From the IMG/VR virus record IMGVR_UViG_3300031994_000147: a DNA stretch of 51,627 nucleotides; one strand, written 5' to 3'. Source of the stretch: a virus. The position numbers were made by a program, and so were the translations under genes. The notes beneath the pieces are model-generated. The model did no database searches, had not been told where the DNA came from, and was given only the letters and a program-made list of their open reading frames with translations. Shown piece by piece: positions 1 to 51,627 of this stretch; positions within the stretch are counted from its first letter, which is position 1, and each line of letters opens with the position of its first letter.

Positions 1-127
1 GATAGATTATAGGAGGGGTAGCATGAATAAGAAGAAAATGAGCGAGTGGCTGTACAGAGCCCTCAGGACATTCGGACAGGCGGCAATCGGTTACATCGGT
101 GCTAACATAGCACTGACAGATACATCA
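1..127. repeat. Terminal direct repeat, identical to 51501..51627 (circular-assembly overlap)
   Basis: Read base by base: 1-127 equals 51501-51627. It includes the holin RBS and the first 35 codons. Confidence 0.95.
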
Positions 128-217
128 GACAGTCAGGCTCTGAGAGTTCTGCTGACTGCGGCAATAGCAGCAGGCATATCAGCACTTATGAACGCAGATC
201 TGAACCACGAGAAGTAA
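23..217 (+). CDS. Holin (r1t / Phage_holin_1-like), 64 aa
   Basis: RBS AGGAGGGG at 11-18. The motif YRALRTFGQAAIGYIG resembles the ...RAIKTFAQAMIG... signature of r1t-type holins. Two hydrophobic segments. Lies immediately upstream of the endolysin. Confidence 0.7.
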   Translation: MNKKKMSEWLYRALRTFGQAAIGYIGANIALTDTSDSQALRVLLTAAIAAGISALMNADLNHEK

Positions 218-231
218 AGGAGTGTTGACGT

Positions 232-1176
232 ATGAGCAATAGTAGTCTTGCAAAGTGGAAGTGGAGCGGCATATCTGACCACTACAACATAAGAGATCAC
301 GCCATTGATAAAATAACAATCCACCACATGGCAGGTAATTTGTCGCTGTCTGGCTGCTGTAATGCGGTGCAGTCCAGAGGTGGATCCACGAACTACTGCA
401 TAGACAGTAACGGCAACATCGGCGTGATGATAGACGAGAAGTACAGAGCATGGACGAGCTCCAACAGGGAAAACGACATGAGGGCTGTAACGATCGAAGT
501 AGCCAATGCCCCCGGTGCAGGTGAGCCTAACTGGAAGGTGACCGATGCAGCACTCAACGCCTGCATTAAGCTGTGTGCTGATATCTGCAGAAGAAACGGT
601 ATTAAGCGCATCAACTACACCGGAGATACATCAGGTAACCTCACCATGCACAGGTGGTTCTTCGCTACCGGCTGCCCCGGTCCTTATCTGGGCAGTAAGT
701 TCCCTTATATTGCATCTGAGGTAAACAAGCTCCTCACCATAGCACCTGCAGCTCCTGCACCCGCGCCTGCTGTTAAGCCTACGGTGACCAACCCCGGTAC
801 TGGCGGCGGTACTTCTCAGATATACCGTGTGCGCAAGTCTTGGGCTGACAGTAAGTCTCAGATAGGTGCATTCAAGAGCCTTGACAATGCAAAGAAGGCT
901 TGCAAGGCAGGATATAAGGTATTCGATGCAAACGGTAACGCGGTATATCCTGCGGCGGCTGTGGCAGCGGCTAAGACATACAGGGTCAAAGTCGTGCATG
1001 ACGATCTCAATATAAGGTCAGGAGCAGGCGTATCAAACAAAGTGGTCGGCAGCATCAAAGATCACGGCGTATATACCATAGTGGCTGATAAGGTCGTTGA
1101 CGGTCAGACCTGGGGCAAGCTTAAGAGCGGTGCAGGGTGGATATGCCTTGCAGCAGGATTCGCCAAAAAGATGTAA
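232..1176 (+). CDS. Endolysin: N-acetylmuramoyl-L-alanine amidase (Amidase_2/PGRP fold) with C-terminal wall-binding repeat and SH3b-like domain
   Basis: N-terminal ITIHHMAG...NYCID...AWTS...TIEVAN pattern typical of Amidase_2. A PAPAPA linker follows. The C-terminus YRVKVVHDDLNIRSGAGVSNKVVGSI...GQTWGKL is SH3_3-like. Confidence 0.85.
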   Translation: MSNSSLAKWKWSGISDHYNIRDHAIDKITIHHMAGNLSLSGCCNAVQSRGGSTNYCIDSNGNIGVMIDEKYRAWTSSNRENDMRAVTIEVANAPGAGEPNWKVTDAALNACIKLCADICRRNGIKRINYTGDTSGNLTMHRWFFATGCPGPYLGSKFPYIASEVNKLLTIAPAAPAPAPAVKPTVTNPGTGGGTSQIYRVRKSWADSKSQIGAFKSLDNAKKACKAGYKVFDANGNAVYPAAAVAAAKTYRVKVVHDDLNIRSGAGVSNKVVGSIKDHGVYTIVADKVVDGQTWGKLKSGAGWICLAAGFAKKM

Positions 1177-1218
1177 AAGCATAAATAGCCATTTTTAAAA
1201 CCTCCACATATACAAAAG

Positions 1219-1252
1219 TCCTCTCTCGGGCAGTTCCGGGAGAGGATTTGTT
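1219..1252. terminator. Bidirectional rho-independent terminator between the endolysin (+) and the 1267..1488 gene (-)
   Basis: Stem TCCTCTC-TCGGG/CCGG-GAGAGGA followed by TTTGTT. Confidence 0.65.
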
Positions 1253-1266
1253 ATTGCTAGCAATAT

Positions 1267-1488
1267 TCATTTCTTAGAGATCAGCTCCTGAGCCGCGCAC
1301 AGCGCAAGGTACGACACCGCATAAGGGCGTGAACGTTCGAGCACATCATCTTCGTACATGTGGCTGAACACTGCTTCAATTGTGGCGAGTGCTTCTGCTA
1401 TCAGATCTCCATCATTCAGCCCTTCAATATCTCTAGCATAGTACTCTGAGAGCTGCTGTCTGAATTTTTCTCTATCGGTAATTTGCAT
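1267..1488 (-). CDS. Hypothetical acidic protein, 73 aa (start trimmed to MQITDRE)
   Basis: On the minus strand GAGGGGG-TATATT-ATG gives a good RBS for the ATG at 1488. The ORF-track start at 1509 has no RBS. Confidence 0.6.
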   Translation of the reverse strand: MQITDREKFRQQLSEYYARDIEGLNDGDLIAEALATIEAVFSHMYEDDVLERSRPYAVSYLALCAAQELISKK

Positions 1489-1539
1489 AATATACCCCCT
1501 CAAAATCATTTCTCACATTGTCAAAAGTGGCTAAGTAGT

Positions 1540-1789
1540 GGGGTAACAAAGAGCGGTAACATTCTGCCGAAACCCCTATTTTCTGTTACCCCTGTTTATT
1601 TTCTTGTTACCCCTAATGTTACCTTAAATGTTACCCCTGAAATGCCCTATTTTACTATGTTTCATATATAAAGGTAACAAAGTAACATAAAAATAGGTAA
1701 TAGACTAGAAATAGCATATTAAGGGCACATATACGCCATACACGCCATATCTGCGCCCGTATACGCGCGCGAGCGCGAATGTTGTTACC
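1540..1789. repeat. Iteron-rich dispersed repeat, copy A (partner 25658..25910)
   Basis: GGTAAC at 1542 and 1555. GTTACC at 1585, 1606, 1618 and 1630. AT-rich core TATATATAAA. GGTAAC at 1673. TAYACGC-like motifs at 1729-1770. Terminal GTTGTTACC at 1781-1789. Collinear with copy B. Confidence 0.9.
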
Positions 1790-2005
1790 TCACTCTTTCG
1801 GCTCTGGTTCGTAGGACAGTATATCCCCGGGCTGACACTCGAGCAGTTCACACAGGGTAGCTATACCGTCAGCACCGAGCATCTTTCCCTCTTTCAGCTT
1901 CTGGATAGAGCTGTGCGAAATGATCTTCTCGACATTGAGACGGTATGTGGAGTAACCCTTTTCTTTCAGGGCTGCTAATACATTGATCTTGTACTGTAAC
2001 GACAT
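1790..2005 (-). CDS. Small XRE/Cro-C1-type helix-turn-helix regulator, 71 aa
   Basis: The pattern KINVLAALKEKGYSTYRL...SIQKLKEGK...IATLCELLECQPGDIL matches the ~70-aa HTH family ending ...L.C...DI. Divergent from the 2181+ operon. Confidence 0.75.
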   Translation of the reverse strand: MSLQYKINVLAALKEKGYSTYRLNVEKIISHSSIQKLKEGKMLGADGIATLCELLECQPGDILSYEPEPKE

Positions 2006-2040
2006 GATATCACCTCCCGCTTACATTGTATCATAAAACC

Positions 2041-2131
2041 TTACCGAAAACAAGGTAACATTCTGCACAAAAATGATACCGATTTTTCGGTAATAATGCG
2101 AATTGAATATTACCGAATTTTCGGATATAAT
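2041..2131 (+). promoter_or_regulatory. Divergent promoter/operator region: rightward promoter TTGAAT(2103-2108)-17 bp-TATAAT(2126-2131) with palindromic operators
   Basis: Palindromes TACCGATTTTTCGGTA (2077-2092) and TACCGAATTTTCGGAT (2111-2126). TTACC-N9-GGTAA at 2041-2059. 12-mer GGTAACATTCTG at 2054-2065. Leftward extended -10 TGATACAAT upstream of the HTH gene. Confidence 0.7.
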
Positions 2132-2180
2132 AAGAAGCACAGTAAGAGAACACGAACCCAAAACCGCAGGAGGTATCACA

Positions 2181-2438
2181 ATGAGAGTTAATTACAAGGG
2201 CATGGATAGAGATTACAACTATCGAGTAGCTGAAATCTCATGGGACGATGAAAACCAGAAAGAGGAAAACGCGATACACAGAATCGCATACCTCATGGAA
2301 GTACGTGGTTGGAACATCGAGATCGTGACCAACGGTTACGCTCTTTGTGAGGTAGACGATAAGGAAGACTACACCGAATTCATGCGGGATTGGAAAGACT
2401 GTAAGAAGAGCATTAAGGCAGACCACGAGGAGGTATGA
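2181..2438 (+). CDS. Hypothetical protein, 85 aa (start trimmed to MRVNYKG)
   Basis: RBS GCAGGAGG 6 nt upstream of the ATG at 2181. The ORF-track start at 2103 lies inside the promoter. Confidence 0.65.
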   Translation: MRVNYKGMDRDYNYRVAEISWDDENQKEENAIHRIAYLMEVRGWNIEIVTNGYALCEVDDKEDYTEFMRDWKDCKKSIKADHEEV

Positions 2439-2441
2439 ACA

Positions 2442-2633
2442 ATGAAAGACACAATGTATCTCGTATTCAAGCAGATAGGCAACTTCGCTACAAGACAAGA
2501 CCCGATAGTCGCTTACATCATTGGCACTGGTCGTGAAGCACAGGAAGAGTGCAACAGACGTAACAAGGCAGGCACAGCTTACCACTACTTCATGGAAGCA
2601 GCGGAAGTCAAGAAGGAGGGCATAGAGATATGA
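2442..2633 (+). CDS. Hypothetical protein, 63 aa
   Basis: RBS AGGAGG. Tightly packed in the operon. Confidence 0.6.
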   Translation: MKDTMYLVFKQIGNFATRQDPIVAYIIGTGREAQEECNRRNKAGTAYHYFMEAAEVKKEGIEI

Positions 2634-2878
2634 ACGATACACTGAGAATGAAAAAGCTGCTGATAGCACTTAACGACTACATGAACAGTTTCAGCTATTA
2701 CGATGATGAGATAGACGAGACTGTGATAGACGGAGACGAAACCGAGTGCTATAACGTAATCATGCAGGATGATGAACTTCACCTGCTGGGCACCGAGACG
2801 GTCAAGAGCGTGATTCACACCTGCTTCGTGGACTGGGAAGAGTTTGACAAGATGTGCAGGAAGCACAAGGCATACTGA
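2630..2878 (+). CDS. Hypothetical acidic protein, 82 aa
   Basis: ATGA start/stop overlap with the previous gene. Starts MNDTLRM. Confidence 0.6.
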   Translation: MNDTLRMKKLLIALNDYMNSFSYYDDEIDETVIDGDETECYNVIMQDDELHLLGTETVKSVIHTCFVDWEEFDKMCRKHKAY

Positions 2879-2896
2879 GAACAGGAGGTACGAACC

Positions 2897-3076
2897 ATGA
2901 ACGATACACTGAGAATGATAGACACAGATCTGTACGAGTACAGAAGATACGCCATCACAGGTAACCCGAGGATCCTGTTTGTTTGCATAGCTCCCTACGG
3001 AGCTTTCTCCCCGAAAGCATACAGCACCATAGAAGAAGCTAAGGCAGCCATAGATGAAGATATTGCAGCGAGGTGA
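2897..3076 (+). CDS. Hypothetical protein, 59 aa (below the ORF-track cutoff)
   Basis: RBS CAGGAGG at 2883-2888, ATG at 2897, TGA at 3074-3076. Fills an otherwise empty gap. The first 7 codons are identical to the gene at 2630. Confidence 0.5.
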   Translation: MNDTLRMIDTDLYEYRRYAITGNPRILFVCIAPYGAFSPKAYSTIEEAKAAIDEDIAAR

Positions 3077-3081
3077 ACAAG

Positions 3082-3444
3082 ATGTTAGATTTCTACATGA
3101 TAGTCGCAAGAGTGAACGGTATAGACTTCCTCACAAAGGTAAACGCAGAGAGCAATTACAGCGCGGAGCATCAGGTCATGGACTTGGGCATCTGCGGAAA
3201 GCACGACTATTCGGTGACCGCCTGCATGGCATACGACCGTGAAGCCATGAAAACAGATACGTTCATAGGTGCAGCACTTAACGCTGCACCGATCACGTTC
3301 AATGAACTGGCAGACCTGATAGAGGAGAGGAACAAAGAGATATTGAAGCGTGACGAAACGGAGCACAGGATATCAGCGATCGAGAAGAAGATACAGGAGC
3401 TGACAAGCGAACTTGAAGCAGCTCGGAAGTTCATGGAAGGATAA
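3082..3444 (+). CDS. Hypothetical protein with C-terminal coiled coil, 120 aa
   Basis: RBS GAGGTGA, then ATG at 3082. Confidence 0.6.
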   Translation: MLDFYMIVARVNGIDFLTKVNAESNYSAEHQVMDLGICGKHDYSVTACMAYDREAMKTDTFIGAALNAAPITFNELADLIEERNKEILKRDETEHRISAIEKKIQELTSELEAARKFMEG

Positions 3445-3459
3445 ACGGAGGTAATCACA

Positions 3460-3795
3460 ATGACAGTAAATGAAAAGTTCATCAGCAGGCTTATAGGCAT
3501 ACTCGAGGGCGCAAGTGAGCTCGGTACAGCCAACGTTCGCAAGATGGAAGATACCGGAACCGATGAATACATCGTCCGTTATGAGGACGGTAACAACATC
3601 ACGATCTCGATATACTTCACCGACAAGAACTGCTGCAACGTAGGATATCTTGATGCAGATGCCAGGTATAGAAGCTTTTCCTCGTGGGCAAGGATTGACA
3701 GAGCAAATGAAGCGAAGTTCCTTTTCGATCTGGCAATACTGCTCCACAGGTGCAGCGAGTACGCGGCCTATCACTTTGACTTCATAGAGGACTAA
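3460..3795 (+). CDS. Hypothetical protein, 111 aa
   Basis: RBS ACGGAGGT. Its 21-nt junction block is identical to the one at 3832-3852. Confidence 0.65.
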   Translation: MTVNEKFISRLIGILEGASELGTANVRKMEDTGTDEYIVRYEDGNNITISIYFTDKNCCNVGYLDADARYRSFSSWARIDRANEAKFLFDLAILLHRCSEYAAYHFDFIED

Positions 3796-3849
3796 AACAC
3801 AAGGGCGGCTCTGCTGCCGCCCATAACTAACTAAACGGAGGTAATCACA

Positions 3850-4194
3850 ATGGCAGAGAACAAGATGTACTTACAGAGCGACAACGGCGGATACGGTGTC
3901 CTGGTGCTGGACGGAGCGCACCGCAAGTGGTATTACTGGGGTGAGAACGAGATACCCGCTGTACTTATCGGTGAGACCGATGAAGAAAATGCAGAGATCA
4001 TCAGCAAGGCTATCACAGCAGGAATGTTTGATGCTGATGATTTCATCAACGAGCACTCGGAGGAAGAGCTTGCAGAACATCACATAGAAGCTTATGACGG
4101 TCTGGCTGACATAGCCGCTGTTGACAGCTACGAGAACGATAACCGCGACTTTGACAAGACAAGTTGGATAGAGATCAAGGAGGTAAGATCATGA
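3850..4194 (+). CDS. Hypothetical, strongly acidic protein, 114 aa
   Basis: RBS ACGGAGGT. D/E-rich throughout. Confidence 0.65.
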   Translation: MAENKMYLQSDNGGYGVLVLDGAHRKWYYWGENEIPAVLIGETDEENAEIISKAITAGMFDADDFINEHSEEELAEHHIEAYDGLADIAAVDSYENDNRDFDKTSWIEIKEVRS

Positions 4195-4418
4195 AAACGA
4201 AATGTATTGCAAGCGCACCTGATAAGGCTACGCTTGAAAAGCTTATCAACGAGTACTTCTTCTCGACCAGTTACTTCATAAACGATGACCTGCAGGTCAA
4301 GAGCGCAAAGACAGGAAAAGTCCTTGACGGTTACAACATTACCGTTAAGACATCAAAGTGGAAGTCCGGAAAGGTCGAGGAGAAGTGGCGGTTCAGCAAA
4401 TATGAGGAGGAGGATTAA
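4191..4418 (+). CDS. Hypothetical protein, 75 aa (start trimmed to MKTKCIA)
   Basis: RBS AAGGAGGT 6 nt upstream of the ATG at 4191. ATGA overlap with the previous stop. Confidence 0.6.
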   Translation: MKTKCIASAPDKATLEKLINEYFFSTSYFINDDLQVKSAKTGKVLDGYNITVKTSKWKSGKVEEKWRFSKYEEED

Positions 4419-4421
4419 ACC

Positions 4422-4646
4422 ATGAGACCATTGACTATAAGAGAGTGCATCAGATACTGCGAGAATGCTATGAGGGAAATGTGGGAGAAATACGGCAAGC
4501 CTGCTGAATACAGTAAACGCCGTGAAGTATACGTCCGCTGCAAGGAGCTCTGCAAAGAGAACGGTTATGTCGGTTCTCGCTTCGTCTCGATCTGGAACAC
4601 AGCGAGCACCAACGCACACAGGGAGGCGGTCACAATATGTCGGTAG
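4422..4646 (+). CDS. Hypothetical protein, 74 aa
   Basis: RBS GAGGAGGAGG upstream. Confidence 0.6.
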   Translation: MRPLTIRECIRYCENAMREMWEKYGKPAEYSKRREVYVRCKELCKENGYVGSRFVSIWNTASTNAHREAVTICR

Positions 4647-4837
4647 TGATCGGTAACGTGATCTTCATGAAGTCAGATGACGACAGGTTCACTTGGGAAG
4701 CACACAGACCAGATGTACATGGAGTGGTCGCTTGGGTGTCGGTTCTTCCCGGTGACGTAGAAGTACACAACAGGGTAAGCGTAGAACATTATTCAACACT
4801 TGAAGAAGCTGCAAGAGCTATCGAGCAGTACGGCTAG
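4637..4837 (+). CDS. Hypothetical protein, 66 aa
   Basis: RBS GGGAGG upstream. Last gene of the operon. Confidence 0.55.
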   Translation: MSVVIGNVIFMKSDDDRFTWEAHRPDVHGVVAWVSVLPGDVEVHNRVSVEHYSTLEEAARAIEQYG

Positions 4838-4866
4838 ACGGTGAAAACAAAGAAAGAATATAGGGG

Positions 4867-4897
4867 CAGAGGGTCGGAGTTCTCCGGCTCTCTTTTT
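4867..4897 (+). terminator. Rho-independent terminator ending the accessory operon
   Basis: GC-rich hairpin around CGGAGTTCTCCG with extended stem, followed by TTTTT (4893-4897). Confidence 0.6.
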
Positions 4898-4906
4898 GTG
4901 TCCGCG

Positions 4907-4930
4907 TGTCCAGTTTTCATGTCCAGTTTT
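4907..4930 (+). repeat. Two direct TGTCCAGTTTT repeats (candidate integrase arm-type sites, P arm)
   Basis: TGTCCAGTTTT at 4907-4917 and 4920-4930. Same motif and orientation as at 5114 and 5126. Confidence 0.55.
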
Positions 4931-4991
4931 TGTGAAAAATACAGTTTTTCTGTGCATATCATGCACATACAGTTATTGTTGAGAGCATAAT

Positions 4992-5038
4992 AAAACCGCC
5001 TGCTTACGCGATATTACGTAAACAAGCGGTTTTCGCTT
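4992..5038. terminator. Long imperfect hairpin with flanking T-tracts (terminator next to the attP core)
   Basis: AAAACCGC...GCGGTTTT outer stem plus inner pairs. On the minus strand it directly follows the tRNA-like ...CGCCA end and is followed by TTTTATTAT. Confidence 0.55.
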
Positions 5039-5062
5039 TGGCGGAGAAGGAGGGATTCGAAT
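5039..5062 (-). other. attP: attP core: mimic of the 3' end of a tRNA gene (probably tRNA-Ser)
   Basis: The minus strand reads ATTCGAAT-CCCTC-CTTCTCC-G-CCA, that is T-loop, T-stem 3' strand, acceptor 3' strand, G73 and CCA. The upstream T-stem partner is absent, so only the 3' part of a tRNA is present. It lies 17 nt from the int stop codon. Confidence 0.65.
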
Positions 5063-5078
5063 ACTCGTTCACTCGACT

Positions 5079-6143
5079 TTAAACCTCGTAAACTTCCTGG
5101 TTTTCATCGTCTGTGTCCAGTTTCGTGTCCAGTATCTCCGAGAACTTTGCAGACATGGTCTGCGATATCTCTTTCTTCTTGGCATCGTACAGATGCTGAT
5201 AGACGTTCTTTATCATGTTTGGTGAGCTCTGCCCCAGACGTTCCATAGCGTACTTATCTGGCACGCCCTGAGCTAGCATGAGTGATGCATTACCGTGTCT
5301 CTGACCGTGCATCGTGAAGTGCGGCAGGCCGTTCAGCTCACAGAGCTGTTGGAATCTCTTCAACACCGAGTTCGGTGTCATGGTGCTTATGTACTCAGAC
5401 TTCCGCTCAGCTCTGTCAAGCCTTGCCTTTAGCACCGCATCGACTTCAAGCAGTCTTGTACTTGCCTTAGACTTGGTCGTGTCCTTCTCCACGAGCTTGT
5501 TATCCTTGTTCGGGACTTTTGCTGCATGGATGTACAGGAACTGTCCGTCATAGTCGGACCATTTGAGCGCCGCTATCTCCGATTGTCTGAGACCCAGAGT
5601 GACCGCGATCGTGACCGGGAGCTCAACGTTAGTCCCCTCAACGATGGTCAGTATCTTGGCTATCTCTTTTTCGGTCGGTATGTTCGGCTCGTACTTCTGC
5701 TTCTCAGGGAGCTTGATAGCTCGCAGATCTAAGTCAATTCTGTTCTGCCTGAGGGTAGCTGTAACAAGCCCGAACTGGTTACGTATGCCCTTTGGCTTGT
5801 ACCTCGCTGCATTATCACTTACCCACTTCTGCAAGTCTTTCTCGGTGATATCTTTCAGCTGCATCTTCCCGAAGTCACCCAGAGCGTTCCGGTAGATTAT
5901 CATGTACCCTCTGACTGTTGAGGGGCTTAGCACATTTTCCTTCGATTCGATATATTCTTTCACGGCTTCACTGAGCGTTAGTGCTCTCGGTGAGGTCTTT
6001 ATTTTTCGCTTAGTTTCCCATTCGGCAGCAAGCAGCTTTACTTCTGCTTTGGTCGGAGCAGTGAAGCTCTTCCGGGTGTTGGTGTGTCTGTCGTATACTC
6101 TGATACGGTAATTCCCGCTCGGCAGTTTCTCGATCTTAGCCAT
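5079..6143 (-). CDS. int: Tyrosine recombinase / phage integrase, 354 aa
   Basis: N-terminal arm-binding type MAKIEKLPSGNYRIRVYD. The C-terminus has RQSE, HGQRHG...L and the NVYQHLY catalytic Tyr context. Confidence 0.92.
   Translation of the reverse strand: MAKIEKLPSGNYRIRVYDRHTNTRKSFTAPTKAEVKLLAAEWETKRKIKTSPRALTLSEAVKEYIESKENVLSPSTVRGYMIIYRNALGDFGKMQLKDITEKDLQKWVSDNAARYKPKGIRNQFGLVTATLRQNRIDLDLRAIKLPEKQKYEPNIPTEKEIAKILTIVEGTNVELPVTIAVTLGLRQSEIAALKWSDYDGQFLYIHAAKVPNKDNKLVEKDTTKSKASTRLLEVDAVLKARLDRAERKSEYISTMTPNSVLKRFQQLCELNGLPHFTMHGQRHGNASLMLAQGVPDKYAMERLGQSSPNMIKNVYQHLYDAKKKEISQTMSAKFSEILDTKLDTDDENQEVYEV
5114..5135 (+). repeat. Two further TGTCCAGT repeats inside the 3' end of int (candidate P' arm sites)
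   Basis: TGTCCAGTTT at 5114-5123 and TGTCCAGTAT at 5126-5135. They encode the LDTKLDT tail of Int. Confidence 0.5.
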
Positions 6144-6179
6144 AATATCACCCGCCTTTGCGTTTCATTCTCGATGTGC

Positions 6180-6776
6180 TTAGGCTAAGTAGAAGTCATC
6201 ATCCTCGACAGCGGTATTGTCCTGCACAGGTTCATCAAAGTTAGCAGGATCCTCGTATACCGGTTCATCGTACACAGGTTCATCTATCTGCACATTGTCA
6301 GACAAGTTTGTCTGGATAAAGCCAACGTCATTGTTCCACTGAATGACGTTCCAGTGTTCGTTTACGTAGCCTACGCACACAACTACGTCCCCGGCTTTGA
6401 TCTCGCCTATCTGTTCAGATTCTATCGTGGGTGCAGCATAGACGTGTCTGCCTGCGCCTATCGCGAGGTTCGTAGTAGATGCGCTCGGGTGCCACTCTGT
6501 GTTAAACGTGGTGACCTCTGGTTTCTCTTCCGCGGGAGCTGTTGTAGTCTCTGCCTTTGAGCTGTCCTCTGACTTGGAATCAGGCTCCGATTCAACAGCA
6601 GCCGTTGTTGTCGTGGTTTCCTCCGGCTCTGAATCAGGCTCGGATTCAACGGCAGCTGTTGTCGTAGTCACTGTGGTTGTTGTCGTGCTCTGCTGCTTAT
6701 CGGCAGCACCGGTGTTTGAACCGCACGCCGTAAGGCAGCACGCTAAAATAATAACTGCAAAATACTTTTTCATCAT
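6180..6776 (-). CDS. Secreted lipoprotein with Thr/acidic repeat linker and SH3b-like C-terminal domain, 198 aa
   Basis: Signal peptide plus lipobox MMKKYFAVIILACCLTAC-GS. Internal repeat TTTTAAVESEPDS occurs twice. SH3_3-like VYAAPTIESEQIGEIKAGDVV...WNVIQW. Confidence 0.8.
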   Translation of the reverse strand: MMKKYFAVIILACCLTACGSNTGAADKQQSTTTTTVTTTTAAVESEPDSEPEETTTTTAAVESEPDSKSEDSSKAETTTAPAEEKPEVTTFNTEWHPSASTTNLAIGAGRHVYAAPTIESEQIGEIKAGDVVVCVGYVNEHWNVIQWNNDVGFIQTNLSDNVQIDEPVYDEPVYEDPANFDEPVQDNTAVEDDDFYLA

Positions 6777-6820
6777 AAAGATACCTCCCTATAATTCTTT
6801 CATTGTTTAGATTTTCTTAA

Positions 6821-7516
6821 CTATAAAGCTTTTATGACTTGTTGAACAAGTCCAACTATCTTGACATTGGCGAGCTCCGCGCCTTGAAGTATTCTCGGTG
6901 GGTACTCAGGATTGAATGAAGTGAGCTCTAACCGCTCTCCGTCAAAGTTCACTCGCTTGACAACGGCATCGTCACCGATCATCACAACAGCTATCCTGCC
7001 ATTGTCAACACATTCCTGCCGTCGGACAACTATTCTGTCACCGTCCTCTATCTTCGGGTACATGGATTGTCCGCGGACTGTGATGCAGATCGTGTCCTCT
7101 ACATCGAAGTCATTCTCAATATACAGCGGAATGTATTCCACTATATCACTGCTTGCGTAAGCTCCGAAGCCTGCTGCAACACTGTTGAAAACAGGTATCA
7201 TGTGAATTTTCTCCTGCGGGAGAACAGCAGCAACGTTAGAGCTGACTTTCGTTTCCGGTAGATTATCAGGAGCTCCGTGGTACTCACCTACATCATCTGA
7301 CTTCAAGGCTAACCACTCAGGGCTGACGTTAAGCTGCTGTGCCATAGCTTCAAGTATAGGTAGCTTGATCTTAGCGACTTTCCCTGCTTCATATCTCTGG
7401 ATAGTAGACTTGTTGAAGCCTAAAGGACTGCCCAGTGCTTCTTGTGTCATGCCGAGTTCTTCACGGCGCTTCTTTATTCTTTTGCCTATTTCAACGTTCT
7501 TTTCCACTAGGTTCAC
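6821..7516 (-). CDS. cI: CI-like repressor: XRE HTH plus LexA/S24 autopeptidase domain (probable true start GTG at 7507)
   Basis: HTH is GMTQEALGSPLGFNKSTIQRYEAG. S24 motifs are GQSMYP (Ser) and VVKRV (Lys). The GGGGG RBS lies 8 nt before the GTG at 7507. Confidence 0.9.
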   Translation of the reverse strand: MNLVEKNVEIGKRIKKRREELGMTQEALGSPLGFNKSTIQRYEAGKVAKIKLPILEAMAQQLNVSPEWLALKSDDVGEYHGAPDNLPETKVSSNVAAVLPQEKIHMIPVFNSVAAGFGAYASSDIVEYIPLYIENDFDVEDTICITVRGQSMYPKIEDGDRIVVRRQECVDNGRIAVVMIGDDAVVKRVNFDGERLELTSFNPEYPPRILQGAELANVKIVGLVQQVIKAL

Positions 7517-7549
7517 CCCCTTTCATTATAAGCATTATAACACAAAAAA

Positions 7550-7658
7550 TTGCAAAACGCAATATCTTTTTTGAAAAAATAAAAAAAAGTTGCAAAATGC
7601 TATTGACAAATCGAAAAATGTGTGGTATATTAGAAGCATAGAAAGTTGCAAAACGCAA
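7550..7658. promoter_or_regulatory. CI/Cro genetic switch: three TTGC-N5-GCAA operators and divergent promoters
   Basis: Operators TTGCAAAACGCAA (7550-7562), TTGCAAAATGCTA (7590-7602) and TTGCAAAACGCAA (7646-7658). Rightward TTGACA (7603-7608)-17-TATATT (7626-7631) with upstream TG. Leftward TTGCGT-17-TATAAT overlaps the 7550 operator. Confidence 0.8.
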
Positions 7659-7684
7659 CGCAAACAGAAAGGCAGGTGGTAATC

Positions 7685-7891
7685 GTGGTAAACACAAACA
7701 AGATTAAAGGCAGAATGAAAGAGTTGGAGATTACGCAAGCAGATGTCGCTAAATGTCTCGAAATCGCGCAGCCTACAGCTAATCAGAAGATCAACAATGT
7801 AAGACCGTTTGATCTGAACGAAGCAGAAAAACTGGCAGAGCTGCTCAACATCGAAGCGGGCGACTTCGGCTTATATTTTTTTGCCCAGTAA
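7685..7891 (+). CDS. cro: Cro-like XRE HTH protein (start set to GTG at 7685)
   Basis: RBS AGGTGG 5 nt upstream of the GTG. HTH is ITQADVAKCLEIAQPTANQKINN. Confidence 0.75.
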   Translation: MVNTNKIKGRMKELEITQADVAKCLEIAQPTANQKINNVRPFDLNEAEKLAELLNIEAGDFGLYFFAQ

Positions 7892-7892
7892 G

Positions 7893-7905
7893 TTGCATTT
7901 CGCAA
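7893..7905. promoter_or_regulatory. Fourth operator-like palindrome TTGCATTTCGCAA just after cro
   Basis: Same TTGC-N5-GCAA half-sites as the three switch operators. Part of the AGTTGC/GCAACT hairpin. Confidence 0.5.
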
Positions 7906-7936
7906 CTGATATAAAAACCGAAAGGAGAATTAAACC

Positions 7937-8179
7937 ATGATAAAGGCAAAATCAGAACTGTTCAACGGGGGTGCTTCTGTACAGCTTTCGATTAAAGGCT
8001 CAACAAAAGACCTGCTTCTGGAACTGAAAGCACTGTGTGTCGGAGTGTTAGGCTCGGTGGAATTTCCGAAGAAAGCCGGTGGAGAAGCAACACTCAATGA
8101 ACGAATCGCGATACTTTGCGATCTCCTGTATGCGGAGGGCGAGGACGATGACGAATCGGAAAATAAAAGATTTTCATAA
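7937..8179 (+). CDS. Hypothetical protein, 80 aa
   Basis: RBS AAAGGAGAA upstream. Confidence 0.6.
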   Translation: MIKAKSELFNGGASVQLSIKGSTKDLLLELKALCVGVLGSVEFPKKAGGEATLNERIAILCDLLYAEGEDDDESENKRFS

Positions 8180-8753
8180 GAACCGTATCCTTTACAACTG
8201 CATGACCGAGAACGTGCGAAACCTCTGCCGCATAATGCTAGCACTCAACAAGACCTTCCCGAAGCAGTTCTATCCGAAGCGCATAACCGAATGGCTAACT
8301 GCCTACAAGGATAACTGCACGGAGACCAACAAGCTTGATGCGATAGATGCTTACGACTACAAGCTAGAACAATGGTGTGAAGAATATGGCATTGATACCC
8401 AGTGGTGCACCGAGTTCGTAAAGCGTAACTCACCGAGCATCAGATCTCCGCAGAACATCTTAGTTCTCGTGAACAACGTCAAGCTAGCACTTGTTCAGAC
8501 CTGCTCAGAGTTCGGTCTTGGTGACAAACGAATGCAGGAACTGAAAGCGGCTCTGGAAGAAGAACAGCCGAGAGAGCCCGAGAAAGAACTTGCTAAGTTC
8601 GGGCTTGAATATGAGTTCGGTTCGGTCGGTGAAGTAGATTACCGCAGACTTGTACCGGAGAAGAAACAAAAAGTTAACTACGCAGACCTGAAACGCGGCT
8701 ATGAGGGGCTTGCCGCTCTTAAAGCTTATCAGGACAGCGTAATGGGAGGTTAA
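8148..8753 (+). CDS. Hypothetical protein, ~201 aa (start trimmed to MTNRKIKDF; start uncertain)
   Basis: Long ORF. The ATG at 8148 is preceded by GAGGGCGAGGA. Confidence 0.6.
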   Translation: MTNRKIKDFHKNRILYNCMTENVRNLCRIMLALNKTFPKQFYPKRITEWLTAYKDNCTETNKLDAIDAYDYKLEQWCEEYGIDTQWCTEFVKRNSPSIRSPQNILVLVNNVKLALVQTCSEFGLGDKRMQELKAALEEEQPREPEKELAKFGLEYEFGSVGEVDYRRLVPEKKQKVNYADLKRGYEGLAALKAYQDSVMGG

Positions 8754-8759
8754 TGAGAA

Positions 8760-9416
8760 ATGACCAATGAACAGAAAAACCAAGTTGCAGCTATGAATGC
8801 AGCAGGCATGAGTATAGATGAAATACTCATTGACACAGGACTTGACAGGCAGACAGTTACAGACTTCGTAGCTGAGAGAAATGCCTTGAAAGCTAAGAAG
8901 CGGGGCAGAGGTTACGCACCTTCGGCACAGACAAAGCAGGCTATGGTTGAATGGTACCAGAGCGGACACAGCATATGTGCTACTGCTAAGAAGTTCGGCG
9001 TTGACCCTAAGACAGTTAAGGGCGCGATAAGTGCAATAACAGGTGTTGATGTTACCACCAAGAGAACTGCTAAGGAAACCACAAAGGAAACCACTAAGGA
9101 AACCGTAAAGCCCGCTAAGAAGCCTACTAAAGAAAAAGAGCCCGCCACAGCTGCAACTGCGACAGAGCCCGAGAACAAGAATAACACTGTGCAGAACAAC
9201 TCTGCACCTATAAAGAATAACACATTTTCAGAGAAATGTCAAGCCCTTAAAGGCGTAGAAGTGATAGGACTTCTGCAGAGCATGATACTTGCGATAGAAG
9301 AGAACTTCGGCAGCTGTGCCGAGATCAAGTCTCTCAGGGCTGACAGTAACGATGCCGCTATAACATTCGAGTACGGCGGCACAGACTACTCCGTATCATT
9401 CGGAGCTATGTTCTAA
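8760..9416 (+). CDS. Putative DNA-binding protein with two HTH-like segments and a KETT repeat linker, 218 aa
   Basis: The segments MSIDEILIDTGLDRQTVTDFV and SICATAKKFGVDPKTVKGAI resemble resolvase/transposase-type HTHs. A 12-bp repeat AAGGAAACCACn occurs 3 times. Confidence 0.55.
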   Translation: MTNEQKNQVAAMNAAGMSIDEILIDTGLDRQTVTDFVAERNALKAKKRGRGYAPSAQTKQAMVEWYQSGHSICATAKKFGVDPKTVKGAISAITGVDVTTKRTAKETTKETTKETVKPAKKPTKEKEPATAATATEPENKNNTVQNNSAPIKNNTFSEKCQALKGVEVIGLLQSMILAIEENFGSCAEIKSLRADSNDAAITFEYGGTDYSVSFGAMF

Positions 9417-9430
9417 GGCAGGTGTGATGA

Positions 9431-9655
9431 ATGCCTGCTAAGAAGATCACACGTGCAGTGAAGATATGCAGAGCATTCAAGGCTGCACAGATAAGCAAAG
9501 GATATACTCAGGCAGATATTGCTAAACGGCTAGGAGTGAACAGATCGACCGTATCACGATGGTATCACAGTCCCGATGAGATGTCGGTCGGCAGCTTCCG
9601 CTTACTATGCACGGTACTAGCGATAGAGCCTGCGGATATCCTTGCGATAGAGTAA
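9431..9655 (+). CDS. XRE-type HTH protein, 74 aa
   Basis: YTQADIAKRLGVNRSTVSRWY. Confidence 0.7.
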   Translation: MPAKKITRAVKICRAFKAAQISKGYTQADIAKRLGVNRSTVSRWYHSPDEMSVGSFRLLCTVLAIEPADILAIE

Positions 9656-9684
9656 ACAAACCAAAAAACAGGAGGAAATCAGAA

Positions 9685-10254
<570 letters not shown>

Positions 10255-10255
10255 T

Positions 10256-11479
10256 ATGGCAGGCACACACGCTTTTCTGTCTGCATCAAGTGCTCACCGG
10301 TGGCTGAACTGCACAGCGGCTCCTTCGTTTGAAGCACAGTTCCCTAAGACAACGAGCGCATATGCAGACGAAGGCACACTGGCGCACTCAATATGTGAGA
10401 TATACGCTAAGCGCAAGTTCGGTGTGAACCTCGACAGAAAGAAGATAAACGCTGAACTTGCCAAGCTGAAAAGAGCTGAATACTACGACCCCGAAATGCT
10501 TGAAACGGCTACGACATACGTTGAGTATCTCGTGGAAAAGGCTATGTCATTTCCCAACAGTCCTTACGTAGTGCAGGAGATCAAAGTTGACTTCTCCGAC
10601 TACGTACCGCAGGGCTTCGGTACGTGCGACTGTGTGATGATAGGTGACGGCAAACTGCATATCACCGACTACAAGCACGGCAAGGGCGTTAAAGTTGAAG
10701 CGGTGGGCAATCCTCAGATGCGGTTATATGCTCTCGGAGCCCTGAAACACTTCGGCGCGATCTTCGGTGATACGATAAAGACCGTATCAATGGGTATCTG
10801 TCAGCCGCGTATCTCTGAATATCCGTCCGAGGAAGAAATGACCGTTGACGAGCTCAGAGCATGGGGCGAAAGCATCAAACCTCTTGCAGATGCAGCATAC
10901 AACGGCAAGGGTGAGTATCACAGCGGCGCATGGTGTAAGTTCTGTCGCGGTAAAGCCCAGTGCAAAGCACGTGCAGAAGCTAACTCCGCTCTTGCAGACT
11001 TCAAGGACTTTATCACACCTGATAAGGTAGCCCCCGAGATAGCTAAGCTCCCTCAGGAAGCTCGTGCGGCTCTGGGTGTGCCTAATATGCTCACCGATGA
11101 AGAGATCGGCAGTCTGCTGAAACAGGGTGCAGAGCTTGTGAAGTGGTACAGCGATTTGCAGGAATACGCACTCGGTGCAATACTCGAGGGTAAGACAGTG
11201 CCGGGCTTCAAGGTAGTGGCAGGCAAGAGCGCAAGAGCATTCTCCGATGAAGCTAAGGTCTTTGAACTTCTGCGGAATGTGGGCTATACCGATGAACAGC
11301 TCATGGAGCACAAGCCCAAGACCCTTGCAGGACTGGAAAAGGTGATCGGTAAGAAGCAGTTCGGCGCACTGTTGTCCGACTACATCATCAAGCCAATGGG
11401 TAAGCCCACACTCGTTGATGAAAGCGACAAGCGCGAACCGTACAACGCAGCGGCGGCGGACTTTGCAGGGGTGACATGA
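10256..11479 (+). CDS. PD-(D/E)XK nuclease, DUF2800 / Cas4-like
   Basis: N-terminal SASSAHRWLNC. Core motif GDGKLHITDYKHGKG. C-terminal Cys cluster CKFCRGKAQC. Canonical partner of DUF2815 and PolA. Confidence 0.8.
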   Translation: MAGTHAFLSASSAHRWLNCTAAPSFEAQFPKTTSAYADEGTLAHSICEIYAKRKFGVNLDRKKINAELAKLKRAEYYDPEMLETATTYVEYLVEKAMSFPNSPYVVQEIKVDFSDYVPQGFGTCDCVMIGDGKLHITDYKHGKGVKVEAVGNPQMRLYALGALKHFGAIFGDTIKTVSMGICQPRISEYPSEEEMTVDELRAWGESIKPLADAAYNGKGEYHSGAWCKFCRGKAQCKARAEANSALADFKDFITPDKVAPEIAKLPQEARAALGVPNMLTDEEIGSLLKQGAELVKWYSDLQEYALGAILEGKTVPGFKVVAGKSARAFSDEAKVFELLRNVGYTDEQLMEHKPKTLAGLEKVIGKKQFGALLSDYIIKPMGKPTLVDESDKREPYNAAAADFAGVT

Positions 11480-11955
11480 TGGGATATAACTACTATCCAC
11501 ACTGGACTATAAAGCTTGGTGACGGACACATACCTGTTACACAGCCCTATGAGCCTATACGCATTAAGTGGGACACAGGCTTTATGGACGTAGTTCCACC
11601 GGGAGTGTTCGAGATAGAATCCGCTAGCTCCTGCACATCTAAGTTCCGTAATCTCTTGAAGCTCTGCGTTAAGAGCGATATAGTCTACGGAACGAACACC
11701 ATAAGTGCATGGCGTAAAGCTATCAAAGCTGACCTTGACTTCCTGCTCATGGTCAGCGACAAGATAGCCGACAGATACCAAGAGCTGTATGAGGATATCG
11801 TTGACAGCTCTGAGCAGGCAGACAAAAACCGAGCAAGCAAGCTCAGGAACTTGCAGAAGCGTAACACCATAGAGCTGAAAAGGCTCGATGCGCGGCGCAA
11901 GAGAGTAATCAAGTGTTCTCAGATACTCGAAGAGTATGTGAACAAATATATGTAA
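11476..11955 (+). CDS. Hypothetical protein, 159 aa
   Basis: ATGA-type overlap with the upstream gene. Basic coiled-coil C-terminus. Confidence 0.6.
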   Translation: MMGYNYYPHWTIKLGDGHIPVTQPYEPIRIKWDTGFMDVVPPGVFEIESASSCTSKFRNLLKLCVKSDIVYGTNTISAWRKAIKADLDFLLMVSDKIADRYQELYEDIVDSSEQADKNRASKLRNLQKRNTIELKRLDARRKRVIKCSQILEEYVNKYM

Positions 11956-11994
11956 ACCAAAGGAAATCAAAAGTAAACTAGGAGGAAATCAATT

Positions 11995-12771
11995 ATGTAC
12001 AACGGAATTGCAACAAAGGTACTGACAGGCGAGGTAAGACTTTCATATGTTCATCTGGCACAGCCCTACCAGAACAAGCAGGGCGGAGACCCCAGATATC
12101 AGGTAACACTTCTGATACCTAAGACTGACGTAGCAACAAAGGCTGATATCGATGCTTCCATTCAGGCAGCATATGAGGACGGCGTTCAGAACAAGTGGAA
12201 GGGCGCAAGACCTCAGCTGAAAAACGCTCTGATCTATGACGGTGACGGCTGCAAGACAGACGGTACACCTTTCGGTGCAGAGTGCAAGGGTCACTGGGTA
12301 ATCACAGCATCAAGCCCCTCTACAAGGAAACCTCAGGTCGTAGGTATCGACAATGTCAATGTTGAGCTTGCCCCGACAGACATTTACAGCGGTATGTATG
12401 CAAGAGTTACCATTAACTTCTTCTCTTACGATTCACACGGCTCTAAGGGTGTAGGCTGCGGACTGGGCAACGTTCTTAAAATCAGAGACGGTGAGACACT
12501 CAGCGGCGGCGCATCTGCTGCATCTGACTTCGCAGGAATTGGTCAGAGCGTTATCCCTCAGGCGGCTCCGGCACAGCAGCAGGGCTTCACACAACCTATG
12601 AACGGCTTCGCTGCTGCACCTCAGGCTGCTCCCGCTCAGACCTACGCACAGCCCACACAGCAGGCTCCTATCGCAGGTCAGGCTATGGCTATTGGCGGCT
12701 TCGCTCAGACTATGACTAATGGTGGCTATGTTGACCCTATCACCGGTCAGCCTGTTAACGTACCTTTCTGA
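11995..12771 (+). CDS. DUF2815 single-strand DNA-binding-like protein with disordered Q/A/P tail ending NVPF
   Basis: TGEVRLSYVHLAQPY N-terminus typical of DUF2815. The long low-complexity tail and ...PVNVPF tip resemble the bacterial SSB linker and its DDDIPF tip. Confidence 0.75.
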   Translation: MYNGIATKVLTGEVRLSYVHLAQPYQNKQGGDPRYQVTLLIPKTDVATKADIDASIQAAYEDGVQNKWKGARPQLKNALIYDGDGCKTDGTPFGAECKGHWVITASSPSTRKPQVVGIDNVNVELAPTDIYSGMYARVTINFFSYDSHGSKGVGCGLGNVLKIRDGETLSGGASAASDFAGIGQSVIPQAAPAQQQGFTQPMNGFAAAPQAAPAQTYAQPTQQAPIAGQAMAIGGFAQTMTNGGYVDPITGQPVNVPF

Positions 12772-12799
12772 TACACTGCAACAACGATATAGTGATGAT

Positions 12800-12830
12800 A
12801 TGTGTGAGGGAACTATCTCTCACACATTTT
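12800..12830 (+). terminator. Rho-independent terminator after the SSB-like gene
   Basis: ATGTGTGAGGGA-ACTA-TCTCTCACACAT stem-loop followed by TTTT. Confidence 0.7.
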
Positions 12831-12853
12831 CATACGAAGGAGAACATGAGAAC

Positions 12854-13141
12854 ATGAAAACATTAAACGTACAAAGATACGAGTGCGAGGTATGCAAGAC
12901 CATGTATGCAACAGCGGAAGAGGCTGAGAACTGCGAGAAATCGCATACAACTTGTGACTGTGAGAAAGGTTTCAAGTACTATAGACTTGGGTATCTCGAA
13001 CCAGGGTATGACAGCTACGTATCTTCCAGTATCAACTGGGAAGAGAAAGAAATTCAGCTCATATATAACTATCATGGCAGTGTAAGCGTACACGACAGAA
13101 GACCGATAAAGTATTGCCCGTTCTGTGGTAAGGAGCTGTAA
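12854..13141 (+). CDS. Small zinc-ribbon protein, 95 aa (start trimmed to MKTLNVQ)
   Basis: RBS GAAGGAGAA. Cys pairs CEVC...CEKSH and CPFCG. Confidence 0.6.
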   Translation: MKTLNVQRYECEVCKTMYATAEEAENCEKSHTTCDCEKGFKYYRLGYLEPGYDSYVSSSINWEEKEIQLIYNYHGSVSVHDRRPIKYCPFCGKEL

Positions 13142-13142
13142 C

Positions 13143-15155
13143 ATGGGAAACATAAGACACTTGTCAATAGACCTTGAAACCTACTCAGACGTTGATATCA
13201 AAAAGGCAGGTGCACACGCCTATGTACAGCGCCCAGACTTTCAGATACTGCTTAATGCGTACTGCTTTTGGGGCGAAATGAACGAGCCTCAGGTGCTGGA
13301 CTTCTCGGAGGGAAACGTGCTCCCGCAGGGCTTCATTGATGCACTATTCGACCCGAACGTTATCAAGCACGCTTATAACGCTACGTTTGAATATCTCTGC
13401 TTCTGCAGGGCTCTCGGGACAGAACTGCCGAAAGATCAATGGAGAGATACGATGCTGCATTCCCTTTACTGCGGTTATCCTGCATCACTCGATGCAGCAG
13501 GTAAGGCAATAGGACTGTCAGAGGATAAGCAGAAACTGGCAACAGGTAAAGCACTTATACGCTACTTCTGCAATCCATGCAAGCCAACGAGAACCAACGG
13601 CGGCAGAACAAGGAACCTTCCGCAGCATGACCCTGAGAAATGGGCTATGTTCAAAGAGTATAACAGGCAGGACGTAGTCACTGAAATGGAGATAGAGCGG
13701 AGATTATCTGACATACCTGTTCCCGATGAAGTGCAGCGGCAGTGGGTAACTGATCTGACTATCAACTGTCGCGGTGTGGCGGTGGATATGCCATTAGTTG
13801 ACGGAGCACTCGACATAGCTGCCAGAACTACGGAGCGGCTCACAGATGAAGCGGTAAAGCTTACCGGATTAGATAACCCGAATAGCGGTAAACAGCTCAC
13901 AGCATGGCTCTCTGAACACACAGGGACAGATGTAGACAACATTCGTAAGGACACAGTGAGCTCGATGCTGAAAGCAGATTATTCACCCGATGTACACCGA
14001 ATGCTAGAGATCAGGCAGGAGCTCGGAAAGACTTCCACCAAGAAGTACGATGCAATCAGGAACTGTGTGTGCCCCGATGGTAGAGTGCGAGGACTGCTGC
14101 AGTTCTACGGTGCAAACCGTACCGGGCGTTGGGCAGGACGGCTCGTGCAGGTGCAGAACCTTCCGAGAACGTACACAGACCCGCTCCCTCTGGCTAGAGA
14201 ACTTATCAAGAACAAGAGCCTTGACGGCTTGCAGGCAGTATATGGCTCGGTGTACGATACACTGTCACAGCTCATACGAACGGCGTTTGTGTCGTCAAAT
14301 TGTGACAGTAAAGAGGGTAATGTACTGATAGATGCTGACTTCTCCGCTATCGAAGCACGTGTTATATCATGGCTTGCAGACGAGAAGTGGAGACTGAACG
14401 TATTCCGCACACACGGCAAGATCTATGAAGCATCTGCGGCGCAGATGTTCGGCGTACCGATAGATCGTATCAAGAAAGGCAATCCCGAATACGCACTCAG
14501 GGCAAAGGGTAAAGTCGCTGAACTGGCTCTCGGATATCAGGGCGGCGCAGGAGCGCTCATAGCTATGGGAGCTCTTGATATGGGACTGCACGAGGACGAG
14601 CTCCCCGATATCGTCAGCAGGTGGCGTGACAGCAACAACAGAATACAGCAGCTGTGGTGGGACTTCAACTCAGCTGCTATCGAGGTAATCAAGGGCGGCG
14701 GTATGAGAAAGGTGCAGTGCTGCACATTTGCTCTTGAACGTAACCGGGCGGGAACCTACTTCATGACGGTGCAGCTCCCCTCAGGACGTAAGCTGTACTA
14801 CGTAAGCCCGAGAATAGGTACTAATCGTTTCGGCGGCGAAAGTATCATATACAAGGGTATCAACGATAAGAACCAGTTCGCAGATCTTGAGACCTACGGA
14901 GGTAAGCTCGTTGAGAACTGTGTACAAGCCATAGCGAGGGACTGCTTAGCAGTAGCCATTGACCGACTTGAAGCGGCAGGGTACCCGATCGTGTTCCATA
15001 TCCATGATGAAATAATAGCTGATATCAAGCCCTATACATTTGCTGAGGATATGCTTGCAGATGTTGTCAGGATAATGAGCTCCCCAATTCCGTGGGCCCC
15101 CGGTTTGCCGCTTGCAGCTGACGGTTGGGTAGCAACGTATTTCAAAAAGGAGTGA
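13143..15155 (+). CDS. polA: Family A DNA polymerase with 3'-5' exonuclease domain
   Basis: Exo motifs SIDLETYS, YNATFE and YNRQDV. Pol motifs DFSAIEARV (A), RAKGKVAELALGYQGG (B) and HIHDEI (C). RBS AAGGAG before the ATG at 13143. Confidence 0.92.
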   Translation: MGNIRHLSIDLETYSDVDIKKAGAHAYVQRPDFQILLNAYCFWGEMNEPQVLDFSEGNVLPQGFIDALFDPNVIKHAYNATFEYLCFCRALGTELPKDQWRDTMLHSLYCGYPASLDAAGKAIGLSEDKQKLATGKALIRYFCNPCKPTRTNGGRTRNLPQHDPEKWAMFKEYNRQDVVTEMEIERRLSDIPVPDEVQRQWVTDLTINCRGVAVDMPLVDGALDIAARTTERLTDEAVKLTGLDNPNSGKQLTAWLSEHTGTDVDNIRKDTVSSMLKADYSPDVHRMLEIRQELGKTSTKKYDAIRNCVCPDGRVRGLLQFYGANRTGRWAGRLVQVQNLPRTYTDPLPLARELIKNKSLDGLQAVYGSVYDTLSQLIRTAFVSSNCDSKEGNVLIDADFSAIEARVISWLADEKWRLNVFRTHGKIYEASAAQMFGVPIDRIKKGNPEYALRAKGKVAELALGYQGGAGALIAMGALDMGLHEDELPDIVSRWRDSNNRIQQLWWDFNSAAIEVIKGGGMRKVQCCTFALERNRAGTYFMTVQLPSGRKLYYVSPRIGTNRFGGESIIYKGINDKNQFADLETYGGKLVENCVQAIARDCLAVAIDRLEAAGYPIVFHIHDEIIADIKPYTFAEDMLADVVRIMSSPIPWAPGLPLAADGWVATYFKKE

Positions 15156-15162
15156 TGCTTTC

Positions 15163-15660
15163 TTGGGCACGTTTATAGATTTGACAGGCGAAATATTCGG
15201 GTATCTAAGAGTTATCGACAGAGCAGAAAATCATAAGAAGCAGACAGTCTGGCGCTGTAAATGCCGATGTGGTAATGTGGTAAACGTTCAGACAGGGCAT
15301 TTGAGGGGCGGTAAGATCGTTAGCTGTGGCTGCTACAGAAAGAATAACAGCAAAGAAAGGGCAACGATACACGGCAAGAGGTACACCCGACTTTACCAGA
15401 CATGGTTATCCATGCGGCAGAGGTGTACAAACCCAAACAATAAAGATTATCCGCATTATGGTGGTCGAGGGATATCCATTTCCTCTAAGTGGAATAAGTT
15501 TAAGGATTTTGAGAAGTGGGCTCTGGCTAATGGTTACACGGACACATTGACTATTGAGCGAGTTGACGTAAACGGCAATTATTGCCCGGAAAACTGCACA
15601 TGGATCCCGAAATCCGAACAAGCCAAAAATACAACGAGAACATTAAACAATAAGAGGTAA
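15163..15660 (+). CDS. Homing-endonuclease-like / zinc-module DNA-binding protein, 165 aa (TTG start)
   Basis: N-terminal DLTGEIFGYLRV...WRCKCRCG...SCGC module shared with 21425..22138. The C-terminal YQTWLSMRQRCTNPNNKDYPHYGGRGI motif is common in free-standing phage genes. Confidence 0.55.
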   Translation: MGTFIDLTGEIFGYLRVIDRAENHKKQTVWRCKCRCGNVVNVQTGHLRGGKIVSCGCYRKNNSKERATIHGKRYTRLYQTWLSMRQRCTNPNNKDYPHYGGRGISISSKWNKFKDFEKWALANGYTDTLTIERVDVNGNYCPENCTWIPKSEQAKNTTRTLNNKR

Positions 15661-15664
15661 AACA

Positions 15665-16270
15665 ATGATAAAACTTGAAAATACAGAGGTTCACGGTATC
15701 GCAAGAGCCATATATTCAGCCCGGAATGCTATGAACTCATGGGATAAGTCGGACAGTGACTTTGTGACCGACACTCTGGGTGAGAACGATCTAAGGCTTG
15801 CGAAGAATCTTGTCAAAGCAGGCTCAGACCACTCGAAGTTCATGCGCATGATAAACGTAACTGTTGATATCACGGCTCCTATGTACTGGTGGAAAGAAGC
15901 AGATACATATAAGGTCGGTACGGTCCGGAACTCCTGCTCCACCATGCACAAGATCACGGAGAAAGAATTTGAGCTTGACGACTTCTCACATGAACACTTA
16001 AATGAAGATGTTATTAATAATCCATTCAATGCCATTATTAATTGTTTGAACTTCTTTAGAGAACTGTATATACAGAATCGAGACAAAGACGATTGGTGGC
16101 AGATCATACAGCTCTTACCTAGCAGCTACAATCAGCGGGCTACACTGCAGCTAAACTATGCGGTGCTCAGGAACATCTACCACAGCAGGAAGAATCACAA
16201 GCTTGACGAATGGCACGACTTCTGTCACTGGATAGAAAGCCTGCCTAACTCGGAGTTGATAACAGCATGA
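15665..16270 (+). CDS. Hypothetical protein, possibly a divergent ThyX-like fold
   Basis: DHSKFMRMINVTVDITAPMYWWKEADTYKVGTVRNSCSTMH loosely parallels the ThyX H.S.lEH..ftF.I...SR....Q..RHR..S....S.RY region, but the RHR motif is absent. Confidence 0.3.
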   Translation: MIKLENTEVHGIARAIYSARNAMNSWDKSDSDFVTDTLGENDLRLAKNLVKAGSDHSKFMRMINVTVDITAPMYWWKEADTYKVGTVRNSCSTMHKITEKEFELDDFSHEHLNEDVINNPFNAIINCLNFFRELYIQNRDKDDWWQIIQLLPSSYNQRATLQLNYAVLRNIYHSRKNHKLDEWHDFCHWIESLPNSELITA

Positions 16271-16551
16271 CATTTGCAGAGAAATTCGGTACATTCGAGG
16301 AATACCAGAAGTACACAGCTACTAAGGCACTCGAATACCAGAAGAAGGAACTTGAAGAGCTGCGGAAAGCAGCCACATTCAGTAACGACTATGCAGTACG
16401 GCAGAACATCGGACATGATGAAGTGCTGTACCGCCTTTCCAGAGCGGAGGAAGCAGTCAAGTATCTGACCAAGCTGCTTGAAGCAGACGGAGAGATAAAG
16501 GATCCTATCTATCTCGCGTACTGGGGCAAGCTCAAAGACAAGGAGTGCTGA
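16267..16551 (+). CDS. Hypothetical protein, 94 aa
   Basis: ATGA start/stop coupling with the upstream gene. Confidence 0.6.
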   Translation: MTFAEKFGTFEEYQKYTATKALEYQKKELEELRKAATFSNDYAVRQNIGHDEVLYRLSRAEEAVKYLTKLLEADGEIKDPIYLAYWGKLKDKEC

Positions 16552-16552
16552 C

Positions 16553-17053
16553 ATGAAGATAGGTAAAGGGATATTCTTCCGGGAAGAGAACTGGATGTGT
16601 TGGAGAGCTGAGGTTGACGGCTACGTATACTGCATTCAGGAAGTCAGGAACTTTGACCGTAACAAAGGGTACAAGATCGAGAAGCGGGACGGCGGTAACA
16701 CGTATGTGTACTACCTCACCAAGCACAAGAAAGGCTCTGAGGTAATTGAGGGCACACGTGCTCACGGACTGCGGAGAGCTATCATAGATGAGCTTAGGGC
16801 AGGCTCGGGTGTGTACAAGAACGAGGGTGACGATCAGTACTCGGTTCAGTGCGGAGAGGACACAAAGGTGTATACGTTCTGCCTGCATCAGATCGAGCGC
16901 GAAGGTGCCAAGCCGTGGGAGTACGACCCGGAAAAGACCGTGTGCATGATATGGCACAAATCTAAACCGATATCTGACTACTTCCCGACTTTGCGTGAGT
17001 GCCTTGCATACGGAGAAAATATGTTGTCCGATATGTTACCGAATAAACGGTAA
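16553..17053 (+). CDS. Hypothetical protein, 166 aa
   Basis: RBS AAGGAG upstream. Confidence 0.65.
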   Translation: MKIGKGIFFREENWMCWRAEVDGYVYCIQEVRNFDRNKGYKIEKRDGGNTYVYYLTKHKKGSEVIEGTRAHGLRRAIIDELRAGSGVYKNEGDDQYSVQCGEDTKVYTFCLHQIEREGAKPWEYDPEKTVCMIWHKSKPISDYFPTLRECLAYGENMLSDMLPNKR

Positions 17054-17069
17054 TAATAAACAAAAATAA

Positions 17070-17124
17070 TACCGATATTTCGGTAATAATGTCAATTGAT
17101 TATTACCGAAATATCGGATATAAT
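17070..17124 (+). promoter_or_regulatory. Second copy of the promoter/double-operator cassette: TTGATT(17096-17101)-17 bp-TATAAT(17119-17124)
   Basis: Palindromes TACCGATATTTCGGTA (17070-17085) and TACCGAAATATCGGAT (17104-17119). Collinear with 2077-2131. Confidence 0.7.
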
Positions 17125-17149
17125 ATACTTGTGCTTCGGAGGTGAAAGC

Positions 17150-17302
17150 ATGACGGAAGTTGCGTTATTCATTCTGGGCTGCGCCTTAGGTGCTCCCTTA
17201 GGTTTCTCAATATGTGCTCTTGCTGCTGCAAACGGCAGAAAAGAAGCTGAGAGAACTATCCGCAGACTTGAACGTGAATCCAAGAAACGTAAAGAGGAAT
17301 GA
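17150..17302 (+). CDS. Small membrane protein, 50 aa (start trimmed to MTEVALF)
   Basis: RBS GGAGGTGA 5 nt upstream. One TM segment followed by a basic tail. Confidence 0.55.
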   Translation: MTEVALFILGCALGAPLGFSICALAAANGRKEAERTIRRLERESKKRKEE

Positions 17303-17311
17303 GGTGATACT

Positions 17312-17440
17312 GTGGCTTTGGTAATTGTTATCCTGATCTCGGCGGCTGTCGCTCTGGCGTGGGCTCGCAGCATATCGAGCATAGACCCGCTGCTGATCGA
17401 GTACTACAAGGAGGTTGAAAACTATGAAGAACCAGGTTAG
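17312..17440 (+). CDS. Possible small membrane protein, 42 aa (GTG start; below the ORF-track cutoff)
   Basis: RBS GAGGTGA at 17301-17307. VALVIVILISAAVALAW is a TM segment. Fills the gap between neighbouring genes. Confidence 0.35.
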   Translation: MALVIVILISAAVALAWARSISSIDPLLIEYYKEVENYEEPG

Positions 17441-17753
17441 TATACTCGGTACGATATACCGTATCGAACAGAGGAACAGTAAGAACGATAAGGAACTTGA
17501 CGGACTGAGCGGGTATTGTAACCCACACACAAAGCTTATCGTTATTCGTACCGACTATGAGTTTGAACCTGACATATCAATGCTCAGGGAAGTACTCAGA
17601 CATGAGATAGTTCACGCATTTTTCTACGAGAGCGGGCTTTGGGACAGTTCAGACAGTACCTCAGCTTGGGCAACAAATGAGGAAATGGTGGACTGGATAG
17701 CAATTCAGGGCTTGAAGCTCTACAAAGCTTGGGAGGAAGCAGAAGCAGTATGA
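17424..17753 (+). CDS. Putative Zn-metallopeptidase-like protein (HExxH), 109 aa
   Basis: Contains LRHEIVHAFFYESGL. RBS AAGGAGG 9 nt upstream of the ATG at 17424. Confidence 0.6.
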   Translation: MKNQVSILGTIYRIEQRNSKNDKELDGLSGYCNPHTKLIVIRTDYEFEPDISMLREVLRHEIVHAFFYESGLWDSSDSTSAWATNEEMVDWIAIQGLKLYKAWEEAEAV

Positions 17754-18094
17754 AAAAGAAGAAACGGTTAAGTGATGAAACGGCGGCGGCAATATTCGCC
17801 TTTATATGGGAGGGCTTCCTTTACTTCGCTGTTATCACACAGCTTGTAACAGGAAGTGCACGTGGGTATTACTGGCTGCTGCTTGACACAGCGGTGCAGA
17901 TCACCATACTCATATACGATGCAAAGGTGCAGGCACTGGAAAAGTCACTCACCAAAACCAGAAAGCGGCTAGCTAAGCAGTCAGCGGAGTTCACGGAGTA
18001 CATCAAGACCCATGAAGCAGCTGAGAAGAAAACAGTAACCATATTTGACATCAAGCCTATAATCGAGCACCTTAAACGGCGTAAGAGTGCATAA
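17750..18094 (+). CDS. Membrane protein with coiled-coil tail, 114 aa (start trimmed to MKKKKRL)
   Basis: ATGA overlap with the upstream stop. Two hydrophobic segments. Confidence 0.6.
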   Translation: MKKKKRLSDETAAAIFAFIWEGFLYFAVITQLVTGSARGYYWLLLDTAVQITILIYDAKVQALEKSLTKTRKRLAKQSAEFTEYIKTHEAAEKKTVTIFDIKPIIEHLKRRKSA

Positions 18095-18115
18095 GGCAGG
18101 AACGGAGGAACTTAC

Positions 18116-18607
18116 ATGGATTTTTACAACTATATGCTGACCATACAGCAGGAAGTAATGAAAGCTTGCATCAAGAAAGGTGAAGCTATGCGCATTCAGA
18201 AAGATACGACATACGGTTACGTGTATATCGCAGACCCGACAGGTCAGTCAGCGTTAAGCGTACCTGACAGACTGTTCGTTCTCGACATCAATCACCCTGA
18301 CAGGCGTGCTATGCCGAACCTCGTGCAGATGTTCAATGAAGCTAAGAATTCTATGTGCATAGAGCTTACAAATGACATCTTCCAGACGAACCACGGCACA
18401 CAGCTCGTTAAGATGCGTGCTCCTGAGAGCGGTACGGAGATCTGGATAAACAGTAAGTTCCTCGGTTACTTCAAGGGCGTTAAGCACCTGAGATACGGTT
18501 ACTTTAAGTTCCGTGAATCATACATAGTATGCGCTTACCTCGATACCAATTTCACGGTGCTCGGAATAACAATACCCCAGAAGCCTAAGCGGGAGGGTCA
18601 GGCATGA
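18116..18607 (+). CDS. Hypothetical protein, 163 aa
   Basis: RBS CGGAGGAA upstream. Confidence 0.65.
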   Translation: MDFYNYMLTIQQEVMKACIKKGEAMRIQKDTTYGYVYIADPTGQSALSVPDRLFVLDINHPDRRAMPNLVQMFNEAKNSMCIELTNDIFQTNHGTQLVKMRAPESGTEIWINSKFLGYFKGVKHLRYGYFKFRESYIVCAYLDTNFTVLGITIPQKPKREGQA

Positions 18608-18858
18608 ACGGCGCTCTGATAGGGTGCTTACTCGGTAATCGAAGCACTGTATGCTGCTTCGACTGTGGAGATGAATGCACAGCCCTCCGGACTAAGCAGT
18701 GTGAGGGCTGCAAGTTCTTCAAAACACAGTACGAGTTCGACACAGCACATGAACAGGCAGCACAGCTCCTTTACTCTAAGGGGCTTGAAGCATACAGAAC
18801 ATCATACGGCATAATGACTACACGGAAGATAAAGGAGATCGCAGACGATGAACAGTAA
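18604..18858 (+). CDS. Cys-rich small protein, 84 aa
   Basis: CCFDCGDEC...CEGC cluster. ATGA overlap with the upstream gene. Confidence 0.6.
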   Translation: MNGALIGCLLGNRSTVCCFDCGDECTALRTKQCEGCKFFKTQYEFDTAHEQAAQLLYSKGLEAYRTSYGIMTTRKIKEIADDEQ

Positions 18859-19024
18859 TAAGCATTCAACGGCAGCACAGCTGCATATCGTAGCCAATGG
18901 CATAGTGCACGTGATGATAGCAGCAGGCGTAACAATAGCAGCTATACACTTCAACAGGATAGGTATTCTGTGGTTTTACCTTATTCCGCTGATAGGAATG
19001 AGCGCGGACTTCAAGGGGGAGTGA
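18848..19024 (+). CDS. Small two-TM membrane protein, 58 aa (below the ORF-track cutoff)
   Basis: The ATG at 18848 overlaps the upstream gene end. Sequence is MNSNKHSTAAQLHIVANGIVHVMIAAGVTIAAIHFNRIGILWFYLIPLIGM... Preferred over the antisense ORF 18866..19225. Confidence 0.5.
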   Translation: MNSNKHSTAAQLHIVANGIVHVMIAAGVTIAAIHFNRIGILWFYLIPLIGMSADFKGE

Positions 19025-19027
19025 GAT

Positions 19028-19303
19028 ATGCAGGCTACAATACACATTAATGATGAAGTAGAGCAGGCTTTCAGACAGGGCTACGCACAGGGGTACGCAC
19101 AGGCTAAGAAAGAAGCTGCACAAGCACTTGACAAGTTGGAGGATAAGCTTGACCGGGCATACTCTGATGCTGTTAACGATGCTCAGCACTACTGTAATTC
19201 GAGAGTTGCACAGGACGCGCTCCAAGATGCCTATGACAATGTCGAATGTTGGATAAAAAGAATACTCAACGGCGGAGAGGACGGTGACAACGAATGCGGT
19301 TGA
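19028..19303 (+). CDS. Hypothetical protein, 91 aa
   Basis: RBS AAGGGGGAG upstream. Confidence 0.6.
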   Translation: MQATIHINDEVEQAFRQGYAQGYAQAKKEAAQALDKLEDKLDRAYSDAVNDAQHYCNSRVAQDALQDAYDNVECWIKRILNGGEDGDNECG

Positions 19304-19596
19304 TAGATGCAGGAGCCCTGAAAGAGTATATGTGCAGCACTTGTCCTAACCGAGAGCGGTGCAGGGACACCGAGAACGTGTGCAGTACGATAGCAGACAT
19401 AGCTGAACAGCCAACGGTTGAAGCTGTTGGCAAGGAACGTTTCCATGAAGCGGCTCTGGAAGTGCTTCACAGTATAGCGAATGAAGCTGATTTCATGGGG
19501 CGGTACGATGATGCAGACCGTGCGCTGAGGGTGTTCGTTAACGCGATCGTTCTTGGCACACTCGAACATAGGCTTTTCGGAGGTGATTCAGAGTGA
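19294..19596 (+). CDS. Hypothetical protein, 100 aa (paralogue of the next gene)
   Basis: Shares MRxIDAxxLKE, the (Q/E)PTV motif and the L..LFGG C-terminus with 19593..19937. Confidence 0.6.
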   Translation: MRLIDAGALKEYMCSTCPNRERCRDTENVCSTIADIAEQPTVEAVGKERFHEAALEVLHSIANEADFMGRYDDADRALRVFVNAIVLGTLEHRLFGGDSE

Positions 19597-19937
19597 GACC
19601 AATTGATGCAGACCACCTGAAAGAGACACTTACCGAACTTGACGTAGAGTGTGCAGACCCTAAGTGGCGGAAGATCATGCTCGAAGCCATTCAGAACGTG
19701 TTTCCTGCACTAATAGATGATGAACCGACCGTCAAAGTGGTAACTGAGGAACAGTACAATGCAGCAGTCGTGAAATTACTCAGCGACCTGAGAACAAGAG
19801 CATACAGCACGGGTCTTTTCAGTACAGCAGACAAGGGTGTGCTCCTGTTGCTCGATGCTCTGATGAAGTGCTTACTCAAAAATGAACTATTCGGAGGTAA
19901 TGAGAATGAAAAAACCAACCACAGCGGTATGTGCTAA
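19593..19937 (+). CDS. Hypothetical protein, 114 aa (GTG start; paralogue of the previous gene)
   Basis: RBS GGAGGTGA. Same motifs as 19294..19596. Confidence 0.6.
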   Translation: MRPIDADHLKETLTELDVECADPKWRKIMLEAIQNVFPALIDDEPTVKVVTEEQYNAAVVKLLSDLRTRAYSTGLFSTADKGVLLLLDALMKCLLKNELFGGNENEKTNHSGMC

Positions 19938-20085
19938 CTGTAAGCACTGCACATATCTGCGCAGTCAGCTCGGCTACACACCGATATGCAGTCGGCGGTC
20001 GAACATACGCAAGGGCAGGATATGCGTTATCACATTCGATGTAACGACCGACAGGTGCAAGCATTGGAGTGATAACCATGAGTAA
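19906..20085 (+). CDS. Cys-rich small protein, 59 aa (start trimmed to MKKPTTAVC)
   Basis: RBS GGAGGTAA. CANCKHC...C...C pattern. Confidence 0.5.
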   Translation: MKKPTTAVCANCKHCTYLRSQLGYTPICSRRSNIRKGRICVITFDVTTDRCKHWSDNHE

Positions 20086-20290
20086 GAAGAAAAAGGACAA
20101 GCCCCAGAAGCAGAAAGGCAAGCGCCCATGCTTCAAGTGTAGGCTCTGCGGTTGTAGGTGGGTATCAGACTTTGACCCACACTGTTGGCTCTGTAATGAT
20201 GTACTGGGAATACCTCAGAACAAGGAAGCTGAAAAGCTGATAGATGATAGGAGTAAAAAAGATGGACGTTATTTTAAAGACGCAGTATAG
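20078..20290 (+). CDS. Basic zinc-ribbon protein, 70 aa (start trimmed to MSKKKKDK)
   Basis: CFKCRLCGC...HCWLC pattern. Lys-rich N-terminus. Confidence 0.55.
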   Translation: MSKKKKDKPQKQKGKRPCFKCRLCGCRWVSDFDPHCWLCNDVLGIPQNKEAEKLIDDRSKKDGRYFKDAV

Positions 20291-20600
20291 CGAACAGTTC
20301 GATAAAGAGCGTAAGGCTCGGGTGGAGGTATCGTACTTCAAGTACGGTCCCGCCCGGGACAACTTTGCAAGCGGCAGAGTTGACGCTCTGGCAACGGCTA
20401 AACGGTGCTTAGATGCTTTCGAGAAAGACCACAACACAGAACATCTGGTAGATGCAGCGAACTACCTTATGTTCAGATATATGTACCCTATGCCCGGTGA
20501 GTTCTTCGAGGCTACCGACAGCAGCGGAAGCGTGGGCACGGTAGGTACACCAATAAACATGGAGAGGGAGTATAGATATGACTATAAAACATATGAGTAA
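20262..20600 (+). CDS. Hypothetical protein, 112 aa (start trimmed to MDVILKT)
   Basis: RBS GGAG 9 nt upstream. The FKYGP...NTEHLVDAANYLMFRYMYP motif recurs in phage proteins of unknown function. Confidence 0.55.
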   Translation: MDVILKTQYSEQFDKERKARVEVSYFKYGPARDNFASGRVDALATAKRCLDAFEKDHNTEHLVDAANYLMFRYMYPMPGEFFEATDSSGSVGTVGTPINMEREYRYDYKTYE

Positions 20601-20826
20601 TTTTGTCTCTGGTATCATACAGTTGATTATTGGTGTCGGGCTTCTGATTACTTGCATACACTTGAACCGATTCAGCGTTGACAGAGTTATGTGCGTTATG
20701 CTGCCTACATTATGCGGTATAGGGAACATAATAGTGAGTATAGAGACAAAAGCCGAAAGGCGGAAAAGAAAAGCTGAGCTGAGAGAACTAGGTAAACTGA
20801 TGTTCGGAGGTAACGACAATGAGTAG
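20578..20826 (+). CDS. Membrane protein, 82 aa
   Basis: Two TM segments followed by a basic tail. Confidence 0.6.
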   Translation: MTIKHMSNFVSGIIQLIIGVGLLITCIHLNRFSVDRVMCVMLPTLCGIGNIIVSIETKAERRKRKAELRELGKLMFGGNDNE

Positions 20827-21049
20827 ACTGGAACACAGTTTTGAAAACGCTATCACCGCCATAGAGGACGGCAAGGACTACGACACATGGCGGTACGAGG
20901 AAATACCTCGGCTCAATGCTTCACCGTTCAACCATGACTGGGCGGTTCTCACTGATGAAAGCATAATCAACCTTAAGGACATCTGGGAGCTTGCAGTATA
21001 CACAGTATGCACTTACAAGCAGTCGTTAGGAGGTGCAGGGCATGACTAA
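20819..21049 (+). CDS. Hypothetical protein, 76 aa
   Basis: RBS GGAGGTAA upstream. Confidence 0.6.
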   Translation: MSRLEHSFENAITAIEDGKDYDTWRYEEIPRLNASPFNHDWAVLTDESIINLKDIWELAVYTVCTYKQSLGGAGHD

Positions 21050-21233
21050 TCAGGAATGGCTTGCTACACTTCCCGCTGAGGAATGCGCTAAGCTCCTGGA
21101 CGTATCATGTGACGTATGCGTACATCGTGAACTACGTCACTGTGATTACTGCGATTGTACCGACGGCATAGCCGAGTACTTGAAGCAGGAACACAAGGAA
21201 GTCAGAGAGGAAGAAGCTCATGAGGAATCGTGA
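21042..21233 (+). CDS. Cys-rich small protein, 63 aa (start trimmed to MTNQEWL)
   Basis: RBS GGAGGTG 6 nt upstream. CDVC...HCDYCDC pattern. Confidence 0.55.
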   Translation: MTNQEWLATLPAEECAKLLDVSCDVCVHRELRHCDYCDCTDGIAEYLKQEHKEVREEEAHEES

Positions 21234-21417
21234 ACGGTATATCGAGGGGCGTAATGCCTACGATCTGATGATAACAATGAGAGAACAGGGTATTGATGTA
21301 TGCCCGATAAAGCTTGTAGGTGCTGAAATGCCTAAGTGCATACCGACAGAAGATTACACGACAGACTGCAAGACCTGCATACAGCGGTTTTTGAACGAAG
21401 AATGTACAGAGAGGTGA
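21220..21417 (+). CDS. Hypothetical Cys-containing protein, 65 aa
   Basis: In-operon ORF with a purine-rich RBS. Confidence 0.5.
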   Translation: MRNRERYIEGRNAYDLMITMREQGIDVCPIKLVGAEMPKCIPTEDYTTDCKTCIQRFLNEECTER

Positions 21418-21424
21418 TAAAATA

Positions 21425-22138
21425 TTGGCGCTCCCAAAACTCGACTTAACCGGGCGTGAATTCGGAGACCTGACAGTGTTACGCAAGGATACACCATACA
21501 GGACACCCGGTGGAACACCTTACGCAAGGTGGGTGTGCCGATGCAAATGTGGCAAGGTCAAAAGCATTCGGGCTACGCACCTCGTGAATGGTAGAACAAA
21601 ATCATGTGGATGTATGCGAAATGTGTACCTGTCTAAGCTGATAGGGAAAACAAACAGATTCGAGGTTTTAGGCGAGTGCACGAGGGTGTTCACGTCTAAC
21701 TCCGAAAGCTTTATCATTGACACCCGAGATATTGATGCAATCAAAGACCTGTATTGGAGTATTGATAGCACAGGCTACGTGGTCAATGTGAAAACTGGAA
21801 AACGGCTACACGCTTTTCTCATGAACTGCCCGCAGGGGCTGTGCGTAGACCACATATCCGGTGACAAGAAAGATAACAGAAGATGCAACCTCAGAATCTG
21901 TACATATCAGCAGAATAGCTGTAACAGGCACAAATCGCCGCGCAACAAAACTGGTGTGTTAGGAGTATACAAGAACGCAAGGGGTAAATACGTCGCCCAG
22001 ATAAGAGCTAACGGTTTCAGACATCATCTAGGCACATTTGCAACTCTCGAAGAAGCGACAAGTGTGAGACACAAAGCTGAGCAGATGTATTTCGGCGAGT
22101 TTGCGGGTCAGTTATTAAACCAGGAGGAGAAACGATGA
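21425..22138 (+). CDS. HNH homing endonuclease with AP2 DNA-binding domain and N-terminal CxC...CGC zinc module (TTG start)
   Basis: HNH_3-like VDHISGDKKDNRRCNLRICTYQQN. AP2-like TGVLGVYKNARGKYVAQIRANGFRHHLGTFATLEEA. The N-terminal DLTGREFGDLTV...WVCRCKCG...SCGC is paralogous to 15163..15660. Confidence 0.8.
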   Translation: MALPKLDLTGREFGDLTVLRKDTPYRTPGGTPYARWVCRCKCGKVKSIRATHLVNGRTKSCGCMRNVYLSKLIGKTNRFEVLGECTRVFTSNSESFIIDTRDIDAIKDLYWSIDSTGYVVNVKTGKRLHAFLMNCPQGLCVDHISGDKKDNRRCNLRICTYQQNSCNRHKSPRNKTGVLGVYKNARGKYVAQIRANGFRHHLGTFATLEEATSVRHKAEQMYFGEFAGQLLNQEEKR

Positions 22139-22338
22139 TACGATGCGGAGTATGCGGTGAGCGGATAAAGCCCACCAAAGAAGATGTGTACCTTGTTCCG
22201 GTTAGCGTGATGAACCTCAGCTCGCAGTACTACGAGTGCACGGACTGCCCGCGGTGCAGCTGTCAGGTGGTACTTAATACCCGCTACGGAGAGAAGCGGA
22301 AGATAGAGCACACCAAGCGGGAGGGCACAAAACCATGA
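22135..22338 (+). CDS. Zinc-ribbon protein, 67 aa
   Basis: CGVCGE...CTDCPRCSC pattern. RBS CAGGAGGAG. Confidence 0.6.
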   Translation: MIRCGVCGERIKPTKEDVYLVPVSVMNLSSQYYECTDCPRCSCQVVLNTRYGEKRKIEHTKREGTKP

Positions 22339-22679
22339 TATACAGTATAGGTTTCTGGACGTGGACGGCAAACGGTACAGAGGGCACGCTCCACGAGTAC
22401 AACGGTCAGAAGTATATGCACGTTGACGGTAATGCCGGCAAGATGCTGAAAGAGCTCTGCGGTGAGTATCCGTCCCGGTGGGCGTGCAGATCAGCCAAGT
22501 ATATGCTGCCTATCTTCCGGACGGCTCTGCAGGAGCTGACAGAGCATTCCGCGAAGTACAGTTACTTCGACTTTATCAACGGAGCATTTATGACGACCGC
22601 AGAGATAGCGGTCATTCTCAAAGAACTGATAGCACGGTGTGAAGCATTCCCCGATGCGGTATTGGAGGTAGACTGGTAA
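22335..22679 (+). CDS. Hypothetical protein, 114 aa
   Basis: ATGA coupling with the upstream gene. RBS GGGAGGG. Confidence 0.6.
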   Translation: MIYSIGFWTWTANGTEGTLHEYNGQKYMHVDGNAGKMLKELCGEYPSRWACRSAKYMLPIFRTALQELTEHSAKYSYFDFINGAFMTTAEIAVILKELIARCEAFPDAVLEVDW

Positions 22680-22680
22680 C

Positions 22681-23043
22681 ATGGAGAAGAAAGTAGATAT
22701 GTCAAGGTTCGAGAAGTACGAGAGCCCGCTCTTTCACAGGCAGACACTTATTGAGACGGATAAGTGGGACACAAAGATACTTCTCGACACAATAAAAAAG
22801 AACGGCACCGATGCTCAGATCATCGTTGCTATGGAAGAACTGTCCGAGCTCATTAAGGAGCTGAGCAAGCATCTGAGAGATAAGGGCGATATCAACCACA
22901 TATCTGAGGAAATGGCAGACGTTGATATCATGATGCAGCAGTTAAAGATCATGTTCGGCAATCGCCCCAAAGTGTCAATGTACCGCACTGAGAAGTTAGA
23001 GCGGTTAGCTGAGCGGTTAAAGGACGACAGCGCAGGATATTAA
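22681..23043 (+). CDS. MazG-like nucleoside triphosphate pyrophosphohydrolase, 120 aa
   Basis: The paired motifs MEELSELIKELSKH and EEMADVDIMMQQL correspond to the EExxE...EExxD metal-binding helices of all-alpha NTP-PPases. Confidence 0.7.
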   Translation: MEKKVDMSRFEKYESPLFHRQTLIETDKWDTKILLDTIKKNGTDAQIIVAMEELSELIKELSKHLRDKGDINHISEEMADVDIMMQQLKIMFGNRPKVSMYRTEKLERLAERLKDDSAGY

Positions 23044-23052
23044 GAATATAAT

Positions 23053-23072
23053 GCCCTCGCTCCGGTGAGGGC
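23053..23072 (+). terminator. Hairpin after the MazG-like gene (weak terminator candidate)
   Basis: GCCCTC-GCTCCGGT-GAGGGC followed by TTAACAT, which is a poor U-tract. Confidence 0.35.
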
Positions 23073-23096
23073 TTAACATAAAGGAGTGTAGTCATT

Positions 23097-25610
23097 ATGC
23101 CGGATAGGCAGATAGTTATATCGGTAGGTAACAGCCGTAACAGTAAGATGTGGCGGCAGGAGAATACAACAGTCTCAGCATTGTATGCAAGGCTCACACA
23201 GCCAATTGTAGGCACGGAGACCCATGCAGAGTACATGAGTATGCCCAAGACACAGCAGGACGATCTAAAGGACATAGGCGGCTTTGTAGGCGGCACTCTG
23301 AATGGCACACGCCGTAAGGCGGCTAACGTGCTCGGCAGAGATATCATAACACTTGACTTCGATAATATCCCCGGGTGGGGTACAGACATGATAGCAGCTA
23401 AGACCGATGCTCTGAACTGCAGTTACTGCATTTACAGCACACGTAAGCACACAGCAGCTAAGCCCCGCTTGCGCGTTATCCTTCCGCTTGACAGAACTGT
23501 ATCACCCGATGAATACGAGCCTATTGCAAGGCGTATAGCGCAGCAGATAGGCATTGAGTGCGCTGATAAGACCACATTCGATGTATCACGCCTTATGTAC
23601 TGGCCGTCAAAGTGCTCTGACACAGAGTACTATTACAAGACCAAAGATGCACCCTTTATCTCAGCTGACATGGTGCTCGGTACATATGCAGACTGGCACA
23701 ACGTCAGCTCATGGCCGCAGGCGCCCGGAGCTGTATCGCACAAGGCTCTTGCAGTCAAGCAGGGAGACCCGCTCGAAAAGACAGGTACCGTTGGAGCGTT
23801 CTGCCGTACATACACCATTGAGCAGGCTATGGCTGCTTTTCTCCCGGGCATATATGAGCCTGTTGATAATATGCCTGACAGGTTCACCTATCTGGGCGGC
23901 TCGACCACAGGCGGCGCGATAGTCTATGACGGTAAGTTCCTTTTCTCGCATCATGCGACAGACCCATGCTCGGAGAAGCTTGTCAACGCATTTGATATGG
24001 TACGTCTGCATAAGTTCGGAGATCTGGACGAGGACAAGAGCCCCGATACACCAATTACTAAGATGCCCTCGTTCAACAAGATGTGCGAGTTCGCAGAGCA
24101 GGACAAAGGCTGCAGGGCTACACTCAACAGGGAGAGACAGCAGGCGGCGGCTCTGGACTTCAACGGTCTGAGCACAGCAAGCGCGGCGGCAAGTGTGACA
24201 GCACCTGCACCGACAGCAGGCATGGCAGCTCCTGCGATAACACCCGCTGCAGCACAGCAGATAACTCCTACCGATGACGATCTGACCGCTGACTGGCGTG
24301 ATGAGCTTGAGTACAAGGTCAACAGTGATATTCTGAAAAACACTATCAACAATTATCTGATAGTTCTGAACAATGACCCTCTGATAAAAGATAAGTTCGC
24401 ATACAATGCTTTCGCAGAACGTAAAGAGATCTTCGGAGCCCTGCCGTGGGACAGCAGCACAGGACGGAGAATGTGGACTGATGCAGACACCAACGGTTTG
24501 TACTGGTTTATGGAAGCACGATACAATCAGGCAGGGCGCGGCAATATAGATAGTGCGCTCAGCTTGTACATGGCACAGCACAGCTTCAACGAAGTGCAGG
24601 ACTTCTTGAACGGTCTGCAGTGGGACGGTGTGAAGAGGTTAGACACTCTTTTCATTGACTACCTCGGAGCTGAGGACACAGAGTACACCAGGGCAGTTAC
24701 ACGCAAGATGTTCGTAGCGGGTGTTGCACGTGCTATGACCCCCGGAGTGAAGTTTGATAATATGCTTATCCTCGTAGGCTCACAGGGCTTAGGTAAGTCA
24801 ACGCTCTTGCGCCGTATGGCTCGCGGGTGGTTCAATGACAGTATATGTTCGTTTGAGGGCAAGGATGCAGCTGAACTGCTTCAAGGTGTATGGCTTGTAG
24901 AGATATCGGAGCTCGGAGCTTTCAGGAAGTCGGAGAGCTCACGTATCAAGCAGTTCCTTTCCCTTAACTCTGATATCTTCCGTGCGGCGTATGCTCGTAA
25001 TGCAGAAGAACGTCAGCGTAAATGTGTGTTCTTCGGTTCAACTAATGATGACGAGTTTTTGAGAGACCCCACAGGCGAGCGCAGGTTCTGGCCTGTTGAC
25101 TGCTGCAGGGAGCGCAAGAAGTTAAGTCCTTTCACAGACCTCAACGACCATATCATATCACAGGTGTGGGCAGAAGCTCGTGCGTACTGGATAACCGGCG
25201 AGCCCCTGTTTCTTAGTGAAGATCTGGAACAGATGGCTAAGGCTAAGCAGATGGAGCACAAGGAAGAATCTGTTAAGATAGGTCTGATAAGAGAGTTCAT
25301 AAGCAAACGTGTTCCTGAGGACTGGAACAGGTATACCATAGATCAGCGCCGTATGTGGTGGGGCTCGCATGGTACGTCCGCACAGGACGGTGACGGAGAT
25401 ACCGAGCTCGTTGAACGTGACAGGATATCAGCTGCGGAGATCTGGGTGGAGTGCTTCAACGCCGACTTAGCTCACATGGGTAAAGCGGAAGCGCGAGAGA
25501 TCAATGAAGCATTCAGAACTATTGACGGTTGGAGCAACACGACCGAATCAAAGAAGTGCGGTCCGTATGGTCAGCAGCGTTGTCATATGAAGATGTGTTC
25601 TGCACAGTGA
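23097..25610 (+). CDS. Primase-helicase: AEP-type primase-polymerase N-domain fused to a VirE/D5-like SF3 P-loop helicase
   Basis: DIITLDFDN (DxD), STRKHT..., DVSRLMYWP. Walker A is GSQGLGKST and Walker B is VWLVEISEL. 837 aa. Confidence 0.85.
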   Translation: MPDRQIVISVGNSRNSKMWRQENTTVSALYARLTQPIVGTETHAEYMSMPKTQQDDLKDIGGFVGGTLNGTRRKAANVLGRDIITLDFDNIPGWGTDMIAAKTDALNCSYCIYSTRKHTAAKPRLRVILPLDRTVSPDEYEPIARRIAQQIGIECADKTTFDVSRLMYWPSKCSDTEYYYKTKDAPFISADMVLGTYADWHNVSSWPQAPGAVSHKALAVKQGDPLEKTGTVGAFCRTYTIEQAMAAFLPGIYEPVDNMPDRFTYLGGSTTGGAIVYDGKFLFSHHATDPCSEKLVNAFDMVRLHKFGDLDEDKSPDTPITKMPSFNKMCEFAEQDKGCRATLNRERQQAAALDFNGLSTASAAASVTAPAPTAGMAAPAITPAAAQQITPTDDDLTADWRDELEYKVNSDILKNTINNYLIVLNNDPLIKDKFAYNAFAERKEIFGALPWDSSTGRRMWTDADTNGLYWFMEARYNQAGRGNIDSALSLYMAQHSFNEVQDFLNGLQWDGVKRLDTLFIDYLGAEDTEYTRAVTRKMFVAGVARAMTPGVKFDNMLILVGSQGLGKSTLLRRMARGWFNDSICSFEGKDAAELLQGVWLVEISELGAFRKSESSRIKQFLSLNSDIFRAAYARNAEERQRKCVFFGSTNDDEFLRDPTGERRFWPVDCCRERKKLSPFTDLNDHIISQVWAEARAYWITGEPLFLSEDLEQMAKAKQMEHKEESVKIGLIREFISKRVPEDWNRYTIDQRRMWWGSHGTSAQDGDGDTELVERDRISAAEIWVECFNADLAHMGKAEAREINEAFRTIDGWSNTTESKKCGPYGQQRCHMKMCSAQ

Positions 25611-25657
25611 CACCCCATGTCTGAGCGCCAGCTTAGTTGATGCAGTGATGCAGAATA

Positions 25658-25910
25658 GGGGTAACATTATCGGTAACATTCTGCTGTTACCCCCCTATTT
25701 TCTGTTACCCCACGAAAAATAAATGTTACCCCTAATGTTACCTTTTTTGTTACCCCTGAAATGCCCTATTTTACTATGTTTTATATATAAAGGTAACAAA
25801 GAAACATTAAAATACCTAATAGACTAGAAAGTATATATGTATGGGCGCGTATACGTCATAAACGCATATATTTGCGGGTATATACGCGTACACGCGCGAA
25901 TGTTGTTACC
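25658..25910. repeat. Iteron-rich dispersed repeat, copy B (partner 1540..1789)
   Basis: GGTAAC at 25660 and 25672. GTTACC at 25686, 25705, 25725, 25737 and 25749. The same AT-rich core. GGTAAC at 25792. TAYACGC-like motifs at 25850-25898. Terminal GTTGTTACC at 25902-25910. Confidence 0.9.
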
Positions 25911-25944
25911 CCTGATTTGAGAGAGGATATTGGAGGTTGAATTG

Positions 25945-26244
25945 ATGAACGTGATCGAATCAGAAATCGAGAACAAGATGCGGCAGAAGCTGAAAAAGCA
26001 TGGAGCGATCTTCTTCAAGTTCGTGAGCCCTTCCATGAGCGGGGTGCCTGACCGCATTGTGATAATGCCCAATGGCAGAGTGATCTTTGTTGAGTTGAAA
26101 CGAGACGGCGGTATCATATCGGAACGACAGAAGTTTATCCACAAGATGCTTCGCATGAACAATGCTGAGGTGCGAGTGGTCATTGGCATGGAGCAGGCTA
26201 TGAGATTCGTGAGGGAGGTGTGCGAGGACTGTGAGTGCAGCTAA
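25945..26244 (+). CDS. VRR-NUC domain nuclease (start trimmed to MNVIESE)
   Basis: GVPDRIVIMPNGRVIFVELKRDGG is the PD...ExK core. RBS GGAGG 9 nt upstream of the ATG at 25945. Confidence 0.8.
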   Translation: MNVIESEIENKMRQKLKKHGAIFFKFVSPSMSGVPDRIVIMPNGRVIFVELKRDGGIISERQKFIHKMLRMNNAEVRVVIGMEQAMRFVREVCEDCECS

Positions 26245-27616
26245 GCATTTTATTCCGCATAACTATCAGGCGTACTGTCGTGATCGGATAATCGATACAC
26301 CGAACATCGGACTGTTTCTCGAAATGGGTCTTGGCAAGACTGCTATAACACTCGATGCAGTGAAGCGGTTGAAGTATCATTACCTGCAAATTGTCAAGAC
26401 TTTAATCATAGCACCGAAGAAAGTAGCTGAATCCACATGGCACACAGAAGGAGCACAGTGGTTAGAGTTTTCTGAACTTCGCTTTTCCTTCGTCATGGGC
26501 ACTCAGGCTGAGCGCATAGCTGCACTCAATACTCCCGCGGACATCTACCTGATAAACCGCGAGAACACACAATGGCTTGTTGAGTATTATAAACACAAGT
26601 GGCCGTTTGACATGGTGGTTCTTGACGAATCGTCAAGCTTCAAGAATCATCAGGCTAAGCGGTTCAAAGCATTGAAGCTAGTCCGCAGCCGTATCAATCG
26701 CATGGTGCTCCTGACCGGTACGCCCTCACCGAAGTCCCTCATGGACTTATGGGCTCAGGTGTACTTACTGGACGGAGGGCAAAGGCTCGGCAGAACGATA
26801 ACCGCTTACCGTGATGCATACTTCGTACCCGACAAGCGGAACGGTCAGATAATTTACAGCTACGCTCTGAGGGATGGCGCAGACAAAGAGATCTACAAGC
26901 GGATATCTGATATCTGCATATCCATGAGGTCAGCCGATTATCTATCCTTGCCCGAGCTGATGTACAACGACATACCTGTCATGCTTGACAAGCCTGCTGC
27001 AGCAGCATACAAGAAGCTAGAGCATGATATGCTCATCGAGGTTGACGAAAGCACGATCACGGCGGGTACTGCTGCGGTGCTGACCAACAAGCTCCTGCAG
27101 CTGTGCAACGGTGCAGTGTATGACGAGGACGGCAAGGTGATAGAGCTGCAGTCCTGCAAGCTTGATGCACTCCTGGAGACCGTTGAGCAGCTCGGAGACG
27201 AACACGCGATTATCTGCTATAACTTCAAGCACGACAAGGACAGGCTCATGCAGGCGCTCTCGAAAACAGGTAAGCGCGTAGCTGTGTACGAGGGAGAACA
27301 GCAGAAGCAGGACTGGAACGATGGCAAGATTGACCTCATGCTTGTACAGCCTGCATCATGTGGCTACGGTCTGAACCTGCAGCGCGGAGGACATCACATC
27401 ATCTGGTTCGGTCTGACATGGAGCTTGGAGCTGTATCAGCAGACGAACAAGAGACTGCACAGGCAGGGGCAGACACACCCGGTTATCGTGCATCACCTGA
27501 TCGTCAAGGGCGGAGCTGACGAGGATGTTATAACAGCTCTTCACGCGAAAGACTTAACGCAGGAAGGACTTCTCAACGCCCTGAGGGTACGTCTGAGGGC
27601 TGCAAAGCAGGGATAA
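26231..27616 (+). CDS. SNF2/DEAD-like superfamily 2 helicase (GTG start)
   Basis: Motif I is LEMGLGKT, motif II VVLDESSSFKN, motif III LLTGTP and motif VI QQTNKRLHRQGQ. Confidence 0.9.
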   Translation: MSAAKHFIPHNYQAYCRDRIIDTPNIGLFLEMGLGKTAITLDAVKRLKYHYLQIVKTLIIAPKKVAESTWHTEGAQWLEFSELRFSFVMGTQAERIAALNTPADIYLINRENTQWLVEYYKHKWPFDMVVLDESSSFKNHQAKRFKALKLVRSRINRMVLLTGTPSPKSLMDLWAQVYLLDGGQRLGRTITAYRDAYFVPDKRNGQIIYSYALRDGADKEIYKRISDICISMRSADYLSLPELMYNDIPVMLDKPAAAAYKKLEHDMLIEVDESTITAGTAAVLTNKLLQLCNGAVYDEDGKVIELQSCKLDALLETVEQLGDEHAIICYNFKHDKDRLMQALSKTGKRVAVYEGEQQKQDWNDGKIDLMLVQPASCGYGLNLQRGGHHIIWFGLTWSLELYQQTNKRLHRQGQTHPVIVHHLIVKGGADEDVITALHAKDLTQEGLLNALRVRLRAAKQG

Positions 27617-27628
27617 TTAATACAAAAC

Positions 27629-27685
27629 ACACAACATCTTGTGGTTATTTTTGGCTATTTTGTCTTTAACCACAAGATGTTGTGT
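27629..27685. repeat. Perfect 18-bp inverted repeat with 21-nt spacer (operator and/or terminator hairpin)
   Basis: ACACAACATCTTGTGGTT (27629-27646) and AACCACAAGATGTTGTGT (27668-27685). A third, 15/18-matching copy AACCACAACATCTGGTGT lies at 27700-27717. Confidence 0.85.
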
Positions 27686-27693
27686 ATTACCCC

Positions 27694-27722
27694 TTGACAA
27701 ACCACAACATCTGGTGTATAAT
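27694..27722 (+). promoter_or_regulatory. Consensus sigma-70/SigA-type late-operon promoter TTGACA-17 bp-TATAAT
   Basis: TTGACA at 27694-27699, a 17-nt spacer and TATAAT at 27717-27722. The spacer is itself a copy of the 18-bp repeat arm. Confidence 0.75.
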
Positions 27723-28019
27723 ATACGCAAGTAGATACAACAGGCGGTAGGCGCATCGAGTATGCCTCCGGCTTGATGTTGCCGGACAATGCCGCCATTG
27801 TACTACGACTTGTGTTTCATTCTCATGGGGCTCGGGCAGCAGGTTTTGACCATTTACTGCTGTTCTGGCATTTAATTCTCCTTTCTACCTTCTTGCACCC
27901 GCTGTATTCAGCAGCGGCAGCGGGTGCATATCACCTAGCAGGACAGCAGCACATCATGTGCGGCTCAGTTCGATTCTGAGCAGGGTGTTCAAAACAACGA
28001 CACTAACGGAGGGCTAACG
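27723..28019 (+). ncRNA. About 300-nt non-coding, highly structured leader of the late operon (candidate cis-regulatory RNA)
   Basis: No RBS-preceded ORF. Predicted helices: GGCGG(27743)/CCGCC(27792) enclosing CCGGC/GCCGG. GCAGCAG(27836)/CTGCTGT(27857). GCACCCGCTG(27895)/CAGCGGGTGC(27918) with an alternative CAGCGG partner. GCACA/TGTGC(27949-27961). T-arm-like GCTCAG-TTCGATT-CTGAGC(27963-27981). Confidence 0.45.
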
Positions 28020-28394
28020 ATGGAAAACAGAAAGCTGATACGCATTCAGACAGAAAACAACCTCAACGAGGTCTACGCAGTAGACGAGCCCGGTGCGGGT
28101 AATGCAAGTCATGAGTACTTGGTGTTACTGCCTACGGACGAACCCGATGTAGCAATACCTGTTGAGATAGCTTTCCAGAATGGACCGAGGAAAGACCCCA
28201 ACAGCATTTCGGGTGTACTGGACACTGATCTGTTGGAGATCGTCCGCGACAGGCTCAAAGGTTTCCAGAGCGGCGAGTTCGCCTGCCGTGAAAATGCTTG
28301 TGCTCTTACCCACATCGAAGAAGCGCTCATGTGGATGAACAAGCGCGTAACTGACAGAGCACAGCGCGGGGTGCTCGGTACCAACAACAAGTGA
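28020..28394 (+). CDS. Conserved phage protein of unknown function, first late gene, 124 aa
   Basis: RBS ACGGAGGG. The FQNGP...GVLDTDLLEIVRDRLKGFQSGEFACRENACALTHIEEALMWMNKRVTDRAQRGVLGT pattern recurs next to terminase genes in many phages. Confidence 0.7.
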   Translation: MENRKLIRIQTENNLNEVYAVDEPGAGNASHEYLVLLPTDEPDVAIPVEIAFQNGPRKDPNSISGVLDTDLLEIVRDRLKGFQSGEFACRENACALTHIEEALMWMNKRVTDRAQRGVLGTNNK

Positions 28395-28489
28395 TACACC
28401 GACAGAACTAACAACGATAAACGGCTATTCAAGCTCGGACACGATGAGAAGCTACGGCGGTCAAGCCTTAATCGAGGGCTCATTCCTAC

Positions 28490-28512
28490 CGACTGCGGGA
28501 ATAGTCGTTTTT
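28490..28512 (+). terminator. Weak hairpin plus T5 between the first late gene and terS (attenuator candidate)
   Basis: CGACT-GCGGGAAT-AGTCG followed by TTTTT. Confidence 0.3.
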
Positions 28513-28572
28513 CAGACACACGGCAGCAAGCCCCCAGTATCAGCATAACGCTAAAGCAAGGAGGTGTATAGC

Positions 28573-29061
28573 ATGGCTGACGAAAAAGAGAAGAAGTACA
28601 GACCACAGAACAAGAACCTAAGGCTCTTCAACGAAATCCCTGTTGAGGAAGCTCGTGCTATACAGTCAGCAGGCGGCAAGGCTTCACATGAAGCACGCAA
28701 GAAGCGCCAAGCTATGGCAGACCTGCTGCTGCTATACTCAGGCTTGCCTATCAAAGATGCACGAATACGTAAGCGTTTGAAGAACTTAGGCGTACCTGAT
28801 GAGGAACTGACACAGAAGTTCCAGATAGCTGATGCGCTCGTAAAGACCGCACAGACAGGTAACACACAGGCTATAGCACTGTACCTTGATTCGATCGGAG
28901 AACTTGGTGCAGCTAAGGGCGAGGACAAGGAAAACAACTTGTTCAAGATGATCGAGGAGAGCAGCTCACAGGAGGTTGAATTGGATGATATTCCGGAAAT
29001 TCGGGAAACGTCAGAATCTGACGTTGACTTGGTGGAATCGCCCGAATCTGAGGAACTATGA
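28573..29061 (+). CDS. terS: Terminase small subunit (start trimmed to MADEKEKK)
   Basis: Lies immediately upstream of, and overlapping, terL. Basic N-terminus and acidic C-terminus. RBS AAGGAGG. Confidence 0.6.
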   Translation: MADEKEKKYRPQNKNLRLFNEIPVEEARAIQSAGGKASHEARKKRQAMADLLLLYSGLPIKDARIRKRLKNLGVPDEELTQKFQIADALVKTAQTGNTQAIALYLDSIGELGAAKGEDKENNLFKMIEESSSQEVELDDIPEIRETSESDVDLVESPESEEL

Positions 29062-30220
29062 TGCGATAATCTGTGACGGCTCTATCAGATCAGGCAAGAC
29101 ACTGTCAATGTCGATAGGCTTCATTAACTGGTCGATGACCAGATACAACAATCAGTTTTTCGCTATCTGCGGAAAAACAATTGAAGCTCTCAGACGTAAC
29201 GTTATCTCACACCTCAGCCAATGGTTAGAGGGAGTGTACACGATAACAGAGCGTAGGTCTGAGAATCTGATAGTCGTATCAGCAGGCGGCAAGACAAACA
29301 CTTACTACCTTTTCGGCGGTAAGGACGAATCAAGCTACTCTCTGATACAGGGTATGACCTTAGCAGGCGTGTTCTTTGACGAAGTCGCCCTCATGCCCAG
29401 GTCATTTGTTGAGCAGGCTATGGCGCGTTGTTCGGTAGAGGGCTCAAAGTTCTGGTTTAACTGCAATCCCGAGAACCCCTCTCACTGGTTCTACTTGGAG
29501 TGGATCCAGCAGAGAACGAAGAAGAACGCTCTGTATCTCCATTTCACGATGGACGACAATCTGTCGCTATCACCTGAGATAAAAGAACGATACGAGAAGA
29601 TGTACACAGGTGTGTTCTACCGCCGTTACATTCTCGGTCTCTGGGTAAGAGCTGAGGGTCTTGTGTACCCGATGTTCGACAGAGAAAAGCATCTTATCGA
29701 TACTGTACCAACGTTCAACGCACGGCACCGATACTTCGTTGCTGTGGACTATGGTACAGTTAACCCATTTGCAGCGGGTCTTTACGACTACGACCCAACG
29801 CATAAGACAGCTACGAAGATCAAGGAGCTGTATTACCGCGGCGGTTCCGCAAAGAGAGTTGACAACGAGCGGTATTACAAGATGCTGAAAGACCTCATCG
29901 GTGATTATCCGATAGAGTGTATCGTTATCGACCCCTCAGCTGCGGCTATGGTCGAAACGATCTTGAAGTATGGCGAGTACGATGTGCGCAAGGCAATTAA
30001 TGACGTACTCAACGGCATACAGACAGTTACGAAGTATCTCAATGCAGGCGTGCTGCACTTCTGCAGCGACTGCAAGTCCACTATCAAGGAGTTCGACAGC
30101 TACTCTTGGAAAGAAGATGCAAGTGTGGACACGGTCATCAAGGAAAACGACCACGCTATGGATGAACTGAGGTACTTCTGCTATACGATACTAAGAGACG
30201 AATTAATGTTTGATATATAG
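28985..30220 (+). CDS. terL: Terminase large subunit (PBSX/Terminase_3-like)
   Basis: Walker A-like DGSIRSGKT and Walker B GVFFDEVALM. Nuclease motifs VAVDYGTVNP and ENDHAMDELRY. The ATG at 28985 lies 9 nt after GGAGG. Confidence 0.9.
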   Translation: MIFRKFGKRQNLTLTWWNRPNLRNYDAIICDGSIRSGKTLSMSIGFINWSMTRYNNQFFAICGKTIEALRRNVISHLSQWLEGVYTITERRSENLIVVSAGGKTNTYYLFGGKDESSYSLIQGMTLAGVFFDEVALMPRSFVEQAMARCSVEGSKFWFNCNPENPSHWFYLEWIQQRTKKNALYLHFTMDDNLSLSPEIKERYEKMYTGVFYRRYILGLWVRAEGLVYPMFDREKHLIDTVPTFNARHRYFVAVDYGTVNPFAAGLYDYDPTHKTATKIKELYYRGGSAKRVDNERYYKMLKDLIGDYPIECIVIDPSAAAMVETILKYGEYDVRKAINDVLNGIQTVTKYLNAGVLHFCSDCKSTIKEFDSYSWKEDASVDTVIKENDHAMDELRYFCYTILRDELMFDI

Positions 30221-30232
30221 GGCGGTGATGAT

Positions 30233-31672
30233 ATGAGTATTTTTACACGCCTGCTTGGGAGGTTAGGCAACTTGTTCGGTGCAACCAATGCGGATATAGG
30301 ACGTGAGTTCGGTGTTAAGCTTATATCATCTTCGCAGATGCAGAACGCGCTTAACAATTGGGATAACATCTCGAAGGGTAAGGCTCCGTGGGTAGATCGT
30401 GAGGACGGTATAAAGACCGTCAACATGGCTAAGTTCATAGCCGATACCAGAGCAAAGCTTACAACCCTTGACATAGGCGTTAACGTTAGCGGCAGTTCTG
30501 CAAGAGCTGACTTCCTGCAGAACATAACCGATGATCTGATAAAGAGACTGCCCGAGAAGATGTGCGAAGCAGATAGGCTCGGCGGTATGATGATACGATG
30601 GAACGGCACGAGCTGGGACTTCGTTCTTCCGGGTAACTTCGGAGTAACCGAAGTAAACGGCAACCGCGAAATAACAGGCGCGATATTCGCAGTTCAGGCG
30701 GTGGAAGGTAACAACACCTATACGCGCCTTGAATATCACAGGTTTGTCGATGTTGACGGTGAATCGCTGTATCAGGTGACCAACAAGGCATTCAGGAACG
30801 GTACAGATATCAGCGGTAACACAACACTTGGTACACCTGTTCCTCTAACTGAGGTCAGAGCTTGGGCGCACCTGCAGCCCGACACTTACATACGCGGACT
30901 GACTAAGCCCCTTTTCGCTTACTACCGCGTACCGGGCTCAAACACTATCGATGATACCTCACCTCTCGGTGTGTCGATATTTGCCAACGCTCTGACCGAG
31001 CTTAGAGCCATTGATGTGGCGATCTCCCGCAAGGACACCGAGATCGAGGACAGCAAGCACATGACGTTCATCGGTCAGAGCATTAAACGTTCTGCCGATA
31101 ACAGGAACTTCAAGTTACCGAGATTTGTGCAGCAGCTCGGTATCGGTTTGGACGATGCAAGCAACAGCAGCATCAAGGAGCATACAGCTACACTGCTTAC
31201 CGAATCCCGCTTGCAGGATATCAACTTTAACCTCTCAATGGCAGGCGTTAAGTGCGGTTTCTCTGAGGGCGTATTCGTTCTCGATGGACAGCGTGGCATG
31301 GTAACCGCTACCCAGATAGAAAGCGACGACCGAGATACCATACAGACCATTAAGGACGACCGCGATGCTCTGCAGGCCGCACTTGAACAGGCTATTGAGG
31401 GTGCTGATAAGATAGCAACTCTCATGAACCTTGCACCGCTTGGTGAATACGAGCTGCAGTTTGCTTTCGGTGATATCACATACTCCTACGAGGAAGATAA
31501 AGCGAACTGGCGTATGTACGCTATGCAGGGGTGGGTGCCTAAGTGGGTATACCTCATGAAGTTTGAAAAGATGACCGAGGAAGAAGCAAAGGCTATGATA
31601 GCAGAAGCGCAGATAGCTGATGCAGAAGTACAGCTGTTCCAACAGCAGCTCTCCGCAGAGGGTGATGATTAG
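30233..31672 (+). CDS. Portal protein (SPP1 gp6-like), 479 aa
   Basis: Size and position directly after terL, followed by a MuF-like gene. Confidence 0.8.
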   Translation: MSIFTRLLGRLGNLFGATNADIGREFGVKLISSSQMQNALNNWDNISKGKAPWVDREDGIKTVNMAKFIADTRAKLTTLDIGVNVSGSSARADFLQNITDDLIKRLPEKMCEADRLGGMMIRWNGTSWDFVLPGNFGVTEVNGNREITGAIFAVQAVEGNNTYTRLEYHRFVDVDGESLYQVTNKAFRNGTDISGNTTLGTPVPLTEVRAWAHLQPDTYIRGLTKPLFAYYRVPGSNTIDDTSPLGVSIFANALTELRAIDVAISRKDTEIEDSKHMTFIGQSIKRSADNRNFKLPRFVQQLGIGLDDASNSSIKEHTATLLTESRLQDINFNLSMAGVKCGFSEGVFVLDGQRGMVTATQIESDDRDTIQTIKDDRDALQAALEQAIEGADKIATLMNLAPLGEYELQFAFGDITYSYEEDKANWRMYAMQGWVPKWVYLMKFEKMTEEEAKAMIAEAQIADAEVQLFQQQLSAEGDD

Positions 31673-32883
31673 TGCTAACTCCTGAGGAAATAGATGCTCT
31701 TATCGAGCCTATGCAGCCATTGATTGACGACCTCAATACTTTCATACTGAAAGACATAGTCTCCCGATTAATGGCGCGGCTAAAGCACGAGGATCCTTTC
31801 AAGCTGTCCCAGTCAGATGTCTGGCAGTTAGAAGTGCTGAAAGAAGCTAATGCACACTATGAAGCTGTCAAGAACAAGCTTGCAAAGTGGACTGGTAAAG
31901 CAGACCGAGAGATAGCAGCTATCTTCGAGGATGCAGGTATTACAGCTTGGGATGCAGACAGAGCTATCTATGAATCGCAGGGCAAAAAGACCTTGCCTAT
32001 CAACGAGCTCCCCCGAATGGTGCAGATCATGCAGGACACAATGCAGCGCACCTATGGTACATTCCACAACTTGACCAGGACAACAGCACACAGCTCGCAG
32101 CAGCGGTTTATCGGACTTCTCGATGAAGCGCACATGAAAGTTGTTACAGGTGCTACGTCCTATCAGGAAGCAGTCAGGCAGGCAGTCGATAAACTGTGTA
32201 CAACACAGCTCACTATCACATACGGTGATGCTCCCAGTGGTCAGTATGTTTACCACAAAGACACTATCGAGGTAGCAACGCTCAGAGCGGTGAGAACAGG
32301 CACAGCGCAAGCGTGCGGCAACATATCACTGCAGGGCATGATTGACAATGAGCATGATGTTATCCAGGTCTCAGGACACATGGGTGCCCGATACGGTGAC
32401 GGCGGTCATAACCCTGGTAACCACTTCTGGTGGCAGGCTAAGCAGTACAGCAGGACTGGCAAGACAAAGGAACTGCCGAACTTCGATGTGTGCGGCTACG
32501 GCTCAGGCGAGGGCTTGTGCGGTTGGAACTGCCGGCACAGCTTCGGGCCCGGTATTCTCGGACACAATCCTTATGAGAAGTTCGACACCGAAGAGAACCA
32601 AAAGGCTTACGATCTCTCTCAGAAGCAGAGAGCTATGGAGCGCAAGATCAGGCGCGACAAAGAGAACGTAGTAGGCAGGGACGAAGCACTCAGGAGCTGT
32701 CCTGCAAGTGAACGTGAGAAGTATCAAGCCGATTATGACAAAGCGGTCAACCTCTTGAAGAAGCACATGAAAGCATACAACGACTTCTGCAAGACCAACA
32801 ACCTGAAAAAGCAGTATGACCGACTTGAAAACGCTAAATACACACGCCTTATGCGAACTAGAAACCCCTCTACACCCAACTAG
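31672..32883 (+). CDS. Head morphogenesis / minor capsid protein (Mu F / SPP1 gp7-like), GTG start
   Basis: Positioned after the portal gene. Contains the conserved ...GWNCRHSFGP motif. Confidence 0.7.
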   Translation: MLTPEEIDALIEPMQPLIDDLNTFILKDIVSRLMARLKHEDPFKLSQSDVWQLEVLKEANAHYEAVKNKLAKWTGKADREIAAIFEDAGITAWDADRAIYESQGKKTLPINELPRMVQIMQDTMQRTYGTFHNLTRTTAHSSQQRFIGLLDEAHMKVVTGATSYQEAVRQAVDKLCTTQLTITYGDAPSGQYVYHKDTIEVATLRAVRTGTAQACGNISLQGMIDNEHDVIQVSGHMGARYGDGGHNPGNHFWWQAKQYSRTGKTKELPNFDVCGYGSGEGLCGWNCRHSFGPGILGHNPYEKFDTEENQKAYDLSQKQRAMERKIRRDKENVVGRDEALRSCPASEREKYQADYDKAVNLLKKHMKAYNDFCKTNNLKKQYDRLENAKYTRLMRTRNPSTPN

Positions 32884-32954
32884 GGCGCAGGCGCATGAAT
32901 ATCCCCCACCTCCACACCAAAAGGGCGCTCACAGAGCGCCTGAGTAGGTGATAC

Positions 32955-33028
32955 GGACTGATAGCTCAATTGGTTAGAGCACTGACCTTATAAGTCAGAG
33001 GTTAGAGGTTCGATTCCTCTTCGGTCTA
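32955..33028 (+). tRNA. tRNA-Ile with anticodon UAU (reads AUA)
   Basis: Hand-folded cloverleaf: acceptor GGACTGA/TCGGTCT (two G-U pairs), U8, D arm GCTC-AATTGGTTA-GAGC, anticodon arm CTGAC-CTTATAA-GTCAG, variable loop AGGTT, T arm AGAGG-TTCGATT-CCTCT, discriminator A. CCA is not encoded. Confidence 0.8.
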
Positions 33029-33117
33029 CTATTGGCAGCTATGAGCCTTAACATAGCAGATATCAGGTCATGGCAACGACCTAAAACGCCTAACGATATT
33101 ACAAGGAGGTATTCCGC

Positions 33118-33723
33118 ATGAAAACGGAAGAATTAACAGCACTTGGACTGACAGATGAACAGGTTAAAAGCGTATTCGCTCTGCACGGTAAGGACATAGC
33201 TGCATTACAGCAGACTAACGCCGAGCTCACTAAGAGCAACAGCGACATTACAGCAGAGAGGGACAACCTGAGCACACAGCTCAATGCGGCAAATGACACC
33301 CTTGCAAAGTTCGGGGACAACACACCCGAGACAATGCAGGCAGAAATCCAGAAGTACAAGAAGCAGGCAGAAGATGCAGAGAACAGTTTCAAAGCACAGA
33401 TAACTGCCCGCGATCAGAAAGACTGGATATCAAAGAAGCTTGATGAATACGGTGTTACATCACCCTATGCAAGAACCGCTCTTACATCGGAGCTCATGTC
33501 AGCAGACAGTGGTCTGACCTGGAAAGATAATTCTTTCTTTGGTTTTGACGACTTCATGAAAGCGGCAAAGGCTAAGGACGCATCACTGTATCAGACAGCA
33601 GATGAAAAGGCAGCAGCCGAAAAACAGACCAAACTCGAAGGAGATGCACCCTCTTTTGTTGCTCCCCTCGGACAGACTAAACCGCAGGACGACACGAAAA
33701 AGGAAATCCCCAAGGTTTGGTAA
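33118..33723 (+). CDS. Scaffolding protein (GP20/DUF4355-like), 201 aa
   Basis: N-terminal MKTEELTALGLTDEQVKSVFALHGKDI, coiled-coil content, and position immediately before the capsid gene. Confidence 0.7.
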   Translation: MKTEELTALGLTDEQVKSVFALHGKDIAALQQTNAELTKSNSDITAERDNLSTQLNAANDTLAKFGDNTPETMQAEIQKYKKQAEDAENSFKAQITARDQKDWISKKLDEYGVTSPYARTALTSELMSADSGLTWKDNSFFGFDDFMKAAKAKDASLYQTADEKAAAEKQTKLEGDAPSFVAPLGQTKPQDDTKKEIPKVW

Positions 33724-33750
33724 TACCAAACTGAAAGGAACGGATATAGT

Positions 33751-34614
33751 ATGAAAATTGAATCTCTTAACATTCTTATCGACGGCAGTTCTCCCGCAGC
33801 CAATGACTACCTGGCTGAGCTCAGCGGCGTAGTTATCGAGAACATTCAGAAGAACACTCTGTCCTACAAGATCAAGAACCAGGAGCTGAGCGGCGACCCT
33901 GTTTCGGGTACCGTAGAGTGCAGACGTTTCACCAACGCTACCTCCGCAAGCTATGGTTCCGCAAGAACCGCAGGCAAGGGCGCAGCAGTTAAGGCAAAGC
34001 CTGTTACTGTTGCTATCGACCAGGACAAGGAGATCGTAGAGGAACTGGAAGCTAAGGACGTTAGACTGTACTCTGTTGATAACGTACTTGACAGACGTGC
34101 TAACAACCACGTTCTGACCGTAGCAACAGCCCTCGACAGAGCTTTCTTCGCAGAAGCTAACACCAACGCTACCGCAGTAAACGTGTACGGTCTGACAGAT
34201 GTTGCTGATATCCTCGAAAAGATCATCCAGGAATGCGAGAATACACACAACTCTTTCGTTGACGGTGTACCTCGTGATATGATGAGCCTTGTTCTCTCTA
34301 CCGAGTACTACGGCAAGATCAGAAACCACCTCGACAAGTGCGAGAGAAGCAACGTGGACACAGGTGTCGAAGAGTTCTACGTATGGCATGGCGTAGAGAC
34401 CAACTCGAGCACCAGACTGCCTGTCGGCTGCGATATCCTGCTCATGGTAAAGGGTGCAGTAGCACAGCCTGTTATGATGGAGCAGTACGTAGCTGAGAAG
34501 ATACCTCTCTCCGAAGCTGTCGGCGTTGAGCTGTTCTACCACTACGGTACTAAGGCAGTAACCCCTGACCTGATCTTCGGCGCAGACTTCACACAGCCTA
34601 GCGAAGGCAACTAA
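33751..34614 (+). CDS. Major capsid protein, 287 aa
   Basis: Positioned after the scaffold gene. Uses ATC/ATT rather than ATA for Ile, consistent with high expression. Confidence 0.75.
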   Translation: MKIESLNILIDGSSPAANDYLAELSGVVIENIQKNTLSYKIKNQELSGDPVSGTVECRRFTNATSASYGSARTAGKGAAVKAKPVTVAIDQDKEIVEELEAKDVRLYSVDNVLDRRANNHVLTVATALDRAFFAEANTNATAVNVYGLTDVADILEKIIQECENTHNSFVDGVPRDMMSLVLSTEYYGKIRNHLDKCERSNVDTGVEEFYVWHGVETNSSTRLPVGCDILLMVKGAVAQPVMMEQYVAEKIPLSEAVGVELFYHYGTKAVTPDLIFGADFTQPSEGN

Positions 34615-34631
34615 GATAAGGAGCGGGTACC

Positions 34632-34802
34632 ATGACATTTCTTAACCTCTTAACAGGCGCGGTCGTTGAATCGACCAACGAGTTCGTTATAGCAGAATGG
34701 CTGAAACAGCCCGATGTATATGTTGAATATGTACCGCCTGCAACGCCACCTACCCGCACAGTATATCTCACGATGCAGGCACCTATAACATCAACAGAAT
34801 AA
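34632..34802 (+). CDS. Small protein, 56 aa (below the ORF-track cutoff), paralogue of 34815..35006
   Basis: RBS TAAGGAGCGGG. MTFLNLLTGAVVESTNEFV...YVEYVPP aligns with MLFINKRTGTILKPANKYV...YEVYKPG. Confidence 0.5.
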   Translation: MTFLNLLTGAVVESTNEFVIAEWLKQPDVYVEYVPPATPPTRTVYLTMQAPITSTE

Positions 34803-34814
34803 GGAGGGCTAACG

Positions 34815-35006
34815 ATGCTTTTCATTAACAAGAGAACAGGTACTATCCTCAAACCCGCGAATAAGTATGTAGAGGGGCTTTATAACGAGAGCCCCATGTA
34901 TGAGGTGTACAAGCCCGGCAAGGCTGCTAAGACCGCAGCTCCTGCCGAGACCACAGCACCTGATACTGCTGCAGAAGCAGTTGAGGACAAGTCCAAGAAA
35001 AAGTGA
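34815..35006 (+). CDS. Small protein, 63 aa, with Ala/Thr/Pro-rich tail
   Basis: RBS AAGGAGGG upstream. Confidence 0.6.
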   Translation: MLFINKRTGTILKPANKYVEGLYNESPMYEVYKPGKAAKTAAPAETTAPDTAAEAVEDKSKKK

Positions 35007-35024
35007 TGAAGGAGGGCAAAGGCA

Positions 35025-35477
35025 ATGTACGCAGATTATAGCTTTTACACCGACACATATCTCGGCGATGCGCTGACAGCTGCTAACGCTAACAAGTGGC
35101 TTGACCGAGCTTCGGACTATGTTGATACTATCACATTCCGCAGGCTTGAAACGGCTTTCCCAGAGGTGGAAGCAGATGCTATCAGAGTAAAGAAAGCTGT
35201 GTGTGCTGTTGCCGATGCCCTCTGCTACATCGATACACAGCGCAGAGCGGGAGCAGCAAGTACCAATTCTGACGGCAGGGTAACCGGGGCAATAGCTTCG
35301 ATAAGCAGCGGCAAAGAATCGGTATCATATGCAACAGGCGGCACAGCTTCGATCTATTCAGCGGCTGCAAGCAACACAGCGGCGCAGGATAGCTACACAC
35401 GATACATCGTGGAGACCTACCTTGCCAATGTGCCCGATGCCAACGGCGTTAATCTGCTGTATGCGGGGGTGGACTGA
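35025..35477 (+). CDS. Head-tail connector/adaptor-like protein, 150 aa
   Basis: Position. The N-terminal MYADYSFYTDTYLGD...WLDRASDYVD pattern is common in head-completion proteins. Confidence 0.5.
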   Translation: MYADYSFYTDTYLGDALTAANANKWLDRASDYVDTITFRRLETAFPEVEADAIRVKKAVCAVADALCYIDTQRRAGAASTNSDGRVTGAIASISSGKESVSYATGGTASIYSAAASNTAAQDSYTRYIVETYLANVPDANGVNLLYAGVD

Positions 35478-35478
35478 T

Positions 35479-35916
35479 ATGTTCGGAGATACTATCACGG
35501 TATTCAACTTCAAGGATGGTTATTACTATCCACACGTACTGCATGGGGTAGATGCCGTTGGAATATCAGACGGAGCAACAGCCACAGCCCAGAGCGGCAA
35601 TACTAACTCCGACATGGGCACGGTGCTGATACAGACCAATGCAAGCAAGATCATAGCGGCAGACAATTCGGTGCTGCCGTATGTGAGCCCGAAAGCGTAT
35701 GAAGCTCTCGCGGACGGTGTGGAATCCGTCATAACATTCCAACCTCAGACGGACTTCATTCTGATAGGTGAGTACGAAAGCACAGAGCCTATATACGATG
35801 ATGACTATGAGACTGGATTTTATGATGATATCAACAGCACACGAGATGGCGTGCACCAGATAGCTACAGCTGTTTACTACGAGCTCATACCGCATTTTGA
35901 GATAGGAGTGAGGTAA
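35479..35916 (+). CDS. Head-tail joining protein (unknown family), 145 aa (start trimmed to MFGDTIT)
   Basis: The ATG lies 1 nt after the upstream stop. Synteny supports the call. Confidence 0.55.
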   Translation: MFGDTITVFNFKDGYYYPHVLHGVDAVGISDGATATAQSGNTNSDMGTVLIQTNASKIIAADNSVLPYVSPKAYEALADGVESVITFQPQTDFILIGEYESTEPIYDDDYETGFYDDINSTRDGVHQIATAVYYELIPHFEIGVR

Positions 35917-36396
35917 ATGCCTAACTGGACTATCTCAGGTAAGGCGGCGTTCGTCAAAGGCATGGTGCAGGTCGATATCAACGTTGATCTCTCCGCATAT
36001 CCTGAAAGGTTCGCCAGAGCTCAACAGCGGCTCGGTGAAGCGGTTCTCGTGAGCAGTAAGGTGTTTATGCCGCTGCTTACCGGAAGCCTGCAGCAACGCT
36101 CCTACGTTGACGATGGCGGACGTAAAGTTGTGTTCCCGGGTCCGTATGGTAGATATCAGTACGGCGGTCGGGTAATGGTCGATTCGGTGACAGGCAAAGG
36201 CCCGGCACTGATACATGACCGTAACGGCGTAGAGATCGGTTTACGTTTCCGCAAAGGTGCAACTCTTGTACCTACGGAAAGGCGGCTGAACTATTCACAG
36301 CCTACGGCTCAGGCAGAGTGGTTTCAACCCGCAAAAGACAAAGACCTCCCTGCATGGGTGGCGGAATGTGACAGAATAATAAAGGGTGGTGCATAA
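35917..36396 (+). CDS. Minor capsid / head-tail joining protein, 159 aa
   Basis: Synteny, and ATG immediately after the upstream stop. Confidence 0.5.
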   Translation: MPNWTISGKAAFVKGMVQVDINVDLSAYPERFARAQQRLGEAVLVSSKVFMPLLTGSLQQRSYVDDGGRKVVFPGPYGRYQYGGRVMVDSVTGKGPALIHDRNGVEIGLRFRKGATLVPTERRLNYSQPTAQAEWFQPAKDKDLPAWVAECDRIIKGGA

Positions 36397-36893
36397 TGGC
36401 ACAAAGACCAATAGATGTTCAGGGCTCGGAGATAATCAGCACGGCGCTCATGGAGCTGATTAACGAATTTCCTGCACTGAATGGTAAAAAGATAAAGTTC
36501 TCGACCCTAGAGGATAAGTCAGGGCTCGGCTTCTTCCCGACAAGCGGAGCTGCGATACTTTCAAGGAAAGAGAGTATAACAGGTCATGTGAGACTTGAAT
36601 GCGCGTACCCTTTCAATGTCATATACAGGGCTGCTGTGAAAAGTGAGACACAGAAGCTCGCGGTCAAGGAGTTCCTTGATACCCTCGGAAAGTGGCTCGA
36701 AAAACAGCCTATTGTGGTCAGCGGTTCCGTAGTACAGCTGCACGACTACCCAGAGCTTGACGAGGGACGAATAATCACAAACATAGCACGCAGTACTCCC
36801 GCACACTGCAACGCTGCATATCAGGACGGCGTTGAGGACTGGCTTGTATCAATCCTTGTGCGGTACAAATATGAGTACGACACTAACCAGTAA
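36396..36893 (+). CDS. Minor capsid / tail completion protein, 165 aa
   Basis: Synteny, and TAATG start/stop overlap. Confidence 0.5.
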   Translation: MAQRPIDVQGSEIISTALMELINEFPALNGKKIKFSTLEDKSGLGFFPTSGAAILSRKESITGHVRLECAYPFNVIYRAAVKSETQKLAVKEFLDTLGKWLEKQPIVVSGSVVQLHDYPELDEGRIITNIARSTPAHCNAAYQDGVEDWLVSILVRYKYEYDTNQ

Positions 36894-36920
36894 TAACAGT
36901 TATAAAGCGAGGTATAGCCC

Positions 36921-37463
36921 ATGTATAACAAAATCGAGCGCAAATACCTTGCGCACTATATAGATGAAGGTTTCGGAGCTAAGCAGTATGCATGGCTCGG
37001 TGATGATCTTGAAGAGTATTCAGACGAGCTCAATGCTGACGTAGAGTTCGAGACCAACATACTTGGTGAACAGAACATCAGACACAGCGGGTATGACACT
37101 GAGGGAGACGTAGACCCCTACTATGCGGAATACGGCAGCCTGCTCTTTGTCAACCTCTCAACCATAGCGAACCGCAGAATTAAAGGTGATGCTTGTAACA
37201 CCACTAAGATTGATGTGCTCCTCAGGGAAGATATGTCAACAGTGTGGGCGTACCGTGAGGACGTTACGGTAATACCTAGTTCTGTGGGTGGTGATACCTC
37301 AGGCATACAGATACCATTCGGTATTTACAGCAGAGGTAACCGCGTGAAAGGTATATTCGATGTCAGCACCAAGACCTTCACGCCTATCAATACGGTATAT
37401 GCACTTGACGGTGCTGTACTGATTGATAACAATACAGCATTCGCAGATCACGTTATCGTGTAA
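36921..37463 (+). CDS. Major tail (tube) protein paralogue 1, 180 aa
   Basis: Position upstream of the chaperones and tape measure gene. Clearly homologous to 37485..37970 (KIERKYLAHY.DE...LGDDLEEY.(D/E)ELN.DVE...DVDPYYA...WAYREDV...GGDTSG.QIPF). Confidence 0.6.
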   Translation: MYNKIERKYLAHYIDEGFGAKQYAWLGDDLEEYSDELNADVEFETNILGEQNIRHSGYDTEGDVDPYYAEYGSLLFVNLSTIANRRIKGDACNTTKIDVLLREDMSTVWAYREDVTVIPSSVGGDTSGIQIPFGIYSRGNRVKGIFDVSTKTFTPINTVYALDGAVLIDNNTAFADHVIV

Positions 37464-37484
37464 AGTGAAAAGGAGTGGTAATCA

Positions 37485-37970
37485 ATGGCAGATAAGATAG
37501 AGCGTAAATACCTTGCGCACTACGTTGACGAAACATTTAACGGCGAGACACCCGCCTATACCAGACTGGGTGACGATCTGGAAGAGTACAACGAGGAGCT
37601 TAACCCCGATGTAGAGATCAAGAAGAACATTAAGGGCGAACAGTCCATAGACCACAAGGGCTATGAGGTTCAGTCCGATGTGGATCCTTACTATGCTACT
37701 GAGGGTAGTGCTCTGTGGGAAAAGCTTGCAGAGATCGCTAACGAGAGAAAGACAGGCGCGGCTTGCAAGACTACCAAGATCGATGTACTGTATGACACAA
37801 CAGGTACTGTTGTATGGGCATATCGTGAGGATGTTGCACTGATACCTAAGTCTATCGGTGGTGACACTTCCGGTGTTCAGATTCCGTTCTCTGTATACAA
37901 TCTCGGTAACAGAGTATCCGGTTCTTTCAACCCCTCAACAGGCACATTTACTCCCACCTCAGGCAACTAA
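37485..37970 (+). CDS. Major tail (tube) protein paralogue 2, 161 aa
   Basis: As for 36921..37463. RBS AAAGGAG. Confidence 0.65.
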   Translation: MADKIERKYLAHYVDETFNGETPAYTRLGDDLEEYNEELNPDVEIKKNIKGEQSIDHKGYEVQSDVDPYYATEGSALWEKLAEIANERKTGAACKTTKIDVLYDTTGTVVWAYREDVALIPKSIGGDTSGVQIPFSVYNLGNRVSGSFNPSTGTFTPTSGN

Positions 37971-37990
37971 GCCGGAGGGAGCAAGCCAGA

Positions 37991-38030
37991 CAGTAACCAA
38001 TAGTAACCAATAGTAACCAATAGTAACTAA
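37991..38030. repeat. Tandem 10-bp repeat (C/T)AGTAACCAA x3 plus a degenerate fourth unit TAGTAACTAA
   Basis: CAGTAACCAA TAGTAACCAA TAGTAACCAA TAGTAACTAA, in the intergenic region. Confidence 0.9.
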
Positions 38031-38061
38031 TAATTGATAATTATGACGGAGGCTAGTTATT

Positions 38062-38577
38062 ATGAACGCTATCACCAAAACCAATGAAATAAACACAAAT
38101 GCAGCAGCTCTCAATATCACAGTAGACGATGGTATGAGGGCTATTCCTATAACTAATACACTCGGTACTGAGATAGGCAAGTTCTATTTCAGACCTACGG
38201 ATATAGGCATAATCGACAGATACAATGAGATCATCGAGAAAGTGCCCGATGTTTTCAAACCTCTCGAAAACATCAACATCAATGCAGATGGTACAGCAGA
38301 TTCAGACATTGAGATGCAGACCTTGAAGGAATGCGAAAGCAAGCTGTATGAGCTGTGCGACTATCTGTTCAACGGTAATCTTTCCGAAGCTTTCTTCGGC
38401 AGTATGCACCCATTCTCTCCCCTTGACAGCGGTATGTTCTACTGTGAAAACGCACTTGACAGCGTAGGCAAGTTCATAGCTGCACAGTTCCAGAGAAGCG
38501 TTAAGGGCGTTGAGAAGCGCATAAGCGGTTATACTAAGGGCTACAAGTCAGCACCCGGTAAGCACAGAAAGGCTTGA
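38062..38577 (+). CDS. Tail assembly chaperone candidate, 171 aa
   Basis: Position two genes upstream of the tape measure gene. Confidence 0.5.
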   Translation: MNAITKTNEINTNAAALNITVDDGMRAIPITNTLGTEIGKFYFRPTDIGIIDRYNEIIEKVPDVFKPLENININADGTADSDIEMQTLKECESKLYELCDYLFNGNLSEAFFGSMHPFSPLDSGMFYCENALDSVGKFIAAQFQRSVKGVEKRISGYTKGYKSAPGKHRKA

Positions 38578-38583
38578 TAAGCT

Positions 38584-39153
38584 ATGATAGGTGAGCTTCC
38601 GAGAAGCTTAGTCGTCAATGGTGAGGAATGGGATATCAGGACACACTTCGCAGATATCCTGAAAATTATCGTTGCTTTCAACGACCCGAATATTGATAAC
38701 GCAGAGAAGATATACATCTGCCTGCACATCCTCTATGAGGGCTTTGACGAAATGCCCGAGAGCGACTACGAAGCGGCTTTTAAGGCCGCATTGGAGTTCA
38801 TTGACTGCGGTATGCCAGAGGGCAAGAAAAAGCCCGGAAGTGCACGCACAATGGACTGGGAGCAGGACGAGAGTATCTTGTTTCCTGCTATCAACAAGAT
38901 AGCGGGATTCGAGACAAGGTCGGTTGAATACCTTCACTGGTGGACGTTCATGGGCTACTTCATGGAGATATCAACAGACGGTGTGTTCGGCTCTGTACTG
39001 CGGCTCAGGCAGAAGAAAAAGAACCGCAAAACCCCTCTCGATAAGACCGAGAAGGAGTTCTGGAATGCGAACCGCGAGCTGTGCGAGATCAAGCCAAAAC
39101 TCTCCGAAGAAGAAAAGGCTGCTAAGGAAAGATTGAAAAATATGCTTAGATAA
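38584..39153 (+). CDS. Gp15-like tail assembly protein, 189 aa
   Basis: The N-terminal ...LPRSLVVNGEEWDIRTHFADILKII..F.D pattern resembles the Bacteriophage Gp15 family. Lies directly before the tape measure gene. Confidence 0.55.
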   Translation: MIGELPRSLVVNGEEWDIRTHFADILKIIVAFNDPNIDNAEKIYICLHILYEGFDEMPESDYEAAFKAALEFIDCGMPEGKKKPGSARTMDWEQDESILFPAINKIAGFETRSVEYLHWWTFMGYFMEISTDGVFGSVLRLRQKKKNRKTPLDKTEKEFWNANRELCEIKPKLSEEEKAAKERLKNMLR

Positions 39154-39169
39154 GAAATGAGGTGTAATC

Positions 39170-42100
39170 ATGGCGGATAGTGGATATTCTGACGGTTCGG
39201 TAGTTGTCAGCACAGACCTTGACACTCAGGGCTTTGAAGCAGGCTCAGACCGAATGAAGAATGCCATCGATTCATCTATGAACGAGTTTCAGAAGCTGGG
39301 CGACACACTTCAAGGTGCTATGAATCAGGGTGTACAAGCTGTACAAGAGGGTGCACCACTGATTGATAAGGCACTCTCCGAGAGTGTAACATCTTTCCAG
39401 ACAAGCTCAGAGGATATTCAGAACTGGATATCTAAATGGGCAGATGCTATCCCCGAGAAGAAGTTTGAATCAAGTATCGGAGCTATCCAGAAGATGCTTG
39501 ACACCCTCGAGGGTAAAATGACAGATGTGTCAAGAGCATACGACAACGCATCAAGCGGCGGCGCTAAGGACATATCAAAGTTTGAAACGAAAGCAAATGC
39601 TGCCGAAAGCAGTCTTGACAAGCTCGGTGCTAAGATAGAGGAAGTCTACGGAGCAGGCGTTAAGTCCAAGAGCGGCGAGATAGTCCGTGCTAAGGATAAC
39701 GACAGTCTGAAACTGCTGATATCCCGATATGATGACCTGCAAGCTTCCTTACAGCGTATGCAGACCGAGATCATCAGGGTAAAGTCCGAGACCGAGAAAG
39801 CTAAGGCGGCTGAAACTGCTGCGATCGCTCAGGCGAAAGCTCAGACAGAAGCGGCAAGGGCAAGCACTAAACAGCTCGCAGCCGAGAATAAGCAGGCATG
39901 GCAGACCGTCAAGCAGGATATAAGAAGCGCTGAAAGTGAAACGAAAGCTTTCAACAGCGCTTACAACTCAATAGGTACAAGCATTCGTACACTTGAAAAT
40001 AAGATATACGGACTTGAACCCGCAGCTAAGAAAGCTATGGGCGGCAGTGAAAGCGCTGTTGATAGCTTTGAATTCAAAGTAGCTAATGTTCAGCGGCAGA
40101 TACAGTACTTGCGTGAGCGGCTTGAAACGTTCGGCAGTACACGAGTAACAACCGATGAATACGACACACTTAACCAGAGCCTTGAAGCGGCTAGGGCTAA
40201 GCTGAATGACCTCTTAGCGGCAAGAGATAAGATGCTCGCTCAGGGTACGGACAGGACTTCTGAGGAATGGCGCAAGACTGAACAGGCAATTACAGCTGCA
40301 CAACAGAAGCTGCAGCAGTATGAAGCACAGAAGGCTACAATGGAAACTGCGGGAACTGATAGAGTTGACGGTACAGATACGACAGCTTATCAGGAGACTG
40401 CAAGCCAGATACAGCAGCTCGAACAGAGGGTAGCTGAGTATGAGAACAAGGTATCTCGTGCGAACGGCAGAACACGTATTCTGTCAGCTACACTCAAAGG
40501 CATGGCTAAGGTGGGCGTTACCACTTTCAAGCTCCTGGGCAGGAGCATAGCGGCAGCGACAAGCAACATGAAGGCTTTCGGCAAGTCCTCAAACGGCTCC
40601 ATGCAGGCCGTGAAGAAGCTCACGAAGGTGTTTACTTCCTTCGGTACTCGAATCAAGAGTATGCTCAAACGTAGGTTTATATCGGCTCTGTTCTCAGGAG
40701 CGGTAGACGGTATCAAGAACCTCTCGCAGGTCTCACCCGAACTTAACGCTTCAATGTCTGCTATGATGACGGCGCTTGCACAGCTGAAAAACAGTTTTGC
40801 AACAGCTTTCGCGCCTATCATCACTGTGGTATCTCCGATACTGACAACGTTGATAAATCTGCTGTCAGATGCGTTTACAAAGATAGGTATGCTCGTAGCT
40901 GCACTCTCGGGTGCAAGCTCCTTCAAGAAGGCAGTCACAGTCCAGAAAGACTACGCGGCATCACTAAAGGAAACGTCAAAAGCGGCAGACAAAGCCAATA
41001 AGTCAGTAGCGGGCTTCGATGAACTGAACAACACATCATCGGGCTCGGACAACTCAAACAATGCGGGAGATACGAACCCTGCTGATATGTTTGAGACGGT
41101 ACCGATCGACAGCAAGATAAAGAGCATAGCTGATAAGATCAAGAACGCTTTCAAGAATGGCGACTTTGAGGGAATCGGTGAAGCGATAGCAAATAAATTC
41201 AACAGCATAGTCCAGAAAATCAATTCTGCTATCAGTTGGGACAACGTAGGCCCGAAGATAACCGCTTTCGCGAACGGACTTACAAGGACATTCAACTCGA
41301 TAGTTGATAACGTGAACTGGACACTGATAGGTGATACGGTAGCTCAGGGCGTTAACACGATAGTCAACACAATAAACCTGTTAGTCACAGGCATTAACTG
41401 GGCGAACCTCGGCAAGTCCCTCATGGACGGACTGAACGGCTTCATTCATGGAGTTAACTGGGGTAAGCTTGGTAAGACTATCGGAACTATGTTCCAATCA
41501 GCTCTCAGCTTCATACACTCCGTAGTTCATAACTTCGACTTCAAGAGCCTTGCAAAGGGCATAGGCAGTTCAGTCAACAACGCATTCGCAGCTGTGGACT
41601 GGAGTATGCTCGGTGAGACACTCTCAACGGCAGTAAAGAACGCTTTCGACTTTGTTTCTGAAACGTTCAAGTCCATTGACTTCTCACAGATAGGCGCGGA
41701 TATCGCGAAGTTCATCAACAATATTGACTGGGTAGGCGTAATTAAGAGCCTGACTTCCATGCTCAGCAATATCCTCTCCGGTGCACTGAACCTCATCACA
41801 GGATTTGTAGGCACTCTGGACTGGGGTAAGCTTGCAAGTAGTGTGCTGAACGGTCTGGTCGGTATGCTTACAAGCATTGACTGGGGCGGCCTTATCGCTA
41901 AGGCATTCGAGCTCTTAGGCGGTGCAATAGGCGGTGCTGTATCACTTCTCGGCTCATTCTTCTTAACCTTGTGGGAGGGCGTTAAAACTGCATGGTTTGC
42001 CGTTGAAGGCTACTTCTCCGAACAGATCAAGGAAGCAGGCGGCAACATCTGGGAAGGTGTTTTGACTGGTATAGTTGAGGGCTTAGCTTCGATAGGCTCT

Positions 42101-43351
42101 TGGATAGTAACGAACATCTTCGACCCCTTTATCAACGGCTTCAAGGCGGCATTCGGTATACACTCTCCGTCAACAGTCATGGCGGAAATGGGCGGCTTCC
42201 TGATAGCAGGCTTGAAAAACGGCATTTCTGCCGCATGGGGCTCTATCAAGTCATTCTTCACAAACGCTTGGAACAGCATCAAGTCGGTATGTACAAGCGC
42301 ATGGAACGGCATCAAGTCGGCTTGTTCAACAGCATGGAATGCGGTTACAAGCAAAATAAAGGAATCAGCTTCACAGATAAAGGCTGCGATCTCCGAGAAG
42401 TTCTCGGCTGCTAAGGATGCGGTAGTCGAAAAGGTATCAAGCATCAAACAGAAGGTCTCCGAGGGCTTCACAAACGCTTGGAACACGATCTCCTCTAAGA
42501 TGTCAAGTATCAAGACTTCGGTATCGAACGGATTCAGCAACGTATACTCAACCGTAACAAGCAAGATCAGCAGCATTAAGTCGAGCATTTCAAACGGATT
42601 CAGCTCCATGAAGTCCACAGTATCAAATGCTGTGTCGGGTATCTGGTCATCAGTTTCAGGCACATTCTCAAACCTCGTTTCCAACGCTTGGACATGGGGC
42701 GCGGATATATGTGATAACATGGCTAACGGTATTCGTAACATGGCAGGCAGTGTATGGGATTCGGTAAGCTCCCTCGCAGGAGATATCAGAGACTACCTCG
42801 GATTCTCCGAACCTGAGAAGGGTCCTCTGAGTAACTTCCACACCTATATGCCTGATATGTTGGAGCTCATGGCTGAGGGTATCAACAAGAACAAGAGCAT
42901 AGCTCTTAACGCCGTATCAGACCTCGCACAGGGTATCTCCGATGAAGCGCAGGACACTAGCGTACTTATCCCGATAAACGCGGACAACAAGTACACAGGT
43001 TTCCTTGACAACTTCTCAGATAAGATAACAGATGCGTTCACGGACATGATTGAGCGGCTTGAAGCTATCGCGGGTAATGTGACGTTCTCCGTTCCTGCTG
43101 TGGCTGCGGGTAGCGTGGTACCTTACAAGCTCGCACAGTATGACAACTCCGATTCAAGCGGAACTGACAGTTCCGTTAATATAGCGGCAATCACTGACCG
43201 CTTAGATGCGGTAGTAAACAGGCTTGGTGATGTTGTAGATGCAATCGACAACAAAGAGACAGGCATATCAGACGATGCGATATACAGCAGCGTGAAAATT
43301 AGTGCTCGTAAAGAGCAGAAATCGACAGGCAGAAATCCCTTTACAGTATAA
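39170..43351 (+). CDS. Tape measure protein, 1393 aa
   Basis: Length, coiled-coil N-terminus, central hydrophobic/Gly-rich segments, Ser-rich repeats, and position. Confidence 0.9.
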   Translation: MADSGYSDGSVVVSTDLDTQGFEAGSDRMKNAIDSSMNEFQKLGDTLQGAMNQGVQAVQEGAPLIDKALSESVTSFQTSSEDIQNWISKWADAIPEKKFESSIGAIQKMLDTLEGKMTDVSRAYDNASSGGAKDISKFETKANAAESSLDKLGAKIEEVYGAGVKSKSGEIVRAKDNDSLKLLISRYDDLQASLQRMQTEIIRVKSETEKAKAAETAAIAQAKAQTEAARASTKQLAAENKQAWQTVKQDIRSAESETKAFNSAYNSIGTSIRTLENKIYGLEPAAKKAMGGSESAVDSFEFKVANVQRQIQYLRERLETFGSTRVTTDEYDTLNQSLEAARAKLNDLLAARDKMLAQGTDRTSEEWRKTEQAITAAQQKLQQYEAQKATMETAGTDRVDGTDTTAYQETASQIQQLEQRVAEYENKVSRANGRTRILSATLKGMAKVGVTTFKLLGRSIAAATSNMKAFGKSSNGSMQAVKKLTKVFTSFGTRIKSMLKRRFISALFSGAVDGIKNLSQVSPELNASMSAMMTALAQLKNSFATAFAPIITVVSPILTTLINLLSDAFTKIGMLVAALSGASSFKKAVTVQKDYAASLKETSKAADKANKSVAGFDELNNTSSGSDNSNNAGDTNPADMFETVPIDSKIKSIADKIKNAFKNGDFEGIGEAIANKFNSIVQKINSAISWDNVGPKITAFANGLTRTFNSIVDNVNWTLIGDTVAQGVNTIVNTINLLVTGINWANLGKSLMDGLNGFIHGVNWGKLGKTIGTMFQSALSFIHSVVHNFDFKSLAKGIGSSVNNAFAAVDWSMLGETLSTAVKNAFDFVSETFKSIDFSQIGADIAKFINNIDWVGVIKSLTSMLSNILSGALNLITGFVGTLDWGKLASSVLNGLVGMLTSIDWGGLIAKAFELLGGAIGGAVSLLGSFFLTLWEGVKTAWFAVEGYFSEQIKEAGGNIWEGVLTGIVEGLASIGSWIVTNIFDPFINGFKAAFGIHSPSTVMAEMGGFLIAGLKNGISAAWGSIKSFFTNAWNSIKSVCTSAWNGIKSACSTAWNAVTSKIKESASQIKAAISEKFSAAKDAVVEKVSSIKQKVSEGFTNAWNTISSKMSSIKTSVSNGFSNVYSTVTSKISSIKSSISNGFSSMKSTVSNAVSGIWSSVSGTFSNLVSNAWTWGADICDNMANGIRNMAGSVWDSVSSLAGDIRDYLGFSEPEKGPLSNFHTYMPDMLELMAEGINKNKSIALNAVSDLAQGISDEAQDTSVLIPINADNKYTGFLDNFSDKITDAFTDMIERLEAIAGNVTFSVPAVAAGSVVPYKLAQYDNSDSSGTDSSVNIAAITDRLDAVVNRLGDVVDAIDNKETGISDDAIYSSVKISARKEQKSTGRNPFTV

Positions 43352-43368
43352 GACAGGAGTGATTGAGT

Positions 43369-43791
43369 ATGAGCAACTTTAGGGGCTATCTGGTAAAAGC
43401 CTACAACGGAACTATCCTCGATCAGTACTTAGCTGCAGAGGGATTTAAATGCACCCCTGACCAAAGGCAGGATAAGGATTCGTACCGAGACGGTTACGGC
43501 ATACTTCACAGAAATGTTCTGCCGGGGGTGACTTCAACACTTGAATTAACGACACTTGACGGCTTGAACGTTGACCAGGTAGCGGCATTCAAAGAAGCTA
43601 TCGAGAGCGGCATCATCAACAGTATGGAGCGTAAACTCACGCTCACATACTGGAATGATGAACGAATGGCCTACTGCACAGATACGTTCTATATGCCCGA
43701 TATGACGTTCACATACAGCCGTATACAGGATAACACCCTGATATACAAATCAACGACATTCAAATTCATAGGGTACGGTGAGCAGCGATGA
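43369..43791 (+). CDS. Tail component (possible distal tail protein), 140 aa
   Basis: Position directly after the tape measure gene. RBS AGGAG before the ATG at 43369. Confidence 0.45.
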   Translation: MSNFRGYLVKAYNGTILDQYLAAEGFKCTPDQRQDKDSYRDGYGILHRNVLPGVTSTLELTTLDGLNVDQVAAFKEAIESGIINSMERKLTLTYWNDERMAYCTDTFYMPDMTFTYSRIQDNTLIYKSTTFKFIGYGEQR

Positions 43792-46700
43792 TAGACATTT
43801 CTAGCGAACAGCAGCAGATATTGCTAGCAAACGGTACCGTCAAGAATTGGCAGATAGTTGTATACAACTCTGACGATGAACCCGAGTTCACGATACCGAC
43901 AGAAAAGATGGTTGACAACAGTCTGACCATAAAGGAAAGTCTGTGCTCCGCTCAGAGCCTTGACATAGGTGCTTGTGAATCATCGGTGCTGACTGTGAAG
44001 CTTGCTAACCTCAACAGCTCAGAGCTGAAAGACAAGAAGCTTGTTGTCGTGCTCAACGCTTCACAGGGAAATGTGTCCGTTGAGCTCGACATGGGCACGT
44101 TCTATGTCGATGATGTACCACACGAGAACAACACATGGTTCTACACTCTGACAGCGTATGACAGCATGATTAAGTTCGATGTGAAGATCTTCGAGTGGTA
44201 CAACTCGCTCTCGTTCCCGATGACTTTACAGCAGTTCAGAATTGCACTGTGCGCTCATGTGGGCGTTGAGACAGCACCCGAACAGCGGTTACCGCTTGAT
44301 GATATGGTAATCACGAAGAGTGATGCTGTGGATATCAACCTCACAGGACGGCAGGCGTTAAGAGCTATCTGCGAGATAAACGGTGCATTCGGTCACATCA
44401 ACAGACAGGGTCAGCTTTCCTTCGTCAGACTGGGCACCGAATCAGTCATAACACTCTTCGAGGGTGGTGCAGACCACTACAAGGCGGGAGCCACGCACGA
44501 GAACTGGGAAGTTCCTGAGATAGAAGCGGCAATAGCTTATTCGCTCTCCAACGAACAGGGTATTGTCTATCCTGCACAGGGCGGCTTCAATGCCTACACG
44601 ATCAGTGATAACTTCCTCTGCTACGATCTCAACGATGCAGACCTCGCAAGAGTAGCACAGACGATATACGGAGCTTTCGAGGGTATCACCTACACCGGGC
44701 ACAACACACCGATAACAGGCAGACCGTGGTTAGAAGTCGGGGACATGATAACAATTGATTCTGACGGAGAGCAGATTGAGACGTACATCTTCGAGAGAAC
44801 GTTAGCAGGCTTCCAGAGCATGACTGACAAGCTCTCCGCAAAGGCTACGGACAGCAGGGACGAGGATAGAAGCAGTACACATCAGCAGATCGAGAGATTA
44901 AAGCGTGATGCAAACCAGATAAAGACCTCGTACCTGAGGGCTGATGTAGCGGAGATAACCTACGCTACTATCGAGAACCTTGAAGCTACAAATGCTGTCA
45001 TAGGACACCTTGAAGCAGTAGACGTTGAGATAACCGGAACGCTGACAGCTGCACAAGCGGATATCCGACAGCTGAGGGCTGACAAGGCAGATGTTACCGA
45101 CCTCACGGCAGTGACAGCACGTGTACAGTACCTCGAGGGTGACGTGGCATCATTCCACAGCTTGTATGCTTCGGATATCACGGCAGTAAATGCCAATATC
45201 ACTAATCTGCAAGCTGCAACAGCGAATATCAGTACACTGGTAGCGCAGAAAGCTAATATAACTGACCTGCAGGCGGCTACCGCAAGGATAGGCTCCGTTG
45301 AAGCGAACGTAGCGGATATCGATACTCTGATGTTCGGCTCTGCGACAGGCACGAGCATACAGACATCTTTTGCAAATGCTGTGATAGCACAGCTCGGTAA
45401 TGCTCAGATACAGAGTGCTATGATAGACAGTGTATCTGCAAGCAAGATCAGCGCGGGTAACATCTTCACCAATGCAGTCCGTATCTACGGTGACAACTCT
45501 CACAAGCTGTCTATCGTGGATAACACGATAAGCATATCGGACGGTACTAACGTCAGGGTGCAGATCGGTGAAGATGCAGAGGAAGATTACAACATATACA
45601 TCTGGGACGATGAAGGAAACCTCATGTTTGATGCGCTCGGTCTTACGGCTGACGGCATCACGAGAAAAGTCATCAGAAATGATGTTGTAATGGACAACGC
45701 CAACATATCAGCTTACAAGCTTGACATAGATTCACTTTTCAACGCGATAAACGAGGACGGCTCGAACACCCTGAGCGGCGCGAAAGTCAAACTCGATACC
45801 GAAAACCAAACCCTTGACGTAGCGTTCACGAACCTGACTACACTTGTTACGACACAAGGCAGTACAATCAGCTCACAGGGTACGGCGATCTCGACCATAC
45901 AAGGTCAGATATCATCTAAGATATGGCAGCAGGATATCACTGCTGCATCTGATGCTCTGACACAGACCATGAACACCCAGTACTCCACGCTCACCCAGAA
46001 CATCAACTCGGTAAGCATAGCACTAGGCTCGGAGATATCGAGCATACAGCAGCAGATTGACGGTGCAACGAATACCTTCGTTGGTGATGAAGCTCCGACC
46101 TTGCAAAACTATCCTGCTGCGGACTGGGCGGCAAATGGTGAGCTGCAGAAGCACATCGGTAATATGTACTACGACAGCAACGGTTATTCATACCGCTTCA
46201 TGTCGCAGAACGTGTTCACAGCAGGCGGCGTAGTCCTCACGGACGGCGGTGATATGCTCAGTAACTTCTACTGGATGCTTATCCGAGACAGTGAGGTATC
46301 AAGGGCTCTACAAGATGCTGCAGCGGCTCTCGCAGGCGTTAACAGCATAGAGCACGCATTACTCACCAATTACAGCACAACAGCTCAGATGCACTCCTAT
46401 GTTGATGTGGCGATAGATTCTATCACACAGGAAGTCTCGGAGACATATGCAACTCATGCAGAAGTCACAGCTCAGGGTGCATCAACTTATGCAGATGCGG
46501 TAACCTATGCTGACGGTGTAGGAACTGCGGCGGCGGCAGATGCAACGAGCAAAGCCAATGCGGCAGAGACAGCGGCTAAGAACTACTACGATGTAAAGAT
46601 AGCTGATTACAGCACGACTACCGATGTACGGTCAATGATACAGCAGACCGCAAGCAGTATCACCCAGACCATAACCGACACCCGCACGGAGCTTATCTCC

Positions 46701-47150
46701 TACGCGGACGGAGTGAGGGACGATGCGGCGGCAGATGCTACACTCAAAGCAGGAGCGGCAGAAGCGGCGGCAATAGCGGCAGCGGCAACAGATGCAACGA
46801 GCAAAGCAGATGCGGCAGAAGCGGCGGCAGTAGCAACAGCGGCGGCAGATGCGGCAAGCAAAGCCAATGCAGCAGCGGCAGCGGCTAACAGCTACACTGA
46901 TAATCTGCTGACCTCATACAGCACGACAGCTCAGATGCAGAGTGCTATCGAGCAGACACAGGGCAGCATCTTACAGACCGTAAGCAGCACATATACCACT
47001 AAGGCAGAGTATGAAGCATTTGAGGTAGGTGCACGAAATCTCATACTGAACAGTATAGATCTGATAGGCACAACTCATTTCTTCTACAACAACGGCTTGA
47101 CAGACGGCTCATTTGCCCTCACAGATAACGGCAAATGGCTTGTTATATGA
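43788..47150 (+). CDS. Tail-associated / baseplate-fibre protein with long coiled-coil and Ala-rich repeats, 1120 aa
   Basis: Position. Repeated YSTT.(Q/D)(M/V).S...Q...SI.Q modules and four AAADA(T/A)SKA(N/D)AAE units. Confidence 0.65.
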   Translation: MIDISSEQQQILLANGTVKNWQIVVYNSDDEPEFTIPTEKMVDNSLTIKESLCSAQSLDIGACESSVLTVKLANLNSSELKDKKLVVVLNASQGNVSVELDMGTFYVDDVPHENNTWFYTLTAYDSMIKFDVKIFEWYNSLSFPMTLQQFRIALCAHVGVETAPEQRLPLDDMVITKSDAVDINLTGRQALRAICEINGAFGHINRQGQLSFVRLGTESVITLFEGGADHYKAGATHENWEVPEIEAAIAYSLSNEQGIVYPAQGGFNAYTISDNFLCYDLNDADLARVAQTIYGAFEGITYTGHNTPITGRPWLEVGDMITIDSDGEQIETYIFERTLAGFQSMTDKLSAKATDSRDEDRSSTHQQIERLKRDANQIKTSYLRADVAEITYATIENLEATNAVIGHLEAVDVEITGTLTAAQADIRQLRADKADVTDLTAVTARVQYLEGDVASFHSLYASDITAVNANITNLQAATANISTLVAQKANITDLQAATARIGSVEANVADIDTLMFGSATGTSIQTSFANAVIAQLGNAQIQSAMIDSVSASKISAGNIFTNAVRIYGDNSHKLSIVDNTISISDGTNVRVQIGEDAEEDYNIYIWDDEGNLMFDALGLTADGITRKVIRNDVVMDNANISAYKLDIDSLFNAINEDGSNTLSGAKVKLDTENQTLDVAFTNLTTLVTTQGSTISSQGTAISTIQGQISSKIWQQDITAASDALTQTMNTQYSTLTQNINSVSIALGSEISSIQQQIDGATNTFVGDEAPTLQNYPAADWAANGELQKHIGNMYYDSNGYSYRFMSQNVFTAGGVVLTDGGDMLSNFYWMLIRDSEVSRALQDAAAALAGVNSIEHALLTNYSTTAQMHSYVDVAIDSITQEVSETYATHAEVTAQGASTYADAVTYADGVGTAAAADATSKANAAETAAKNYYDVKIADYSTTTDVRSMIQQTASSITQTITDTRTELISYADGVRDDAAADATLKAGAAEAAAIAAAATDATSKADAAEAAAVATAAADAASKANAAAAAANSYTDNLLTSYSTTAQMQSAIEQTQGSILQTVSSTYTTKAEYEAFEVGARNLILNSIDLIGTTHFFYNNGLTDGSFALTDNGKWLVI

Positions 47151-47176
47151 TTAATGATTCAAGGGAGGAATCTTTA

Positions 47177-48214
47177 ATGGCTAATGAAAATCTCGCAACA
47201 AAGGAAATCACACAGGTTGATGCAGCGGCTTCCGTAGCAGCGGGTGCAAAGGTCTACATCGACAACGGCGGCACGTTCGCACGTGCTAATCTGGACGATG
47301 TGTTCAAGATATCGGACACATTCCAGACCCTGAGGGGCAACGGTTCTCCTCACAACGGTATTTTCAGAGGTAAAGACCTCACCAATGTGTATACTGTTGC
47401 TCAGATGTACAGCATGGTACACAGCGGTAACTTTGATGATCTGTTCCTCGGTGACTACTTCACAGTATCTATCACCACAGACATCTACACACACTTCACA
47501 GGCTCTACCTTCGACAGCGGTACAACCTACTACGAAGCTAGCGGCACTATCAACGAGAGGGTATGGACTGCAACCTCAGATGCTACACCTCAGAGCGGCA
47601 AGATCTATGCCACTAAGCTGACAAAGACCGAGAGCGTTGCTCTGATGTTCGCAGGCTTTGACTACTACTATGGCAACGGTGATACAGCACTCGGTACACA
47701 CCACGCGGTACTTATCCCTCGTAGTGTACTGGCTACCACAGCAGCTATGAACCCCACCAACACAACAGCAGGCGGTTATGCTAACTCTGATATGCATCAG
47801 ATAATCTTACCGTGTTACGCAAAAGCCTTCAAGACTGCACTGGGTAATCACCTGCTGCAGCACAGGTCTTGGCTCACTACATCGGTTGACAGCTCGACAA
47901 CCACAGCGGCCGCAGCAGGTATGCAGGGCGCATCTAAGACCGCGGCATGGAGCACAGTTGAACTGCAGCTCATGAACGAGGTACAGCTCTACGGCTCAAC
48001 TCTGTGGAGTTCTTCCGCATTCGATGTTGGTAACGATACTAAGATACTGCCGGTATTCAACTTCATCAACCCCACACAGTACGGCAGAAACAACACATGG
48101 CTGCGTGCTGTCATGAACGATACATTCTTCTGCGCTTGCAATAACTCAGGCCTTGCAGGCGGTAACGGCGCATCAAGCGCGATCTACGTTCGCCCTGTTA
48201 TCCTGTTCGGTTAA
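47177..48214 (+). CDS. Putative receptor-binding / tail fibre protein, 345 aa (start trimmed to MANENLA)
   Basis: RBS AAGGGAGG. The C-terminus ...TWLRAV...SSAIYVRPVILF resembles the WLRS...VRP ending seen in phage host-recognition domains. Confidence 0.5.
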   Translation: MANENLATKEITQVDAAASVAAGAKVYIDNGGTFARANLDDVFKISDTFQTLRGNGSPHNGIFRGKDLTNVYTVAQMYSMVHSGNFDDLFLGDYFTVSITTDIYTHFTGSTFDSGTTYYEASGTINERVWTATSDATPQSGKIYATKLTKTESVALMFAGFDYYYGNGDTALGTHHAVLIPRSVLATTAAMNPTNTTAGGYANSDMHQIILPCYAKAFKTALGNHLLQHRSWLTTSVDSSTTTAAAAGMQGASKTAAWSTVELQLMNEVQLYGSTLWSSSAFDVGNDTKILPVFNFINPTQYGRNNTWLRAVMNDTFFCACNNSGLAGGNGASSAIYVRPVILFG

Positions 48215-48263
48215 TACCGACAGGATATAGGATAGATACCCCACACTCACAGGAGGTGAGCAT

Positions 48264-48482
48264 ATGACCAGATTTGAAGCAAGACAGGAAATAAGCCACA
48301 TCAAGAACCTGCTGACACTCTCCGATTACAGAGTAATCAAGAACATAGAGTATAAGGCAGTGGGAAAGGAAGCTCCTTACGATATCAAGAAGCTGCACGC
48401 TGAGAGACAGGCTCTCCGCGATCAGATCAACGAACTTGAAGAGCTTATCCCGACACTTACCGAAGAGGGAGGAATCTTCTAA
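48264..48482 (+). CDS. Hypothetical small coiled-coil protein, 72 aa
   Basis: RBS CAGGAGGTGA upstream. Confidence 0.6.
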   Translation: MTRFEARQEISHIKNLLTLSDYRVIKNIEYKAVGKEAPYDIKKLHAERQALRDQINELEELIPTLTEEGGIF

Positions 48483-48484
48483 CT

Positions 48485-50746
48485 ATGGCTAACTCTGTAT
48501 CACGCTATACAGGCATAGACCCGAACGGTGATACAAGTGTTATGGCTGCTCTCGAAGTTGTCTCGGCGGGGCTCTTTGCCCTTGCCGGGATAGCGCGAGA
48601 GTGCAGTTATACGTTAAGGCTCTGGATAAAGGCTAGTTCCGCAAGGACTGTAACTGCTTATGTAGGCTCTACACCCTTCGCGCTTTCCGTCACTTCGGAG
48701 TGGAATGTATATACCTGCACATCTTCGGCAGAAGCTAACAGCTCATGTGACTTGTACTTACCCGCGGGAACATACTACATCTGGCACCCGATGCTTGAAT
48801 CATCAACGAAAGCATCTGATTATAGACAAGCTCCTGAGGACGTTCAGGAGAACATCAATGCTGTGGCAGATACAGCGGCAGCGGCTGCAGCGGCTTACAC
48901 GGATATGCGGCTCGTTGAGTTCGTAACCACAGAACAGCTTGACACAGCTATCAGGCAGACACAGGAAGAGATATCTCTTTCAGTTACAGCACAGACCACA
49001 CGTGCTATGACATATGCTCAGGGTCAGGCAGCGGCGGCGTATAATGCGGCTAACACGCAGACGGACAACAAGCTGAGGAACTACGTCACATCAACCCGAC
49101 ACACGTCAGACCTGCAGCTCCTTTCTGACCGGATAACTTCTGCGGTATCAGCTACGGAAACGCTTGCAGAGTATGTAGACGGTGACTTCTATGAGCAGGT
49201 CACGAGCGAGTATACTACGCTTGTTACGCAGACAGCTAGCGGCATTGAATCGAGAGTGCAGCAGACCTACGCTACACAGACCACAGTTAACGGCATAGCA
49301 AGCCGAGTAACAACAGCAGAATCGAAGATAACGCAGCAGGCGAACAGGATAACATCTATCGTATCTGAGCTCACAACAGCTGAATCGCAGATATCACAGC
49401 AGGCTAACCAGATAACCACGTTAGTCAGCACTGTGAACGGTCAGCAGACGGCAATAACACAGAATGCTAGCAATATCAATCTATGTGTTAAGAGTGCTAA
49501 TCTGGTGTCCGAGATCAACGCGAGCACAGGTCAGATAAAGATGACCTCGAACAGATTTGTTGTGGACAGCACGTACTTCAAGCTTTCCGCGAACGGTACC
49601 GTAACCGCATCAAACCTTACTCTGACAGGTGGCTCTATCAAATCATCGAACTATGCTACGTCAGGCGGTAGTGTTACGGCGGGCACGTACATCAACCTCT
49701 CCACAGGCTCTATATCAGCTAAGAACTTCTCTGTATCGAGCTCCGGTACAATGTCAGCAACGAATGCAACTCTGACAGGTACGTTCGAGACCGGAGCGGA
49801 CGAGCAAGGTTGTAAAATTAAGGTGATGGACGGTAAGGTGCACGCATACCTTAACAATAACCGTGTCGGCGGTCTGGGCGCTGCGGTCAGCAGTTCGGAC
49901 CCGACTAAGGCACAGTATGCTCTACTTGGCTCCACGAACTTCCAGGGCGTTATGATAGGTACCCTATACAATCACGAAGTAACTCCGTACTACCGTATGA
50001 ATTACAGTGACTACTATACAAGCTATGGCTGCCGTCACTGGTTCTCGGGTGACTTGAAGTTCGTCAACGGTAAGGTGAAATCCAACTTTGAATTCACTGA
50101 CGGCTACGGTATAAGCTACGGCGGTAACGTAGCATTCCGCTTCGTCAACGGCTCAGGTGTGAATGTTGGTATAACAGGCACTAACGCCTGCACCACATAC
50201 ATCAAAGGCTCGGAGATAAGATTTGCGGCTAAGATCGCATCATCAATACAGTTTGCTGATAATACAGGCATATCCTACGGCGGTAACTGGGCTTTCCTTT
50301 ACGATAATACCGTATCAAACCCCGGTGTCTTTGTCGGTATCGGCGGACAGTACGCTTGCCCAACATATATCAGAGGTTCAGAAATATATCTGAGAGCAAG
50401 AGCATACACATCCGGTAACGATGTCGTAACATCGGACCGCAGAAAGAAAAAGAACATCGTAGACTTAGACGACAGATACACGGCTCTGCTTGATAATCTC
50501 TCAGCTACTACGTTCCAATATAAAGAATCCTACCCAGACCAGACCATGTGCGGCTTTATTGCTCAGGACGTTAAGGCGGCTATGGAGAAAGTCGGGCTCT
50601 CGGAGAAGGACTTCGGAGGATATCACGATCACTACGGTGACGGAAAAGACCTCTATCTCGATTACACACAGTTCATACCCATACTTTGGGAAATAGTCAA
50701 GAAGCAGCAGAAGGAACTTGACGAAATCAGGAGGAAATCAATATGA
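48485..50746 (+). CDS. Tail fibre with C-terminal S74 intramolecular-chaperone autoproteolytic domain, 753 aa
   Basis: The C-terminal SDRRKKKNI...FQYK...GFIAQDV...LDYTQFIPILW pattern is typical of Peptidase_S74. Upstream there are fibre heptad-like repeats. Confidence 0.8.
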   Translation: MANSVSRYTGIDPNGDTSVMAALEVVSAGLFALAGIARECSYTLRLWIKASSARTVTAYVGSTPFALSVTSEWNVYTCTSSAEANSSCDLYLPAGTYYIWHPMLESSTKASDYRQAPEDVQENINAVADTAAAAAAAYTDMRLVEFVTTEQLDTAIRQTQEEISLSVTAQTTRAMTYAQGQAAAAYNAANTQTDNKLRNYVTSTRHTSDLQLLSDRITSAVSATETLAEYVDGDFYEQVTSEYTTLVTQTASGIESRVQQTYATQTTVNGIASRVTTAESKITQQANRITSIVSELTTAESQISQQANQITTLVSTVNGQQTAITQNASNINLCVKSANLVSEINASTGQIKMTSNRFVVDSTYFKLSANGTVTASNLTLTGGSIKSSNYATSGGSVTAGTYINLSTGSISAKNFSVSSSGTMSATNATLTGTFETGADEQGCKIKVMDGKVHAYLNNNRVGGLGAAVSSSDPTKAQYALLGSTNFQGVMIGTLYNHEVTPYYRMNYSDYYTSYGCRHWFSGDLKFVNGKVKSNFEFTDGYGISYGGNVAFRFVNGSGVNVGITGTNACTTYIKGSEIRFAAKIASSIQFADNTGISYGGNWAFLYDNTVSNPGVFVGIGGQYACPTYIRGSEIYLRARAYTSGNDVVTSDRRKKKNIVDLDDRYTALLDNLSATTFQYKESYPDQTMCGFIAQDVKAAMEKVGLSEKDFGGYHDHYGDGKDLYLDYTQFIPILWEIVKKQQKELDEIRRKSI

Positions 50747-51105
50747 AAGTAAGACTTGAAAAGATACTCGATGCACAGATAGCTCTTAGTGAGCTTGCAA
50801 GAAAAGACCTCAAGATCGCTACGGCGTACAAGGTAGCTAAGCTTATCAAAGCTGTGGCCGCTGAGGTTGAGTTGTTCAATGAGCAGCGCATCAAGCTCCT
50901 GCAGAGCGTAGGCAGTACACTCAGCGAGGACGGCAAGCAGTATATCATACCGAGTGACAAAAAGGCAGAGTTCGCGCAGCAGTTCAGTGAGCTCGTAGCT
51001 GTCGAGGTAGATGTGCCCGACAGGATAAACATATCGGGCGAGGATATATCCATAGCTCCCGACCTGCTTATGGCAATCGAGGACTTCATAGAAATAGAGG
51101 TGTAA
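50743..51105 (+). CDS. Hypothetical protein, 120 aa
   Basis: RBS CAGGAGGAA. ATGA overlap with the upstream gene. Confidence 0.6.
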   Translation: MKVRLEKILDAQIALSELARKDLKIATAYKVAKLIKAVAAEVELFNEQRIKLLQSVGSTLSEDGKQYIIPSDKKAEFAQQFSELVAVEVDVPDRINISGEDISIAPDLLMAIEDFIEIEV

Positions 51106-51109
51106 GCTA

Positions 51110-51400
51110 ATGGAGATCAGTGTTATCATATCAATCCTCTCACTTGCGGTAGCTGCTATCGTTGGATTCACAAACCTCAAACGTAATCAGACTACGGACA
51201 ACAGGCAGACAGCAGCTGAAATGACTACGGTCATAGTCAAGCTCGAAACGCTGAACACGAACATATCAGAAATGAAAGCAGACGTTAGGCATACCAGAGC
51301 AGACCTGCAGGAGATACGCGACAGACTTATCATGTGCGAGCAGTCCACGAAGTCTGCACATCACAGGCTTGATGCTTTGGAGAACAGCGTAAACCACTAG
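51110..51400 (+). CDS. N-terminally membrane-anchored coiled-coil protein, 96 aa (possible XhlA-like lysis accessory)
   Basis: One TM segment (ISVIISILSLAVAAIVGF) followed by a coiled coil. Lies directly upstream of holin and amidase across the circular junction, as in PBSX-type cassettes. The topology differs from XhlA. Confidence 0.35.
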   Translation: MEISVIISILSLAVAAIVGFTNLKRNQTTDNRQTAAEMTTVIVKLETLNTNISEMKADVRHTRADLQEIRDRLIMCEQSTKSAHHRLDALENSVNH

Positions 51401-51500
51401 GACAACGAGAGCGCGTTTCTGAGGGGCTTATCCTCTGAGGGGTACAACTTCACGAGGTAAGCCCGAGAAGCGGCACAGCGAACGGCTGTGTTTGTCCTAT

Positions 51501-51627
51501 GATAGATTATAGGAGGGGTAGCATGAATAAGAAGAAAATGAGCGAGTGGCTGTACAGAGCCCTCAGGACATTCGGACAGGCGGCAATCGGTTACATCGGT
51601 GCTAACATAGCACTGACAGATACATCA
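51501..51627. repeat. Second copy of the 127-bp terminal overlap (duplicate of the holin 5' end, not a separate gene)
   Basis: Identical to 1-127. Confidence 0.95.

Follow-up and report, generated by a model that had tools for sequence, protein, structure and literature searches.

A candidate SaPI-type replication origin and its paralogous second copy in a temperate phage of rumen Ruminococcus

The phage genome and its two repeats

The stretch of DNA analysed here, referred to as the window, is the whole of IMG/VR record IMGVR_UViG_3300031994_000147, 51,627 nt in length. Comparison of repeats within the window shows that bases 1-127 are identical to bases 51501-51627, and the stretch can therefore be read either as a circle of 51,500 bp or as a terminally redundant assembly. 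It is a complete temperate tailed phage and not a satellite island: integrase, repressor, polymerase, terminase, portal, tail and lysin genes are all present, which separates it from the phage-inducible chromosomal islands. The integrase (5079-6143) and a CI-like repressor (6821-7516) are encoded on the minus strand. The replication module comprises a family A DNA polymerase, a fused primase-helicase homologous to the PriRep proteins of SaPIs (23097..25610, plus strand), a VRR-NUC nuclease (25945..26244, plus strand, Pfam VRR_NUC) and an SNF2 helicase, and the genome also encodes an exonuclease, an Enc34-type ssDNA-binding protein and a large terminase. In the subset of window genes that was scanned, neither a DnaB-type helicase nor its loader turned up. 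A genome scan returned two loci in total, with a primase 94% identical in a prophage of Ruminococcus albus KH2T6 and 98% identical in a rumen MAG contig; judging by the names attached to these loci, the host is the rumen bacterium R. albus. GC skew tracks transcription, has no feature at either of the repeats described below and is uninformative on origins.

Two non-coding direct repeats stand out in this genome, copy A at 1540..1789 and copy B at 25658..25910, both described on the plus strand, and they split the 51,500-bp circle into arcs of 24,119 and 27,381 bp. An earlier sequence-only reading of this DNA had placed the pair, called the copies collinear and found their centres nearly identical, and all of this is borne out. 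Aligned globally, the copies match at 206 of 254 columns (81.1%), five columns being gapped; locally they score 155, whereas none of 500 random genome segments exceeds 20; and a repeat finder delimits a core of 107 nt with 93% identity (1605-1711 and 25724-25830) and a tail of 43 nt with 79% identity (1747-1789 and 25868-25910). The neighbours named in that reading are also correct. Copy B fills the gap between the stop codon of the primase-helicase gene and the start of the VRR-NUC gene. Copy A lies in an accessory region beyond the lysis genes, in a 301-bp gap between two leftward genes: ORF73 (73 aa, 1267-1488, minus strand) on its left, preceded by the endolysin gene (232-1176), and a small Cro/C1-type HTH gene (71 aa, 1790-2005, minus strand) on its right.

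The internal anatomy proposed from the letters, with iterons, an AT-rich core and TAYACGC-like words, holds in both copies. Each has two GGTAAC sites, followed by an array of inverted GTTACC sites (four in copy A, five in copy B), a conserved spacer and the AT-rich core. The left iteron array of copy B spans 25660..25754, with GGTAAC at 25660 and 25672 and GTTACC at 25686, 25704, 25725, 25737 and 25749; that of copy A spans 1542..1635, with GGTAAC at 1542 and 1555 and GTTACC at 1585, 1606, 1618 and 1630. The last three GTTACC sites of each array are spaced 12 bp apart in both copies. The AT-rich core, which would be the unwinding element, reads TATTTTACTATGTTTTATATATAAA in copy B (25767..25791) and TATTTTACTATGTTTCATATATAAA in copy A (1648..1672). 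Each core is the least stable 25-mer of its surroundings, at -22.07 kcal/mol in copy B (99.998th percentile genome-wide) and -23.24 kcal/mol in copy A (99.986th percentile). On the 3' side of the core, both copies carry a GGTAACAAAG(T/A)AAC pair, four to five TAYACGC-like words and a closing GTTGTTACC. The right iteron pair is GGTAACAAAGAAAC in copy B (25792..25805), where it opposes the left array across the AT-rich core, and GGTAACAAAGTAAC in copy A (1673..1686). The second class of motifs occupies 25850..25910 in copy B (TATACGT, TAAACGC, TATACGC and TACACGC, closing with GTTACC at 25905-25910) and 1730..1789 in copy A (TATACGC at 1730, TACACGC at 1739 and TATACGC at 1760, closing with GTTACC at 1784-1789). 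Counted as left, right and closing sites, the iterons number 7/2/1 in copy B and 6/2/1 in copy A. The hexamer and its reverse complement, GGTAAC or GTTACC, occur 54 times in the window, against an expectation of 15.3 ± 4.1, and 17 of the 54 occurrences fall within the two copies. Rfam reports no RNA family in either copy. The GC-rich right-hand block folds no better than its shuffled versions (z from -0.05 to -0.25), so that a hairpin-type single-strand initiation signal is unsupported.

The primase-helicase and the element downstream of its gene

The Reps of SaPIs are self-loading initiator-helicases in which a C-terminal winged helix reads penta- or hexanucleotide iterons. Their origin lies directly downstream of rep and consists of an AT-rich centre surrounded by 6-12 iterons, of which two or more stand on either side, the two sides being opposed in orientation (PMC9371898). 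The window reproduces this arrangement. Copy B starts 48 bp past the stop codon of the primase-helicase gene, and both copies have opposed iterons, at least two per side, around an AT-rich centre.

The 837-aa primase-helicase contains a VapE-like domain (Pfam, 5e-79) and matches PHROG families of DNA helicases and primases. Residues 398-776 match the sequence of the fused primase-Rep of a SaPI (PDB 7PDS) with an E value of 4.9e-83, and Foldseek aligns the AlphaFold2 model with the whole of that target (E 2e-30). The domain, sequence and fold matches agree in placing the protein among the VapE/SF3-type self-loading helicases, here fused to a primase. Its C-terminal domain (aa 682-837, nt 25140..25610, plus strand) is modelled with pLDDT values mostly of 80-92, three blocks of 10 residues falling to 51-67, and the last 60 residues stay above 80 except for the final few. 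This domain contains a predicted winged helix (aa 776-832, nt 25422-25592), modelled at pLDDT 80-88 as a strand at 776-778, helices at 779-786 and 796-808, and a hairpin at 812-820/826-832; it is the presumed reader of the iterons. The model, together with the clustering of sequence differences described below, points to a C-terminal winged helix that would carry origin specificity. A protein search returned more than 7,800 homologues, and one with the C-terminal domain alone returned a single match.

The layout seen at copy B is general. All 87 of the 87 loci examined with primase homologues (47-99% identity) carry it directly 3' of the gene: a left array that is direct and then inverted, an AT-rich core, a tandem pair, a spacer, motifs of the CGCCTAA or TATACGC type and a last iteron. 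The iteron word is specific to each lineage, the words including GGTAAC, GGTTACA, TGTAACA, GGAACATT, GTGACAA, GTAAAC, GTAGAC, GGGACAA and GTCAAC, among others, and the second class of motifs is retained across all iteron types. Two isolated phages, Clostridium phage phiCT453A and Staphylococcus phage 3A, have the same layout; in both of their records, the intergenic origin region is unannotated. Copy B itself is nearly invariant across about 20 independent assemblies. We consider it very probable, from these sequence features, that copy B is an origin of the phage and that this origin is of the SaPI type; its position after the initiator gene appears to be ancestral, and it is presumed to be the primary origin. 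The SaPIs and the window phage would have in common a type of replicon, while belonging to different classes of element.

Iteron word and C-terminal domain of the primase-helicase change in step. Three relatives (L017, L018 and L105) have GGTTAC at every iteron, in place of the GGTAAC of the window. The primases of this GGTTAC type are about 99-100% identical to that of the window up to about aa 700, a short variable linker aside, and only 30-70% identical from there on; of the 61 residues that differ from a GGTTAC-type relative, 46 fall within aa 707-837, and helix 796-808 differs at 7 of its 13 positions. Against L018, the divergent block extends from about 25150 to 26250, covering the C-terminal domain, the origin and the VRR-NUC gene, and identity returns to 97-100% after 26290. 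Such a block bears the signature of a specificity module that is swapped as a unit. In two further relatives, L117 and L118, copy B is a hybrid whose left-hand iterons read GGTAACAAA and whose right-hand iterons read GGTTACAAA; the C-terminal domain of their primase-helicase has a helix resembling type 2 and a wing resembling that of the window. This hybrid origin suggests that the central base of the iteron may not be a strict determinant of specificity.

The second copy in close and distant relatives

Four relatives were compared with the window over their whole length. Copy A is 97-98% identical to that of the window in these genomes, as against 89-96% for two neighbours to the left, the endolysin gene and ORF80, and about 80% for the spacer at 1177-1266; the HTH gene to the right, at 97-99%, is as well conserved as copy A. 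The slot of copy A is occupied by an origin-like element in every relative, and the element swaps as a cassette. At this slot in L032, the flanks are 83-96% identical to those of the window, whereas the element is only 30-65% identical and belongs to a different iteron type.

Pairwise comparison groups the elements by iteron type and not by position. One cluster holds both copies of the window, copy A of L027 and copy B of L009 and L114; another holds copy A of L029 and L033 with copy B of L017, L018 and L105; and a third holds copy A of L032 with copy B of L019. Matched pairs of copies within one genome are seen in the window, in contig 3300037400_001110, where both copies are GGTTAC, and in ERZ28612951 scaffold_829. 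Copy B of L009 contains a patch of about 30 bp that resembles copy A, with seven consecutive informative sites of the A type and B-type sites elsewhere; reciprocally, copy A of the window agrees with copy B in having TGAAATGCCC, in place of the CAAAACCCCC or similar sequence of other A copies. These mosaics indicate that short gene-conversion patches run in both directions between the two copies, and the suggestion that the repeats are a recombination substrate survives only in the form of these visible tracts. Judged by its conservation and by an architecture retained in full, unwinding element and second motif class included, copy A behaves as functional DNA; judged by the clustering and the matched pairs, it behaves as a coupled paralogue of copy B.

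Second copies also occur in distant lineages. The primases of L024/L022, L137 and L160 are about 53% identical to that of the window and 61-67% identical among themselves, and each of these lineages has a full-length, collinear second copy that is directly oriented and shares 73-80% identity with the primary origin of the same lineage. These copies use the iteron word of their own lineage, which adds three further words, and they lie just 3' of the large terminase gene and before the portal gene, not near lysis genes. The distance between copies is 7.5-8.3 kb in these lineages versus 24 kb in the window. In L157, whose primase and terminase are 81 and 92% identical to those of L160, the slot between terminase and portal holds no origin copy; unrelated moron genes stand there instead. 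Second copies are patchy: 83 of the 87 loci show none in the surrounding 10 kb, none is found anywhere in the whole genomes of phiCT453A and phage 3A, and a pattern scan for the conserved right-hand motif listed no contig twice among 80 of its 94 matches. This patchiness implies that copy A is dispensable for this type of replicon.

One genome departs from the rule of matching. In the R. albus KH2T6 prophage, copy A is of the GGTAAC type (97.8% identical to that of the window), whereas copy B is GGTTAC and the primase-helicase has a type-2 C-terminal domain, so that the element can persist without copy A being matched. Look-ups with the VRR-NUC and SNF2 proteins of the window yielded no further mismatched genome, as only copy B of the GGTAAC type was found. 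Together with the hybrid origins of L117/L118, this prophage suggests either that the central base is tolerated, or that the right pair matters less, or that mismatched copies are merely carried along. Going by the genomes compared, the second copy is an accessory, patchy and moron-like element that matches the resident origin wherever it is found, with the KH2T6 prophage as the one exception.

BLASTN of copy A against 50,697 phage records gave no match, and a metagenome scan returned only duplicates of IMG/VR contigs. A scan for the iteron-spacing pattern recovered mostly Val-Thr-Pro coding repeats; it also recovered non-coding arrays in L004, L006 and L015, whose neighbouring genes are uninformative.

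Interpretation and comparison with known systems

The reading that we favour, with some reserve, is that copies A and B are paralogous copies of one SaPI-type origin module served by the same initiator, copy A being likely a second initiation site. The initiator would be the phage's fused primase-helicase, whose C-terminal winged helix would read GGTAAC(A) iterons; hexamers would form on the opposed iteron sets, melt the AT-rich core, self-load and prime. Copy B would be the ancestral primary origin. Copy A would be an accessory duplicate in the moron region that runs from the lysis genes to the HTH gene, bound by the same protein and most likely acting as a second site of initiation, and selection together with short gene-conversion tracts would keep it matched to copy B. 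We infer binding, melting and firing at either copy from homology with the SaPI Reps. The separate steps differ in their standing: the same primase-helicase probably binds copy A, whereas the chance that copy A actually fires seems close to even, if slightly below it. A pair of origins with SPP1 as precedent was among the roles offered in the sequence-only reading, and it is the one now favoured, since copy B has all the sequence features of a SaPI-type origin and copy A appears to be its co-evolving paralogue. The DNA-binding protein for the array, also postulated there, would be the primase-helicase, acting through its winged helix, and not the products of 8760-9416, 1267-1488 or 1790-2005.

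Two explanations would take the pair out of replication altogether. The repeats could be operator arrays for the HTH protein (1790-2005) or another regulator, tied to the early promoter through a site at 2054. Copy A does adjoin the HTH gene, and the word held in common, in fact a 13-mer (GGTAACATTCTGC), occurs at 1555, 2054 and 25672. Three copies of its 12-mer had been thought to lie beyond chance and to link the repeat to the early promoter, but about 25% of random genomes with matched composition contain one or more recurrences of some 12-mer common to A and B, and the word does not follow iteron type in relatives: most sister genomes have GGTAACATTCTC in copy B and lack the 12-mer, and L032 keeps the 13-mer by its HTH gene even though its copy A uses GGTTAC. 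The HTH promoter region moreover has palindromes of its own, TACCGA-N-TCGGTA (2067-2132), which are duplicated at 17060-17125 and absent from A and B, and elements of the copy B type lie 3' of the primase gene in 87 loci, whatever the flanking genes upstream. With the 12-mer at chance level, separate palindromes for the HTH gene and a position linked to the primase, an operator array is very improbable and is rejected. An assembly artefact or a mobile insertion, for example a MITE-like one, is scarcely credible. The short inverted ends, GGTAAC ... GTTACC, are suggestive of the latter, but the copies differ at 19% of positions and each is found in many independent assemblies, which excludes a chimera; target-site duplications are absent at both copies, which excludes a mobile insertion; the position of copy B is fixed across the protein family; and the repeat has no match in the phage database outside the family. 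Chimera and insertion had both been named beforehand as what could overturn the origin pair, and both are rejected.

The remaining rivals accept the origin and give copy A another role. Copy A might bind the initiator without firing and act as a programmed barrier to forks coming from copy B, triggering the switch from theta to concatemer (sigma) replication in the manner of SPP1 oriR. SPP1 has two similarly organized origins: oriL is inside gene 38, which encodes the initiator gp38, and oriR is in a part of the late region that carries morons. Both are bound by gp38, and the switch is proposed to be set off when a fork runs into gp38 at oriR (PMC6316719, PMC3485210). This precedent of one initiator binding two like origins speaks for a barrier, as do the moron-type slots of the second copies (lysis to HTH in the window, terminase to portal in L024, L137 and L160, a slot that holds unrelated morons in L157) and a replication module that encodes a structure-specific nuclease (VRR-NUC), an SNF2 helicase and an exonuclease. 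A pure barrier, however, would have no need of the unwinding element and of all the non-iteron blocks that copy A retains; the SPP1 initiator and helicase come from unrelated families, and the SPP1 model is itself still a proposal. We regard a barrier as unlikely, though it is the main rival. Less probable still is a cis enhancer that loops to activate copy B, as crr does in P4, or a copy-control site working by titration or handcuffing of the initiator. The same iterons at two distant sites, with a primase-helicase that has a C-terminal DNA-binding domain nearby, follow the logic of P4, and iteron type co-varies between the sites; against this, copy A is a full-length element with an unwinding element and not a mere cluster of iterons, negative copy control is not obviously needed in a lytic burst, and the distance to the second copy varies widely, from 24 kb to 7.5-8.3 kb. 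That most relatives have no second copy weighs against the barrier and the enhancer alike. Copy A could finally have no role in the phage's own replication, as a relic maintained by conversion or as a decoy against superinfecting relatives with the same iterons (incompatibility or Per-like). The KH2T6 prophage, in which the iterons of copy A differ from those of its own origin, the place of copy A amid accessory genes, at the end of the prophage that lies away from the integrase, and the patchiness of second copies all lean this way. Copy A is nevertheless more conserved than the endolysin gene and ORF80 in every relative compared, a single chromosomal copy would be a weak titrator, and matched pairs with at least five iteron words at unrelated positions are poorly explained by drift and conversion alone, so that we give a relic or decoy little credence. 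An unwinding element and non-iteron blocks retained in copy A make the crr-like enhancer, handcuffing, the decoy and the relic all less likely.

Beyond the favoured second initiation site, a broader scheme can be put forward tentatively, and we would not expect it to hold in full. The origin of PriRep phages would be a portable cassette that has been repeatedly copied into moron slots and is kept in step with the initiator by gene conversion; the second copy would be specialized, either as a fork trap that times the concatemer switch or, where mismatched as in KH2T6, as a prophage decoy against phages of other specificity.

Origins of this type have been described for SaPIs, and SPP1 already provides an example of a phage with two origins. 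What is new is the combination of a SaPI-type origin with duplication of the origin element in one genome, the wide spread of such an origin across a phage family, and evidence, drawn from comparison of the genomes, that second copies have arisen more than once, at different slots, and co-evolve with the primary origin and with the initiator's C-terminal domain. A candidate origin and initiator can now be assigned to a very large and experimentally little-studied family of phages of gut and rumen Firmicutes. Related isolated phages infect Clostridium, Staphylococcus, Enterococcus, Listeria and other bacteria. The iteron words paired with winged-helix variants form a data set for how initiators of the SaPI type read DNA. 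The recurrent co-evolving second copy makes a good system in which to ask why two origins should be maintained in a phage, as with SPP1 oriR, and the mismatched KH2T6 prophage is a natural control.

Among known systems, the window resembles the SaPI origin and its PriRep5 protein (SaPI5, PDB 7PDS) in having a homologous fused primase-helicase with a C-terminal winged helix, an origin directly after the gene with opposed hexamer iterons flanking an AT-rich centre, and a specificity that appears to reside in a swappable C-terminal domain and origin. It differs in that the carrier is a complete 51.5-kb temperate phage of rumen Ruminococcus, in the addition of a conserved block of TAYACGC and CGCCTAA-type motifs, and in the presence of the origin element twice in one genome. 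With oriL and oriR of SPP1, it has in common two loci with repeats and an AT-rich unwinding element in one genome, one of them by the gene for the initiator and the other among morons at a distance from the replication genes, and here too one initiator would serve both. Unlike in SPP1, where gp38, the loader gp39 and the DnaB-type helicase gp40 are unrelated to PriRep and oriL lies within gene 38, copy B follows its gene, and the DNA elements of the two systems have no homology.

In P4, the alpha protein combines primase, helicase and a C-terminal origin-binding domain in one polypeptide, and the same iterons occur at ori and crr; crr is an iteron cluster needed in cis and is not known to be a full copy of ori. 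The likeness lies in a single polypeptide with primase, helicase and, putatively, C-terminal origin binding, and in iterons at two separated sites. The difference is that copy A duplicates an entire origin, while close and distant relatives replicate with one copy. The auxiliary iteron loci of plasmids, such as incA of P1, are not known to contain more than iterons and limit copy number by handcuffing or titration. Like them, copy A would be a set of extra initiator-binding repeats outside the origin, but copy A has an unwinding element and every block of the origin, and it is borne by a phage.

Genome ends, dispersed repeats and accessory genes

The first and last 127 nucleotides of the window (1-127 and 51501-51627) are 100% identical and form a terminal direct repeat, and the window is an overlapping or circularly permuted assembly of a genome of 51,500 bp. 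Several further repeats are scattered along it, including the 10-mer AGTAACCAAT, repeated four times in tandem and flanked by structural genes (37992-38031), a 22-nt inverted repeat directly after the SNF2 helicase gene (27626-27688; 95% complementary, with a 19-nt loop) and 57-nt Ala-rich coding repeats (46530-46895) inside the gene for a 1120-aa product (43788-47150).

Among the accessory genes, the one at 28020-28394 is kept at the same position in relatives. In its 124-aa product Pfam recognises the hairpin domain of Acb2/Tad1, with 33.1 bits where the cut-off is 27, and the protein is a candidate for sponging up the cyclic nucleotides that signal in defence. The replication module carries an HNH endonuclease gene with an AP2-like domain (21425-22138), and a counterpart of the segment at approximately 21384-22118 is absent from three related loci, L017, L019 and L023. 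This segment looks like a homing-endonuclease insertion into the module. A tRNA gene (32955-33028; Rfam, 73.6 bits) lies among the head genes.

Repeats at promoters and regulators

A 66-nt segment resembling a promoter/operator is present twice, at 2067-2132 and at 17060-17125, with 89% identity between the copies; in each, a TATAAT box accompanies a pair of palindromes of the form TACCGA-N-TCGGTA. The first copy lies within the divergent promoter that serves the small HTH gene beside copy A, the origin-type repeat at 1540-1789, and the second precedes the operon running to the gene for the fused primase-helicase; at this second site L019 carries the segment as well. The two promoters look as if they are under one common regulator. 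Three 22-nt direct repeats resembling CACAAAAAATTGCAAAACGCAA occupy 7541-7658, in the divergent region adjoining the CI-like repressor gene, and are probably the operators of this repressor.

Origin-type pairs and the primase in relatives

The prophage of R. albus KH2T6 (IMGVR_UViG_2651870358_000002, equivalent to NZ_FOAT01000012.1) carries origin-type elements at 7236-7549 of locus L027 and 12473-12812 of locus L018. This pair is naturally mismatched, with iterons of the GGTAAC type in copy A and of the GGTTAC type in copy B, the presumed primary origin; the C-terminal domain of the prophage primase, the presumed iteron reader, is of the GGTTAC type, like its copy B. Residues 377-390 of the window primase (24225-24266) form a short, hypervariable, low-confidence linker that joins the primase and helicase parts, and this linker differs from that of L018 as a block: of the 15 differences that precede the C-terminal domain, it holds 11.

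Two further loci harbour a hybrid primary origin (L117, 12557-12859; L118, 4970-5272), which was recovered alike in the assemblies of two separate samples, and in which the iterons to the left of the AT core are GGTAACAAA/TTTGTTACC and those to the right are GGTTACAAAGTTACAAA.

What the first reader, a model, noticed from the sequence alone, without database searches (positions are those of the whole stretch)
27629..28019. Late operon controlled by a consensus promoter inside an 18-bp repeat system, followed by a ~300-nt structured non-coding leader
Directly after the SNF2 gene there is a perfect 18-bp inverted repeat (27629-27646 / 27668-27685, 21-nt spacer). A textbook TTGACA-17-TATAAT promoter (27694-27722) follows, and its 17-nt spacer is itself a 15/18 copy of the repeat arm. 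The first late gene starts only at 28020. The intervening ~300 nt has no credible ORF but stacks GC-rich helices. One hairpin has a 5' strand (CCCGCTG) that can pair with either of two tandem CAGCGG copies, giving mutually exclusive folds. At the 3' end sits a tRNA T-arm-like hairpin (GCTCAG-TTCGATT-CTGAGC). No sigma factor, RinA/ArpU-type activator or known antiterminator gene is recognisable in the genome. A strong promoter with a factor-binding element in its spacer and a long structured leader recalls lambda PR'/Q or HK022 put-type processive antitermination. The sequence elements here look unrelated to both, so this could be an undescribed late-gene switch or a new cis-acting or stand-alone phage RNA.
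Basis: partly seen in the sequence, partly recalled or inferred. Interest (0 to 1): 0.7.

Follow-up and report, generated by a model that had tools for sequence, protein, structure and literature searches.

The report
Operator-gated phage RNA before anti-defence gene
A rumen (Ruminococcus-type) temperate phage carries a strong, repressor-type-controlled promoter that makes a previously undescribed ~290-nt structured RNA ending in a tRNA-like cloverleaf, sitting directly in front of a Tad1 anti-immunity gene and the packaging genes; the RNA is real and conserved, but what it does is still open.

Summary
The 18-bp repeats are three helically phased, pseudo-palindromic sites. One lies in the spacer of the only 12/12 sigma-A promoter in 20-36 kb. 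Five related phage lineages (types A-E) keep this layout but changed all three sites in concert, the signature of a phage-specific DNA-binding regulator.

The 291-nt non-coding stretch is a genuine structured RNA family with no Rfam match. It has a 5'-terminal 76-nt hairpin, by far the most conserved part. CU-rich motifs follow that resemble the 16S rRNA 3' end. Stems covary.

New context changes the reading. The "first late gene" is a clear Tad1 anti-Thoeris/CBASS sponge. Relatives carry further anti-defence genes there, plus a terminator(-like) hairpin (canonical only in type C) between the RNA and tad1 that the window lacks.

The ORF is refuted and the CAGCGG "switch" is not conserved in all types. 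Function is unresolved between cis-acting leader or gate, released sRNA, and put-like antitermination. Distribution is narrow (rumen/gut phages).

The parts
27629..27646 (.). Site S1 (operator-like, pseudo-palindrome CACAA-N4-TTGTG); left arm of the perfect 18-bp inverted repeat
   Evidence: It changes in concert with S2 and S3 in types B-E.
27668..27685 (.). Site S2, right arm of the inverted repeat; centre lies 41 bp from S1 and 16.5 bp upstream of the -35
27700..27717 (.). Site S3, a 15/18 copy of S2 filling the promoter spacer; centre lies 32 bp from S2
27694..27722 (+). Consensus sigma-A/sigma-70 promoter TTGACA-17-TATAAT; inferred transcription start about 27729-27730
   Evidence: only 12/12 match in 20-36 kb. 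It is kept in all five types, with the -10 lying 6-8 nt before the first helix.
27729..28019 (+). Non-coding structured RNA (leader of tad1 in this window)
   Evidence: no Rfam match
27731..27806 (+). P1: 5'-terminal extended hairpin and the most conserved domain. Its apex can also form a three-way junction at nearly the same energy.
27762..27770 (+). P1 apical loop AUGCCUCCG (anti-Shine-Dalgarno-like, complementary to the CGGAGG of the downstream RBS)
   Evidence: UGCCUCCGGCUU is invariant in types A-E
27830..27869 (+). P2 hairpin with conserved UGACC loop (types A and B; replaced by a larger multi-hairpin region in C-E)
27874..27889 (+). CU-rich single-stranded motif AAUUCUCCUUUCUACC (resembles the 16S rRNA 3' end; one or two copies in types A-D; degenerated to a U-rich loop in type E)
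   Evidence: predicted partner of the RBS in types A and C1 (L113)
27894..27928 (+). P3 hairpin (UGCACCCGCUG/CAGCGGGUGCA) whose loop holds the tandem CAGCGG
   Evidence: helix 1: compensatory changes at two pairs
27932..27987 (+). tRNA-like cloverleaf. Its parts are: acceptor-like stem CACCU/GGGUG; D-like arm 27938-27947; mini 'anticodon-like' hairpin 27949-27961; T-like arm 27963-27981 with loop UUCGAUU.
   Evidence: acceptor-like stem 3/5 and T-like arm 5/6 pairs with changes on both sides; not called as tRNA
28007..28013 (+). Ribosome-binding site CGGAGGG of tad1
   Evidence: CGGAGG is kept in all five types, including type E where the gene differs
28020..28394 (+). tad1 (Thoeris anti-defence 1 sponge), first gene after the RNA
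   Evidence: PDB 7UAV/8KBx, E about 1e-35, full length; PF24729
28490..28517 (+). Weak terminator-like hairpin plus T5 between tad1 and the small-terminase gene
   Evidence: the region 28444-28548 translates identically in three type-A relatives (L081, L084, L085/L109), which is an amino-acid-level comparison

Best explanation
This is one transcription unit at the early/late junction of a temperate Ruminococcus-type siphophage.

Promoter control. A phage-specific dimeric DNA-binding protein (not identified) binds three in-phase operators, S1, S2 and S3. S3 lies between the -35 and -10, so the protein shuts an otherwise maximal sigma-A promoter.

The transcript. When the promoter is free it makes a ~290-nt structured RNA that starts at the foot of a 76-nt hairpin (P1). 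CU-rich anti-SD-like stretches follow, and the RNA ends in a tRNA-like cloverleaf. Ancestrally, and still in types B, C and D, the RNA is followed by a terminator(-like) hairpin placed just before the tad1 ribosome-binding site. Most transcripts would then end as a free RNA, and read-through would deliver Tad1, further anti-defence genes and the packaging/late genes. In the window (type A) that terminator is missing. The RNA is therefore simply the 5' leader of the tad1-terminase-portal mRNA.

My committed mechanism is that the RNA acts in cis:
- The 5'-terminal hairpin protects the transcript.
- The CU-rich/CCUCC elements mask the CGGAGG ribosome-binding site.
- The cloverleaf is a processing mark (an RNase P-type cut after the conserved UAU, just 5' of the acceptor-like stem) that separates the RNA from the mRNA and sets expression of the sponge.

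Shown: the elements, their conservation and covariation, the concerted operator change, the Tad1 identity, and the terminator in relatives.
Inferred: repression, the transcription start, RBS masking, processing, and any timing.
For: Operators:
- The core motif occurs only at this locus.
- Each site is pseudo-palindromic.
- Five lineages changed S1, S2 and S3 together while keeping spacings of 31-32 bp and 41-43 bp (32 in type D), that is 3 and 4 helical turns (sequences).
- The same 'palindrome in the spacer plus phased upstream copies' design recurs in this genome with a different palindrome, at 17037-17124 and 2041-2131.
- The cI/cro operators are a third, unrelated motif.

RNA:
- Thirteen distinct A-D leaders plus the diverged type E (L128).
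- On an un-fitted MAFFT alignment of the 3' half, 93.5% of cells pair and 12 pairs change on both sides. Slid controls reach at most 52%.
- For P1, 93.9% pair, 4 pairs change on both sides, and slid controls reach at most 57% (rung table).
- G-U-dependent stability favours the + strand.
- P1 begins 6-8 nt after the -10 in every type.
- Independent MFE folds of types A, C and D give the same cloverleaf; type B lacks the anticodon-like arm.
- UAU precedes the acceptor-like stem in types A-D.

Context:
- Tad1 identity.
- Sequestin, an ADP-ribosyltransferase-like gene and DUF4417 lie downstream in relatives.
- Terminator GAGAGGGCGGCA-N4-UGCCGCCUUUUC + U-run in type C, with homologous hairpins in B and D.
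- No consensus -35/-10 is evident by eye between that hairpin and tad1.
- The RBS is predicted mostly paired in A, B, C1 (L113) and E; its partner is the CU-rich motif in A and C1 only, the acceptor-like 5' strand in B and a U-rich loop in E.
Against: - No regulator has been identified. No HTH gene lies in the unit in the window (tad1 is followed by terS).
- The RBS partner predicted by folding differs between types (in C2/L117 it is an unrelated upstream segment), and the RBS is open in type D.
- The T-loop sequence is not conserved in type D (CGCAACC) and varies within type C.
- Neither ARAGORN nor the Rfam tRNA model scores the domain, so RNase P recognition is only an analogy.
- Type E keeps P1 but has a different 3' half with no clear cloverleaf. 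Whatever P1 does therefore does not need the cloverleaf.
- P1 is far more conserved in sequence than a mere 5' stabiliser needs to be. This hints at a specific partner that this explanation does not name.
- Type C has its own strong terminator, which fits a free-standing RNA gene equally well.
- There are no expression data.
Confidence: 0.4

Rival explanations
1. Free-standing, trans-acting phage RNA (an 'RNA moron', possibly itself an anti-defence or host-takeover factor). It would be a strongly transcribed ncRNA gene with its own promoter and, ancestrally, its own terminator, inserted in front of the pre-existing terminator that precedes tad1 in this phage group. The CU-rich/CCUCC motifs would be seed regions that pair with Shine-Dalgarno regions of target mRNAs, as in Firmicutes C-rich sRNAs. 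Alternatively the 16S-3'-end-like and tRNA-like parts would act as decoys. The cloverleaf would give stability or release from read-through transcripts.
For: - Type C has a textbook sRNA gene layout: a 12/12 promoter, an RNA starting with a stem, and a strong intrinsic terminator.
- Relatives lacking the RNA also have a terminator right before tad1. Some carry 'consensus promoter + small ORF' at the same spot, which looks like a moron insertion site.
- Multiple exposed anti-SD-like motifs are present, duplicated in types C and D.
- Type E keeps the promoter and the 5' two-thirds of the RNA in front of a different gene.
- The unit sits next to anti-defence genes.
Against: - In types A and E there is no terminator, so the RNA is necessarily part of the mRNA.
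- Types B and D have poor U-tracts.
- tad1 in B-D has no promoter of its own, so read-through is required.
- The conserved CGGAGG RBS complementary to the P1 loop suggests a cis relationship.
- No target has been identified.
Confidence: 0.28
2. One reading: a late-gene switch by processive antitermination. P1, which can fold as two adjacent hairpins, would act like HK022 put RNA, or as a nut-like site for a conserved factor. It would make RNA polymerase that starts at this promoter resistant to the terminator in front of tad1 and to later terminators, so that only transcripts from this promoter reach the late genes.
For: - The layout promoter - structured RNA - terminator - long co-directional late operon is found in types B-D.
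- Type C has a second strong + strand terminator before terS.
- P1 is conserved in sequence across all types while the operators vary, as expected for a partner that is itself conserved, such as RNA polymerase.
- P1 emerges first from the polymerase.
- No activator, sigma or Q gene was found among the tested ORFs.
- This is the only strong promoter ahead of the roughly 24-kb late block.
Against: - The window has no terminator after the RNA and no + strand terminator-like site in 36-51.6 kb, yet keeps the RNA.
- The RNA is four to five times larger than put and carries a cloverleaf with no role in this model.
- There is no sequence or model similarity to any antiterminator RNA in Rfam.
- An operator-repressed perfect promoter does not by itself give late timing.
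Confidence: 0.17
3. Ligand- or factor-sensing riboswitch-like leader. The bistable P1 apex (extended hairpin versus three-way junction) would sense a small molecule or protein, most attractively an immune signal such as gcADPR or a cyclic oligonucleotide. It would set read-through or translation of the sponge genes.
For: - The two P1 folds lie within 1-3 kcal/mol of each other in the four types tested, A-D.
- Type D duplicates UUUGCC so that both partners are identical.
- The junction and loop sequences are invariant.
- The downstream genes bind exactly such signals.
Against: - No known aptamer matches.
- The terminator hairpin is too stable for the available competing pairings.
- The expression platform is not conserved: it is absent in A and E.
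- Bistability on paper is common in GC-rich hairpins.
Confidence: 0.07
4. A DNA-level element rather than an RNA: a pac/cos or terminase-binding region, a replication origin, or an attP/tRNA-gene remnant.
For: - The location is just upstream of the packaging genes.
- Repeats and GC-rich palindromes are present.
- There is a tRNA-3'-half-like sequence of the kind found in attP sites.
Against: - Substitutions preserve G-U pairs only on the + strand, and that strand folds 13 kcal/mol better.
- The integrase and cI lie 20 kb away.
- The terminase is of the headful type, with a MuF-like minor head protein.
- The element starts exactly at a promoter in all types.
Confidence: 0.03

Closest known systems
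Anti-CRISPR operons controlled by Aca repressors (Aca1, Aca2, Aca10; e.g. PMC6765145, PMC9410906)
   Same: A very strong promoter drives an anti-defence gene inserted next to essential late genes. Inverted-repeat operators overlap the promoter, and different phages have different operator/regulator specificities.
   Different: - No HTH (aca-like) gene lies in the unit here.
- There are three phased sites rather than two.
- A ~290-nt structured RNA lies between promoter and gene.
- The cargo is a Tad1 sponge rather than an Acr.
- Repression itself is untested.
Lambda PR'-qut-6S RNA-tR' late region with Q antiterminator (from established knowledge)
   Same: A strong promoter sits at the head of the late operon, with a factor site between the -35 and -10. 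A ~200-300-nt non-coding transcript ends at a terminator (in types B-D) just before the first late gene.
   Different: - No Q-like gene was found.
- The sites are three palindromes.
- No pause-inducing -10-like element was recognised.
- The RNA is conserved and covarying, unlike lambda 6S.
- The window lacks the terminator.
HK022 put RNA and the Bacillus EAR element (cis-acting processive antitermination RNAs; from established knowledge)
   Same: A promoter-proximal structured RNA precedes terminators, with no dedicated protein gene recognisable. P1 can form two adjacent hairpins.
   Different: There is no sequence or model similarity. The RNA is much larger and has extra domains (CU-rich motifs, cloverleaf). 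The need for antitermination is not evident in the window.
P1/P7 C4 and P4 CI RNAs (Rfam C4, RF01695), cut out of operon leaders by RNase P; also MALAT1-mascRNA and gammaherpesvirus tRNA-like units as processing marks (from established knowledge)
   Same: A tRNA-like module embedded in a longer transcript could direct RNase P or RNase Z cleavage and so release an RNA from a phage leader.
   Different: There is no match to the C4 model. The tRNA-like part here is a four-arm cloverleaf at the 3' end of the RNA. No complementary target sites were found, and cleavage is untested.
C-rich/CU-rich regulatory RNAs of Firmicutes (RsaE/RoxS, RNAIII type; from established knowledge)
   Same: Several exposed C/U-rich motifs are complementary to Shine-Dalgarno sequences.
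   Different: There is no homology. This RNA is phage-encoded, much longer, and physically linked to the gene whose RBS it could mask.
Unnamed candidate structured RNAs catalogued from IMG/VR (PMC10690425)
   Same: That survey lists thousands of phage motifs, including tRNA-like ones and ones upstream of genes. Some IMG/VR contigs used here were in its source data.
   Different: I could not check whether any of its models overlaps this RNA. No function or context of this kind is described in the text I read.

Membership tests
Tad1 (Thoeris anti-defence 1) for the downstream gene 28020-28394 | Full-length sequence similarity to structurally and functionally characterised Tad1 proteins, and the Pfam Acb2/Tad1 hairpin domain | tested here: met
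   7UAV and 8KBG/8KBH, E about 1e-35, residues 4-124.: PF24729, 33.1 bits against a cut-off of 27.
tRNA (Rfam RF00005 / ARAGORN) | Cloverleaf with 7-bp acceptor stem, 7-nt anticodon loop, and a score above the model threshold | tested here: not met
   searches give no hit in 27500-28150 even at E<=10; searches give none in types C and D. The anticodon-like arm has a 3-4-nt loop in types A and C and is absent in B. The acceptor-like stem is 5-6 bp.
tRNA-like structure (functional mimic) | Four-way junction with an acceptor-like stem next to a T-like arm that has a 7-nt loop, maintained by compensatory change | tested here: met
   acceptor-like stem 3/5 and T-like arm 5/6 pairs changed on both sides; the D-like arm is kept in all four types.
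tRNA-like structure (functional mimic) | Canonical T-loop sequence (UUCRANY) conserved, and recognition by RNase P or the CCA-adding enzyme | tested here: inconclusive
   The loop is UUCGAUU in A, B and C3, UUUGAUU in C1, CUUGAUU in C2 and CGCAACC in D. Enzyme recognition is not testable here.
Lambda-type Q antitermination module | Q-family gene upstream of the late promoter | tested here: not met
   PHROGs and Pfam scans of about 50 window ORFs show no antiterminator. Very small or novel proteins cannot be excluded.
Lambda-type Q antitermination module | Terminator shortly downstream of the promoter that must be overcome | tested here: not met
   None lies between 27729 and 28020 in the window. 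One is present in relatives of types B, C and D.
HK022 put-type RNA | Two stem-loops acting in cis on RNA polymerase to suppress terminators without a phage protein | not testable with these tools
   The P1 apex can form two adjacent hairpins.
C4 / CI antisense RNA (RF01695) | Match to the covariance model, and complementary target sites downstream | tested here: not met
   No C4 hit at E<=10. No extended complementarity was found beyond RBS-like motifs.
acr-aca-type autoregulated anti-defence operon | Strong promoter with overlapping inverted-repeat operators in front of an anti-defence gene | tested here: met
acr-aca-type autoregulated anti-defence operon | HTH regulator gene in the same operon | tested here: not met
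   In the window tad1 is followed by terS-like gp165 and terL. The islands in relatives show DUF4417, Sequestin and ADPrib_exo_Tox but no HTH.
Known riboswitch or ribozyme classes (Rfam 15) | Covariance-model match | tested here: not met
   only chance-level miRNA or sRNA hits, on the inverted repeat.

The most novel reading that the evidence does not exclude
The RNA is itself part of the phage's counter-defence. In one version it is a sensor: the bistable P1 junction reads an immune nucleotide signal or a defence protein and opens read-through or translation of the sponge genes only when needed. In the other it is an RNA decoy: its tRNA-like cloverleaf and 16S-3'-end-like CU motifs soak up an RNA-targeting defence effector. 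Either would be a new class of RNA-based anti-defence element, co-transcribed with Tad1.
Probability: 0.12. Interest if true: 0.9.

Novelty: new variant of a known kind. Interest (0 to 1): 0.6.

Why it matters
How anti-defence sponge genes such as tad1 are controlled is essentially undescribed. Here the gene sits behind a maximal promoter locked by a triple operator whose specificity has diversified five times. A conserved RNA with no known relatives lies between them.

If the RNA gates or times Tad1 and late-gene expression, it adds an RNA layer to the Aca-type logic known for anti-CRISPRs. If it works in trans or as a decoy or sensor, it would be a new RNA-based counter-defence.

It also offers a compact natural example of a tRNA-like module inside a bacterial-virus leader. 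An isolate host (Ruminococcus albus KH2T6) carries an almost identical prophage, so the questions are directly testable.

The narrow distribution, a handful of rumen/gut phage lineages, limits generality.

Tried and rejected
1. Known RNA families. Rfam at gathering and at E<=10 on the window and on types C and D gave only chance hairpin hits on the inverted repeat. ARAGORN found only the real tRNA-Ile at 32955.

2. GenBank phages. blastn found no match to 27560-28100.

3. Exact-pattern scans. Scans of IMG/VR, JGI metagenomes and GTDB genomes with P1 or T-arm words mostly returned the same few contigs or chance hits: L087, L088-L106 apart from L089/L098 (the already-known type-B and type-A contigs), L108 and L082. 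The productive route was Tad1 homologues followed by their contigs, plus one degenerate P1 pattern.

4. Coding potential of 27773-27979. Rejected. It has no PHROG hit, frameshifting indels occur in near-identical relatives, and it is not conserved in types B-E.

5. The CAGCGG 'two-partner' switch. The tandem copy is a conserved loop sequence in types A and C. It is absent in B, and the alternative helix is about 6 bp against 10-11 bp. It is not supported as a conserved switch.

6. A single conserved RBS-masking partner. Partition-function folding gives different partners in different types, and none in D.

7. cI as the operator-binding protein. The cI/cro operators are a different motif, and no S-type site lies there.

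8. Identifying the regulator. Only weak leads emerged: HTH 9431-9655 is a marginal paralogue of HTH 1790-2005, and the IMG/VR scan was uninformative.

9. MAFFT alignment of P1. It was not structure-consistent at bulges, so a covariance model was used instead. That alignment is fitted to the model.

10. More distant P1 copies. None was found among 52 sources at E<=1.

11. Simple hairpin competition as an antiterminator. Judged unlikely because the terminator stem is much more stable. This is an inference and was not computed exhaustively.
Full report
**1.

The sequence shows ACACAACATCTTGTGGTT at 27629-27646 and its exact reverse complement at 27668-27685. TTGACA (27694), a 17-nt spacer and TATAAT (27722) follow. 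The spacer, AACCACAACATCTGGTGT, matches the second arm at 15 of 18 positions.

The promoter is the only 12/12 match in 20-36 kb. The 15-bp core of the repeat occurs nowhere else in the 51.6-kb window: 9 matches at <=3 mismatches against 1.6 expected, and 0 of 100 shuffles reach that. The repeat finder reports three copies spaced 41 and 32 bp apart.

The stretch from about 27729 to the ATG at 28020 folds to -104.6 kcal/mol (z = -3.2). Its complement folds to -91.1 (z = -1.5). This points to an RNA read from the + strand. The GCACCCGCTG/CAGCGGGTGC hairpin, the tandem CAGCGG and GCTCAG-TTCGATT-CTGAGC are all present.

**2. Context: the gene behind the leader is Tad1**

Upstream lie a primase-helicase, a VRR-NUC nuclease and the SNF2 helicase. 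Downstream lie a 124-aa protein, a small-terminase-like protein, TerL, portal and a MuF-like head protein.

The 124-aa protein is a full-length homologue of Thoeris anti-defence 1. It matches PDB 7UAV and 8KBx at E about 1e-35 and Pfam PF24729 above its cut-off. A weak hairpin plus T5 follows it at 28490.

The integrase and an S24-type cI are 20 kb away, and the window begins with the lysis genes. It therefore looks like a complete, circularly opened temperate phage genome. Near-identical copies lie in Ruminococcus albus KH2T6 and in rumen MAGs.

**3. Relatives**

Exact-word scans were mostly unproductive. Following Tad1 homologues to their contigs, plus one degenerate P1 pattern, gave 13 distinct A-D leaders, plus the diverged type E.

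| Type | Loci | Notes |
|---|---|---|
| A | window, L001-3, L005, L120, KH2T6 | no terminator hairpin before tad1 |
| B | L004, L110, L112 | lacks the anticodon-like arm; hairpin with poor U-tract |
| C | L113-119, L122, L127 | canonical intrinsic terminator before tad1 |
| D | L125, L126 | most diverged of the tad1-linked types |
| E | L128 | P1 and middle region kept; different 3' half and first gene |

All sit directly after the SNF2 gene. The other tad1-bearing phages retrieved do not have the RNA; about 40 were scanned with the covariance model, which finds P1 only in the known loci. Those relatives instead have an intrinsic terminator and a conserved CTTATAC(T/C)C... stretch just before tad1. 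Some have 'consensus promoter + small ORF' at that spot.

**4. The repeats are operators**

In every type the promoter is kept, and three copies of a 14-bp pseudo-palindromic core are present. Two lie upstream as an inverted pair and one lies in the spacer. The core differs between types:

| Type | 14-bp core |
|---|---|
| A | CACAACATCTTGTG |
| B | CACTAGATATGGGG |
| C | CACTACATATTGTG |
| D | CACTATATCTTGTG |
| E | CACTATATATTGTG |

All three copies change together. Centre-to-centre distances stay at 31-32 bp, and at 41-43 bp (32 in D), which is three and four helical turns.

That pattern is what a dimeric, cooperatively binding, phage-encoded protein with diverging specificity produces. A site between the -35 and -10 of an already perfect promoter implies repression. 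The same design, with another palindrome (TACCGAAAWWTCGGTA), controls two other promoters in this genome. The cI/cro operators are yet another motif.

The binding protein was not identified. No HTH gene lies in the unit, and candidates in the early region are only weak leads. In types C-E the S1/S2 hairpin is followed by T4, so it may also terminate the upstream operon.

**5. The RNA is real**

*P1 (27731-27806).* It begins 6-8 nt after the -10 in all types and is about 85% identical across types. UGCCUCCGGCUU, GGCGGUAGG and GCCGG are invariant. On a model-fitted alignment 93.9% of cells pair, four pairs change on both sides, and slid controls give at most 57% and at most one such pair. A rung-by-rung table shows the same. 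In the four types tested (A-D), its apex can fold in two ways that lie within 1-3 kcal/mol:
- an extended hairpin exposing AUGCCUCCG;
- a three-way junction that hides this sequence.

*Middle region.* Downstream come hairpins that differ in number between types. One or two CU-rich motifs resembling the 3' end of Firmicutes 16S rRNA follow in types A-D, for example GAUUCUCCUUUCU and, in D, ACCUCCUU; in type E they have degenerated to a U-rich loop.

*3' half.* This was tested on an un-fitted MAFFT alignment of 12 sequences. It gives 93.5% paired cells and 12 pairs with changes on both sides, against at most 52% for slid controls. The helices are:
- P3;
- a 5-6-bp acceptor-like stem (3 of 5 pairs compensatory);
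- a 3-bp D-like arm, present in all four types;
- a short anticodon-like hairpin, absent in B;
- a T-like arm with a 7-nt loop (5 of 6 pairs compensatory).

Independent MFE folds of types A, C and D give the same cloverleaf; type B lacks the anticodon-like arm.

*Limits of the tRNA analogy.* The T-loop is UUCGAUU only in A, B and one C variant. It is CGCAACC in D. No tRNA model scores the domain. Type E has a different 3' half.

No Rfam family matches any type. The 68-codon ORF is broken by single-base indels in near-identical relatives and is not conserved.

**6. What the relatives add**

In types B, C and D a conserved hairpin (AAGAGAGGGCGGC...GCCGCC) lies between the cloverleaf and the tad1 RBS. 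In type C it is a canonical intrinsic terminator with a U-run. In B and D the U-tract is poor. No consensus -35/-10 is evident by eye between it and tad1.

The window type lacks this hairpin. By parsimony this is a loss, which is an inference. The ancestral unit was therefore operators + promoter, then RNA, then terminator, then tad1.

Downstream of tad1, relatives carry DUF4417, Sequestin (another anti-Thoeris sponge family), an ADP-ribosyltransferase-like gene and others before terS. The unit thus heads an anti-defence island at the start of the late block.

In the window the late block has no + strand terminator-like site between 36 and 51.6 kb, and this is the only strong promoter ahead of it.

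**7. Mechanism**

Well supported (about 0.85): an operator-controlled sigma-A promoter transcribes a conserved, structured, non-coding RNA. In this phage that RNA is the 5' leader of the tad1-packaging mRNA.

Beyond that, I commit to a cis-acting leader (0.4). The 5'-terminal hairpin stabilises the transcript. The CU-rich/CCUCC elements mask the conserved CGGAGG RBS, which is predicted mostly paired in A, B, C1 (L113) and E; the partner is the CU-rich motif only in A and C1, and D is open. The cloverleaf, preceded in types A-D by UAU, marks a processing site.

Rivals:
- a free-standing trans-acting RNA, for which type C has a textbook sRNA gene layout (0.28);
- put-like processive antitermination, supported by the promoter-RNA-terminator layout and P1's sequence conservation, but weakened by the lack of terminators in the window (0.17);
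- a riboswitch-like sensor (0.07);
- a DNA-level element (0.03).

**8. Comparison and novelty**

The unit works most like an Aca-controlled anti-CRISPR promoter combined with a lambda PR'/tR'- or put-like leader. It fails the membership tests for each of these: there is no aca-type gene in the operon, no Q gene, no terminator in the window and no model match.

The RNA is not a tRNA, a C4/CI RNA or any Rfam family. I cannot exclude that part of it is among the unnamed IMG/VR candidate motifs of PMC10690425.

I rate it a new variant of a known kind: a regulated phage leader or sRNA unit built around a new RNA family. It is moderately to highly interesting because it links an RNA to anti-defence gene control and is testable in a cultured lysogen. 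Its narrow distribution and unknown function temper that.

Noticed in passing
window 17037-17124 and 2041-2131: A second operator class, the palindrome TACCGAAAWWTCGGTA, has the same design as the finding. One copy lies inside the spacer of a near-consensus promoter (TTGATT-17-TATAAT at 17096; TTGAAT-17-TATAAT at 2103), with phased copies upstream. There are 5 matches against 0.04 expected. A 71-aa HTH gene (1790-2005, minus strand) is divergent from the 2103 promoter and is a likely repressor.
   Followed up: partly
window 7545-7660: The cI/cro intergenic region carries three copies of TTGCAAAACGCAA-like operators around an 11/12 promoter (TTGACA-17-TATATT at 7603). The motif is unrelated to the S1-S3 sites.
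   Followed up: partly
window 28395-28563: This is the 170-nt non-coding gap between tad1 and the terS-like gene. The 28444-28548 segment translates identically in three type-A relatives (L081, L084, L085/L109), even where the flanking genes are only 87-93% identical. It contains a weak hairpin plus T5 at 28490. It may be a remnant of the anti-defence island, or another regulatory or pac element.
   Followed up: no
L113:2542-4752, L125:2845-4745, L117:3387-5489, L004:3375-4921: Relatives carry a variable gene island between tad1 and terS. It holds DUF4417 (in types B-E), Sequestin (PF21825), an ADPrib_exo_Tox-like protein, DUF6275 and a 306-308-aa protein. It looks like an anti-defence island under the same promoter.
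   Followed up: partly
L117:4380-4540: A second promoter (TTGACT-17-TATAAT with TG) is followed after about 85 nt (a 13-codon ORF) by a very strong terminator (17-bp stem). It lies just before the 308-aa gene and terS: another 'promoter - short transcript - terminator' unit in front of late genes.
   Followed up: no
L006, L007, L008, L013, L025, L032, L039, L067 (about 60 nt before the tad1 start, locus position near 2940-3000): tad1 relatives without the RNA all have an intrinsic terminator followed by a conserved TTTTCTTATAC(T/C)CAAAAACAGAAAGGAAC stretch directly before tad1. This may be an activator-dependent late promoter (-10-like TATACT). L025, L032 and L039 also have perfect TTGACA-17-TATAAT promoters about 300 nt upstream, driving unrelated small ORFs.
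   Followed up: no
window 32955-33029: A genuine tRNA-Ile (anticodon UAU) gene lies inside the late operon, between the MuF-like gene and the next head gene. The late transcript therefore needs tRNA-processing enzymes anyway.
   Followed up: no
window 36000-51627: All 13 terminator-like hits in the tail and lysis region are on the minus strand and none is on the coding strand. A strong + strand terminator (15-bp stem) at 1216-1249 closes the late block after the endolysin.
   Followed up: no
L121:840-1474: In one more distant relative the tad1 gene lies next to a HicA/HicB toxin-antitoxin pair and directly before the tail tape-measure gene. tad1 therefore moves between positions in these phages.
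   Followed up: no
window 15163-15660 and 21425-22138: Two HNH endonuclease genes of the same PHROG (374) lie in the early region. They may be homing-type insertions.
   Followed up: no
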